Assembly (NCBI GenBank): GCA_024222475.1 | Contig: JAAEPA010000698.1 | Location: 1-46,518, forward strand | Reading direction: 5' to 3' | Origin: Gammaproteobacteria bacterium | GTDB taxonomy: Bacteria > Pseudomonadota > Gammaproteobacteria > JAAEPA01 | DNA length: 46,518 nt | Part shown: positions 1 to 46,518 of the stretch, piece by piece | Layout: each line of letters starts with the position of its first letter | Position numbering within the stretch: position 1 is the stretch's first letter | Translations under genes and position numbers: made by a program | The notes under the pieces: model-generated | Databases searched by the model: none | The model's input: only the letters and a program-made list of their open reading frames with translations | Told to the model about the DNA's origin: nothing

Positions 1-121
1 CCATTTTGAGCCAGATTTTTTGATTAAATAAGGCGAATATTGGGCATATTTAACGAATTTAATCGGGAAATCTGGCCAATATGGCTTTTCCGCAGTAGAT
101 TCTCTATTCTCGGACAGCCCC
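1..121. repeat. D-family palindromic intergenic repeat, copy D1; left part cut off by the window edge
   Basis: nt 1-121 align by eye over about 120 nt with 40811-40932. The shared core is aatcgggaaatctgKccaa...ggcttttccgcagtagat at 61-100 versus 40871-40911. The right end ...ctcggacagcccc is followed by CTAG at 122-125. Confidence 0.75.
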
Positions 122-175
122 CTAGGTCAACCCCGAGCTAGTTTCTGTAAGATAGGGTGTATCGCTTGACGGTAT

Positions 176-706
176 TTACAACTTTATTGGTTCGATAACA
201 CCGTCAAAGTTTTGTTCATCGCAAAGATCGAGAAACTCCTCGCGCAGCTGGGTTATGTGCAGACTGGCTGGAATTTCGATGGTCATGCGAATGGATATCA
301 TCGGGGTGGCGGTATGCGCCGCCTTATAGGTGCTGGTATTCATCTCCTGGATATTGATACCATGAATGGCGAGAAAAGCCGCGAGATGGCTTACGATCCC
401 GGAATGGTCCAGTGACACCACGTCCACCGTGTAGGGTAATACCTGTTTCGGCGGCTCGCGCTGCAAGGTGCGCTTGGTGACAATGGTCAGGTGCAGCTGT
501 TTTTCAAGGTTGGCCAGTACAGACTCAAGCTTCGCCAGATTATTCCATCGCCCTGAGACCAGTTGGATGATAGCGAAGGTTCCACCAAGAATGGTCATGC
601 GGCTATCTTCGATATTGCAATCATATTCGAGAATGGCCCTGGAAAGCTTCTCAACGATTCCAGGCTGATCATCCCCTAAAGCGGAAATCACAAGAAAGTT
701 CGTCAT
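176..706 (-). CDS. gcvR: glycine cleavage system transcriptional repressor GcvR (two ACT-like halves)
   Basis: 176-aa ORF with two ACT-type segments (VISALGDDQPGIVEKLS and VVSLDHSGIVSHLAAFL). It is divergent from dapA, as in the enterobacterial gcvR/dapA/bamC locus. Confidence 0.8.
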   Translation of the reverse strand: MTNFLVISALGDDQPGIVEKLSRAILEYDCNIEDSRMTILGGTFAIIQLVSGRWNNLAKLESVLANLEKQLHLTIVTKRTLQREPPKQVLPYTVDVVSLDHSGIVSHLAAFLAIHGINIQEMNTSTYKAAHTATPMISIRMTIEIPASLHITQLREEFLDLCDEQNFDGVIEPIKL

Positions 707-886
707 TCAGTTAACATCTTTGGTGTAGTTAGGGAGTAGAGTAGCAGTAAAATCGATTTGAGCAAACTATAAATAGGGTTCCAAACAACTGGCGCATAGC
801 CCCAGCTACGTCACTGTTGCCACAACACCGAATACTGGCGACAAGGCAAATCAAGACAGATAAGCGTGTCAATAACATTCCTTTGC

Positions 887-915
887 TTGTCAATACTATG
901 CTGCAACAGTAATAT
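887..915 (+). promoter_or_regulatory. candidate sigma70 promoter of dapA (TTGTCA-N17-TAATAT)
   Basis: TTGTCA at 887-892, a 17-nt spacer and TAATAT at 910-915. This lies about 30 nt upstream of the dapA ATG, with a GGGAGAAG Shine-Dalgarno in between. Confidence 0.4.
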
Positions 916-944
916 GGCACCTGATTTTTTATCGGGAGAAGACT

Positions 945-1823
945 ATGTTTCGCGGTAGCATGGTAGCCCTGGTAACCCCTATGTCTATTGACGGGGCTAT
1001 CGATAACAAGGCGCTTTCAGAACTGATCGAATTCCACATCAGCAGTGGCACAGACGCGATCGTGCCGGTAGGCACCACGGGGGAGTCCGCCACCTTGGAC
1101 TACGACGAACACTGCGCAGTGATCCGCCGAGTAGTCGGTGAGGTGGCGGGACGTATTCCAGTTATTGCGGGTACAGGTGCCAATTCCACGCGTGAAGCAA
1201 TCGAATTGACCCGATGCGCCCTCACGGCCGGGGCCGATGCCTGCCTGTTAGTCACACCCTATTATAACAAGCCGACTCAAGAAGGGCTGTATCGACATTA
1301 CAAGGCGATTGCTGAAGCGGTGCCGTTGCCACAGATCTTATATAACGTACCGGGCCGCACGGCCTGCGATCTGTTGCCAGACACCGTCGAAAGGCTTTCG
1401 GGCCTTACTAATGTTGTGGGAATCAAGGAGGCCACGGGCGATGTGGCCAGGGTCCGGGAAATCGTCGAACGCTGTGGATCATCTCTAGACGTTTACAGCG
1501 GTGACGATGCGTTGGCCATGGAGATAATATTGCAGGGTGGCAAGGGAGTCATATCGGTAACAGCCAATGTTGCTCCAAGCTTGATGCATGAGATGTGTGC
1601 AGCGGCACTGCGGGGTGACCGGCAAGGAGCCGAGCAGATCAACCAGCGTTTAGAGGGCCTGCATCGGGACTTATTCCTGGAATCCAACCCGATTCCGGTA
1701 AAATGGGCAGTATCTGAAATGGGCAAGATTCCTCCGGGTATTCGGCTACCGTTGACACCCTTCTCAGGGCAGCATCACGCCCAGCTGCGAAACTCAATGC
1801 GCCAAGCCGGAGTCTTATCATAG
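945..1823 (+). CDS. dapA: 4-hydroxy-tetrahydrodipicolinate synthase
   Basis: 292-aa ORF with typical DapA motifs (GSMVALVTPM, VPVGTTGES, YNKPTQEGLY, LYNVPGRT, GIKEATGD). Confidence 0.95.
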   Translation: MFRGSMVALVTPMSIDGAIDNKALSELIEFHISSGTDAIVPVGTTGESATLDYDEHCAVIRRVVGEVAGRIPVIAGTGANSTREAIELTRCALTAGADACLLVTPYYNKPTQEGLYRHYKAIAEAVPLPQILYNVPGRTACDLLPDTVERLSGLTNVVGIKEATGDVARVREIVERCGSSLDVYSGDDALAMEIILQGGKGVISVTANVAPSLMHEMCAAALRGDRQGAEQINQRLEGLHRDLFLESNPIPVKWAVSEMGKIPPGIRLPLTPFSGQHHAQLRNSMRQAGVLS

Positions 1824-1982
1824 CCCGGATATTCCATAAATTACACGCGCCCTCGCTTGATCCTTATTTTCACAAGATTGTTGCTCACTCGGCCGTAATC
1901 GTGGATACGCCGCTTCTTCGCATAATCCCTTGTGAAAATAAATCTCTACGCGATCATCGCGTAAATTCATGAGATATCCGGG
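1824..1982. mobile_element. A-family MITE-like element, copy A1 (159 bp, long hairpin)
   Basis: Terminal inverted repeats cccggatattccataaattacacgcg and cgcgtaaattcatgagatatccggg. Inner 13-bp perfect stem ttattttcacaag/cttgtgaaaataa. Flanked by direct ATAG at 1820-1823 and 1983-1986. Roughly 85-90% identical by eye to 11628-11787. Confidence 0.85.
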
Positions 1983-1995
1983 ATAGAACCTAATT

Positions 1996-3174
1996 TTGAC
2001 GATGACGCATAAGCTTTTAAATTTCACCTTATCTCTAATCATGCTTTGTCTGGCATGCATACCGTTGGGTTGTTCTAATTTTGGTGGGTCGGATAATGAC
2101 TACTCCAAAAGCGCTAGCCTCCCCCCGCTGGAGGTACCTCCCGACCTGACCAAACCGGACTGGAATACACGAATGTCTATTCCAGATTCCGGTACGATCA
2201 GCGCCGTAGAGACATCTAGGCACCAGGCTCAGGACCAGGACCAGGACGGCCAAGAAACCACCCGCCCCGATGCAGAGAAAATCAAGGTCTTACCTAAAGC
2301 CGAAGGCATCGAAGTGCATCGAGAAGGCAATGTTCGCTGGTTAGAGGTCGCTGCAAGCACCGATGCCCTGTGGCCTCGATTGCGATCCTTCTGGAAACAG
2401 ACGGACATCGAACTAGAAAAAAATAACCCTCAAATCGGAATCATGGAAACGGTGTGGCACGAACAACCGGAGGCCTTACCCAAAGGGACTTTTGGCAAGA
2501 TATTAGGCGGCGCCTATTACGCCTTAGCGGATACGGGGATACGTGACAAGTATCGTATCAGAGTGGAACGTGTCTCAGCAGACATCACTAATGTCTATCT
2601 CACCCTGAGGCGAGCTGAACAGGTCGGCGACATCGCCGATGACCAGGCATTCGTGCGCTGGAAAGCGCAACCCCCGAGCCCCGAATTAGAAGCGGAAATG
2701 CTTGCCCGGCTAATGATCCATCTGGGTACTGACAAGAACGATGCAAGACCTCAGATCGCGACCGCACCAGCCCCTATACCGGTTGAGATAAACCTAGAAA
2801 TGGTTGACGGTGAGCCCATCTTGTTGGTAGCGGATGAATTGTCGCGGGTATGGAGACGAACCGGAGTCGCCCTGGACAGAGCAGGTCTATTTGTGGAGCA
2901 ACAGAATCAATCAGAAGGCATTTATTACATTATCTACACCGCCGCCGAAGGTGAAAAAACAAAAGGATTTTTCAGTCGCATTTTCAGTAGCGACAAAGGA
3001 CTTGAGGTTAATGAACTCTACCAGGTCCACCTCCGGGCCCAGGACGAGACGGTCCTGATAACGGCCCATGGCAATGGTGAAGACGATGCCCCGGCCAAGC
3101 TGGACCCAGAAGCCGCAGAAATACTTCTTAACCGTCTAAATAAAGCCTATCAGATCGGTAAGAGCAGCGTTTGA
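1996..3174 (+). CDS. bamC: outer membrane protein assembly factor BamC (NlpB) lipoprotein
   Basis: 392-aa ORF directly downstream of dapA, which is conserved synteny. It has an N-terminal signal with lipobox-like LAC/LGC cysteines. The ATG at 2002 is a likelier start than the TTG at 1996. Confidence 0.7.
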   Translation: MTMTHKLLNFTLSLIMLCLACIPLGCSNFGGSDNDYSKSASLPPLEVPPDLTKPDWNTRMSIPDSGTISAVETSRHQAQDQDQDGQETTRPDAEKIKVLPKAEGIEVHREGNVRWLEVAASTDALWPRLRSFWKQTDIELEKNNPQIGIMETVWHEQPEALPKGTFGKILGGAYYALADTGIRDKYRIRVERVSADITNVYLTLRRAEQVGDIADDQAFVRWKAQPPSPELEAEMLARLMIHLGTDKNDARPQIATAPAPIPVEINLEMVDGEPILLVADELSRVWRRTGVALDRAGLFVEQQNQSEGIYYIIYTAAEGEKTKGFFSRIFSSDKGLEVNELYQVHLRAQDETVLITAHGNGEDDAPAKLDPEAAEILLNRLNKAYQIGKSSV

Positions 3175-3189
3175 GACAAATCTTATAGC

Positions 3190-3256
3190 TTAAGGAATGC
3201 GAATTAACCCGGCTATTTCATGAATTGCACACGCCCTCGCTTGATCCTTATTTACA
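3190..3256. repeat. chimeric repeat fragment: B-family terminus (TTAA ggaatgcgaat) abutting the left half of an A-family element
   Basis: 3194-3204 ggaatgcgaat matches the B termini at 4043 and 22411. 3208-3256 cccggctatttcatgaattgcacacgccctcgcttgatccttatttaca matches the left half of A1 and A2. The right halves of both elements are missing. Confidence 0.6.
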
Positions 3257-3460
3257 GCTGCTTTGCACACAATGCCCGAGGAGCAGACCATCGACAATGA
3301 GCTCTCCGGGAAAGGGCTGCCTGAATAGAGCATAGATCAAGCATGTCGTAAATATCTTAGTAGCAACGCTAGATAAAACCTCGGTAAGAAACGAAGTCAG
3401 CCGGTTGAGAACCAGCTTTGAACTACTGTGCTCCGAAGGTAAAGTCACCCGTGAAATTAA

Positions 3461-3626
3461 CGATTACCCGACCAAGACCTTGCGAATTTGCAGAAACGTT
3501 ACCGCAATATTCTAACCCAAGCAGATAAAGAACTCCCGCCTATCCCGCCGTAGTTACGTTTTCTATGGCTTTTCAGTACCACTCAGTCAGGCCTTACCCT
3601 CGCTACGGTCGCCATTCTCGAACAGC
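3461..3626. mobile_element. C-family MITE-like element, copy C1 (about 166 bp, boundaries tentative)
   Basis: Right end ccctcgctacggtcgccattctcg (3597-3620) is identical to 19174-19197. The element is flanked by TTAA at 3457-3460 and 3627-3630. The left terminus cgattacccgac resembles the C2 left end only loosely. Confidence 0.5.
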
Positions 3627-3648
3627 TTAACCTCATACTAGAACCGGA

Positions 3649-3972
3649 TTATGATTTATGGTGTCCACTCACAAAGGCATGCAGAGGTTTAGTGTCTTCG
3701 AACTGTTGCATCTGTTCGGGGCTGGCTTGGTGCTGATGTTTAGCCTTCCAGTCGCTATAAGGCATACCGTAGACCACCTCGCATGCCTCCTCATAGCTGA
3801 GTCCGATGTTCCGCTCCTTGGCGGCCCCCAGGTACCACTTAGAGAGACAATTGCGGCAAAATCCTGCCAGATTCATCAGATCGATATTTTGCGCGTCGGT
3901 ACGCCGCTGCAGGTGTTCGACTAGCCCCCTGAATGCAGCAGCCTCGAGTTCAGTACGTTGCTTTTCGTCCAT
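3649..3972 (-). CDS. DUF1244 family protein
   Basis: 107-aa ORF with the characteristic NIDLMNLAGFCRNCLSKWY and GMPYSDWK segments. A strong AAGGAGG Shine-Dalgarno lies upstream of the ATG. Confidence 0.8.
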   Translation of the reverse strand: MDEKQRTELEAAAFRGLVEHLQRRTDAQNIDLMNLAGFCRNCLSKWYLGAAKERNIGLSYEEACEVVYGMPYSDWKAKHQHQASPEQMQQFEDTKPLHAFVSGHHKS

Positions 3973-4042
3973 TTCCCCTCCTTCAGACTTGACTCATTCC
4001 CAATACAATACCATGCTTGGCATTCTTGGATAGTAATGTTTG

Positions 4043-4198
4043 GAATGCTACCTAAATAACTTCCCTATCTGACTTGCCTTATCGCACGTATTCGGCGTTA
4101 CGACAACACTTACATAGCTAGGGCTATGCGCCTGTTGTCGTGCCTTGAATACAAACGATTATGCGGCGCCAGCTAGGGAAGTTATTTCATTCGCATTC
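4043..4198. repeat. B-family palindromic element, copy B1 (about 156 bp)
   Basis: Terminal inverted repeats gaatgctacctaaataacttccctatctg and cagctagggaagttatttcattcgcattc. Inner stems gttacgacaaca/tgttgtcgtg and a central palindrome catagctagggctatg. No clean target duplication is visible. Confidence 0.75.
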
Positions 4199-4271
4199 CT
4201 TACCCAGCTCAATATCATCTCATACGGCCCGGATCCGATTCCATGGTTATCGATTTCTCCGAACTGAGAAG

Positions 4272-5351
4272 GTGAGTAATTTCTTCTCTGAAGCTTATTT
4301 CCCGGCTCGTGAACGTTTTCTTGAGGCCGCCGTGGCCTGCAATGCCAGAGTGGATCACCTGGCATTGCAGGCTCGCGGCCCAGAGGGCCAATCACTGAGC
4401 ATCGACATCGCTTGGCGGGGCTCGATCAGGCCACGCCAGGTAATCGTACACCAAAGCGGACTGCATGGCGTAGAAGGCTTTGCCGGTTCCGCCATTCAGC
4501 TGAGCTTACTTACTGAACCTCCGGCGATAGACCAGGACACGGCTCTGGTACTGGTGCATATCATCAATCCCTTCGGGATGGCCTGGTTGCGAAGAGTAAA
4601 TGAACGCAACGTAGACCTGAACCGCAACTGTCTGAACGACGGGGAAACATGGCAGGGCACACCGCAGGGATATCGAATGCTTGATCGCTTGCTCAATCCC
4701 CCTACTCCACCCGGATTCGATTTTTTTGATCTGCGTGCAGTATCGAGCATCTTACGTCACGGCTTTAGCGCCCTCAAACAGGCCGTGGTCGCGGGTCAGT
4801 TTGACTACCCTCAGGGCTTGTTCTATGGCGGGGCCAGGTTGCAGCAGGGTCCGTCCCTTTACCAGGCGTGGCTTTCAGAGCACTTGGGGACAGTGCGCCG
4901 GATCCTCGTCATCGATGTGCATACCGGGCTGGGGCGATGGGCTCAGGAGACCCTGTTTCTTCAGGGCTCATCTTCAGCAGCGGATGATCAATGGCTAAGC
5001 CAGCTGCTGGGTCGATCCTTGGTAAGGGTACAGCAGGACCCCACGCTTGGGTATGAGATCCGTGGAGGGATGAGCAATCTGTTTAGCAATTTATTCAAGC
5101 ATGCCCATGGCATATACATCACTCAGGAATTCGGCACCTACCCCGCACTCAAGGTGATTCATGCCTTGCGTGAGGAAAACCGCTGGCATTTTTTTGGTCA
5201 AGGCCATCCGCAGCACCCCATCAAGCAAAAATTAAAACGAACGATGTGTCCGGATTCCGAAAACTGGCGTAGACTCATTCTCAACCAGGGAATTACGCTC
5301 GTCAAGAAAGCGATAAAACTTCCACCTATTAAAGATAGACAGACCGAGTAA
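4272..5351 (+). CDS. DUF2817 (M14 carboxypeptidase-like) family protein
   Basis: The ORF is open from 4161, but the ATG at 4161 lies inside repeat B1. The in-frame GTG at 4272 gives an N-terminus SNFFSEAYFPARERFLEAA typical of this family. The GLHGVEGFAGSAIQ motif is present. Confidence 0.75.
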   Translation: MSNFFSEAYFPARERFLEAAVACNARVDHLALQARGPEGQSLSIDIAWRGSIRPRQVIVHQSGLHGVEGFAGSAIQLSLLTEPPAIDQDTALVLVHIINPFGMAWLRRVNERNVDLNRNCLNDGETWQGTPQGYRMLDRLLNPPTPPGFDFFDLRAVSSILRHGFSALKQAVVAGQFDYPQGLFYGGARLQQGPSLYQAWLSEHLGTVRRILVIDVHTGLGRWAQETLFLQGSSSAADDQWLSQLLGRSLVRVQQDPTLGYEIRGGMSNLFSNLFKHAHGIYITQEFGTYPALKVIHALREENRWHFFGQGHPQHPIKQKLKRTMCPDSENWRRLILNQGITLVKKAIKLPPIKDRQTE

Positions 5352-5358
5352 CAATTCA

Positions 5359-6432
5359 ATGAACAAAAAATCGACTCAATCCAGCGCAGAACTAAGCAAA
5401 GAATTACTGGAATTCCGTTCAACCTTCCGCTCGGTACTACTATCCACCGTAAGTCAGGAGAGTATACCTGAGGTTAGTTACGCCCCTTGTGTCACCGACA
5501 AATTAGGCAATATCTATATCTATGTCAGCGGACTTTCGCGTCATACCCATAACCTACGAAATACCGGACGCGTTAGTCTGTTATTTATCGAGGATGAACA
5601 ACCGGTTCGAAATATTTTCGCCAGAAAACGTCTGAGCTATTCCTGTGAAACGAAGACCCTATCTCATGACAGCGCTGACTGGCGTCGAATCCTGGATCAT
5701 TTTAAAGAACGCTTTGGAAAATTCATTGACACCCTGCGGCTGCTACCCGACTTTCAACTGTTCCAACTGACCCCAATCTCCGGCAACTATATACGTGGTT
5801 TTGGACAGGCCTACAGCTTTAAAGGTGCCGGGCTTAACGAAATTCGACATATAAAATCCGCCAGCGATCAAAAACAGCCTCCTGACATCGCCACACCGCG
5901 GGAGATCCTGAAATTTTGGTTCTCAGAGCGAGTTCAGCCCTTATGGTTCAAGTCCACCGCAAGCTTCGATACTGAATTGAGGACCCGCTTCATGTCGACA
6001 TGGCAATTCGCCGCGGCAAACCATTTATCTAAATGGGAGTCATCGCCACAAGAGGCATTAGCCTTGGTCATCGTGTTGGATCAGTTTCCGCTGAACATAT
6101 TTCGGGGCAGACCTGAAAGTTTTTCCACCGAGTCCGAGGCAAAGCGAACAGCGCATGCAGCCCTTGAAAAAGGCTTCGACCGGAAACTCAATGACACTCA
6201 AAAGGTCTTTCTCTACATACCATTCATGCATAGTGAAGATAAGGCCGATCAAGATCGTTCAGTGCAACTCTTCGAGGCCACAGGGCTCGACAACCATCTC
6301 AAATGGGCTCGCCACCACCGCGATATCGTCAACCGCTTTGGCCGCTTTCCTCATAGAAATGCATCATTGGGCCGGGAAAACACCGCTGAGGAGACTGAGT
6401 ACTTAGACTCCGGGAAGGCGTACCAAGGCTGA
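5359..6432 (+). CDS. fusion protein: HutZ/HugZ-like pyridoxamine-5'-phosphate-oxidase-fold domain plus DUF924 domain
   Basis: Single uninterrupted 357-aa ORF. The N-terminal half has HutZ-like segments (SYAPCV, HTHNLRNTGRVSLLFIEDE, FARKRLSY, GFGQAY). The C-terminal half is DUF924-like (ILKFWF, LVIVLDQFPLNIFRG, HRDIVNRFGRFPHRN). Confidence 0.75.
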   Translation: MNKKSTQSSAELSKELLEFRSTFRSVLLSTVSQESIPEVSYAPCVTDKLGNIYIYVSGLSRHTHNLRNTGRVSLLFIEDEQPVRNIFARKRLSYSCETKTLSHDSADWRRILDHFKERFGKFIDTLRLLPDFQLFQLTPISGNYIRGFGQAYSFKGAGLNEIRHIKSASDQKQPPDIATPREILKFWFSERVQPLWFKSTASFDTELRTRFMSTWQFAAANHLSKWESSPQEALALVIVLDQFPLNIFRGRPESFSTESEAKRTAHAALEKGFDRKLNDTQKVFLYIPFMHSEDKADQDRSVQLFEATGLDNHLKWARHHRDIVNRFGRFPHRNASLGRENTAEETEYLDSGKAYQG

Positions 6433-6512
6433 TGTATCCCCGTCCCCTATAGGATATCGGGGCACTCTGCATTTCCGAACACACATTTGTGCAGAGCAGA
6501 AAGGCCCGACAG

Positions 6513-6716
6513 CTAAACCGGCCCAACATAGCTGTAACCAGCCTGTTCAACGGCCTTGCGCACTACATTGTCTTCATCAATACCCGTAACGCTCACCCGC
6601 TTTGCTTGCAGGTCCACTTGTACCGTAGCTCCGGGGACCGCTTCCTCAATGGCATTCGTCACCGAACGGACACAACCGTCACAAGCCATGCCTTCAACGA
6701 TATAGGTCTTATTCAT
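6513..6716 (-). CDS. heavy-metal-associated (HMA) domain metallochaperone-like protein
   Basis: 67-aa ORF with a GMACDGC metal-binding motif near the N-terminus and a ferredoxin-like HMA length. Confidence 0.85.
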   Translation of the reverse strand: MNKTYIVEGMACDGCVRSVTNAIEEAVPGATVQVDLQAKRVSVTGIDEDNVVRKAVEQAGYSYVGPV

Positions 6717-6744
6717 CTTTATTCGCCTTTCTTGAGATTCGACA

Positions 6745-8004
6745 TTAGGACTTTTTCCAATTCAAGGGAGCTCGACATTTTTTCATATGATGAGAAAAAA
6801 TAACCGCTAACAATATGAGATATACCGCCGTTCCATTACCCTTGATGAAAGGAACCTCGGACAAGGAATAAACGAAAAATGTACTCAACAACATTATACC
6901 GGGAAGCGCGGTATCTGCGGACTTACGATAATCGCTGAAAAAGATAATCATCGGATATAAAAACATCATTGCAAATGCAAGCCCTCCAATCAGCCCCTTC
7001 GACACAAGGACTTCAAGATAGGCATTGTGAGGGTGGGAATGCACCAGCAGCGGGTCCTTTTTCTGATCTTCGGTCATATAGTCTCTGACGGTATCTTCAA
7101 AATTACCACGCCCTATCCCTAGCATAGGATAATCTCTAATGATCGACAAGCTATGCGTCCATAACTCTAGGCGTATAGAGGCACTACGCTTTTCATGTGC
7201 AATGTCCGAGAAGTCATCGAGCACGAAGTAGTATTTAACGTCATCTATTGCCCGATCAACCTGGTATTTTACGGTAGTAGAAAAGCCATACAGACTGATA
7301 GAAACGATCGTCATCAACCCAATAAACATGATGAAGATGCGGATCTTAAACCGAAGGTACCCCCATAGCAGGGCAGCTGAAAATGCCATGATATAACTGC
7401 CGCGGGCACCGGAGAGAATCGCGCTGATCAGGCCAAGACAAAATGCCGGGATAAAAACCCATTGCAGTCTTTTTTCCAGGCCATACATTGAACCCAGCGC
7501 TACGAACGCCGTGACCACGGCAATTGACCCATAGTAATGATTAATATAGGGACCGTGTATCTTATAGGACTGTTTTTCTATACCGACAACGAGCAACTCA
7601 TACATAGCGTAACCGAAAATACAAGCCGCCCCCGCCGCCATACCGCAAGACAACCATAAATGGGGTTTTTCCAGCTCCCGTACCAGCAGATAAATAGGTA
7701 TAAAAAGCAAATAGCGAATCTCTACTTCCAGGCTGTTGATGGTGAATGGATGAGTAAAGGAAGGGAGAAAATAGGCCAGAAAGAACAATGCCATACCACC
7801 TAAGACGATCTTTTCTTCTCGTTGAAGGGGAGTAGACTCGGTACCATGCCGTCGAATAAGTGCAACTATCGATATCAGGCTAATAAGAATAAAAAACGTA
7901 CTGAACCAATGACGAGCAAAGGCGCCCATCAGCGGGAAAAGAAACAACAATATATAAATAAGGGGGTACCGCCCGGGCACATCCTTTATTAAAGTTAGTA
8001 TCAT
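6745..8004 (-). CDS. O-antigen ligase (Wzy_C/WaaL-like) family polytopic membrane protein
   Basis: 419-aa ORF with many hydrophobic segments and the typical HSHPHNAYLEVLVSKGLIGG loop region. Its GC content is visibly lower than that of neighbouring genes. Confidence 0.75.
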   Translation of the reverse strand: MILTLIKDVPGRYPLIYILLFLFPLMGAFARHWFSTFFILISLISIVALIRRHGTESTPLQREEKIVLGGMALFFLAYFLPSFTHPFTINSLEVEIRYLLFIPIYLLVRELEKPHLWLSCGMAAGAACIFGYAMYELLVVGIEKQSYKIHGPYINHYYGSIAVVTAFVALGSMYGLEKRLQWVFIPAFCLGLISAILSGARGSYIMAFSAALLWGYLRFKIRIFIMFIGLMTIVSISLYGFSTTVKYQVDRAIDDVKYYFVLDDFSDIAHEKRSASIRLELWTHSLSIIRDYPMLGIGRGNFEDTVRDYMTEDQKKDPLLVHSHPHNAYLEVLVSKGLIGGLAFAMMFLYPMIIFFSDYRKSADTALPGIMLLSTFFVYSLSEVPFIKGNGTAVYLILLAVIFSHHMKKCRAPLNWKKS

Positions 8005-8034
8005 TCTATTTTTGAATGCCCTAAAACCAGTTAC

Positions 8035-8553
8035 ATGAGTCGAAGCATGATCTTGAGAAAAAAATTCATTACGGTTTTATTGTTTGGACTATTGTTACTG
8101 AACGGCGTCGATTCTGCGGCCTTTGCAGCCGATATATGCGGTAGCTATGTGCCAACCACCGGTCCTCACAATACCGAGCTTCGGCGTTTTGCAAACAACT
8201 TGAAGCTCAACTACGTAGATGCCTTCGTCAACATCGTAAATCACATCGAGCACTATGGGCATCTACCCAGCTGCTATCTCTCTAAGCAAAAGGCCCGAAA
8301 GCAAGGCTGGTCACCGGGGAAATCCCTTTGGAAGATCAGGCCTGGACATGCTATCGGAGGAAACAGATTTGGGAATCGAGAGCAAAGGCTGCCCCAGCGA
8401 TATAATCGCCACTATACCGAGGCCGATCTAGACTACGACGGCCATAAACGCGGGGCAAGACGACTGGTGTTCGTGCGCAACAGACCGAATCAGGGCCTGA
8501 TCTGGGTTACCACAGACCATTATAAATCCTTTCACCGAATCCCAAAACCATGA
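8035..8553 (+). CDS. secreted barnase-family ribonuclease
   Basis: 172-aa ORF with a signal peptide (LLLLNGVDSAAFA/AD). The C-terminal segment VWVTTDHYKSFHRIP closely matches the barnase TTDHYQTFTKIR end. Confidence 0.85.
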   Translation: MSRSMILRKKFITVLLFGLLLLNGVDSAAFAADICGSYVPTTGPHNTELRRFANNLKLNYVDAFVNIVNHIEHYGHLPSCYLSKQKARKQGWSPGKSLWKIRPGHAIGGNRFGNREQRLPQRYNRHYTEADLDYDGHKRGARRLVFVRNRPNQGLIWVTTDHYKSFHRIPKP

Positions 8554-8831
8554 GCGTATCGATACCATACCGTCTCCAAGGTTCACGTATTAATTCACTG
8601 GAAAAGGCCTACCAGGAAATGGCGCGCGAGATGGCCTTCCCCCCACATTTCGGACACAACCTGGATGCCTTGTGGGATGTCTTAACTACGGAGGTCACGG
8701 GCCCCTTCGAAATTATCTGGGAGGATGCCAAGCAATCCCAAAAAAAGATGGGCAAAGACTATCGCCGCCTGCTCAAGTTATTGAAAGACCTTGAGCGAAC
8801 CCGAGAGGATTTCCGACTGAAGCTGAAATAA
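8550..8831 (+). CDS. barstar-family ribonuclease inhibitor
   Basis: 93-aa ORF whose start overlaps the barnase stop in an ATGA. The NLDALWDVLT motif is typical of barstar. Confidence 0.8.
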   Translation: MSVSIPYRLQGSRINSLEKAYQEMAREMAFPPHFGHNLDALWDVLTTEVTGPFEIIWEDAKQSQKKMGKDYRRLLKLLKDLERTREDFRLKLK

Positions 8832-8845
8832 TCGGCACCGATAAT

Positions 8846-10303
8846 TTAGCGCCGCTTACCGAATAACGAACCCAATAAACCGCGGACAATCTGGCGACCG
8901 ATCTGAGTGCCGATACTGCGCATCGCACTCTTTCCAAAGGCCTCTACCATACCCTGGCGACCTCGCCCGCGGACCGATCTACTGCGTGAACGTTGCGGTG
9001 TTTCTTGTTCGGCCTGTTTGGCGGCCTGCTCCGCCCGCGCCTGGAGTATCTCATAGGCCGAATGCCGATCAACCTCTTGTTCATAGACACCCGCCAATAC
9101 CGATTCGGCGACCAGTGCCTGGCGTTCTTGGGCGGTAATCGGGCCGATTCGGCTGCTCGGCGGAGCAATCAAGACCCTTTGTACCACGCTAGGCTGCCCC
9201 TTTGCATCCAAGGTAGAAACGAGGGCCTCCCCTACCCCCAGCTCGGTGATCGCGGTGGCTGTTTCCAGATCGGGATTGGTGCGAAAGGTCTGGGCAGCGG
9301 AGCGTACCGCCTTTTGATCTTTGGGTGTGAAGGCCCGCAAGGCATGTTGCACCCGATTTCCCAATTGTCCCAACACATCTACAGGGATATCCAGAGGATT
9401 CTGGGAAACGAAATAAACCCCCACGCCCTTTGAACGAATGAGCCGTACTACCTGCTCGATCTTGTCCTGCAGGACCTTGGACGCATCGTCGAACAGCAGA
9501 TGGGCCTCGTCGAAGAACAGCACCAGCCTTGGTTTATCCCGGTCACCGACCTCGGAGAGCTGCTCGAACAGTTCGGAGAGCAACCACAGCAGCAGAGTCG
9601 AATAGAGCTGGGGGGCATTCATCAATTGATTCGCCGCCAAAATATTAATCACCCCATGGCCATGCTCATCGGTCTGAATCAGATCGTCGATCTGCAGATC
9701 CGGCTCTCCGAACAGCAGATCGCCCCCCTGATCCTCCAGACTGATCAGGCGGCGTTGAATCGCCCCAATACTGGCCGGTGAGATATTGCCATAGCTGGTT
9801 CTGAACTCGGCCCGATGATCGGCAACGAACCGCAGCATGGCGCGCAGATCCTTAATATCCAGCAATAGCCAGCCATTATCATCGGCCACCCTGAACACCA
9901 GCGACAACACACCTTGTTGGGTCTCATTGAGGTTCAATAACCTGGCGAGTAACAAGGGGCCCATGTCGGTAATGGTAGTGCGTACCGGATGACCTTGTTT
10001 ACGATAAACGTCCCACAGGGTGACGGGAAAGCCCGCAAACGCGTGCTCCGCCAATCCCAACTGCGCAAGGCGCTCCGAGAACTTAGGGCTTGGTGATCCC
10101 GGCCTGCTGATACCCGAGAGATCGCCCTTGACGTCGGCCAGAAAAACGGGCACGCCTAAGCGACTGAAGCCCTCGGCCAATACTTGTAACGTAACGGTCT
10201 TGCCCGTGCCCGTAGCACCGGCGATCAAACCGTGGCGATTGGCCATCTTGGGCAACAGGTGAACAGGGATCTCACCCTTACCGATCAGCAGCGGTTCAGC
10301 CAT
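8846..10303 (-). CDS. DUF853 / HerA-like P-loop ATPase (YjgR family)
   Basis: 485-aa ORF with an N-terminus ([25 protein letters not shown]) nearly matching E. coli YjgR. It also has an Arg-rich basic C-terminal tail. Confidence 0.9.
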
Positions 10304-10404
10304 GAATAACTCCTCTAAATTTTCTACAATACACCGGCATTCTACTATAAAGCCAGCGTCCTCGGCTCGGCTTGAGCCCTGCGCCCCGATTAAACATCAA
10401 AACA

Positions 10405-11601
10405 ATGCCAATCCAAAGAATCATAAGCAAAGGCAAGGTCCCGGTGAAGATCTACACCCGGGATGTAGATCCCCAGGCGATTCAGCAGCTTTGCAATATT
10501 GCTCAGCTGCCCTTCATCCACGACCATGTGGCGGCGATGCCGGATGTACATGTTGGGATTGGTGCAACCATCGGCTCGGTGATCCCCACCCATGGGGCAA
10601 TCATTCCGGCGGCGGTCGGCGTGGATATCGGTTGCGGTATGAACGCGGTGCGTCTTTCTCTGGATGCCGCAGACCTGCCGGACAATCTGCGACAGCTGCG
10701 TGGCGCGATCGAGGCCACGGTCCCGGTGGGCTTCAACATGCATCAACGAGAATGCGCCAAGGCATCCCTGTTGCACGATTTGTCCACCAGTCTGGAACCG
10801 ATCATAGAAAAACACCCACAACTGCTGAAAATGCAGAGACGCCCTTCCCAGACCTGGCCTCGCCAACTGGGCACCCTGGGAGGAGGGAATCATTTCATCG
10901 AGCTGTGCCTGGACGAAAAAGAACAGGTCTGGATCATGCTGCATTCCGGCAGCCGCGGGATCGGTAATGTGATCGGGCGTTATTTCATTCGATTAGCAAA
11001 GCAAGACATGCAACACCATATTAGTAATCTTCCGGATAGGGATCTGGCCTATTTCGAAGAAGGCAGCGAACACTTCGACGATTACATCGAGGCGGTGCAC
11101 TGGGCACAACATTATGCGATGGTCAATCGCCGTGAGATGATGCGCCTGATCGTCAATACTCTCAAAAACCTGCTGCCTCCCTTCAAGACAACCGAAGAGG
11201 CGATCAACTGTCACCATAACTATGTACAACGGGAGCATCACTTCGGGGTCGATGTGCTCATCACCCGCAAAGGCGCCATCCGCGCCGGCAAAGGCGAGTT
11301 AGGCATCATTCCCGGCAGCATGGGTGCAAAATCTTATATCGTACGCGGCAAGGGCAATTCCCAATCGTTTTGCTCCTGCTCCCACGGCGCGGGAAGGACC
11401 ATGAGCCGTACCGAAGCCAAGCGACATTTCAGCCGAATGGATCTGCAACTCCAAACCCAGGGCGTGGAGTGCCGTAAGGACAAAGGCGTGATAGATGAAA
11501 TCCCGGCAGCTTATAAAGACATTGATAAAGTGATGGAAAACCAGTCCGATCTGGTTGAGGCCGTGCATACCTTGAAACAAGTAGTTTGCATCAAGGGCTG
11601 A
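10405..11601 (+). CDS. rtcB: RNA 3'-phosphate/5'-OH ligase RtcB
   Basis: Colinear by eye with E. coli RtcB (MPDVHVGIGATIGSVIP, AAVGVDIGCGM, GGGNHFIE, HSGSRGIGN, CHHNY, CSCSHGAGR, VVCIKG). The ATG at 10405 is preferred over the TTG at 10372 given in the ORF track. Confidence 0.93.
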   Translation: MPIQRIISKGKVPVKIYTRDVDPQAIQQLCNIAQLPFIHDHVAAMPDVHVGIGATIGSVIPTHGAIIPAAVGVDIGCGMNAVRLSLDAADLPDNLRQLRGAIEATVPVGFNMHQRECAKASLLHDLSTSLEPIIEKHPQLLKMQRRPSQTWPRQLGTLGGGNHFIELCLDEKEQVWIMLHSGSRGIGNVIGRYFIRLAKQDMQHHISNLPDRDLAYFEEGSEHFDDYIEAVHWAQHYAMVNRREMMRLIVNTLKNLLPPFKTTEEAINCHHNYVQREHHFGVDVLITRKGAIRAGKGELGIIPGSMGAKSYIVRGKGNSQSFCSCSHGAGRTMSRTEAKRHFSRMDLQLQTQGVECRKDKGVIDEIPAAYKDIDKVMENQSDLVEAVHTLKQVVCIKG

Positions 11602-11627
11602 TCGATATTATTGACACCGCTACTTAA

Positions 11628-11787
11628 CCCGGATATTCCATAAATTACACACGCCCTCGCTTGATCCTTGTTTCCGCAAGAAATTTTACTCAGTCGGCCG
11701 TAAGCGTGGATACACCGCTCCTTCGCAAAGTCCCTTGTGGAAACAAATCTCTACGCGATCATCGTGCAAATTCATGAAATATCCAGG
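11628..11787. mobile_element. A-family MITE-like element, copy A2 (160 bp)
   Basis: Same architecture as A1. Flanked by direct TTAA at 11624-11627 and 11788-11791. It sits in the convergent gap between rtcB and the thioredoxin-fold gene. Confidence 0.85.
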
Positions 11788-11801
11788 TTAACCTCTTTGG
11801 T

Positions 11802-12878
11802 TCAACGGTTGCGCAGTTTGTCCGCGAACGCCTCCCGTTCCTGATCGATGTTCTTGCGTTTCCACTGATAGAAAACAGGATCTTCGATATAGCCTTTCTC
11901 GGCGACGTAACGCAGTATACCGGCCAACCGAAAAAACTGAACCACGGACTCGATGCGCATGATCTCTTGGCCCCTCTCGTCGAAGAGCAGAAGGGTCGGC
12001 GTGTAGGACAGCTTGAGTTGAACAGCCCACTCAAAGGGCGTCAGCCTCTCACCACCGGGCGTGAGCACGGGAGTTTCCCTGTCCCACACATTCAATTGCA
12101 CTACTTCATAGCCTTGCAGACGCTGACGCACAACCTTGTTCTGCAAGGGCTCGGAATGCAGGATGTCACAGGCATGGCATTTAGGCTGTTCAAAGATCAC
12201 CAGCATGGGCCGACTGGCCTGAAAATGACTGCGGTCGAGGACATAGGGGGGGCTGATGAATAAATCATCGTGGTTTAAGGCCTCTCCTTCGAAAAGCAGT
12301 GGGGGATCAGCCTTGGCAAGATAGTCCCTGAATGACTGTTTCCGGTAATGCCCATCCGCGACATACTCCAGGGCTGCCCGCATCTTGTATGCGGGGTGGT
12401 AACCCCTGAGTACGAGTGCCTTTTTGCGGTCCTTCCCAAAAAATATCAGTGAGGGTGTAAAGTGAGTCTTTTCCTGTACGGCATACTCCTTTACTGTCAT
12501 GGCATTGCCCTCGGGGTCAGTGAGTTTCACGGTGCTGAACACATTGAGGCCGATAACATCGAAGTGCCTTGTGACATACGCGACCACATCGGGCTTGGAC
12601 AGGTTCTCTTCCATCATCGCCTTGCAGTAGGCGCAATGCTTTTGACCGAAATAGATGATAATGCCTGATTTTCCAGCCTCCAGGGCCTCATCCAGATCCT
12701 CTCGAAGATCAAGAAAACTCACCTTGAACCAGTCTGGATGCCCGCCGAGATAGCCGGTCGGCAGATCGTCGAAAGAGTAGTGCTCAGGCGCGTCTTGGGC
12801 CCGTGCAACCCCGCTGACAACCGGAAACTGAGCTAGAGTTACAACGGCAACACAAAGAACTGCTGACAAATAACTCAT
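11802..12878 (-). CDS. periplasmic protein with two thioredoxin-fold domains (CAYC and CHAC motifs)
   Basis: 358-aa ORF with a signal peptide (VVSGVARA/QD) and two Trx-like segments, YFGQKHCAYCKAM and FEQPKCHACDIL. Confidence 0.7.
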   Translation of the reverse strand: MSYLSAVLCVAVVTLAQFPVVSGVARAQDAPEHYSFDDLPTGYLGGHPDWFKVSFLDLREDLDEALEAGKSGIIIYFGQKHCAYCKAMMEENLSKPDVVAYVTRHFDVIGLNVFSTVKLTDPEGNAMTVKEYAVQEKTHFTPSLIFFGKDRKKALVLRGYHPAYKMRAALEYVADGHYRKQSFRDYLAKADPPLLFEGEALNHDDLFISPPYVLDRSHFQASRPMLVIFEQPKCHACDILHSEPLQNKVVRQRLQGYEVVQLNVWDRETPVLTPGGERLTPFEWAVQLKLSYTPTLLLFDERGQEIMRIESVVQFFRLAGILRYVAEKGYIEDPVFYQWKRKNIDQEREAFADKLRNR

Positions 12879-13053
12879 AATTCAAGATCTTTCTCACTGA
12901 TTATATTGTTATTTTATTGGCTGAATACTTAAGTATGTACGATCACTTGCAGTGACCTAAATTATAGAATATTTAGTTTCAACGCAACCAGCTTAGGTTA
13001 GTTTCAACAAACATTAAAACCAACCCATGTTAGATTAAAAGTACAAAAAAAGT

Positions 13054-13083
13054 TTGACAAAGCTCTTACCGAGTTATTATTGT
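13054..13083 (+). promoter_or_regulatory. candidate sigma70 promoter for the cytochrome/nrfCD/fccAB operon
   Basis: Perfect TTGACA at 13054-13059. It is followed by TATTAT (15-nt spacer) or TATTGT (18-nt spacer). This would give a leader of about 375 nt. Confidence 0.3.
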
Positions 13084-13459
13084 TACACCCAACGAGCCCG
13101 GAATCGCCATTGATGGCGGGGTGATCGCGCTAGGGCTTAGGCTAATTTGCGATCATGGTATAAGCATAAAAACGAATAATAATAACTAGAAAAGAATATA
13201 GAGGAGTGCCGTCTCAATGGGAACCCACTGCAATCAGCTTGCCAAGCACATTTCTACGATACCAGCGCCGCATATAAAAACGCGGACTATTCCCTGTGGT
13301 ACGTTTGGGTCGAAACGGCACAAGACCTGACTCAGATCAGCACCATGGCCGATACCCAGAGAGATGCTCATTGCGAAAAGGCGGATTCCGGGTCAAGGAT
13401 CATGGATAACCGCTCAACAAACCCCTGACTTTTAATAAGCCGATTCGAGGGAAAGACAG

Positions 13460-13966
13460 ATGAACCCATCGCCAAGAGCGCACATCTATCGAATGATTCT
13501 TGCGCTGATCGTCTTTTTAGCAGCCTTTATAGGGATCAGGGCCTTAGCCATCCCGGGTAGTTGGGATAGTGAACGTTGGTACCGCACGGATTCTCTAGGC
13601 GAATTGCAATCACTACCGCTTCGTTACGGGGGTAACGAGTCCTGCGACACCGCAGGTTGTCATGACCCGAAAGATGAGACAGCACGCCACCAAGAAAAAC
13701 TTTCCGCACTGGCATTAGGTCCACATGAGGGGCTAGCTTGCGAGGTTTGCCATGGCCCGGTGGCTGACCACGTCAAGGACGGCAAGAAGGTCAATGAGGC
13801 CAAAGTCACGGTAGCCAATGACCTCTGTATGAGTTGTCACCAAAAGCTTATTGGCCGCCCGGATCAATTCGCCCAGTTTAGCGAGACTCTGATCTATCAC
13901 AAGTTGCTGAATGTGCGTGAAAGATCGCTATGCCGAGCTTGTCACGATCCCCATGAACCCAAATAG
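13460..13966 (+). CDS. membrane-anchored tetrahaem cytochrome c
   Basis: 168-aa ORF with an N-terminal hydrophobic anchor (MILALIVFLAAFIGIRALAI). Four haem motifs: CDTAGCH (CX4CH), CEVCH, CMSCH and CRACH. Confidence 0.8.
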   Translation: MNPSPRAHIYRMILALIVFLAAFIGIRALAIPGSWDSERWYRTDSLGELQSLPLRYGGNESCDTAGCHDPKDETARHQEKLSALALGPHEGLACEVCHGPVADHVKDGKKVNEAKVTVANDLCMSCHQKLIGRPDQFAQFSETLIYHKLLNVRERSLCRACHDPHEPK

Positions 13967-13989
13967 TCACGGTGCTGCGAGGAGAAAAA

Positions 13990-14766
13990 ATGGCTAACCC
14001 TGAAGTGGACGGAAGAAGGGTATTCCTGAAAAAATTGCTGGGTGGGACCGCAGCCGCCAGCGCGGGTGTGCTGTTGGTGTACAAACAACCCGCGTCGGCC
14101 AAGCCGTCGGCTGCACGAAAGCAAGACGGCGAGGCGCATGAACAACAGTATGCCTTCGTGGTGGACATCGACCGCTGTATCGGCTGCGGCAACTGCGTCT
14201 CCGCCTGCAGCACCGAAAACAAGGTACCACAAGGCCAGTTCCGAACCTGGGTCGAGCGCTATGTGGTCACCCAGGAAGGCGTGCACATCGACTCTCCCAA
14301 AGGGGGCATGGAGGGCTTCCCAGAACTTGATGAGACACTCGAGAAACAGGCCATCAATTCATTTTTTGTGCCTAAGTTATGCAATCAATGCGAAGACGCC
14401 CCTTGCGTGCAGGTATGCCCCGTAGGCGCAACCTACCGCTCCGATGACGGTTTTGTATTAGTCGACCCGGAACACTGCATGGCTTGCAGCTACTGCATCC
14501 AGGCCTGCCCCTATGGAGCCAGATTCATGAATAAAGAAACACACATGGCCGATAAGTGCACCTGGTGCTATCACCGAGTCAAAAATGACAAATTACCGGC
14601 CTGCGTCACCGTCTGCCCCACCCATGCGCGCAGCTTCGGCGATCTGAATGACAGCGCCAGCCAGGTGGCACAGGTGGTTCAATCGGACCATTGGGATACT
14701 TTGAAATCAGATCTGCACACGGGATGTCAAGTACTGTACTCCGGCCTGCCCAGAGAGGTGGTTTAA
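13990..14766 (+). CDS. Tat-exported 4x[4Fe-4S] ferredoxin subunit, NrfC/PsrB/DsrO family
   Basis: Twin-arginine motif GRRVFLKKL. Four Cys clusters: CIGCGNCVSAC, CNQCEDAPCVQVCP, CMACSYCIQACP and CTWC...CVTVCP. The ATG at 13990 with a GAGGAG Shine-Dalgarno is preferred over the GTG at 13972. Confidence 0.88.
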   Translation: MANPEVDGRRVFLKKLLGGTAAASAGVLLVYKQPASAKPSAARKQDGEAHEQQYAFVVDIDRCIGCGNCVSACSTENKVPQGQFRTWVERYVVTQEGVHIDSPKGGMEGFPELDETLEKQAINSFFVPKLCNQCEDAPCVQVCPVGATYRSDDGFVLVDPEHCMACSYCIQACPYGARFMNKETHMADKCTWCYHRVKNDKLPACVTVCPTHARSFGDLNDSASQVAQVVQSDHWDTLKSDLHTGCQVLYSGLPREVV

Positions 14767-14767
14767 G

Positions 14768-15949
14768 ATGACACTGCCTAACGAATCGTTGGTTAATTTC
14801 ATATTTCCCAACAACGCTCATATTGACTGGTCATTGATGATCGTGATCTACCCCTATATCACGGGCTTGGTTGCCGGTGCATTCGTGGTGTCATCGCTTT
14901 ATCACGTTTTCAAAATCAAGGAATTTGAACCTGTTGCACGATTTGCCTTGATTAGCGCTTTTTGCTTCGGTTTATTCGCAGCATTTCCGCTGCTGGTCCA
15001 TCTGGGGCAACCCCAGCGGGCCTTCAACATCTTTTTCACCACCCATACGACCTCGGCCATGAGTATCTTTGGCTACGTCTATGGCAGCTACATGATCCTA
15101 TTGATCGTTGAACTCTGGCTAACCTACCGGGAATATTTTATTCAACGCGCCAATGAAACCACCGGCATCCCGCGGCTGATTTGGAGCACGCTGACCCTGG
15201 GGATAATGACCTATACGCCAGACTCTGCGCGCGTCGATCATAGGCTCAGCACCTTCCTGGCCGCTATCGGTATCCCCTGGGCCTGCACCCTGCATGGCTA
15301 TGTCGGATTCATCTTCGGCACGGTAAAGGCCAACGCCTGGTGGGCAACCCCCTTGCAACCCATCATCTTCCTGATGTCTGCCATCGTCAGCGGCATGGCC
15401 ATGCTGTGCGTAATGTACACCATTATCCACTGGCGAAAAGGATGGGACTATGACTATGCAATGGTCAAAAAGCTGATGGGCTTTCTGTGGGGATTTTTCA
15501 TCATTGATTTCACCTTGGAAATGTTAGAGATCATCTATGTCGCCTACGAACACGGCCATCACTGGTCCGTGGTCGGTCCGCTGCTCGGTGGGCCCTTATA
15601 CGGCAGTTTCTTTATCGGCCAGGTACTGATTCTTTCGGTTATCCCGTTTCTAATTCTGGGCTATATAGTGATCTCCCGGGTGGCGGGAAAGACCATGCTC
15701 TATCTGGCAAACATAGCCAGCCTGATGCTCGTCCTACAGGTGCTGGTCATGCGCTTTAATGTCGTAGTTGGGGGTCAATACATCTCCAAATCAGACCGAG
15801 GGTTCGTTGATTTCCACTTCGAATTATTTGCTAAGGAGGGCGTACTGGTGGCGGTGGCCATCCTGGCGGCCCCCTTCATCGTGTATTACATCCTGTCTAA
15901 ACTGATACCGATATTCCACCAAGATGATGTAACCAGCAGTGAAGGCTAA
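14768..15949 (+). CDS. NrfD/PsrC/DsrP-family integral membrane quinone-interacting subunit
   Basis: 393-aa ORF with about 9-10 hydrophobic segments by eye. Its ATG lies 1 nt after the stop of the FeS gene. The FeS-then-membrane-subunit order is the typical NrfC-NrfD arrangement. Confidence 0.85.
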   Translation: MTLPNESLVNFIFPNNAHIDWSLMIVIYPYITGLVAGAFVVSSLYHVFKIKEFEPVARFALISAFCFGLFAAFPLLVHLGQPQRAFNIFFTTHTTSAMSIFGYVYGSYMILLIVELWLTYREYFIQRANETTGIPRLIWSTLTLGIMTYTPDSARVDHRLSTFLAAIGIPWACTLHGYVGFIFGTVKANAWWATPLQPIIFLMSAIVSGMAMLCVMYTIIHWRKGWDYDYAMVKKLMGFLWGFFIIDFTLEMLEIIYVAYEHGHHWSVVGPLLGGPLYGSFFIGQVLILSVIPFLILGYIVISRVAGKTMLYLANIASLMLVLQVLVMRFNVVVGGQYISKSDRGFVDFHFELFAKEGVLVAVAILAAPFIVYYILSKLIPIFHQDDVTSSEG

Positions 15950-16001
15950 GCGCGAGTTCATCATGGATTATGCAAATAGACTCGAACACAGAACAGTGAC
16001 C

Positions 16002-16577
16002 ATGAAAAAAACAACGATTTGGATCGCGGTACTCTTCGCTCTGATGGTGGTTAACCCGGCGGGCGCTAACCCCATCCCCTCCTCCACCCTGTCAAACAAT
16101 TGCGCCGGTTGCCATGGCACCTATGGCTACAGCACGGAGCCCATGCCTATCATTGCCGGGCTCCCCGCGGCCTATTTCAGCCGGATCATGCGCCAATTCC
16201 AGAACGGAAAACGCCCCTCGACCATCATGGGGCGGCTTGCCAGGGGATACAGTGAAAGCGAACTCGATGATATGGCCGCTTTTTTTGCCTCACAAAGATG
16301 GAAATCTCCAGCCCAAGAGGTCGACAATACCATGGTCCTCAAGGGAGGAAAGATCCATGAAGAGAAATGTAAGGTCTGCCATAAAAACAAGGGCAGATAC
16401 CAGGATGATGTTACACCAAGAATAGCCGGGCAGTGGCTAGAATACCTGAAAATCAGCCTGCAGGAATACTCGCGAAGCGACCGAAAGATGCCGCATTATT
16501 TCATGACTACCATATCTAACACTCTGAGCTCCAAGGATATCACTGCATTGGCCCATTTTTATGCCAATGAAAGATGA
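16002..16577 (+). CDS. fccA: flavocytochrome c sulfide dehydrogenase, dihaem cytochrome c subunit
   Basis: Signal peptide MKKTTIWIAVLFALMVVNPAGA, two CXXCH motifs (CAGCH, CKVCH), and a position immediately upstream of fccB. The start is taken at the internal ATG at 16002. Confidence 0.8.
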   Translation: MKKTTIWIAVLFALMVVNPAGANPIPSSTLSNNCAGCHGTYGYSTEPMPIIAGLPAAYFSRIMRQFQNGKRPSTIMGRLARGYSESELDDMAAFFASQRWKSPAQEVDNTMVLKGGKIHEEKCKVCHKNKGRYQDDVTPRIAGQWLEYLKISLQEYSRSDRKMPHYFMTTISNTLSSKDITALAHFYANER

Positions 16578-16634
16578 TAATGGCTGAATTTTTTATTGCG
16601 CCATTCCTCAGTGAACACATAAGGTAAGCTGATC

Positions 16635-17921
16635 GTGACCCATATCACTCGCAGAGATTTCGTCAAATACTTAGCAGGCACCGCCGGTCTAGGCTCGGCT
16701 GCTTACTCACCGCTTAGCCACGCCGTTAAATACCAAGCTCGCGTGATTATCATCGGCGGCGGTTACGGGGGGGCAACGGTAGCCAAGTACATGCGCTTGG
16801 CCAATCCCCATGTCGAAGTCATACTCATTGAAAAAAAGCAACAGTATACTTCCTGCGCCCTAAGCAATGAGATTTTGACCCGGGAACGCACCATGGATAG
16901 CCTGACCTTCAACTACGATGGTCTTAAAAATTTCTATGGTGTGCGAGTGATGCATGACGAGGCCACCGAGATCGAACCCGTTAAGAAACAGGTGGTGACC
17001 CGTGGGGGTCAAACCCTGGATTACGATCGGCTGGTCGTCTCCCCAGGTGTAGCATTTCGCTGGGATGCCATCGAGGGTTATAACAAAGCGGCGAGCAAAG
17101 TCATGCCCCACGCCTGGTTTGCAGGTGAACAAACCCTGCTACTGCGGCGCCAACTAGAAGCGATGGATGATGGTGGACGAGTAATTATCGTTGCCCCACC
17201 CAACCCTTACAAATGCCCCCCGGGTCCCTACGAACGTGCCGGACTCATTGCCCATCATTTAAAACATCACAAAAAGGATAAATCCAAGATTCAGATATTT
17301 GATGCCAAGGATAAATTCGCCAAAAAAGCCCTGTTCGAACAGGCCTGGGAGCAGCATTATCCTGGCATGATCCAATGGATCTCCGCCTCCAATGATGGCA
17401 AGGTGCAGGCCGTTGATACAAAAAAACTCGCTGTGATCACTGAATTCGACGAACATAAGGGAGCTGTGATCAATGTCATCCCTCCGCAGAAAGCGGGCCT
17501 TATTGCCGAGCAGGCCGGGTTGGCGGATGAATCCGGCTGGTGTCCGGTAAATCAGCGTACCTTTGAGTCAAGGATCCATCAGGACATCCATGTCATCGGT
17601 GATGCCTGTATCGCCGGGCCCATGCCGAAATCAGCCTATTCGGCCAATACCCAGGCCAAGGTCTGCGCCGCGGCCATCGATGCCCTGATCAGCGGCAGCC
17701 CGACACCGGAACCTTCCTATGTCAACACCTGCTACAGCATCCCCGCCCCCGGCCACGGGATCTCTGTCGCCGGCGTCTACCGGCTTGAAGGTGAGAAGAT
17801 CGTTGCGGTGAAGGGCGCGGGAGGCGTGTCACCCTTGGACGCCTCGGAGTGGGAACGTAAAATAGAGGCGGCCTATGCCCGCAGCTGGTTTAAGAACATC
17901 ACCTCGGATATCTTTTTATAA
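16635..17921 (+). CDS. fccB: flavocytochrome c sulfide dehydrogenase, FAD-binding subunit
   Basis: Tat signal ITRRDFVKYL and a GGGYGGAT dinucleotide fold. Conserved motifs: YTSC (FAD-linking Cys position), YKCPPGPYERA, GWCPV, HVIGDACIAGPMPKSAYSANTQ and NTCYS. It is colinear by eye with Allochromatium FccB. Confidence 0.92.
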   Translation: MTHITRRDFVKYLAGTAGLGSAAYSPLSHAVKYQARVIIIGGGYGGATVAKYMRLANPHVEVILIEKKQQYTSCALSNEILTRERTMDSLTFNYDGLKNFYGVRVMHDEATEIEPVKKQVVTRGGQTLDYDRLVVSPGVAFRWDAIEGYNKAASKVMPHAWFAGEQTLLLRRQLEAMDDGGRVIIVAPPNPYKCPPGPYERAGLIAHHLKHHKKDKSKIQIFDAKDKFAKKALFEQAWEQHYPGMIQWISASNDGKVQAVDTKKLAVITEFDEHKGAVINVIPPQKAGLIAEQAGLADESGWCPVNQRTFESRIHQDIHVIGDACIAGPMPKSAYSANTQAKVCAAAIDALISGSPTPEPSYVNTCYSIPAPGHGISVAGVYRLEGEKIVAVKGAGGVSPLDASEWERKIEAAYARSWFKNITSDIFL

Positions 17922-18122
17922 TTTGGTTTATTACCCCTATTTGAAACAAACCAAACCTAAGGCCATAGGAATTCACAAAACGCGTTACAATACCCAAATT
18001 CATACAAAATAGACTTGAGTCATTGCCGTTTATTACTACGATATCTATCTAAAATGGGGCAGGGGCGATAGTCGGTCACTATCTGTTATAGTGTATCTAA
18101 GAATATTTGGGGACATCTCAAT

Positions 18123-19097
18123 ATGAATCAAATTAATAAAATCCTTCTGTGCACCCATCCAGATGTTTTAAATCTGGACATCGTCGATCATGCCGCCGAG
18201 ATTGCAATCAATAGTCAGGCCGAAATCAAAGTCTTTCACGTCATTGGAGGATACCCCAAAGACCTAAAAGAATGGTGGAACGTGCGCGATCCCGATAATC
18301 TTCGAAGAACGATTCAAGAAGAAAGAGAGGCCTTCGTGGCGGGTGTCGTGGAACGCCTCAAGGAAAAAGGGGCACAGAAAGTCAGTTCAGAGATCCGTTG
18401 GGGTAAGGAATTCATAGAAACTACTCGTGAGGTCATGCGCAGCGGACACGATCTGGTCATGTTGACCGCGCGTGACATGAACGAGCTGAAAAAACGGGTC
18501 TTCGAATGCCCGTCACATGAGCTGTTCCTTACCTGCCCCTGTACCCTCTGGATCGCCAAGCAGGGGAGCGTCACTAAGCGCACTAAGCGGATTCTCGCTT
18601 CATTCCCCGGTGAGGGCAATCGCCTTGATCTGGTATGTGACGGCCTCAGCGCTAAAATCCTGGAGAACGCCGCCGCTGTTGCGAAATTGGAATCCAGTGA
18701 ACTGCATATCGTTCATGCCCTACCGAAATACGGCGCCAAAGGCATCAAAAAAGGTAGCAAGGTGCGCCCCGATCTCACCGAGTTCGTGGACGGCATGAGG
18801 ACCAAGCTCAAAGAAAGCTGCAGCCCGTTGCTCAACGACTATGGTCTCACCCTGAAACAAGATCAGTTCCACCTGTTGATCGGCAACCCGGCCAAGGTCA
18901 TTCCGAAATTCGTCGAAGAACTGGGTGTGGACCTGGTCGTTATGGGTACGGTGGCACGCTCAGGACTGCAAGGTATGGTCTACGGCAATACCGCCGAAAA
19001 GGTGCTGAAGGAGATCAGCTGCTCGATCATGGCGATCAAACCGGATGATTTTGTCTCACCTGTCAAACCAAAAGATAGCGACACAGGGGAAAATTGA
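18123..19097 (+). CDS. tandem-domain universal stress protein (UspE-like), paralogue 1
   Basis: 324-aa ORF with two USP-like halves. The C-terminal segment is typical (DLVVMGTVARSGLQGMVYGNTAEKVLKEISCSIMAIKP). It aligns along its whole length with the ORF at 21091-22062. Confidence 0.85.
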   Translation: MNQINKILLCTHPDVLNLDIVDHAAEIAINSQAEIKVFHVIGGYPKDLKEWWNVRDPDNLRRTIQEEREAFVAGVVERLKEKGAQKVSSEIRWGKEFIETTREVMRSGHDLVMLTARDMNELKKRVFECPSHELFLTCPCTLWIAKQGSVTKRTKRILASFPGEGNRLDLVCDGLSAKILENAAAVAKLESSELHIVHALPKYGAKGIKKGSKVRPDLTEFVDGMRTKLKESCSPLLNDYGLTLKQDQFHLLIGNPAKVIPKFVEELGVDLVVMGTVARSGLQGMVYGNTAEKVLKEISCSIMAIKPDDFVSPVKPKDSDTGEN

Positions 19098-19117
19098 ATC
19101 TAACGGCGGCCTCCTAA

Positions 19118-19206
19118 GAGGCTGCCCGAGAATGAGCCAACCTACCGCATACAAGTCTGGCTGGCTGGAGTTTCCCTCGCTACGGTCGCCATTCTCGGAC
19201 GGTCTG
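19118..19206. mobile_element. C-family MITE-like element, copy C2 (89 bp, internally shortened)
   Basis: Terminal inverted repeats gaggctgcccgagaatg and cattctcggacggtctg. Flanked by CTAA (19114-19117) and CTAG (19207-19210). It shares ccctcgctacggtcgccattctcg with C1. Confidence 0.7.
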
Positions 19207-20955
19207 CTAGGACCTGTCATCCAGTCGCCGTAACTGTCCCATGACATTTTCCCGGGCACGGCAATCCGGACACTGCTTTAGCCTTTCCAACCCCCCACCC
19301 TGAAAATGTGGATTGTCCTTGAGACGTTCGGTCATCAGTTCAACGATCGCCTTGGTAGTGAAGGGGCTGCCGCAGCTGGTACAGTGAAAGGGAGGAGACT
19401 CGACCAGGATACGCGGCTTCTCGCGTGCGATTAAGTCAAACAACAGCCGTGGAATTCGCTCAATGGCTTGTTCCGGACAGGCGGCGGCACAGAGACCACA
19501 CTGCAGACATAAGGCATGCACAAAGCCGAGTTTTGGCTGGGTAACATCTCCGGCACTGCGCACAGCCGTGGTGGGACATACCTTGACGCAGCCCATGCAT
19601 AAGGTGCATTTTTGCTGATCGATGTCTAACTCGCCAAAGGGAGCGCCAGAGGCCAGTTCCACCTTGTCTTGGGTCTGAGAGGCGGCGCGGATAAGATGCA
19701 CGAGGGCCCTTTCGATAGTATTGCGTTTGTTGTTTGAGGCGTTGAAATCCGCCACGCCCAATGATGGATAGCGTGTGATGTCTGAAAACGCATGTTCCAG
19801 TGTAAATTCTTCCCTTCCTTCTATCAGACGCAAGCGCTGCGCATCGTAGCCCATACCAACCAGCATACGCCGCGCATGATCCAATTGCCGGCACAGTTGC
19901 TCCACGGTGTGCTGAACATGGGTCTTCCCGGTCATCAATATAACACTACCGGCCCCCCAGGCCAGGGCCGCGAACCAGGTTTCGATACCTGCGGTGCCAA
20001 GTTCCTGCAGCCTGACGGGGATTATCCAAGCAGCCAACGCCCCTCTTATCACATTCAGCCTCTCATCGTCCAGGTGGTGATCATAAAGCAAAAGACAGGG
20101 ATCATGGACGTCCTCAGAGATATCTTTTAACACGACTCGTAGTCGTTGCAGTGGTGTTGGAGGTAATTCGGGGTTCGGGGATAAGGCGCCACTGGGGCAA
20201 GTCAGCATACAGGTTCCACACCCCTGACAAAGGTAGGGATCGACGACTATTCGATCATTATCAGAGGAAATAGCCCCGGCGGGGCAGACGTCGAGACAGG
20301 CGCGGCATCCCTTGATACCGTAGCGCTGATGGGCACATAGAGAGGTTTGGTATTTAAAAAATTTAGGTTTTTTAAAAACACCTACCAACGCCGACAACCC
20401 AACCATGGCGCGCTGTAATGCATTGCGGTCACTACCAGGCGCATAATAACCCAAAGGAGTCACCTGAAGAGGCAGATAGGGTTGCTCTGCAAGATCTAAT
20501 ATTATATCGAATCGCTCTCTGTGCTCCGAACACAACAATGCCGGATTCAAAGGGCCCTCTTTACCCTCAATCCGAACCTCGAATTGGCCAAGAAAACCCG
20601 CGAGGCTTAACAGCTTTCCCTGAAGACAAACGATACCCTCTGGAGGTGGTAATGTTAAAGACAGATTCGTGATCAATACGACCACATCCATCTTTTGCTT
20701 ATTGAGCACACGTCCTAATTCAACGGTACGCCGGTCTTGACCGACAACCAACACGCAGCCCCGAGACTCATAAGTCACCAAGGCGTCGGCAACAAGCTGA
20801 TCTTCGGGCAGTGGATAGCGTAAAACCGCAGGGATCGATGAATGGTTTTGGTTCTTCATGTTGCCAAGGATAACAGACAAAAGGCCCACGCCTATTGAGC
20901 AAACGGCCTGTTCCAGTCTTAGTTTATCTAACCCGGATGGGATAAAATATTCCAT
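19207..20955 (-). CDS. 582-aa polyferredoxin (two 2x[4Fe-4S] ferredoxin domains) with a C-terminal CxxC...CxxC ribbon
   Basis: Cluster motifs CRACLDVCP, CQGCGTCMLTCP, CTLCMGCVKVCP and CLQCGLCAAACP. The C-terminus has FHCTSCG...CPDCR. An alternative start is the ATG at 20859. Confidence 0.8.
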   Translation of the reverse strand: MEYFIPSGLDKLRLEQAVCSIGVGLLSVILGNMKNQNHSSIPAVLRYPLPEDQLVADALVTYESRGCVLVVGQDRRTVELGRVLNKQKMDVVVLITNLSLTLPPPEGIVCLQGKLLSLAGFLGQFEVRIEGKEGPLNPALLCSEHRERFDIILDLAEQPYLPLQVTPLGYYAPGSDRNALQRAMVGLSALVGVFKKPKFFKYQTSLCAHQRYGIKGCRACLDVCPAGAISSDNDRIVVDPYLCQGCGTCMLTCPSGALSPNPELPPTPLQRLRVVLKDISEDVHDPCLLLYDHHLDDERLNVIRGALAAWIIPVRLQELGTAGIETWFAALAWGAGSVILMTGKTHVQHTVEQLCRQLDHARRMLVGMGYDAQRLRLIEGREEFTLEHAFSDITRYPSLGVADFNASNNKRNTIERALVHLIRAASQTQDKVELASGAPFGELDIDQQKCTLCMGCVKVCPTTAVRSAGDVTQPKLGFVHALCLQCGLCAAACPEQAIERIPRLLFDLIAREKPRILVESPPFHCTSCGSPFTTKAIVELMTERLKDNPHFQGGGLERLKQCPDCRARENVMGQLRRLDDRS

Positions 20956-21090
20956 TGGAACCTAATCCTCTCTCAATGTACACCATCCCATTTCACCTCA
21001 CCAGAAAGACTCATACATTCACCTATAATTTTTACAGAGTTAGAATAATAGTTTATAATTATTTAATTATATTTTTATGGATAAGGATAA

Positions 21091-22062
21091 ATGAAACGCT
21101 TTAATAATATTCTGATTTGTGGGCACCCGGATCGGGTCGATCTGAAATTACTTGAGCACGCTGCCGAAATCGCCAAGGCCCACCAGGCGAGAATCAAAGT
21201 CGTTCATACCATCACGGATTACCCCAAGGACGTTAGAACCTGGTGGAACGTGCGCAACCCGGGGATGCTGCGTGACAAGATCATTCGTGAACGCGAAGAG
21301 TTTTTAGATGGGCTGGTGGAAAGCCTTGAAACACTCGGTGTGGAGAGGATTTCGAAAGATCTGTTATGGGGTGAGCCCGCCGTGGAAATCACCAAGCAAG
21401 TGCTCCATGATCAGCACGACTTGGTCATGCTGGTCTCCAAACACCGGGGCAAGGCCAGCCACAGTATCCACGGCTACCCTTCCATGGACCTGCTTCGGCA
21501 ATGCCCCAGCCCCATCTGGATCACTAAGAAAAAGGTCAAACCGCGTAAGCACCGTGTCGTCGCCTGTTTGGGCGGCAGTGGCGGGGAGGTCAAGATCGCA
21601 GATACCAATGCCAAGATTCTGGACCATGCGGCAACTGTGGCCAGAGCCCAAGGCAGTGAGATACAGATCATCCACGTCATGCCCCATTACGGCGACCAAA
21701 AAAAGGTTGAGAAACATCAACTCAACCACGACCTAACCGCCTATCTGGACAATGTCCGTGCAGAGATCAAGATCCGCGCCAATGAATTTCTTGCCGAATA
21801 CGACAGCTCGATCGATGATGCCCAGGTACATATCTTGATAGGCACACCAACGACCGTGATTCCTGAGTTCATTGAATTAAAAGGCGCCGATCTAGTCGTC
21901 ATGGCCACTGCGGCTCGCTCCGGCCTACCTGGCATGATCGTCGGTAATGCCGCGGAAAAGGTACTAAAAAGGATCAGCTGCCCCTTGCTGGTGGTAAAAT
22001 CAGATAGCTTCAATGCCCAATTTAATACTAAGGAAGCAGAGGAGAATTCGTCAACGGCATGA
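21091..22062 (+). CDS. tandem-domain universal stress protein (UspE-like), paralogue 2
   Basis: 323-aa ORF colinear with 18123-19097 (for example YPKD..WWNVR.P..LR and DLVVMATAARSGLPGMIVGNAAEKVLKRISCPLLVVK). Confidence 0.85.
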   Translation: MKRFNNILICGHPDRVDLKLLEHAAEIAKAHQARIKVVHTITDYPKDVRTWWNVRNPGMLRDKIIREREEFLDGLVESLETLGVERISKDLLWGEPAVEITKQVLHDQHDLVMLVSKHRGKASHSIHGYPSMDLLRQCPSPIWITKKKVKPRKHRVVACLGGSGGEVKIADTNAKILDHAATVARAQGSEIQIIHVMPHYGDQKKVEKHQLNHDLTAYLDNVRAEIKIRANEFLAEYDSSIDDAQVHILIGTPTTVIPEFIELKGADLVVMATAARSGLPGMIVGNAAEKVLKRISCPLLVVKSDSFNAQFNTKEAEENSSTA

Positions 22063-22131
22063 GATCTGCTGCCTTGACTCGTTATGACAGAAAACGTTCT
22101 CCAGGTTACAACCTTCAAGATGAAGGCTGTT

Positions 22132-22236
22132 TCATACGTGCCGAATCCTCAACATACCGAATATCGCACCCACAATCAGCAGGCCAATCAAAAGCACACT
22201 CAACACCAGCGGCGGCAAAAGAACTACAAATTTCAC
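22132..22236 (-). CDS. possible 34-aa hydrophobic peptide (MKFVVLLPPLVLSVLLIGLLIVGAIFGMLRIRHV)
   Basis: Hand translation gives a GTG start preceded by GGGAGAA about 7 nt upstream, one predicted transmembrane helix and a basic tail. The ORF is below the size cut-off of the ORF track. No homology is claimed. Confidence 0.25.
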   Translation of the reverse strand: MKFVVLLPPLVLSVLLIGLLIVGAIFGMLRIRHV

Positions 22237-22410
22237 TTTTTTCTCCCGTAGACAACACGAAATCCCACTAACGAATAAAATAACCTCCATGTTCAGTGTT
22301 CAATATGGCTATCTTGTTCATAGTCATCTATTCGTATAAATACCTACGCATTCATACCTATTGTGGTTTGCCGCCTTTGTCATAGGAATTTTGCGAGCCT
22401 GGAAGCTTAA

Positions 22411-22493
22411 GAATGTGAATTAAATAACTTCCCTAACTGGCTTGTTTTATCGCTCGAGTTCAGTATCAGTTAAGGAAGTGTGTCGTCGCATTC
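22411..22493. mobile_element. B-family element, copy B2 (83 bp internal-deletion derivative)
   Basis: Left end gaatgtgaattaaataacttccctaactgg matches the B1 left end. The right end gtcgcattc matches the B1 right end. Flanked by TTAA (22407-22410) and CTAA (22494-22497). Confidence 0.7.
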
Positions 22494-24089
22494 CTAAGGA
22501 ATCACCAACGGTAACCCGGGAACCAAATGATCTGGATCTTTCAAGATATGTGAATTGGCCTGGAAGATCTCTGGCCAGAATTTCGAGGATCCATACATCA
22601 GATAGGAAACCCTGGAAAGGGAGTCATCGGCCTGGACAGTGTAGATACCCTTACCCGAGAACAAGCGCACCAGCACCATCTGTTCCGCCAGCAGGGCATT
22701 GCGACCATCTTCCAGCTGCAGGTTTCCCTCTCCTCCCTGCCCTACATCACCACCTTGAGTACGATATATCTCCCGATAGGACTCGCTCAACTCCGAGGCC
22801 TGTTGCTGAATGGAATCAATGGTGGCCGCTCCCCCTTCCTGCGGTGTTAAACGGGCCTGAGTTTCCTCTAACCGCTCTTGGATACGCTGCTTTTCCTCCA
22901 TTGCCTGTTCCAGGACCAGCGAGGTGGATGACTCTCGCTCAGTGATATTGACCAGTTCCTGCCGAGTTTTAGTCAATTGATGTTCAAGCCCACTGAATTC
23001 CACCCGTGATTCGTCAAGCTTCTGAGTCGTGTTTTGCAGCCTTGCCTGCAGTTCTGCGGTACGTTGCTGCTTCTCGTTTTCTAATCTCTCAACTTTGACT
23101 TCAGAATCAGCCAGTGCCCCCTGGAACCGTTGTTTCTCTAAATCCAGCGCTGCCATGGACGAAGTCAACTCACCAATTTTTTGTTCCTTCTGAGCCACGT
23201 TCTGCTTCGCGTCCTGAAATTCGGCAAGGAGTGCTTGACTTTCCAGCTGCGTCTGAGTGAGCTTGGCATTCGTTTGCGTGTTCTCTTCAGTCAGGCGGAC
23301 ATTATCCTCCTCTTTCTTGGCACGCGTTTGATCGAGTAATAGCGTTAACTCCTCGTTAACGGATTGCAATTCCTCAGATTTGGTATGCTGCGCATTCAAC
23401 GCCTCGGAGAGACGAGCAATTTCTGCATCCTTCTCGGTAACCGTTTGCTCTAACTTGGCATCGAGATCCTGCTTGAGCAACTGTATCGCCTTGATCTCAA
23501 TCTGCGCAGTATTCAACGATTCAGTCAAATGGTGAAGTTCCTGCTTCTTGTCAGCGAGGCCTTGCTGTATCTGCGCCTCCAGACCAATTCGCACCTTTTC
23601 TGCGTTTTCCCCCGACATGATCGCGGCGCCCAAAGCGGCATTCAACTGATTAATCTCAAGTTCCTTTTCAGTGTTGGATTGCAACAGTCGTGACTCCATG
23701 GATGAGATCAGCCGAGCATTGCGCTCAAGCACCGCAGTCAATGAATTGATCGGCGATTCATTGGTTTCCAAGATGGTGGGATGCTGTTGTTTCAGCTCGG
23801 ATAATTCCTCGTTAGGCGACTCCAGTGATGGCGCCGTCCCCATACCGTTCTCGGTTGCATTATCCAACGCTACCTCGGCCCCTTGCATCTGAACTTGATC
23901 CTCGGACCAAAGCTGCGAGGAAAGTGTCGTCAGAATCAAAAAAACCGAAAATATGACTAATTTTCTGCTATGTATTACCCACGAAATAACCGATTTAAGA
24001 CCCAAGCCTTTATTTATAGTCTTTTGCATACCCGCCTGCTCCTGCTGGGATAGAATTGAAGGGTGGTAAGATTGATATTGGATCACCAA
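22494..24089 (-). CDS. membrane-anchored coiled-coil protein with a C-terminal LysM peptidoglycan-binding domain
   Basis: 531-aa ORF with an N-terminal hydrophobic segment (LVIFSVFLILTTLS) and about 400 aa of Q/E/K/L-rich heptad-like sequence. The C-terminus is LysM-like (YTVQADDSLSRVSYLMYGSSKFWPEIFQAN). The start may be the internal ATG at 24029. Confidence 0.8.
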   Translation of the reverse strand: MVIQYQSYHPSILSQQEQAGMQKTINKGLGLKSVISWVIHSRKLVIFSVFLILTTLSSQLWSEDQVQMQGAEVALDNATENGMGTAPSLESPNEELSELKQQHPTILETNESPINSLTAVLERNARLISSMESRLLQSNTEKELEINQLNAALGAAIMSGENAEKVRIGLEAQIQQGLADKKQELHHLTESLNTAQIEIKAIQLLKQDLDAKLEQTVTEKDAEIARLSEALNAQHTKSEELQSVNEELTLLLDQTRAKKEEDNVRLTEENTQTNAKLTQTQLESQALLAEFQDAKQNVAQKEQKIGELTSSMAALDLEKQRFQGALADSEVKVERLENEKQQRTAELQARLQNTTQKLDESRVEFSGLEHQLTKTRQELVNITERESSTSLVLEQAMEEKQRIQERLEETQARLTPQEGGAATIDSIQQQASELSESYREIYRTQGGDVGQGGEGNLQLEDGRNALLAEQMVLVRLFSGKGIYTVQADDSLSRVSYLMYGSSKFWPEIFQANSHILKDPDHLVPGLPLVIP

Positions 24090-24162
24090 GGATGAATTGT
24101 ATACCGATCACATACAAACTAGCGAAACTTTTTCAACCCTCACCCACCTCCCGCGGACCGGG

Positions 24163-24546
24163 TTAATGAACGGGCCGGATGGGAGTCCTTCTTTTCCTGT
24201 ACCAACACTTAACCTTACTAAGCAAAGGACAGCGACTAGAGGTATTAAACTTAAATTTTTGATATTTGGGTTTGCGTTCTACTCGAGTCACTTGGATAAG
24301 CTGTGGATCTTTAGTATTTTTTATCCTGATATCTATTAGACGCCCATAGATTTCGAAATGAATCTTCGATGTTTTTTCAGAATATACCGTATGATCGGGC
24401 GGTAAAAGGTCGAACGTCATTAAAATATCGTCGACTGTAGCCTTTAAATTTTTCCCATCAATGAGATTACCCGCTATAGTCAACTCCTTGGTTTTCCCCA
24501 GCTTTGGGTAAAGACCCATGAAAAAAAGGATATGATTAACTAGCAT
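24163..24546 (-). CDS. hypothetical protein (127 aa, Lys-rich, AT-rich gene)
   Basis: The ATG at 24546 is preceded by a strong AGGAGG Shine-Dalgarno at a 7-nt spacing. I recognise no family. Confidence 0.5.
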   Translation of the reverse strand: MLVNHILFFMGLYPKLGKTKELTIAGNLIDGKNLKATVDDILMTFDLLPPDHTVYSEKTSKIHFEIYGRLIDIRIKNTKDPQLIQVTRVERKPKYQKFKFNTSSRCPLLSKVKCWYRKRRTPIRPVH

Positions 24547-24943
24547 GCGAGTCCTCCTTTTAATAATATCGGGATACTTGATCCTAGCGGCGCAACTAAG
24601 CTCGACCTAAGGGCAATATCGCGTAAAAAATGTTACCAATCTTCCATCAGTATATCATAATTTAATTATTCGCTTGCTACTAATATGTAACAAAGTGTGG
24701 CGCAATTACCACCCTTTTAAACACAAAGACAAAATTCGGATTTCGAACGACCATCTCAGAAAAAGCCCTAAGAAAGGTCGGCACCGATCAACTGTAGAAT
24801 CAGGCCAGCCACCTCAGATGAGAACTTGGAATGTGTAATCGAGAGATGCTACGGCTGTAGCAGAATGTGTATTGAAAAGCGTTCTAAAGAAGAATATTTC
24901 AGCTTGCAAAAAGTCGGCTGGTAAGTAGCCTTTTCCTATCAAT

Positions 24944-24995
24944 ACCCATGACGGATAAACCCTGCAGGCCCTAAAGCCCCCCATCCGCCATGGGT
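24944..24995 (-). terminator. 13-bp stem hairpin downstream of the sqr unit
   Basis: acccatgacggat (24944-24956) pairs with atccgccatgggt (24983-24995) at 12 of 13 positions. There is no U-tract, so terminator function is uncertain. Confidence 0.3.
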
Positions 24996-25010
24996 ATAAA
25001 CACTCCTATA

Positions 25011-25211
25011 TCAGCTGTGTGATGCCCGAGGCTGCTGTTTTGAGGATGGAGCAGTATCCTTTTTATCCAGAGTGTGCTGATTCCTCGGTGGATAAGTACA
25101 CTCTAGGTTCATGAGCTTATTGAATTTCAAACCCAAGACCGTAAAACGCCACAATTGAATAATTATATTCTGTTGTTTTCTCTTCTCTGCCTTGGTAAAA
25201 ACATATTTCAT
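25011..25211 (-). CDS. possible 66-aa basic protein translationally coupled to sqr
   Basis: The ATG lies 12 nt after the sqr stop, in the context TAAGGGGGAAATACAATG, which gives it a Shine-Dalgarno. The C-terminal half is low-complexity and no homology is recognised. Confidence 0.25.
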   Translation of the reverse strand: MKYVFTKAEKRKQQNIIIQLWRFTVLGLKFNKLMNLECTYPPRNQHTLDKKDTAPSSKQQPRASHS

Positions 25212-25223
25212 TGTATTTCCCCC

Positions 25224-26645
25224 TTAGGGTATGACTTTCCAGAAAGGTTTAGCCTGTAGTTTGTATAAAAAGGCATAGTGCAGAGCCTTTTTCATCCATG
25301 CTCCGGCCAATCCTACTTCCATGGCACTGTGGTCCACGGCCCGTCCATATTCAGGAAACGCCGCCTTATTACGGACGATGGGCTGTAGCCCAATGGTAGC
25401 TGCCGAACCGGATAGCCAGGAATTTTTCAAAGAAGCGACACACATGCCAGGGGTTTCCGCCAAAGAGGCCGTATGACAAGGCGCGCGCCCTTCGATCATC
25501 TCAGAGATATTCAAGGCCGCGGCACCACCGGTTAATTCAGAAGTATAGCCTGTCCTGGGAATAGCAGGTATCAACTGAGTACCGGTGGGCGTCGTGCAGG
25601 GTTCTGATATGCATCCTGGGGGGGCGAAGGCAATCCCGCAAGCGAAGACATTCTCATATACCGGGCTCTGATAGGTCTTTGGCCAATCTTGTGCGGTGAG
25701 TTCCGGGTAGCTCTTTCCGTAATTGGCATCCACCTTGACGAATCCGGCAGGGTTACACATCTTATCCTTTATGTCATTGCCGTTTTTGTCTAGATACTTG
25801 AAGGGCTGCCCTGTAAACCTTGGGATGAGCATGGCGTAATCAAACTCGAATTCCTTGTATTCACCCGCCTTATTTTCAGTATAGATGGTCCTCTCTTCGA
25901 TCTTATGGATGTGACTGCCGACTTCCACCTTGATATCGAAATCCTCGAATAGGGCGGTCGCCATATCCTCAGAGGTAAAGGTGACTGGCCCCATCTTCAT
26001 TTCAAACCCATCAATGCCGAAATCTCCGGGGCGCGGCTCATTGGATAGCCACAACATCTCCGCGCGATCTCGCAGCCCCCTATCCTTGAGGTTATTGTGT
26101 AGCAGTGAGATGTACTCAAAGGCTGCACCCTGGCAGGTACACATTCCATGGCCCGTACCGACTACGATTTTAGCTCTCTCACCCTTCTCAAGTCTGTCCA
26201 CAAGGGCCAGGTATTGTTGGGCTGTGTCGGTGGCGTGAGGAGGGGTGCAGATTGAGTGAGTAAAGCCCTTTTCGGGGCCAAGACCCGGCGTCGCCTCGAA
26301 ATCGAGTTTAGGTCCGGTGGCAATGATCAAATAATCGTAATCAAGCTGCGTCGGTTTGTCATTCACCTCGACAATGACATGATTATCATCGGGGTGAACC
26401 TCTGTCAATTTACCGAGAACAAGGTTGATCCCAAGCTTATCGCAGACCGGTTGCAGTTCGAATTGGGTCTTTTCCACCGGGATCTGGCCGATACCCACCC
26501 AAACCAGGGAGGGGATATAGGTGAATTTGGGATGAAGGTTGACGAGCGTGATCTCGTGATCACCCTTTTTCTTCAGTGCATCTTGCAGGACTAATGCGGC
26601 AAAATGCCCGGAAAAGCCCGCACCGATAATGACGGTTTTAGCCAT
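25224..26645 (-). CDS. sqr: sulfide:quinone oxidoreductase, long form (length suggests type VI/SqrF-like; not verified)
   Basis: N-terminal IIGAGFSGH FAD fold. SQR-type redox Cys contexts are present: GMCTCQGAAFEY (the C-x-G-A-A-x-E motif) and PGMCVASL. An IPRTGYT loop is also present. The protein is 473 aa, against about 430 aa for type I SQR. Confidence 0.85.
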   Translation of the reverse strand: MAKTVIIGAGFSGHFAALVLQDALKKKGDHEITLVNLHPKFTYIPSLVWVGIGQIPVEKTQFELQPVCDKLGINLVLGKLTEVHPDDNHVIVEVNDKPTQLDYDYLIIATGPKLDFEATPGLGPEKGFTHSICTPPHATDTAQQYLALVDRLEKGERAKIVVGTGHGMCTCQGAAFEYISLLHNNLKDRGLRDRAEMLWLSNEPRPGDFGIDGFEMKMGPVTFTSEDMATALFEDFDIKVEVGSHIHKIEERTIYTENKAGEYKEFEFDYAMLIPRFTGQPFKYLDKNGNDIKDKMCNPAGFVKVDANYGKSYPELTAQDWPKTYQSPVYENVFACGIAFAPPGCISEPCTTPTGTQLIPAIPRTGYTSELTGGAAALNISEMIEGRAPCHTASLAETPGMCVASLKNSWLSGSAATIGLQPIVRNKAAFPEYGRAVDHSAMEVGLAGAWMKKALHYAFLYKLQAKPFWKVIP

Positions 26646-26700
26646 GTTTCTCCTCTCTGGTGGTTGATGATGTTTTTTTTATTGAATGGGATGGAACTAT

Positions 26701-26722
26701 TCAGGCATGTTTCAATGCCTGA
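26701..26722. promoter_or_regulatory. perfect 8-6-8 palindrome upstream of sqr (candidate operator)
   Basis: tcaggcat-gtttca-atgcctga, located 56-77 nt upstream of the sqr start codon. Confidence 0.35.
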
Positions 26723-27294
26723 TGAACACCTGCTACTGGGGAATCTCTTGAAAAGCCGGGGATAAGTATAACGTATGGGATGGAAACCGTGTGCAATGTT
26801 CCCCAATAAGTCAATTCAGGGTAAGTATATAATGCTTGAATCCGATCATAAGATAATGACTAAGACTAATACTTGTCAAACACTTTGTAATGTTCGTTTT
26901 TAACCATCTCCTCATAGAGTTAACATAGGTTAATTAATTAACTTTTTGGCTCTATATCAATACACTCATAACCGCCCCTTGCTCGCCACAGAGTCAGCAA
27001 AGCCTTCCTGTTGCAACAGAACCGTAAAGGTTTCTGTTAAACTATATCCCTTGGGCATCGATGCGCCGACATCAGAAGTGCGGTTACAGGGTCTGAGGTA
27101 CTCAAGCCCTTTAGACTCATTTGCAATGGTAAGAATAAATCCCACATTCTGATCGGTCCCGAGCATTTTTCCAGCACAAAAATAATAAAGATAATAATCA
27201 TGCACCTCAGACGATCTACTATCAAACGACCATATTAATGGACATGCTTAAACCCTATTGGAGAGCCTCGTCGAGGCAATATTGAGTAGTTCAC

Positions 27295-28704
27295 ATGCTA
27301 GCTATCGCTTTTGATGCTCATAGACTGATCGCGCAGCTGGACACACGATTGGACTCCGCCTTGCGTCACACAAAAGGGGCGGACCATAAGGGGATGTTAA
27401 GCGTTACCCTGGCCGTCCCTGAACTCGCCTCCCTTGAACTCACGGAACTGCCCAGAGGAGGCATCTATTGGGCCCGCCTGGAAGATCAGAGCTTTCGATT
27501 TGCTATGGGCCAAGAGGCGCTTATTCAGGCCAGTGGCGCAACACGCTTCCAGCAGCTTGAAGAAGAATTTTCCCGTCTGAGCCAAAGCTGGGTAAAACTT
27601 GATCCCGATAATTTAAACACCCCGGCACGGGCCTTCGTCGGTTTTTCCTTTTCCCCCAAAGCGAAGCAGCATAGCTGTTGGCAAGGCTTTGCCAACGCAT
27701 GCATTCTGGTACCTAGCCTGTTACTGGAACGCAAGGGCCACAGCTGCCGACTGACCTTCACATGCAATACCCTCACCGGCCCCGACCGGGATGAGATAAG
27801 GCGCGGATGGTTGCGCCAAGCCCTGAACCTATTCGTAGAAGTCACGGGGTTTTCCACGCCTTACGATTCCCTCAAACCCCTGGATCGGATCGAAGACATC
27901 CCGAGCGAAAGTGAATGGCTGGCGCGAGTACACAAGGTCCTGAAAGCCATCGAAGAAGGACGTCTGGAAAAAGTGGTCCTAACCCGTCGGGTCCGAGTTA
28001 GAAGCCATCAGCCCCTGCGGCCCGCCCGCTCATTATCTTGGCTATCATCGCGTCATTCCAGTGGCGTACAGTTTGCCTATGCCTCCGCCAATGCGACCTT
28101 GGTAGGCGCATCTCCCGAACGGCTGGTCAGCTTGCAAGGCGACAAGATCATATGTGACGCCGTGGCGGGAACGGCCTGCCGACACCCCCTAGCGGACCAG
28201 GATCGCAACCTCGGGCTAGCACTCCTTGCAGATAACAAAGCACGGCATGAACAAGATCTAGTGGTCAACTCCATCATCCAATCGCTGGATCCCTTGTGCA
28301 CCAGTCTGAGTGCGCCAGTGGAACCCCAATTATTGAAATCCTCCAAGATCCAGCATTTATGGAGTCCTATCCATGGTCGAGTTAAATCGGAAATATCGCT
28401 GCTCGATCTCGCCTCGAAACTTCATCCCACACCCGCGGTCGGAGGGACACCATATCAACAGGCCATAAGCTGGCTAGAGGAACATGAGACCGGTCAACGG
28501 GGCTGGTACACCGGCGCACTGGGCTGGATGGCCACCGATGGAAGTGGCGAGCTGGCGGTTATTTTGCGCTGCGCCCTATTACGAAATAATGTCGCCGATC
28601 TATTCGCCGGAGCAGGTATCGTAGGGGATTCCAACCCCGAAGACGAACTCGCCGAAACGGAATGGAAGCTGCGCACCATGCTGGATGCCCTAGCCGTCGT
28701 CTGA
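27295..28704 (+). CDS. menF: isochorismate synthase (menaquinone-specific)
   Basis: 469-aa ORF with chorismate-binding-enzyme C-terminal motifs (LHPTPAVGGTP, GWYTGALGW, AVILRCAL, GAGIVGDSNPEDE). It lies immediately upstream of menD. Confidence 0.9.
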   Translation: MLAIAFDAHRLIAQLDTRLDSALRHTKGADHKGMLSVTLAVPELASLELTELPRGGIYWARLEDQSFRFAMGQEALIQASGATRFQQLEEEFSRLSQSWVKLDPDNLNTPARAFVGFSFSPKAKQHSCWQGFANACILVPSLLLERKGHSCRLTFTCNTLTGPDRDEIRRGWLRQALNLFVEVTGFSTPYDSLKPLDRIEDIPSESEWLARVHKVLKAIEEGRLEKVVLTRRVRVRSHQPLRPARSLSWLSSRHSSGVQFAYASANATLVGASPERLVSLQGDKIICDAVAGTACRHPLADQDRNLGLALLADNKARHEQDLVVNSIIQSLDPLCTSLSAPVEPQLLKSSKIQHLWSPIHGRVKSEISLLDLASKLHPTPAVGGTPYQQAISWLEEHETGQRGWYTGALGWMATDGSGELAVILRCALLRNNVADLFAGAGIVGDSNPEDELAETEWKLRTMLDALAVV

Positions 28705-28757
28705 TGCCGCAGTCTCCTTCTTCCTACTGCGCTACTCGGGTAGAGACGATCAACTAA

Positions 28758-30482
28758 ATGGGCGTAGAGCACGGAGAACTGAATCTGATCTGGTGCGCCG
28801 CCCTGGTAGAAGGACTGGTTAGGAACGGTGTTCACTATGCGGTAGCCTCACCAGGCTCGCGATCGACCCCTCTCACCCTGGCCTGCGCCCGTCACCCGGG
28901 ACTGCATCTGCGAATGCTGCCCGATGAGCGCAGTGCGGCCTTTTTCGCCCTGGGGATCAGTAAGCTCAAAAGCTCACCCGTAGCCGTGATCGCAACCTCC
29001 GGCACGGCCCCCGCCAACTGGTATCCCGCCGTCATCGAGGCCTCTTACGATTACCATTCCCTGATCATGCTCAGCGCCGACCGGCCCGCTGAATTACAGG
29101 ATTGCGGGGCGAACCAAACCATCGATCAGACTCGCATGTTCGGTGTACACGCGCGGGCCTTCCAGAACTTCCCTCCCGCTGAAGACTCACCCACTGCCCT
29201 GCTAATGGCGCAGAATATCGCCGCACGCGCCGTGGACAACAGCCGCTGGCCTATTCCCGGACCGGTACACATCAATGTCCCCCTGCGAGAACCCCTGGTA
29301 CCCAAAGGCCTTATCGCGAGTCTCCCGGGCGACGCCAACGAAATCATTCCCCGCACACATTATCCGCGGCTCAGCCCAGATCGACGGGACGTCAATGAAT
29401 TGAGCCGACGGATGTGTGCCGGCAATGGTTTGATCGTGTGTGGCAGGGCAGACTACCCGGATGGATTTGCGGAAGCGGTAGGCAAGCTGGCCGATCGGCT
29501 ACATAGCCCTATTTTGGCGGATCCCTTGTCCGGATTGCGTTTCGGAAGGCATGATCACCATTGGGTTGTTACACACTATGATGCCCTGCTTAGAGCTGAG
29601 GATATGGTGCAGGATTATCGGCCGGATTGGGTGCTAAGATTTGGCGGCATACCGACCTCAAAGTCCCTACAGCGTTTCCTCGGTGATTTGCCTCAGGACA
29701 CTATCCTGCTGGTTGTTCCTTATGGGCCCTGGCCCGACATTGAGCATAGCAGCACCGAGGTGTACCGCAGCGATCCGCTGGAGTTGTGCCACGCCTTGCT
29801 GGAAACGGGACTTCAGCCCACCCATGAGCCATGGCAGCAAACCTTGCTCGATCGGGAACGCCATGCCGCCAAGGCACTTCAGGAAATGGAAAATAAGCCC
29901 TTGGAAGCCGAGATACTCGAATCGATAATACGGCTGAGCCCTGAAGGAAGCCAACTTTTTTGCGCAAACTCCATGGTCATCAGAGACGTCGACAGCTTTG
30001 CCGACGGCGGCCAACGACATCTCCACCTGCATGGAAACCGGGGAGCAAGCGGTATCGACGGCAACGTCTCGACGGCCTTGGGCATGGCGGCGGTCGCCGA
30101 GGATCCGGTGATTGCCTTACTGGGTGATCTGACCCTTTATCACGACATGAATGGTCTGCTCGCCGCCGGAGATCTCGATATAGTCATGGTAGTCTTTAAC
30201 AATGGCGGCGGTGCCATCTTCGGTTATCTGCCCCAGGCAGCATTGCCTGAATTCGAGGCTTGTTGGCTCACTCCGCCAGGTTTAGATATCGCTCAAATTG
30301 CCCAACTTTATGGCTTGAACTTCCATCGGGTATGGGATAAAAAGCAATTCACCAAGGCTTTAAAGTCCGCTATCAATACCCCTGGTGCGGACATGATCGA
30401 GGTAATAATCGATCGTGAAGACAGCCTCCGGCTCCATAGGGCCTACTGGGAAATCATCAGCCGCAAACTCCAGTACGAATAA
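28758..30482 (+). CDS. menD: 2-succinyl-5-enolpyruvyl-6-hydroxy-3-cyclohexene-1-carboxylate synthase
   Basis: 574-aa ThDP enzyme with a MenD-type N-terminus (NLIWCAALVEGLVRNGVHYAVASPGSRSTPL) and a GDLTLYHDMNGL ThDP motif. Confidence 0.93.
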   Translation: MGVEHGELNLIWCAALVEGLVRNGVHYAVASPGSRSTPLTLACARHPGLHLRMLPDERSAAFFALGISKLKSSPVAVIATSGTAPANWYPAVIEASYDYHSLIMLSADRPAELQDCGANQTIDQTRMFGVHARAFQNFPPAEDSPTALLMAQNIAARAVDNSRWPIPGPVHINVPLREPLVPKGLIASLPGDANEIIPRTHYPRLSPDRRDVNELSRRMCAGNGLIVCGRADYPDGFAEAVGKLADRLHSPILADPLSGLRFGRHDHHWVVTHYDALLRAEDMVQDYRPDWVLRFGGIPTSKSLQRFLGDLPQDTILLVVPYGPWPDIEHSSTEVYRSDPLELCHALLETGLQPTHEPWQQTLLDRERHAAKALQEMENKPLEAEILESIIRLSPEGSQLFCANSMVIRDVDSFADGGQRHLHLHGNRGASGIDGNVSTALGMAAVAEDPVIALLGDLTLYHDMNGLLAAGDLDIVMVVFNNGGGAIFGYLPQAALPEFEACWLTPPGLDIAQIAQLYGLNFHRVWDKKQFTKALKSAINTPGADMIEVIIDREDSLRLHRAYWEIISRKLQYE

Positions 30483-30512
30483 TTAACTTTAACCGTCAAC
30501 CATAAACCGATC

Positions 30513-31334
30513 ATGATCTGGACCTCCATTACCGAATTCGATTTTCGAGATATCCTTTATCACCAGGCCGATGGTATCGCCAAGATCACCATCAACCGGC
30601 CCGAGGTACGCAACGCCTTCCGCCCCGAAACCATAAATGAACTGATTCAGGCCTTCACTCATGCCCACATTGACCAGGACATCGGGGCCATTATTCTAAC
30701 CGGTGCGGGTGAACTGGCGTTCTGCTCGGGAGGAGACCAGAAAGTGCGAGGAACCCACGGCGGCTACAAAGACGCCCAAGGCGTGCAACATCTCAATGTG
30801 CTGGACCTGCAGATGCAGATCCGCCGACTACCGAAACCAGTGGTCGCCATGGTGGCCGGATATGCCATCGGCGGTGGTCATGTACTGCACCTGGTATGCG
30901 ATCTCAGCATCGCTGCGGACAATGCACGATTTGGCCAGACCGGACCACGGGTAGGCAGTTTCGATGCCGGACTCGGTACCGGACTGCTGGCCCGCACCGT
31001 GGGAATCAAAAAGGCCAAAGAGATCTGGTTTCTATGCCGTCAGTATTCAGCCCAGGAGGCCCTGCAGATGGGTCTGGTCAATACCGTGGTACCCTTGGAT
31101 CGCTTGGAAGAGGAGACCGTCGGGTGGTGTAAAGAGATGCTGAAACTGAGCCCAACGGCCTTGCGTTCCCTCAAGGCCGCATTCAATGCCGATACCGATG
31201 GCCTCGCCGGCATCCAGGAACTTGCCGGTAATGCCACGGCCCTGTTCTATATGTCTGCTGAGGCCCAAGAGGGCCGTGATGCCTGGCTAGAGAAACGCCC
31301 CGCAGATTTCAGTAAGTTTCCGCGTCGGCTTTAG
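30513..31334 (+). CDS. menB: 1,4-dihydroxy-2-naphthoyl-CoA synthase
   Basis: 273-aa crotonase-fold protein with MenB motifs ([63 protein letters not shown]). Confidence 0.95.
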
Positions 31335-31466
31335 CCCCCCCTATTTTTCAGCACTGGGGTCGTAATCTAGCAATACCCTGCCCTCGGCCACCCTCTTCTG
31401 TAGCAAGTAACAGGACCGGTTGATAGCAATCACGTCACCCACTTGAACTTATTGTTTGGTGAGAAT

Positions 31467-31751
31467 ATGAAAATTTTGATGCGTAATCTGTCCCGGGATA
31501 CGACAGAAGCCGAGCTGCTTACCTTATTCAAAAAGTATGGGGATGTGCAGTACTGCAAGTTGGTGACAGATAAAGCAACGGGCAAGTCCAAGGGCTTTGG
31601 TTTTGTTGAAATGCCCCGTGCCGGTGAGGCCAAGGCGGCCATCAAGGGGCTTAATTTCCAGGATATCAGCGGTAATAGAATTCGGGTGAAAAAGGTGGCA
31701 AAGCATAAGGAAGGTACCGCTGAAAACAATTCAGAGGAGCCCGACGCTTGA
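31467..31751 (+). CDS. small RRM-type RNA-binding protein
   Basis: RNP2 ILMRNL and RNP1 KGFGFVEM motifs. The ATG at 31467 has a GGTGAG Shine-Dalgarno. Confidence 0.85.
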   Translation: MKILMRNLSRDTTEAELLTLFKKYGDVQYCKLVTDKATGKSKGFGFVEMPRAGEAKAAIKGLNFQDISGNRIRVKKVAKHKEGTAENNSEEPDA

Positions 31752-31785
31752 TCAATCGCAATGAATTCGTAAATCGGGTGGCAAC

Positions 31786-32019
31786 ATGAGTGATCTCCAG
31801 CCCAATAACCCCCTGCATGGCGTAACACTGGAGATGATCCTTACGCGCCTAGTAGAACACTATGGTTGGGAGGAACTGGGGCAAGCCATCAACATCAAAT
31901 GTTTTAATCATGAACCAAGCATAAAATCGAGCCTAAAGTTCCTGCGAAGGACCCCCTGGGCCAGAGATAAAGTTGAAGCCTTGTATTTGCGAACTCTGGG
32001 GTCAAGGTCAAGAGATTGA
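31786..32019 (+). CDS. VF530/DUF2132 family putative DNA-binding protein
   Basis: 77-aa ORF with [24 protein letters not shown]...[24 protein letters not shown], which is typical of DUF2132. Confidence 0.8.
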
Positions 32020-32078
32020 ATCTCGCGACTCTCCCCTGCCGAACCCAGCCCAACCGATATGCTGACGCTTCCTTATGG

Positions 32079-32252
32079 GGCAAACCCGGCGAACTGGAAG
32101 AAACAATTACTGAGGTAACTGCAATGCACCCTATTGGACGCTTTGGCAAAGCAGAGGAAGTTGCATCAGCTGTCACCTGGCTATGCTCAGAAGATGCTTC
32201 TTATGTCTTGGGTCAAAGCCTCACATTTGATGGTGGATTTACGGCAATCTAA
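32079..32252 (+). pseudogene. 3'-terminal fragment of a short-chain dehydrogenase/reductase gene
   Basis: Only the last roughly 55 codons of an SDR are present (HPIGRFGKAEEVASAVTWLCSEDASYVLGQSLTFDGGFTAI). There is no Rossmann or catalytic part upstream. Confidence 0.7.
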
Positions 32253-32262
32253 CTCATGCGCG

Positions 32263-32294
32263 TTTCTCCGCTGTGCAGTACCACAACGGAGAAA
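32263..32294 (+). other. 13-bp stem hairpin immediately after the SDR fragment
   Basis: tttctccgctgtg pairs with cacaacggagaaa at 12 of 13 positions, with a 6-nt loop. The motif gcggagaaac recurs at 32521-32530. Confidence 0.35.
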
Positions 32295-32342
32295 TGCCTG
32301 ATCTCACTTGGCCCGACATTTCGGTTAACACAGATATCAAAT

Positions 32343-32476
32343 GGCTATGTCGCCGTTAAATATTGAAATTCATCTCTACGCATGCAAGTCATTGATTTTA
32401 CAAGAATTACAAAAATATAACGGGCAAAGTAAAATCAATCACTTAGGGTATTTCAACACCTAACGGTGACATAGCT
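32343..32476. mobile_element. F-family MITE (134-bp imperfect palindrome) with an 8-bp target-site duplication
   Basis: Terminal inverted repeats ggctatgtcgccgtta and taacggtgacatagct match at 14 of 16 positions. Nested arms are ttgaaat/atttcaa and gtcattgatttta/taaaatcaatcac. A perfect direct repeat TATCAAAT lies at 32335-32342 and 32477-32484. Confidence 0.8.
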
Positions 32477-32532
32477 TATCAAATTGACACCCCCGGCTGA
32501 TTTTGGCGCGAGCCCTTAGCGCGGAGAAACAA

Positions 32533-32742
32533 CTAGCTGTCTCTCATCTCCTTAACGCGCCGGTTGAAGGTCGCTTCGTCGATGTCACCCTGGGCCAGCC
32601 GCCGCTCCAGCTCCTTGATTTGTTGTTCCGCCCAATCTTCGGGTGAGCCGGTTTTTCTGGTAAGCAACCAACGCAGGAAAAAAATACCCGGGATGATCAT
32701 GGCCAACCCGATAGCCGCTTTGGTAAATTGGTCTTCCATCAT
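32533..32742 (-). CDS. small membrane protein with a SHOCT-like C-terminal domain
   Basis: 69-aa ORF with one hydrophobic helix (AAIGLAMIIPGIFFLRWLL) followed by IKELERRLAQGDIDEATFNRRVKEM. Confidence 0.65.
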   Translation of the reverse strand: MMEDQFTKAAIGLAMIIPGIFFLRWLLTRKTGSPEDWAEQQIKELERRLAQGDIDEATFNRRVKEMRDS

Positions 32743-32784
32743 ATTGCGATTGTATGCCCCACAAGCGTGCTATTTCAACTACTC

Positions 32785-33055
32785 CTGCAATAAGGTTAAC
32801 CAGCATCACCACGGACAATGCACAATTTGCCCAAACCGGACTACGGATAGGCAGTTTTGATGCCGGATTGCCGACCCGCTATACAGTGGGGGTCAAAAAA
32901 GCCAAAGAAATCTAGTTTCCATGCCGATGGCCTCGCCGGTATCCAGGATACTGGCCGGTAATGTCACAGCCCTGGCTATATGCTGAGACCCAAGAGAGCC
33001 GTGACGCCTGGTTTGAGAAATGTCCTGCTGATTTCAGTAAGTTTCCGCATAGACT
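32785..33055 (+). pseudogene. decayed duplicate of the menB 3' end
   Basis: 32813-32870 is about 85% identical by eye to 30917-30975. 32925-33055 matches 31195-31334, including the agtaagtttccgc tail. About 150 nt are deleted internally. TGG is changed to TAG at 32913-32915 in the menB frame. Confidence 0.85.
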
Positions 33056-33229
33056 ACAGGATCTGTTGGTATTGGAAGAGACCTCAGGTTGACAGCTGAC
33101 ACTTTACCGTTGAGGATATCGAGGCTCATCCCCGGAGCAAGCAGTTATTCAATAATAATGGGGATTGGTCCAATAACCTTTTATATTTACTAAGCAAACA
33201 CAACCCTGTAAACCGTTCCGACTAAACCC

Positions 33230-34126
33230 ATGATATCGCCCTGGTTCATCGCAATACGTCCCAAGACCCTATCGCTCGGCGTGATACCGGTGCTGGTAGG
33301 GAGCGCACTCGGGTGGTCAGAGTCCGGGACCATGAGCTGGATAGTAATGACCGCGGCGCTGCTCGTGGCGATTTTGATTCAGATCGGCACCAATCTGCAT
33401 AACGATGCGGCAGACTTTGAGCTTGGCGCGGATAACAGCACCACTAGGCTAGGCCCTCTTCGAGCCACCGCCGAGGGTTGGTTAACACCAACCCAAGTCC
33501 GTCGGGCTGCAGTCTTGAGCTTTGCTCTGGCTTTCATTACCGGCTGCTCCTTGATTTTGGTTGGAGGCTGGCCAATATTGATGGTAGGCGTTATCTGCAT
33601 TGCGGCCGGTTACGCCTATACCGGAGGTCCCAAACCCATCGCCTATGTCGGGCTCGGCGAACTGTTCGTATTCCTCTTTTTCGGCCTGGTCGCGGTGGGT
33701 GGTACATATTACCTGCAAACCGGCCATTTGAGCCTTTCCGCACTGGTCGCGGGTACCTTGATCGGTCTTCCCGCCGCAGCAGTGCTGGTGGTCAATAATT
33801 ACCGGGATCTTGAAAATGACCGACAGGCCGGAAAAAATACCTTAGCGGTGCGTCTCGGCCGGCGCGCCACTCAAGCCGAATATACACTCCTGATGCTCGG
33901 CCCATTCCTGCTTGTACCGCTCATTCCTGCGACGAGAGGAAGTCGATGGTGGCTAGCCATGCCCCTGCTGCTCCTACCTTGGGCCATCGTTCTGGTATCA
34001 CGTTTTCTTAAGGATCCGCCCGGTCCCGCCTTCAATCGACTCCTTGCAGCTACCGCCCAATTTCAATTGGGCCTGGGCTTGCTGCTATGTCTCACCTTAC
34101 TGGCTGGCCAAGGGATCTCCATATGA
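33230..34126 (+). CDS. menA: 1,4-dihydroxy-2-naphthoate polyprenyltransferase
   Basis: 298-aa UbiA-family polytopic protein with NLHNDAADFELG and NNYRDLENDRQAGKNTLAV motifs. It lies in a men gene context. Confidence 0.9.
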   Translation: MISPWFIAIRPKTLSLGVIPVLVGSALGWSESGTMSWIVMTAALLVAILIQIGTNLHNDAADFELGADNSTTRLGPLRATAEGWLTPTQVRRAAVLSFALAFITGCSLILVGGWPILMVGVICIAAGYAYTGGPKPIAYVGLGELFVFLFFGLVAVGGTYYLQTGHLSLSALVAGTLIGLPAAAVLVVNNYRDLENDRQAGKNTLAVRLGRRATQAEYTLLMLGPFLLVPLIPATRGSRWWLAMPLLLLPWAIVLVSRFLKDPPGPAFNRLLAATAQFQLGLGLLLCLTLLAGQGISI

Positions 34127-34269
34127 CCGGCACCACTGACGGTCCCGCTATACAATACATCATCGCCGATACCACATTGGCGAATGATCGGCTGAGAGCT
34201 TGTGAATAAATCCCCCTACGACCACGGGCACCTCTGAAGCAGCACCAGCTGCCAACTCCATTTCCAGCT

Positions 34270-36975
34270 ATGGATTCAATACTCTCTTCGCTTACCCCGG
34301 CGACCACTCTGATCACTGTCAACCAGCGTCTTGCCCGCCACTTCCGTCAGGCCTATGACCAAGCCCGGTTGGCATCGGGAGATCGGGTATGGCCGACCCC
34401 GGACATCCTCCCTTGGGATGCCTTTGTTCAACGCTGCTGGCTAGCAGCGAGAAAAAATTTACTACTGAACGGTAAAGACGTTCTGCTGCTGCTGACCGGC
34501 ACCCAGGAATTGGCCGTATGGGAGCAAATTATCAACGAGTCACGACAAGGGGCCAGACTGCTGAGGGTGACCCAGGCGGCCCGCCAGGTCAGAGAGGCAT
34601 GGGGGATAGTTCATGGCTGGCGTATCGAACTCAAAGACCCCACTTTGTTGGACGAGGACAGCGAAGCCTTCCTGGAGTGGTCCGATCAATATCGCCACCA
34701 CTGTCGAGAAAAAGGCTGGCTCGACCATGCCAGGCTTCCCGACTGGTTGTCTGAAACGATCACGGAAGGCTGCCTTCAGTTACCGGCTCAGCTGCTGTTA
34801 GCCGGCTTCGATGAACTCTCTCCTCAACAACAAGCCCTGCTGGAGGACATCCGTACAAGCGGATGCCATTGGCAACAGCAAGAAATTTCCGGAACAGACG
34901 CCACCGCCCACAAGCTGGCGACGGAAACCGCTGAACAGGAGATTCACTTGGCCGCCCGTTGGGCGAAACAGCAATTCATCCAAGCCAAGGCACGCTCCAT
35001 CGCTATCGTGGTACCGGACCTCAGGGACCGGCGTGCACTTATTATCCGTATCTTTGACGAACATCTGGCTCCAACCCATCTGATCGAGGGACTGTTGCCA
35101 GAACCCCAACCATTAGAGCGACCCTATAACATTTCCTTGGGCACTCCGCTGGCGGACACACCCGTGGTACAGACAGCCCTTACGATTTTGCGCCTGGCCA
35201 TGAGATCACTACCAAGCAATGATCTGACTCAATTGCTCTGCGCACCCTTTTTGGCAGGCGCGCAAACAGAGGTCAATCGGCGTGCCCTATTGGATGCCAA
35301 GCTGCGTAAGTTGGGCGAGCTACGCTCCTCACCCAGACGCATATTGTATCTCGCCGGACAGAATACCGAAGCTAGCGTCCCCCCTCCCTACCATGCGCCG
35401 ATCCTGGCCCAGATCATGGAGCGGCTCATCCAGCATGCCAATGAGCGTCCTGCCCGGCAACCGGCAAGAGCCTGGGCGGCGCATTTCATGGATATTTTAA
35501 ATGCCGCCGGTTGGCCCGGTGAACGCCGCCTGAGTAGCAATGAATACCAGGCCGTGATGGCCTGGCACGAATTACTCGACCAATTCTGCCAACTAGAGGC
35601 AGTATTACCCACTATGGAAATACGTGGCGCGCTGAGCTGGTTGCGGCGTTTGTGCAACGAGCGACTGTTTCAGCCCGAAAGCGGCGATAAACCTATCCAG
35701 GTACTCGGTCTGTTGGAGGCGGCAGGCATGGGCTTCGATCAACTGTGGATGATGGGCCTGAACGACGAACAGTGGCCTCCTCCCCCCAGACCTAATCCTT
35801 TTCTTCCCATGCTGCTGCAACAACAGGCCGGTGCACCACGTTGTTCCGCGGAACGCGAACTGCGGGTAGCGCAACACATCACCGAACGTCTACTGCATGC
35901 CGCCCCTCGGGTCGTAGTCAGTTCCCCCCTGCACGAGGGGGACCGAAACCTGCGTCCCAGCCCACTGATCGAGCACCTAGACCCATGGCCGGACAAAAAA
36001 GAAGATCCAGTGACCGTTTATTGGCAACAAATTCGAGAGACCGGCCAACTGGAACCCCTGCAGGACAGACGTGGCCCGCCGTTGACTCCGGGACCGGCAC
36101 CGGGCGGTAGTGACCTGTTCCGGGACCAGGCGCAATGTCCTTTCCGGGCCTTCGCTCGCCACCGGCTACAGGCGCGACCCCTGGAGTCGGTCCAGTCGGG
36201 CCTGAATGCGCGCGATCGGGGTATCCTGATACACCGCATGCTGGACCGACTCTGGGAAGTATTAGGCAATCAACAAAGCTTGCTGTTACTCGATGCGCAG
36301 GCACTGCAGGAAATAATCAATCCTATCGCCGGCAAGGTCGTACAAGAGCAGATGGTACAACGCCCGGACACCTTCAGCCGGGTGTTCAGCCACCTGGAAC
36401 GCCGACGTTTGGAGCGTCTGGCACGAGACTGGCTGGAGATCGAACAAAGACGCTCACCCTTCACCGTGAGTCGGAGAGAGGCACGGGCGACCCTCGAAGT
36501 GGCCGGCCTGCTGGTAAAAGGTATCGTGGACCGTGTCGACCGATTAGCCGATGGCAGATCGGTGATTATCGACTACAAGAGCGGCAATCAACACAGTGCT
36601 AGACATTGGCTGGACGAACGTCTGGACGAACCCCAGCTACCGCTCTACACGCTGGCCCTAGACAGGCCACCTGCCGCTCTGTTGTTCGCCCAACTCAAAC
36701 CCGGCAGCATGGCCTTCAAGGGACTGGCCGAGGAGGCAGATATCGTCGAGGGAATCACCGCCTTCAGGGACCAGAAGGCCGCGCTAATCCATGGCGACTG
36801 GGATGGCCTGGTCAAACAATGGCGGAAAATCCTCGAAGGGCTGGCCAGGGAGTTCCTGGCGGGTGAGGCGCAAGTTACCCCCAAGACCTACCCCGAAAGC
36901 TGTAGATACTGCGACCTGCCCACCCTATGCCGCATCAATGAACTGCGCGAACAACAGGCCGATATATACCCATGA
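34270..36975 (+). CDS. addB: AddB-type PD-(D/E)XK nuclease subunit of a double-strand-break helicase-nuclease
   Basis: 901-aa ORF with no N-terminal P-loop. It has a C-terminal RecB-type nuclease motif (IIDYKSG) and a CRYCDLPTLC (CxxCx5C) Fe-S cysteine cluster. It lies directly upstream of the UvrD-like partner. Confidence 0.8.
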   Translation: MDSILSSLTPATTLITVNQRLARHFRQAYDQARLASGDRVWPTPDILPWDAFVQRCWLAARKNLLLNGKDVLLLLTGTQELAVWEQIINESRQGARLLRVTQAARQVREAWGIVHGWRIELKDPTLLDEDSEAFLEWSDQYRHHCREKGWLDHARLPDWLSETITEGCLQLPAQLLLAGFDELSPQQQALLEDIRTSGCHWQQQEISGTDATAHKLATETAEQEIHLAARWAKQQFIQAKARSIAIVVPDLRDRRALIIRIFDEHLAPTHLIEGLLPEPQPLERPYNISLGTPLADTPVVQTALTILRLAMRSLPSNDLTQLLCAPFLAGAQTEVNRRALLDAKLRKLGELRSSPRRILYLAGQNTEASVPPPYHAPILAQIMERLIQHANERPARQPARAWAAHFMDILNAAGWPGERRLSSNEYQAVMAWHELLDQFCQLEAVLPTMEIRGALSWLRRLCNERLFQPESGDKPIQVLGLLEAAGMGFDQLWMMGLNDEQWPPPPRPNPFLPMLLQQQAGAPRCSAERELRVAQHITERLLHAAPRVVVSSPLHEGDRNLRPSPLIEHLDPWPDKKEDPVTVYWQQIRETGQLEPLQDRRGPPLTPGPAPGGSDLFRDQAQCPFRAFARHRLQARPLESVQSGLNARDRGILIHRMLDRLWEVLGNQQSLLLLDAQALQEIINPIAGKVVQEQMVQRPDTFSRVFSHLERRRLERLARDWLEIEQRRSPFTVSRREARATLEVAGLLVKGIVDRVDRLADGRSVIIDYKSGNQHSARHWLDERLDEPQLPLYTLALDRPPAALLFAQLKPGSMAFKGLAEEADIVEGITAFRDQKAALIHGDWDGLVKQWRKILEGLAREFLAGEAQVTPKTYPESCRYCDLPTLCRINELREQQADIYP

Positions 36976-37123
36976 CGAATGAATTTTCCGGGCGCCTAGC
37001 ACGCCGCCTTTGCCGTATAGCGACGTTGGAACACGAAAGCCATAGTAAAGACTATGCCTTACGCGTTCTGCCTTGCTCTACGACAAATTCGACGCACTCT
37101 GCACTCCTGAAAACCCATCCGTT

Positions 37124-40100
37124 ATGGGTTTGACCAAATCTACCCGGCCGGCAGATCAATCTGAACGGGACCAAGCCCTGGACCCTGCCCATTCATTTAT
37201 CGTCCAAGCACCGGCCGGTTCCGGCAAGACCGAATTGCTTGCCCAGCGGGTGCTAGTGCTCCTGGCAGGGGTGAAACAACCTGAAGAGGTCGTGGCCATC
37301 ACCTTCACCCGCAAGGCCGCAGCCGAGATGCGGGGGCGCATCTTGGAGGCCTTGCAGAAGGGCAAAAATGATCAGGCACCTACCGCGGAACACCAGCGGC
37401 GCAGCTGGACCTTGGCTCGTGCAGTGATCGCCCGCGATACCGAACTGGGCTGGCATATCGAGTCCAATCCCGGCCGGCTTCGGGTGCAAACCATCGATGC
37501 CCTCTGCGCTTCCCTCACCCGGCAGATGCCGTTGCTCTCAGGACTCGGAGCCCAGCCACGGATCACTGAAAAGGCGGAACAGCTCTACCTGGAAGCGGCA
37601 CTGCGCACCCTGGCCGAGCTGGAAGCAAAGGAATCCTGGTCAGCCGATATAGAACGATTGCTAGAGCATCTTGACAATGATCTCAACCGTCTGGCCGAGC
37701 TGTTGGCCAGCATGTTACAGCGCCGGGATCAATGGATCCGCCATGTGGTCGGACAACCTGATCGCAAGCAACTTGAACAGGCCTTTGTTCACAGCATCGA
37801 AAATGCCCTAAAGACAGTAACCGACGCCATTCCCTACTCGATACAGGCAGAGATTACCGACTTGGCACGGCTGGCGGCAGAGCATCTTCAGGCGGTGGAT
37901 AAGCGATCCGCGCTGCTAGGCTGCCTGAATCATCGGCACCCGGCCGGAAACACCACTGACCAGTTACCCTTCTGGCTGGGCGTATGTGAACTGCTGTTGA
38001 ACAAGAAAGGAGACTGGCGCAAACGCTTCAGTAAAGCAGAAGGCTTCCCTGCACCCAGCGCGACCAAAGATAAGGATCAGAAGGCCAAGCGCCAGGCGAT
38101 GAAAAATCAGGCCGCCACCTTGGTAGGGCGGCTTGGCGAAATAGAAGGCTTGCAAACGGCGCTGGGCAAACTACGAAGACTACCGCCGACATGCTACAGC
38201 GAAGGCCAGTGGCAGACCCTAGAGGCATTGTTATCTCTGCTGCTCAATGTCCTGGCCCAGCTCAGACTGGTCTTCCAAGAGCATGGCGAGGTGGATTTCA
38301 CCGCCATCTCCCAGGCGGCCCTACAGGCCCTGGGTGAGGAACAGCAGCCCACCGATCTAGCACTGGCCCTTGATTATCGCATCCAACACCTGCTCATCGA
38401 CGAGTTCCAGGATACCTCTTTGAGCCAGTACCAACTGCTGGAGCGGTTAACCTCCGGTTGGCAACCGGGTGATGGACGCACCCTGTTCTGTGTCGGCGAC
38501 CCCATGCAATCCATCTACCGCTTCCGCGAGGCCGAGGTAGGTCTCTATCTGCGCGCCCGGCGCTACGGCATCGGCGAGCTGGAACTCATTCCACTGACCT
38601 TGAGCGTAAATTTTCGTTCAACCAAGGACATCGTCGAATGGATTAATGACTGCTTCAGCCAAATTCTGCCCAAACAGGAGGATATTGCCGGCGGCGCGGT
38701 CAGTTATGCCCCGGCCCAGGCCATCCATCCAGGCAAGACCGACGAGGCGGTACAATTCCATGCCGCCTTGGGAGATGACCGCGTCATCGAGGCCCGACAG
38801 GTGGTTTATTTGGTGCAGCAGGCTCGGCGGCAACGTCCCGCGGCCCCCTGCGCCATCCTGGTACGCAGCCGCAGCCATCTGGCGGAAATCGTGCCCTTGT
38901 TGCGCGCCCAGGGCCTGCGCTTTCGGGCCGTGGAAATCGAATCCATGAGCGGTCGTCAAGTGGTACTCGATCTGCTCGCCCTTACCTTGGCCCTCAATCA
39001 CCCGGCCGATCGCATCGCCTGGCTGTCGATATTGCGCGCCCCCTGGTGCGCCCTCACACTCGATGATTTGCACGCCCTGAGTACGCAGTGGCCCGATAAT
39101 ACGATTCCTCAGTTGTTAAGCAAGCGATCCTGCCGACATAGCCTGTCTAACGACGGCCAGACCCGGCTTACCCGGGTTGCAGACATCTTGCTACAAAGCC
39201 TGGGGCAGAGACGGCGTCACAGCCTGCACCGCTGGGTGGAATCGACCTGGCTCGCCCTGGGCGGCCCCGCGGTGGTACCCCAAGCCCGCGATCTGGAGGC
39301 CGCCCAGGTTTTTCTAAGCCTGCTTGATGCCCTGGATCAGGGAGGTACGCTAACGGACCGCGAGACCCTGCAAGAACAAGTGCAGACCCTCTACGCACCT
39401 ACCGATCCGGAGGCGGATGAAAGTCTGCAACTAATGACCATTCACAAGGCTAAAGGCTTGGAATTCGACACCGTAATCATCCCGGGACTGGGACGCAGAC
39501 CCAAAACGGATGAACAGAGACTGCTGGTGTGGCTGGAATGGCCACGTACCCAAGGGGACAGCGACCTGCTGCTCTCACCCATCAAAGGAGCCACCGAACA
39601 ACAGAGTCGAGCCTATGGTTACATTGTCGATATAGAAAAAGAGAAGGCCCGCTATGAGGATGGCCGCCTGCTTTATGTCGCCGCCACCCGAGCCAGGAAT
39701 CACTTACATTTGCTGGGTCACGTCAGCGCTCAAGACCGGGAAGGAACTCTCGTTCTCGGTAAACCTGTTCAGGGTTCACTGCTCAACCAGATGTGGCCGG
39801 TGGTAGAACAAGAATTTCATCGACAGGCGACCAAGGGTTGTGTGGAAACACCGCCACAAGACACATTGGAGGACAGGCGCAATGTCCTTCAACGATTACC
39901 GGCGTATTGGTGTTGCCCTGCCCCACCGCCAGGCGTGCGGCTACCTGGCAATCTTATCCCCGAAGCGAATAGAGAACAGCCCCTAGAGTACGAATGGGCC
40001 GCACCGCTGGCACGTATTATAGGTATGGTCGTGCATTCATTGCTGCAACTGCTACCCGGGTGGTCGATCGATAACGACAAGACTCAAAAGCAGCTGAGAC

Positions 40101-40528
40101 ACTTTGCACGAAACGCCTTGATACAGCATGGACTCCAAGGTACGGCGCTCAAGCAAGCCTTGAGACAGGTGGAACAGACGCTCGATAAACTTTTGGTCGA
40201 CCCACGCGGGCGCTGGATCATAGACCCCACTCATCGGGATGCCCATAACGAATATCCGCTCAGTGGCTACCTCGACGGCAGAATCGTCAACCTGGTGATC
40301 GATCGCTGTTTCATCGATGCGCAAGACATACGCTGGATCATCGACTACAAGAGCGGCAGCCACCAAGGCGGCGGCCAGAACACATTCCTCGATCAGGAGC
40401 AGGCACGCTATAAGCCACAGCTGGACAAATACGGGCGATTGTTCGCCATGCAAGAATCCAGGACCATCCGCCTGGGCCTCTATTATCCCTTGTTACAGGG
40501 TTGGCGGGAATGGGGCTTGGGAGAGTAG
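37124..40528 (+). CDS. addA: AddA-type UvrD/Rep-family helicase-nuclease subunit
   Basis: Walker A motif APAGSGKTELL, motifs LLIDEFQDTS and SIYRFREA, helicase C-terminal motifs (TIHKAKGLEFD, LLYVAATRAR) and a C-terminal nuclease motif IIDYKSG. The ATG at 37124 is preferred over the TTG at 37073. Confidence 0.85.
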   Translation: MGLTKSTRPADQSERDQALDPAHSFIVQAPAGSGKTELLAQRVLVLLAGVKQPEEVVAITFTRKAAAEMRGRILEALQKGKNDQAPTAEHQRRSWTLARAVIARDTELGWHIESNPGRLRVQTIDALCASLTRQMPLLSGLGAQPRITEKAEQLYLEAALRTLAELEAKESWSADIERLLEHLDNDLNRLAELLASMLQRRDQWIRHVVGQPDRKQLEQAFVHSIENALKTVTDAIPYSIQAEITDLARLAAEHLQAVDKRSALLGCLNHRHPAGNTTDQLPFWLGVCELLLNKKGDWRKRFSKAEGFPAPSATKDKDQKAKRQAMKNQAATLVGRLGEIEGLQTALGKLRRLPPTCYSEGQWQTLEALLSLLLNVLAQLRLVFQEHGEVDFTAISQAALQALGEEQQPTDLALALDYRIQHLLIDEFQDTSLSQYQLLERLTSGWQPGDGRTLFCVGDPMQSIYRFREAEVGLYLRARRYGIGELELIPLTLSVNFRSTKDIVEWINDCFSQILPKQEDIAGGAVSYAPAQAIHPGKTDEAVQFHAALGDDRVIEARQVVYLVQQARRQRPAAPCAILVRSRSHLAEIVPLLRAQGLRFRAVEIESMSGRQVVLDLLALTLALNHPADRIAWLSILRAPWCALTLDDLHALSTQWPDNTIPQLLSKRSCRHSLSNDGQTRLTRVADILLQSLGQRRRHSLHRWVESTWLALGGPAVVPQARDLEAAQVFLSLLDALDQGGTLTDRETLQEQVQTLYAPTDPEADESLQLMTIHKAKGLEFDTVIIPGLGRRPKTDEQRLLVWLEWPRTQGDSDLLLSPIKGATEQQSRAYGYIVDIEKEKARYEDGRLLYVAATRARNHLHLLGHVSAQDREGTLVLGKPVQGSLLNQMWPVVEQEFHRQATKGCVETPPQDTLEDRRNVLQRLPAYWCCPAPPPGVRLPGNLIPEANREQPLEYEWAAPLARIIGMVVHSLLQLLPGWSIDNDKTQKQLRHFARNALIQHGLQGTALKQALRQVEQTLDKLLVDPRGRWIIDPTHRDAHNEYPLSGYLDGRIVNLVIDRCFIDAQDIRWIIDYKSGSHQGGGQNTFLDQEQARYKPQLDKYGRLFAMQESRTIRLGLYYPLLQGWREWGLGE

Positions 40529-40591
40529 TCCACGTGGGATAATGAAATGGACCCATCCCCCTTCCAAACCGGCTTCGAAAGAACCAAGATG

Positions 40592-40768
40592 CTAAAGGAA
40601 GAGAGAGGATCCGACATGAAGACTAGCAAAGAAGTAGGTGTCGGACCTCAAGGGCTCTATGGGGACACAACACTTGTTGTGTTCCTTGACAACTACCGAG
40701 AGTAGTGGTGACAAGCGTGTGCTGTTGCGAAGAGGAAATATGCAGCAATATGTGGTGTTAAAAACGAT
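40592..40768. repeat. composite repeat-rich spacer (D-type terminus motifs, 18-nt palindrome, motif shared with 46465-46484)
   Basis: tccgaca (40610-40616) and tgtcggac (40639-40646) flank a CTAG at 40623-40626. A palindrome acacaaca-ct-tgttgtgt lies at 40665-40682. ttgttgtgttccttgacaac (40675-40694) matches the reverse complement of 46465-46484 at about 17 of 20 positions. Confidence 0.45.
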
Positions 40769-40772
40769 CTAG

Positions 40773-40932
40773 GAGACTGTCGGACTTAGGTGATCGTAGC
40801 GAGGGAAAGACGGTTTGAGACGGATTTTTCGATCGTTTGAGGCGAATAGCCGGTGCTATTTAGCGAAAAGGATCGGGAAATCTGTCCAAATCCGGCTTTT
40901 CCGCAGTAGATCGTCCTAAATCCGACAGGCTC
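40773..40932. mobile_element. D-family MITE-like element, copy D2 (160 bp)
   Basis: Terminal inverted repeats gagactgtcgga and tccgacaggctc match at 11 of 12 positions. Flanked by a direct CTAG at 40769-40772 and 40933-40936. The interior aligns with nt 1-121. Confidence 0.8.
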
Positions 40933-40994
40933 CTAGGATATGAATGGCCTATCCGGCCCTCGATGGAAACTTGGTTGATCCTTGCTCTTTTGAT

Positions 40995-41085
<91 letters not shown>

Positions 41086-41165
41086 TATCTGGAAGGCGCA
41101 GAAGGTTAACTCAGTTAGCCCTTTCCTGCAAACCTGATTTTTTATAATTGCTTCCAATATCGGCT

Positions 41166-41498
41166 TTATTCTTTTCCTCCCTTGCCCCCTGGGGTATACA
41201 AAGGCGTTGGAAACTGGGCCACTTTATCACCTAATTCGGTGATTTTAGCCGAGCCTTCTTTCTCGACCTGATCAATTCTGATCACGGAGTGCATGGGTAT
41301 GTAGGATTGAGTCACCGATCCAAACTCTGATTTCAGCCGCTCTTCTCCTGGATCTACAACCACCGAGGAGCGTTCGCCAAAAATAATTTCCTCAACCGCG
41401 ATAAAACCATACAGATCGGCCTGATAAACCCGTCCTGCGAAGATCTCATAGACCTTTCCCTGATTTATAAATATGATCTTATAGATACGTTTACTCAC
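41166..41498 (-). CDS. DUF1820 family protein
   Basis: KRIYKIIFINQGKVYEIFA... is typical of DUF1820. The GTG at 41498 overlaps the upstream stop in a GTGA and is preferred over the GTG at 41510. Confidence 0.75.
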   Translation of the reverse strand: MSKRIYKIIFINQGKVYEIFAGRVYQADLYGFIAVEEIIFGERSSVVVDPGEERLKSEFGSVTQSYIPMHSVIRIDQVEKEGSAKITELGDKVAQFPTPLYTPGGKGGKE

Positions 41499-42223
41499 AA
41501 TTCGATACACTTCTCGGTGTCAAAATCTTTAACCTCTCGATACCCGACATAACCTCGGGGGTTACATACTACGCGTACTCCGTGGGCCTTATAGTCGCAG
41601 GCTCTATGAACATGGCCGTGAACCCACAAGTCTATCTCGACTTGCCCCATCAAGTCTTCTAAACTATTGCAATAGGCAAATTGGACAATGTCATCTTTAC
41701 CTCTGTACCAACTACGTCTCAGCGGTGCATGATGGGTCAGGACGACTGTTTTTCCTTCGAAGGGTTGGCGTAATTCATGCTGCAGCCAGTGCCGAGATTG
41801 CTTATGCACATTCACGAGATCACGTGGCTGCAGCAAGCGTGAACCCATATTGATGTGGCGAAAGTCGTTCATGGCCACTGACATCTCCGCCATGATCAAT
41901 GGATCCTCTCCGTTATAGTCGGACCAAAGTGTACAGCCAATGAACCGGACGTTGCCGATGACTACGCTGCTGTTCTCGAGGAAACGCACATTGCCCTGCT
42001 GTGTCGCATCGACCAAGCGCCTCTTCAGCGCTGAAAGATCTTCGCCCCAATACTCATGATTGCCGGCCACATAGAGAACTTCGCAAGGTAGCTGCTGCAA
42101 CCATTCCAATCCCTCAACTCCCACGCCAATATCACCTGCGGCGAGCAACACGTCAACACCGTCAACCGATAGCGCCATGGGCCCGAATTCAAGATGCAGA
42201 TCGGATACGATTTTTATTTTCAC
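41495..42223 (-). CDS. calcineurin-like metallophosphoesterase
   Basis: 242-aa ORF with motifs VSDLHLE, AGDIG, GNHEY, THHAP and GHVH. Confidence 0.85.
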   Translation of the reverse strand: MKIKIVSDLHLEFGPMALSVDGVDVLLAAGDIGVGVEGLEWLQQLPCEVLYVAGNHEYWGEDLSALKRRLVDATQQGNVRFLENSSVVIGNVRFIGCTLWSDYNGEDPLIMAEMSVAMNDFRHINMGSRLLQPRDLVNVHKQSRHWLQHELRQPFEGKTVVLTHHAPLRRSWYRGKDDIVQFAYCNSLEDLMGQVEIDLWVHGHVHRACDYKAHGVRVVCNPRGYVGYREVKDFDTEKCIEL

Positions 42224-42488
42224 CTACTGATCCCCTGGCTCTAAATACTCAGAACGGCAGAACAGATGATCGGAGCGCATTTATACCAGTTCCCACTAAT
42301 ACCCGCCACCTCGCTACTTGCAGAAATCAACATTATCTGTCGAATTGGGAATCTTAAACCAATCAATCGGGAATTTGCATCACTTCTCCGCCTACCCTGC
42401 CAAAACCATGCGACATGCCGACACTTGGTTAGATGATCTCATTAGGCGTATCTAAACCCGGCAGACTCATCCAACCAAGCAAATCAGC

Positions 42489-44858
42489 CTAAACCGACAA
42501 GCCGGCCATATATATCCAGGTTTCCACAACGGTATCCGGATTGAGCGACACGCTGCTGATCCCCTCATCGAGCAGCCACTTAGCCAGATCAGGGTGATCA
42601 GAGGGCCCCTGTCCGCAGATACCAATATACTTATCAGCCTGATTGCAACTCTGAATCACCATGTGCAAAAGCGCTTTCACTGCTGGATCACGTTCATCGA
42701 AGGATGATGCAATCAGGCCTGAATCCCGGTCCAGGCCAAGAGTGAGTTGGGTCAGGTCATTCGAGCCTATGGAAAAGCCATCAAAATATTCTAAGAATCG
42801 ATCGGCAAGAATCACGTTTGATGGGATCTCACACATCATGATAATGCGAAGGGCATTCTTACCCCGTTGCAAGCCGTTTTGCTTGAGCAATTCGATGACC
42901 TGCCGGGCCTCAGTAACCGTGCGCACAAAAGGCACCATGACTTCTACATTAGTGAGGCCCATCTCATCCCTGACCTTTCGCAGGGCCTGACACTCGAGCT
43001 CGAAGCACTCGCGGAAGTCTTCTGAGATATATCGAGCAGCCCCCCTGAATCCAAGCATGGGATTGTCTTCATGGGGCTCGTAGCGCTCCCCCCCGATCAA
43101 ATGCGCGTATTCATTTGACTTGAAATCGGAAAGTCTCACGATGACCGGATGAGGTGCAAAGGCCGCGGCCAGGGTCGCAATGCCTTCGGTAAGTTTTTCC
43201 ACATAGAAGGTGACGGGATCGGCATAGGCCACGGTACGTTTGCCTATCGTATCACGCAGATCCGCGGGCAGCTGATCAAATTCCAACAACGCCTTGGGGT
43301 GCACACCGATCATGTTATTGATGATGAACTCCAGACGCGCCAGCCCCACTCCCGAATTTGGGATGCCGGCGAAATTGAAGGCGCGGTCCGGATTGGCGAC
43401 ATTCATCATAATCTTGACGGGCAGCTTCGGCATGCCGTCCAGCTGGAACCTCTGCACCTCGAAGTCAAGCTGCCCCGCGTAGATCTTACCGATATCGCCC
43501 TCCGCGCAGGATACAGTGACATCACTCCCATCCTTCACCCGCTTGGTGGCATCACCGCAACCCACGATGGCGGGAATGCCCAGCTCACGGGCAATGATCG
43601 CTGCATGACAGGTACGCCCTCCCCGGTTAGTGACAATGGCGGCGGCCCGTTTCATTATCGGTTCCCAGTCCGGGTCGGTCATATCCGTGACCAGCACATC
43701 GCCTTGACGGACCTTATCCATTTGCCGCAAGTCATTAATAAGCTGCGCCTTGCCACGGGCGATTCGCTGCCCTACGGACCTACCCTCGGCAACGATCTCA
43801 CCGCTGCCTTTGAGGATATAACGCTCAATCGTCTGACTACCGCGACTTTTCACGGTTTCGGGGCGCGCCTGCAAGATATACAACTTGCCATCGGTACCAT
43901 CCTTGGCCCATTCGATATCCATCGGCCGGCTATAATGTTTCTCTATGGTCACGGCCTGTTGCGCCAATTCAAGCAGATCAGGATCGCTCAGACAGAACCT
44001 TTGCCGATCCTGCTTGGAAACATCGACCTCTTGCAGGGATTTTTCAGGGTCGGTATCACCACTGTATATCAGCTTGGTCTTCTTGCTGCCCAGGTTGCGT
44101 TGTAAAATACCCGGGCGATGCGCCGCCAAGGTAGGTTTATGGATGTAAAATTCGTCGGGATTGACCGACCCCTGCACCACCGCCTCGCCCAAACCGTAAC
44201 TACCGGTGATCAAGACGACGTCTGGAAAACCAGATTCGGTATCCAGGGTAAACATCACCCCGGCGGCACCGATATCGCTGCGTACCATACGCTGTACACC
44301 GGCGGACAAGGCCACCTCGGCGTGATCAAAGCCATGATGTACACGGTAGGCGATGGCTCGGTCATTGAACAAGGAGGCGAAAACCCGCCTTACAGCCAGC
44401 AGAACATTGTCCAGACCACGCACATTAAGGTAGGTCTCTTGCTGACCAGCAAAGGAGGCCTCTGGAAGGTCTTCAGCCGTGGCTGAGGAACGTACCGCCA
44501 CCACGATAGGGCCTGCGGCCTGCTTCTGCATCTCATTGAAGGCGATCGAGATGGTTTCCTGCAACGCACTCGGCAACTCCGACTCGATGATCCACTGGCG
44601 TATCCGCCGGCCTATACGGGCCAGCATGTTGACATCCTCGACATCGAGATCTTTCAATGCGGCCGCAATCCGTTCGGTGAGTCCTGCATGCTCTAAAAAG
44701 CTACGATAGGCCTGCGCCGTAGTGGCAAAACCACCCGGCACAACAACGCCTAAGTGGCTTAAATTATTAATCATTTCTCCTAAAGATGCATTCTTTCCCC
44801 CAACCCGCCCGACATCATCCATGCCGACCTCGGTCAGCTTGACTACATAGTCACCCAT
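42489..44858 (-). CDS. ppsA: phosphoenolpyruvate synthase
   Basis: Colinear by eye with E. coli PpsA ([11 protein letters not shown], the [21 protein letters not shown] phosphohistidine region, and the C-terminal PEP-utilising domain). The ATG at 44858 with a GGGGA Shine-Dalgarno is preferred over the TTG at 44870. Confidence 0.95.
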
Positions 44859-45145
44859 AACTGTCCCCAAGACATTGTAAAATTCTCCGGTAGCGTCTTT
44901 GTAAGCCCTATAAAACCACCAGAACCAGTAAGGATATTCAATACTAGGATACTACTCTTAGTGGTGCTCTGTCAGCTCTTCTTAGCGAATCTTCCCGATC
45001 AATCCAATGTCAGGTTAAGCGGCCCTTGTGCGCCACAAAAATAAAATCAGCAATGGAGTAGACGGATGAATTCAGGCGATATCAATCAATATCCTACAGC
45101 TATTTACCCTATAAAATAATCGATCTCCTGCAAGCTCAGATACCA

Positions 45146-46366
45146 ATGACTCAAACGTTATTGTTGGCACGCCAGCCCATATTTGATCGCCAACTCAAGG
45201 TCGTCGCCTACGAATTATTGTTTCGCGGCCAGAGTGATGCCCAAAACAAACCGGGTGCAGGTGATCATGCCAGTTCCCAAGTATTGGTAAACACCTTTGA
45301 CGAACTAAGCGTCGAAGAGATCACTGGCAATACGATAGCGTTTATCAACTTTACCCGAAATTTGATACTCAACCCCCCTCCCATCAACGAGCGATGTTGT
45401 GTCATCGAGGTATTGGAGGATATCGAGTTCGACGATACGGTGATTGAAGGTATAAAAAAAGTCAAGCAGATGGGGTTTCGGATTGCCTTGGACGATTTTG
45501 TCTACAGTGAGAGAGCAACCGAGGCCTTAACGCTTGCGAATATCGTCAAGCTTGATGTATTGGCCTTTGATAAGCCGGGACTCACCGTTCAACTGCAACA
45601 ACTTAAACCCTACAAGTTGACATTGCTGGCAGAAAAGGTAGAAACCCACGAAATGTTCGAATATTGCAAAGCGCTGGGTTTTACATTGTTTCAAGGCTTC
45701 TTTCTGAGCAAGCCGCAAAATGTCATGGGCACCACGCTCCCTGCAAACAAACTTGCGGTATTGAATCTTCTGGGCAAGATTCAAGATCCGAATAAGGAGA
45801 TAAAAGAAATAGAAGATGCCTTGGCAGTGGATCCGAGCCTAGTCTATAAACTGCTCAAGTTAATAAACTCAGCTGGATTTAGGCAAGGCCGAGAGATTGG
45901 GTCTGTGCGCGGCGCCATTGTAATGCTGGGCTTACTGCGGCTCAAGAACTGGGTAACGGTATTGGCATTGGCCGATCTGTCAGACAAACCACAGGAACTG
46001 ATGACGAACGCCATCATTCGAGGCAAGATGTGCGAGGGCATCGCCCAAACCATGGGAGAATCAACTATCGAACGATTCTTCATGGTGGGTCTGTTATCCC
46101 TCATCGATGCTTTTTTCGATCGCCCCTTGGAGGCGATCTTGAATCAGCTGCCACTGTCCAGCGATACTCATTCCGCTATTCTGCACCGGAAAGGTAAAAT
46201 GGGGTTTGTATTAAGCACCACCATCGCCTATGAACGTGCCGAATGGAACCAAATCACATGGCATACCCTGAAAAATAACAACATCGGCCACCAGGAGCTA
46301 AAAGACATCTACCTAGACAGCATCAAGGCGGCTACGGATTTATTGACATTTGGATCCTGGAAGTGA
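45146..46366 (+). CDS. EAL domain plus HDOD domain signalling protein
   Basis: The N-terminus has QPIFDRQLKVVAYELLFR, EVLE, ALDDF and KLD (EAL-type). The C-terminal half is HDOD-like (LVYKLLKLINSAGF...VRGAIVMLGL..LKNWV). Confidence 0.85.
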   Translation: MTQTLLLARQPIFDRQLKVVAYELLFRGQSDAQNKPGAGDHASSQVLVNTFDELSVEEITGNTIAFINFTRNLILNPPPINERCCVIEVLEDIEFDDTVIEGIKKVKQMGFRIALDDFVYSERATEALTLANIVKLDVLAFDKPGLTVQLQQLKPYKLTLLAEKVETHEMFEYCKALGFTLFQGFFLSKPQNVMGTTLPANKLAVLNLLGKIQDPNKEIKEIEDALAVDPSLVYKLLKLINSAGFRQGREIGSVRGAIVMLGLLRLKNWVTVLALADLSDKPQELMTNAIIRGKMCEGIAQTMGESTIERFFMVGLLSLIDAFFDRPLEAILNQLPLSSDTHSAILHRKGKMGFVLSTTIAYERAEWNQITWHTLKNNNIGHQELKDIYLDSIKAATDLLTFGSWK

Positions 46367-46410
46367 TTACACTAATCAAGTGGTCTACCAACATAGTATT
46401 GATGGGTACA

Positions 46411-46509
46411 GCGAGGCGAGAAGCGGCTAGCTGCTAGGCGTGCGAGCGCAGGACTAGCTGTAGTGTGTCAAGGGAGCACAACAACGCAGATGGCCGCTTC
46501 TCGCCTCGC
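46411..46509. repeat. E-family hairpin element (17-bp perfect inverted repeat, 65-nt interior) at the window edge
   Basis: gcgaggcgagaagcggc (46411-46427) is the exact reverse complement of gccgcttctcgcctcgc (46493-46509). The interior shares about 20 nt with 40675-40694. Confidence 0.6.
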
Positions 46510-46518
46510 CCGAAGGGA

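Follow-up and report, generated by a model that had tools for sequence, protein, structure and literature searches.

The window, by which we mean the whole 46,518-nt stretch of DNA analysed here, contains an operon of five plus-strand genes in the order tetrahaem cytochrome, nrfC, nrfD, fccA and fccB, with open reading frames at positions 13460-13966, 13972-14766, 14768-15949, 15939-16577 and 16635-17921. The first-pass annotation had chosen starts that leave gaps of 23, 1, 52 and 57 nt, and these choices are sensible: the nrfC ATG at 13990, 23 nt after the upstream gene, is preceded by GAGGAG, and the fccA ATG at 16002, 52 nt past nrfD, opens a signal peptide (MKKTTIWIAVLF). The nrfD ATG lies 1 nt past the nrfC stop codon and fccB starts with a GTG at 16635, 57 nt after fccA. 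Profile matches, alignments to PDB chains and a model of NrfD confirm that the five genes are real and bear the identities first assigned to them, and the recurrence of the arrangement in many independent assemblies places it far beyond chance. A consensus scan of the 580-nt region 5' of the operon gave a sigma-70-like promoter candidate on the plus strand (TTGACA-18-TATTGT, 13054-13083, 10 of 12 matches), which is weak evidence, as this region holds no more promoter-like sites than its shuffles do.

The first three genes, here called the triad, encode a putative electron-transfer module. The 168-aa cytochrome (13460-13966, plus strand) has a single N-terminal hydrophobic helix (residues 13-31) and weak matches to Cytochrom_c3_2 and Paired_CXXCH. 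Its earlier description as an anchored four-haem protein stands with one correction, since haem site 1 is CX4CH (CDTAGCH) and only the other three are CXXCH. The NrfC/DsrO/TtrB-type periplasmic Fe-S protein (13990-14766, plus strand; ORF track from 13972) carries a twin-arginine motif (GRRVFLKK) and 16 cluster cysteines, enough for four [4Fe-4S] clusters. It matches Fer4_11 (E 1e-27), while its NCBIfam matches to TtrB, DsrO and NrfC, the first of which ranks highest, all fall short of the cut-off; among PDB chains it matches PsrB best (2vpw_B). The third protein is an NrfD-family integral membrane subunit of 393 aa (14768-15949, plus strand; PF03916, E 1e-33) with some 9-10 helices; it lacks cofactor motifs and is presumed to provide the quinone/quinol site. 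Its AlphaFold2 model (pTM 0.80) has nine long helices as well as short ones, and the best Foldseek matches are to the 10-helix ActC of alternative complex III (TM 0.69-0.74).

The last two genes encode a flavocytochrome c sulfide dehydrogenase (FCSD). FccA, a dihaem cytochrome c with a hydrophobic N-terminus (16002-16577, plus strand; ORF track from 15939), aligns across its whole mature chain to 3vrd_A (E 1e-33) and 1fcd_C (E 1e-29), and the flavoprotein FccB (16635-17921, plus strand) matches FCSD_central and FCSD-flav_bind and aligns over its full length to the solved flavoproteins 5n1t_A, 3vrd_B and 1fcd_A (E 1e-142 to 1e-128). Both subunits are full-length, lack extra domains and are 54-58% identical to soluble FCSDs. 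Alignment to Allochromatium vinosum 1fcd_A places the conserved catalytic cysteines at C74 (YTSC, Cys42), C194 (YKCPPG, Cys161) and C366 (NTCYS, Cys337). Two of the cysteine contexts first listed as intact are thereby upheld; the third, GDACIAG, was rejected because its cysteine (C325) is a serine in A. vinosum, and NTCYS takes its place. The canonical enzymes (A. vinosum 1FCD, Thermochromatium tepidum 3VRD) thus have their FAD-linking cysteine, the two disulfide cysteines, a Tat signal and a dihaem subunit in common with the window pair. They are soluble and their genes have not been described beside an NrfCD module, whereas in the window fccAB comes after nrfD in the same operon and relatives fuse FccA to the membrane-anchored tetrahaem cytochrome. 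The initial description of FccAB as a soluble enzyme is accurate for the canonical forms but not universal: the FCSDs of Thiobacillus sp. W5 (Visser 1997) and of Ectothiorhodospira vacuolata (Kostanjevecki 2000) are both reportedly membrane-bound. Their activity fractionates with the membrane, which sets a precedent for a non-soluble FCSD, although we know of no membrane partner identified for either.

Upstream of the operon, a tblastn search with the protein of the closest related locus, L001, revealed a remnant, the 3'-terminal ~48 codons, of a gene for an octahaem cytochrome of the HAO family at 13273-13416 on the plus strand. In L001 this gene is intact (429 aa, PF13447) at the same position, directly upstream of the triad and heading the operon; its residues 382-429 match the remnant, and nucleotide homology between the two loci begins at L001 position 1375, window position 13276. 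As these alignments indicate, the window locus once included an octahaem cytochrome gene. FccAB, first described as the only catalytic partner encoded, is therefore the only intact one. The companion statement that a molybdopterin catalytic subunit is missing proved correct for the operon and the annotated genes adjoining it. Directly 3' of fccB lies a gene for a tandem-domain universal stress protein (18123-19097, plus strand; Usp, PF00582), which tblastn places after fccB in L002-L009, L015, L099, L100 and L102 and after nrfD in L096, so that it is co-conserved 3' of fccB or nrfD in nearly all linked loci. Farther on is a 582-aa polyferredoxin-like protein (19207-20955, minus strand; Fer4 families), an uncertain member of the system; L002, L096, L097 and L099 have homologues of it beside the cluster, not always in the same orientation. 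The window also encodes a sulfide:quinone oxidoreductase (SQR) and carries menF, menD and menB together with a possible menA, a gene for a UbiA-family prenyltransferase.

Conservation of the linkage in other genomes had been proposed as a check. Besides the window, 14 related loci from a group of uncultured sulfur bacteria have fccAB adjoining the triad, across NrfD identities of 69-97% and FccB identities of 54-94%. Beggiatoa sp. IS2 is probably a 15th, as the ends of its triad contig and its fccAB contig overlap by 42 nt at 93% identity, joining the two. Three arrangements occur among the linked loci: all genes on the same strand, with the gene order of the window found in L001-L009, L015, L099 and L100; fccAB divergent from the triad, as in L096; and a tetrahaem-FccA gene fusion followed by fccB. 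The divergent layout indicates that the linkage survives rearrangement. Of the 13 loci at or above 69% NrfD identity, 12 have an fccB gene; of the 51 informative loci at 68% or below, none does. In the literature we found no paper describing fccAB linked to a tetrahaem/NrfC/NrfD triad.

The fusion joins the anchored cytochrome and FccA in a single polypeptide. In L097 the gene after nrfD encodes 372 aa, of which residues 1-167 match the anchored tetrahaem cytochrome (45% identity) and, beyond an Ala/Thr/Pro-rich linker, residues ~197-371 match FccA (41% identity); fccB begins 10 nt later. Another such fusion, P0122 (73% identity), has a different origin, being from a JGI metagenome as opposed to the NCBI assembly of P0121. 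Thiobacillus-type loci fuse the tetrahaem cytochrome to three FccA-like dihaem modules. The first haem motif is CX4CH in 16 of 16 Fcc-linked loci, CX3CH in the Thiobacillus type and CXXCH in 52 others, and the CX4CH form is thus a change specific to Fcc-linked tetrahaem cytochromes.

Among relatives farther removed, the triad occurs widely as a stand-alone module partnered by octahaem or multihaem cytochromes. Of 58 informative loci, reaching down to 38% NrfD identity, 53 keep it together with its own tetrahaem cytochrome, and c-type, octahaem and multihaem cytochromes stand beside it. In a sister clade it is followed by a 528-aa octahaem cytochrome, and in beta-type loci a type III SQR without a signal peptide is encoded upstream of nrfC. 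A molybdopterin subunit beside the triad in relatives had been named as a point to check; none occurs in the Pfam families matched by at least two of 115 same-strand triad neighbours (~85 loci), families matched by one neighbour only being covered in part. We propose that periplasmic cytochrome enzymes use the triad as a plug-in quinone module. It is not peculiar to the operon in the window and is of the type of Geobacter sulfurreducens Cbc4 (CbcS/CbcT/CbcU) and the cable-bacteria 'DsrOhPh-tetrahaem' locus, which usually stand with other cytochromes. Compared by description, these share the anchored tetrahaem cytochrome, the 4 x [4Fe-4S] protein and the cofactor-less membrane subunit. No FccAB partner has been described for either, and CbcS has four CXXCH motifs where the window protein begins with CX4CH. 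The cable-bacteria locus also goes by the name 'candidate alternative complex III', and sulfur oxidisers of the Gamma- and Betaproteobacteria are reported to have it; the role proposed for both modules is electron transfer from quinol to periplasmic cytochromes.

Better characterised systems resemble the operon in part. QrcABCD of sulfate reducers likewise combines a periplasmic multihaem cytochrome with NrfC-like and NrfD-like proteins and, passing electrons from a periplasmic donor to menaquinone, offers a model for sulfide-to-quinone transfer; its NrfCD-type module reduces menaquinone electrogenically (PMC6303296). It differs in its subunits QrcB (molybdopterin-like) and QrcA (hexahaem) and in drawing electrons from cytochrome c3 (about -300 mV), and the window proteins score far under the NCBIfam cut-offs for QrcC and QrcD. 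NrfABCD and MccACD also encode a periplasmic catalytic protein with an NrfC/NrfD pair linking it to the quinone pool, NrfABCD with the small multihaem cytochrome NrfB in between; there, however, electrons run from quinol to a reductase, while the catalytic protein here is a dehydrogenase flavoprotein, and scores against the NrfC and NrfD equivalogs are again far under cut-off. Alternative complex III (ActABCDEF) offers the closest fold in ActC, yet the operon lacks the ActB-type molybdopterin-like fusion, the second NrfD-like subunit (ActF), pentahaem ActA, ActD and ActE.

The conserved linkage, its survival of rearrangement and the fusion together give good support to a functional coupling of FccAB to the cytochrome/NrfC/NrfD module. 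That much of the hard-wired route first suggested for FccAB is borne out by comparing loci, and its sulfide-to-quinone direction stays an inference. With close to an even chance in our judgement, FccAB is the catalytic head of a membrane-attached chain from sulfide to the quinone pool rather than a free periplasmic enzyme. FccB would oxidise sulfide at its FAD and cysteine-disulfide site, and electrons would pass to the two haems of FccA. From there the four haems of the cytochrome with its N-terminal anchor would carry them on to the NrfC-like protein exported by Tat, whose four [4Fe-4S] clusters would deliver them to quinone bound at the periplasmic side of the NrfD-like subunit. We infer that the five proteins form a physical complex, and likewise the direction of flow, the quinone used and a possibly electrogenic step as in QrcABCD. 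With S0/HS- at about -270 mV, menaquinone at about -74 mV and ubiquinone at about +100 mV, sulfide oxidation to quinone is thermodynamically downhill. Close FccAB homologues also occur without NrfCD, with an octahaem cytochrome and NapC/NirT in L101 and with an MtrA/MtrB-type conduit in L103, which fits FccAB as an electron source whose partner is the sink. Against this stand the potentials of A. vinosum FCSD (haems about +15 mV, flavin about -26 mV), which lie above menaquinone and, with men genes in the window, could make transfer from FccA to menaquinone uphill. The intact octahaem gene heading the L001 operon suggests that the module could originally have served an octahaem enzyme, and most characterised cytochrome-NrfCD systems (NrfBCD, MccCD, alternative complex III and putatively Cbc4) oxidise quinol, as does ActC.

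The same assembly could therefore run the other way, the tetrahaem-NrfCD unit acting as a (mena)quinol dehydrogenase like NrfBCD, Cbc4 or alternative complex III and FccA forming the junction at which quinol-derived and FccB-derived electrons reach a periplasmic acceptor, which could be an L001-type octahaem reductase, a soluble cytochrome c or a terminal reductase. We consider this somewhat unlikely, though the ActC-like fold, the flow proposed for Cbc4 and the cable-bacteria module, the octahaem genes of L001 (with its remnant in the window) and of the sister clade, and men genes fitting a low-potential quinol donor all speak for it. The type III SQR of the beta-type loci, itself quinone-reducing, also fits a quinol-oxidising NrfCD and would complete a chain from SQR through quinone and NrfCD to cytochromes. 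No sink is encoded, however, in 13 of the 14 linked loci surveyed or in the window, which would leave the operon with just two sources; nor is there an obvious gain in having FccA tethered or fused to a quinol dehydrogenase, and FccAB homologues elsewhere are paired with sinks (L101, L103). If instead FccAB and the triad were merely co-regulated, both being needed under sulfidic conditions, a soluble FccAB would reduce soluble cytochromes beside a separate quinone:cytochrome c module. The solubility of canonical FccAB, the closeness of the window subunits to it and the homologues without NrfCD agree with such independence, which nevertheless appears improbable given tetrahaem-FccA fusion in two independent sequences, a CX4CH motif specific to Fcc-linked tetrahaem cytochromes, linkage kept through rearrangement and short gaps between all five genes.

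It is very unlikely, in our view, that FccAB itself works in reverse, with electrons passing from quinol through NrfCD and the cytochromes to FccB to reduce stored sulfur or polysulfide to sulfide, a Psr-like sulfur respiration of sulfur-storing bacteria under anoxia with a flavoprotein in place of the molybdoenzyme. In its favour, Beggiatoa does reduce its sulfur stores in the absence of oxygen, with no enzyme known to us for this step, and one Beggiatoa MAG probably carries the cluster. The conserved company of tandem universal stress protein genes also suits such a role, as does the resemblance of the module to PsrBC, with PsrB as the best PDB match of NrfC. The reaction would nonetheless be uphill from menaquinol by ~190 mV, no sequence feature sets the window FccB apart from oxidative FCSDs, and we know of no FCSD shown to act as a reductase. 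A last reading, in which a psr/ttr-type molybdoenzyme operon lost its catalytic subunit and left the triad behind, by accident beside fccAB, is effectively refuted: the TtrB and PsrB matches of NrfC would suit it, but cytochromes rather than molybdopterin families stand beside the triad in the Pfam families shared by at least two of its 115 neighbours, its own tetrahaem cytochrome is widely conserved and all three of its genes are intact.

A membrane-attached chain from sulfide to quinone remains the reading that we favour. It shares its proposed net reaction and its flavoprotein superfamily with SQR, which differs in being a single monotopic flavoprotein that reduces quinone directly, whereas the proposed system would employ ten metal cofactors and an integral membrane subunit. 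If this reading is true, the operon would represent a second, multi-subunit route from sulfide to quinone beside the single-subunit SQR encoded at 25224-26645.

The five genes from the anchored tetrahaem cytochrome to fccB lie in one close row on the forward strand of the window, and Pfam and NCBIfam agree with the assignments of all five. The first (13460-13966) encodes the cytochrome, with one N-terminal transmembrane helix at residues 13-31; the second, nrfC-like, has an open reading frame at 13972-14766 whose likeliest start is the ATG at 13990, behind a GAGGAG; and the third, of the nrfD family (PF03916, E 1e-33), runs from 14768 to 15949. This triad is followed by fccA, encoding a dihaem cytochrome c (reading frame 15939-16577, likeliest ATG at 16002, where a signal peptide opens), and by fccB (16635-17921), which encodes the flavoprotein with both FCSD-specific domains and begins with GTG at 16635. 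With the refined starts (13990, 16002 and 16635) the intergenic gaps of 23, 1, 52 and 57 nt listed in the first-pass annotation were reproduced. Promoter and terminator scans found nothing above shuffled sequence, a result that speaks neither for nor against a single transcript, and an Rfam scan of the window returned one tRNA and nothing else.

FccB matches the central domain (PF21706, E 6e-49) and the flavin-binding C-terminal domain (PF09242, E 5e-28) of FCSD and can be aligned over its full length to the FCSD flavoprotein structures 5n1t_A, 3vrd_B and 1fcd_A (E 1e-142 to 1e-128). In the alignment to 1fcd_A all catalytic cysteines are present as C74, C194 and C366, the counterparts of Cys42, Cys161 and Cys337 of A. 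vinosum, which we take to be the cysteine of the 8-alpha-S-cysteinyl FAD bond and the redox-active pair. The cysteine contexts had been described as intact, and all three are indeed kept, but the third is C366 (in NTCYS, aligned to Cys337) and not the cysteine of GDACIAG, which is a serine in A. vinosum. The adjacent cytochrome subunit is also in place, as FccA has two CXXCH motifs and its whole mature chain matches 3vrd_A (E 1e-33) and 1fcd_C (E 1e-29). By these comparisons the window FccAB belongs to the flavocytochrome c sulfide dehydrogenases, with a predicted sulfide:cytochrome c oxidoreductase activity.

The triad cytochrome is N-terminally anchored and has four haem sites, as first described, except that site 1 is CX4CH and not CXXCH; a sequence search found no convincing relative of it among solved structures. 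The NrfC-like protein (Fer4_11 match, NrfC/TtrB/DsrO-like) carries a twin-arginine motif, GRRVFLKK, and four cysteine groups supplying 16 cluster cysteines, and its gene ends 1 nt before nrfD. NrfD itself has the features of the NrfD/PsrC family, being a polytopic PF03916 protein (8-10 helices expected) with an adjoining Tat-exported partner that has four cysteine clusters. Its AlphaFold2 model (pTM 0.80) has nine long helices and, in a Foldseek comparison, fits ActC of alternative complex III most closely and PsrC less well. PDB sequences searched with NrfD, both as a single sequence and as a profile, gave no match, the relatives coming from the fold comparison only. A quinone/quinol site at NrfD is predicted; identity to the characterised QrcD and ActC is about 15%, at which the alignment is too unreliable for a residue-based call on electron direction.

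None of the better-known complexes accounts for the triad. A Psr/Ttr/Phs-type molybdoenzyme (CISM) was set aside because the window operon and its surroundings contain no molybdopterin subunit gene. Alternative complex III has ActB (a molybdopterin-like plus FeS fusion), both ActC and ActF, and the pentahaem ActA, whereas the window locus has a 264-aa NrfC with an FeS domain only, one nrfD gene and a cytochrome with four haems, and is without every subunit of that complex other than the ActC-like NrfD. For DsrMKJOP, in which DsrO and DsrP are encoded with DsrM, DsrK and the trihaem DsrJ, the NCBIfam equivalog scores are 171 bits against a cut-off of 200 (DsrO) and 42 against 350 (DsrP), with no dsrMKJ nearby; for QrcABCD, which includes the molybdopterin-like QrcB and the hexahaem QrcA, they are 98 bits against 400 (QrcC) and 29 against 570 (QrcD), with no QrcB-like gene. 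The same composition as in the triad, compared by description, is found in Cbc4 of Geobacter (CbcS, CbcT and CbcU: an anchored tetrahaem, a 4 x [4Fe-4S] protein and a cofactor-less membrane subunit) and in the cable-bacteria 'DsrOhPh-tetrahaem' or 'candidate ACIII' locus, reported recently from cable bacteria as well as from sulfur oxidisers among the Gamma- and Betaproteobacteria. The window cytochrome differs from this type in its first haem motif, CX4CH as opposed to CXXCH.

A genome scan with NrfD retrieved nine loci from uncultured Gammaproteobacteria at NrfD identities of 74-97%, and in every one of them the five genes recur in unchanged order, usually with a gene for a tandem-domain universal stress protein (Usp) next. 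Scanning metagenomes with an alignment of NrfD brought in 80 further loci, down to 38% identity. When the five proteins were mapped onto all loci, fccB adjoined the triad in 12 of the 13 loci at an NrfD identity of at least 69% and in none of the 51 informative loci at or below 68%. The exception in the former group is Beggiatoa sp. IS2, in which the triad contig stops 851 nt past nrfD; its last 42 nt overlap the first 42 nt of an fccA-fccB-usp-usp contig at 93% identity, so the two contigs probably join into one locus, in which a DUF302 gene separates the triad from fccAB, and this strain probably carries the linked cluster as well. The reciprocal survey from FccB yielded two loci (FccB identity 70% and 66%) that again contain the complete cluster and, as an indirect sign, at least 15 best FccB matches that are apparently on the same contig as an NrfD match or a known NrfD locus. 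Surveyed from both sides, the linkage on which the first-pass annotation had based its candidate membrane-wired sulfide dehydrogenase thus recurs in relatives. All linked loci belong to uncultured bacteria, and in one of them (L096) the order is rearranged, fccA-fccB-DUF302 lying on the opposite strand and divergent from cytochrome-nrfC-nrfD-usp-polyferredoxin.

Other genes and elements were observed around these loci. A DUF302 gene recurs near the triad or fccAB at varying positions (L095:6889-7461, L096:3227-3805 and L099:2665-3243) and has no copy in the window. A Usp gene follows the cluster in nearly all linked loci; in the window two tandem-domain Usp genes (18123-19097 and 21091-22062) flank a gene for a 582-aa polyferredoxin-like protein on the reverse strand (19207-20955), and polyferredoxin genes occur in varying orientation in L002, L096, L097 and L099. 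An element of about 166 nt lies in the window between PD-(D/E)XK nuclease and UvrD-like helicase genes (36964-37129), and in L001, the closest relative of the window, a copy with 90% identity sits as an insert between fccA and fccB (L001:4688-4853). A weak match of the element to itself on the opposite strand suggests a small mobile or repeat element of palindromic form.

Evidence on how FccAB and the triad might be joined comes from gene fusion. In locus L097 nrfD is followed by a gene whose product is one protein of 372 aa, and fccB starts 10 nt after this gene. Residues 1-167 of this protein correspond to the anchored tetrahaem cytochrome (45% identity), including the membrane helix and CX4CH, and after an Ala/Thr/Pro-rich linker residues ~197-371 correspond to FccA (41% identity), the signal peptide being absent. 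Another such fusion, P0122, shares 73% identity and has a separate source, a JGI metagenome as against the NCBI assembly behind P0121. In the Thiobacillus-type loci the tetrahaem is fused to three FccA-like dihaem modules. The first haem motif also follows the partner, with CX4CH throughout the 16 Fcc-linked loci, CX3CH in loci of the Thiobacillus type and CXXCH in 52 other family members. Taken together, the fusion, the partner-specific change of motif and a linkage that survives rearrangement indicate that FccA is likely to be connected with the anchored cytochrome functionally, and probably physically; we regard coupling of some kind as quite probable.

The triad is not confined to this type of operon, as 53 of 58 informative distant loci retain all three genes. 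In eight loci (L019, L020, L021, L027, L033, L036, L037 and L040), which form a sister clade at NrfD identities of 43-50%, nrfD is followed by genes for an octahaem HAO-family cytochrome of ~528 aa and a conserved protein of ~217 aa without a Pfam match. Another group of 11 loci has a DUF2339-like membrane protein of 550-606 aa downstream of the triad, and other distant triads are followed by giant multihaem cytochromes or by nothing. In a Pfam census of 115 immediate same-strand neighbours from ~85 loci, c-type cytochromes, FCSD and octahaem families dominate, and molybdopterin does not appear in any family matched by two or more of the 115, the single-member families being covered in part. 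The lack of a molybdopterin catalytic subunit, reported for the window operon at first reading, therefore stands there and applies equally to the neighbour families with at least two matches. With cytochromes as neighbours instead of molybdopterin subunits, the census argues against a decayed psr/ttr operon, which the first-pass annotation had named as one of the cases that would overturn its proposal, and we give a molybdoenzyme remnant practically no credence. The statement that FccAB is the only catalytic partner encoded needs qualifying, in that no other is intact but a 3' remnant of an octahaem HAO-family cytochrome gene (PF13447, the last ~48 codons) lies at 13273-13416 on the forward strand. 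Its intact counterpart (L001:229-1518, 429 aa) heads the operon of L001 directly upstream of the tetrahaem gene, and as the window sequence upstream of 13276 is unrelated to L001, the octahaem gene was lost by deletion or replacement.

FccAB likewise occurs with other partners. In L101:3256-8278 an octahaem HAO-family gene, 57% identical to that of L001, is found 3 nt upstream of fccA-fccB, with a NapC/NirT tetrahaem nearby and no NrfCD; this is a second recurrent association of an octahaem with FccAB, in which sulfide oxidation may be coupled to nitrite or hydroxylamine turnover. In L103:2589-8763 a close fccAB homologue (62% FccB identity) comes after genes for an MtrA/NrfB-like decahaem cytochrome and an MtrB/PioB-like outer-membrane porin, with extra monohaem cytochromes in the same same-strand row, which suggests a link from sulfide oxidation to an electron conduit in the outer membrane. 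Judged by gene neighbourhood, the FccAB branch is repeatedly embedded with predicted multihaem electron-transfer partners. Upstream of nrfC, the beta-type loci and L097 have a gene for a selenoprotein-subtype type III SQR that scores 556 bits (cut-off 525), carries CBS domains at its C-terminus and lacks a signal peptide, and the pairings with SQR and FccAB tie this branch of the module repeatedly to sulfide-oxidising flavoproteins.

The Thiobacillus-type relatives (L010:5508-11273, L098:5482-11317 and L097:5403-11661) consist of SQR, nrfC, nrfD and a ~695-aa cytochrome of one tetrahaem and three dihaem units, the L010 cluster adjoining selA and selB; this arrangement looks like an uncharacterised sulfide-linked membrane system itself. 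The SQR previously placed at 25224-26645 on the reverse strand of the window is genuine, with near full-length matches to the SQR structures of Acidithiobacillus ferrooxidans (E 1e-40) and Aquifex (E 1e-29), and it scores far under the NCBIfam type III cut-off. What looks like a gene set for menaquinone biosynthesis lies 9 kb downstream of the operon (27295-34126), with genes for a MenF-like chorismate-binding protein, a TPP-dependent MenD-like protein, a MenB-like member of the enoyl-CoA hydratase family and a UbiA-family prenyltransferase that may be menA; these genes bear on the quinone used by the NrfD module.

In the mechanism we propose, electrons would pass from sulfide to the FAD of FccB and the haems of FccA, and from there by way of the anchored tetrahaem and the clusters in NrfC to a quinone at NrfD. 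We put the whole chain at just short of an even chance. This direction is favoured because FccAB is an electron source and the module the sole encoded candidate sink in the window and in all but one of the 14 linked loci surveyed, because the partners of FccAB elsewhere (octahaem, Mtr conduit) are also sinks, and because quinone is reduced by systems that combine a dehydrogenase with NrfCD, among them Qrc and Hyd-2. The same assembly could also run in reverse, from quinol to the cytochromes, and this main rival, which we think unlikely but take seriously, draws on the ActC-like fold of the NrfD model, the role proposed for Cbc4, the presence of an octahaem gene in L001 and of an SQR gene in beta-type loci, and the menaquinone genes of the window, taken with FCSD haem potentials near 0 mV, above that of menaquinone. 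That the proteins are independent and merely co-regulated agrees poorly with the fusion and the partner-specific haem motif and seems improbable to us; FccAB acting as a reverse-running sulfur reductase seems very improbable.

The five proteins might even constitute an unrecognised electrogenic multi-subunit sulfide:quinone oxidoreductase, with FccAB docked (fused in some lineages) and Qrc-like proton uptake from the cytoplasm, a speculative extension that we rate as unlikely. With FCSD haem potentials above menaquinone, strong energy conservation is doubtful if the cofactors have the same potentials as in the A. vinosum enzyme. Quinone reduction by Qrc is electrogenic (PMC6303296). If such a complex existed, sulfide oxidation at this step would conserve energy, unlike oxidation by SQR, the old reports of membrane-bound FCSDs would be explained and FccAB would gain a defined physiological acceptor.

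We found no description of an FccAB-NrfCD linkage in the literature, where an earlier mention may nevertheless exist; papers on SAR324 and Thiocapsa contain both NrfD-type and FCSD terms and handle them separately. That FccAB is described as soluble, as the first-pass annotation had it, is the canonical view and persists in a 2024 Beggiatoa paper, which still calls FCSD soluble, but membrane-bound FCSDs have been reported from Thiobacillus sp. W5 and Ectothiorhodospira vacuolata. Mutants lacking FccAB still oxidise sulfide normally, and a soluble side route is how reviews and recent genome papers continue to present the enzyme. Its role and in vivo acceptor have been unsettled for decades. To our knowledge, no partner of the membrane-bound FCSDs has been identified.

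What is new here, with good comparative support, is the predicted pairing of an FCSD with a new partner and of an NrfCD module with a new catalytic head. The conserved operon and the fusion with a quinone-interacting module provide a concrete candidate for the acceptor of FccAB in at least one lineage and a possible explanation for membrane-bound FCSD activities. They also provide the first candidate partner for a subclade of the very widespread, uncharacterised tetrahaem-NrfCD module (Cbc4/'candidate ACIII' type) known from Geobacter and cable bacteria. If the step is electrogenic, estimates of the energy yield of sulfide oxidation would change for these sediment and soil Gammaproteobacteria.
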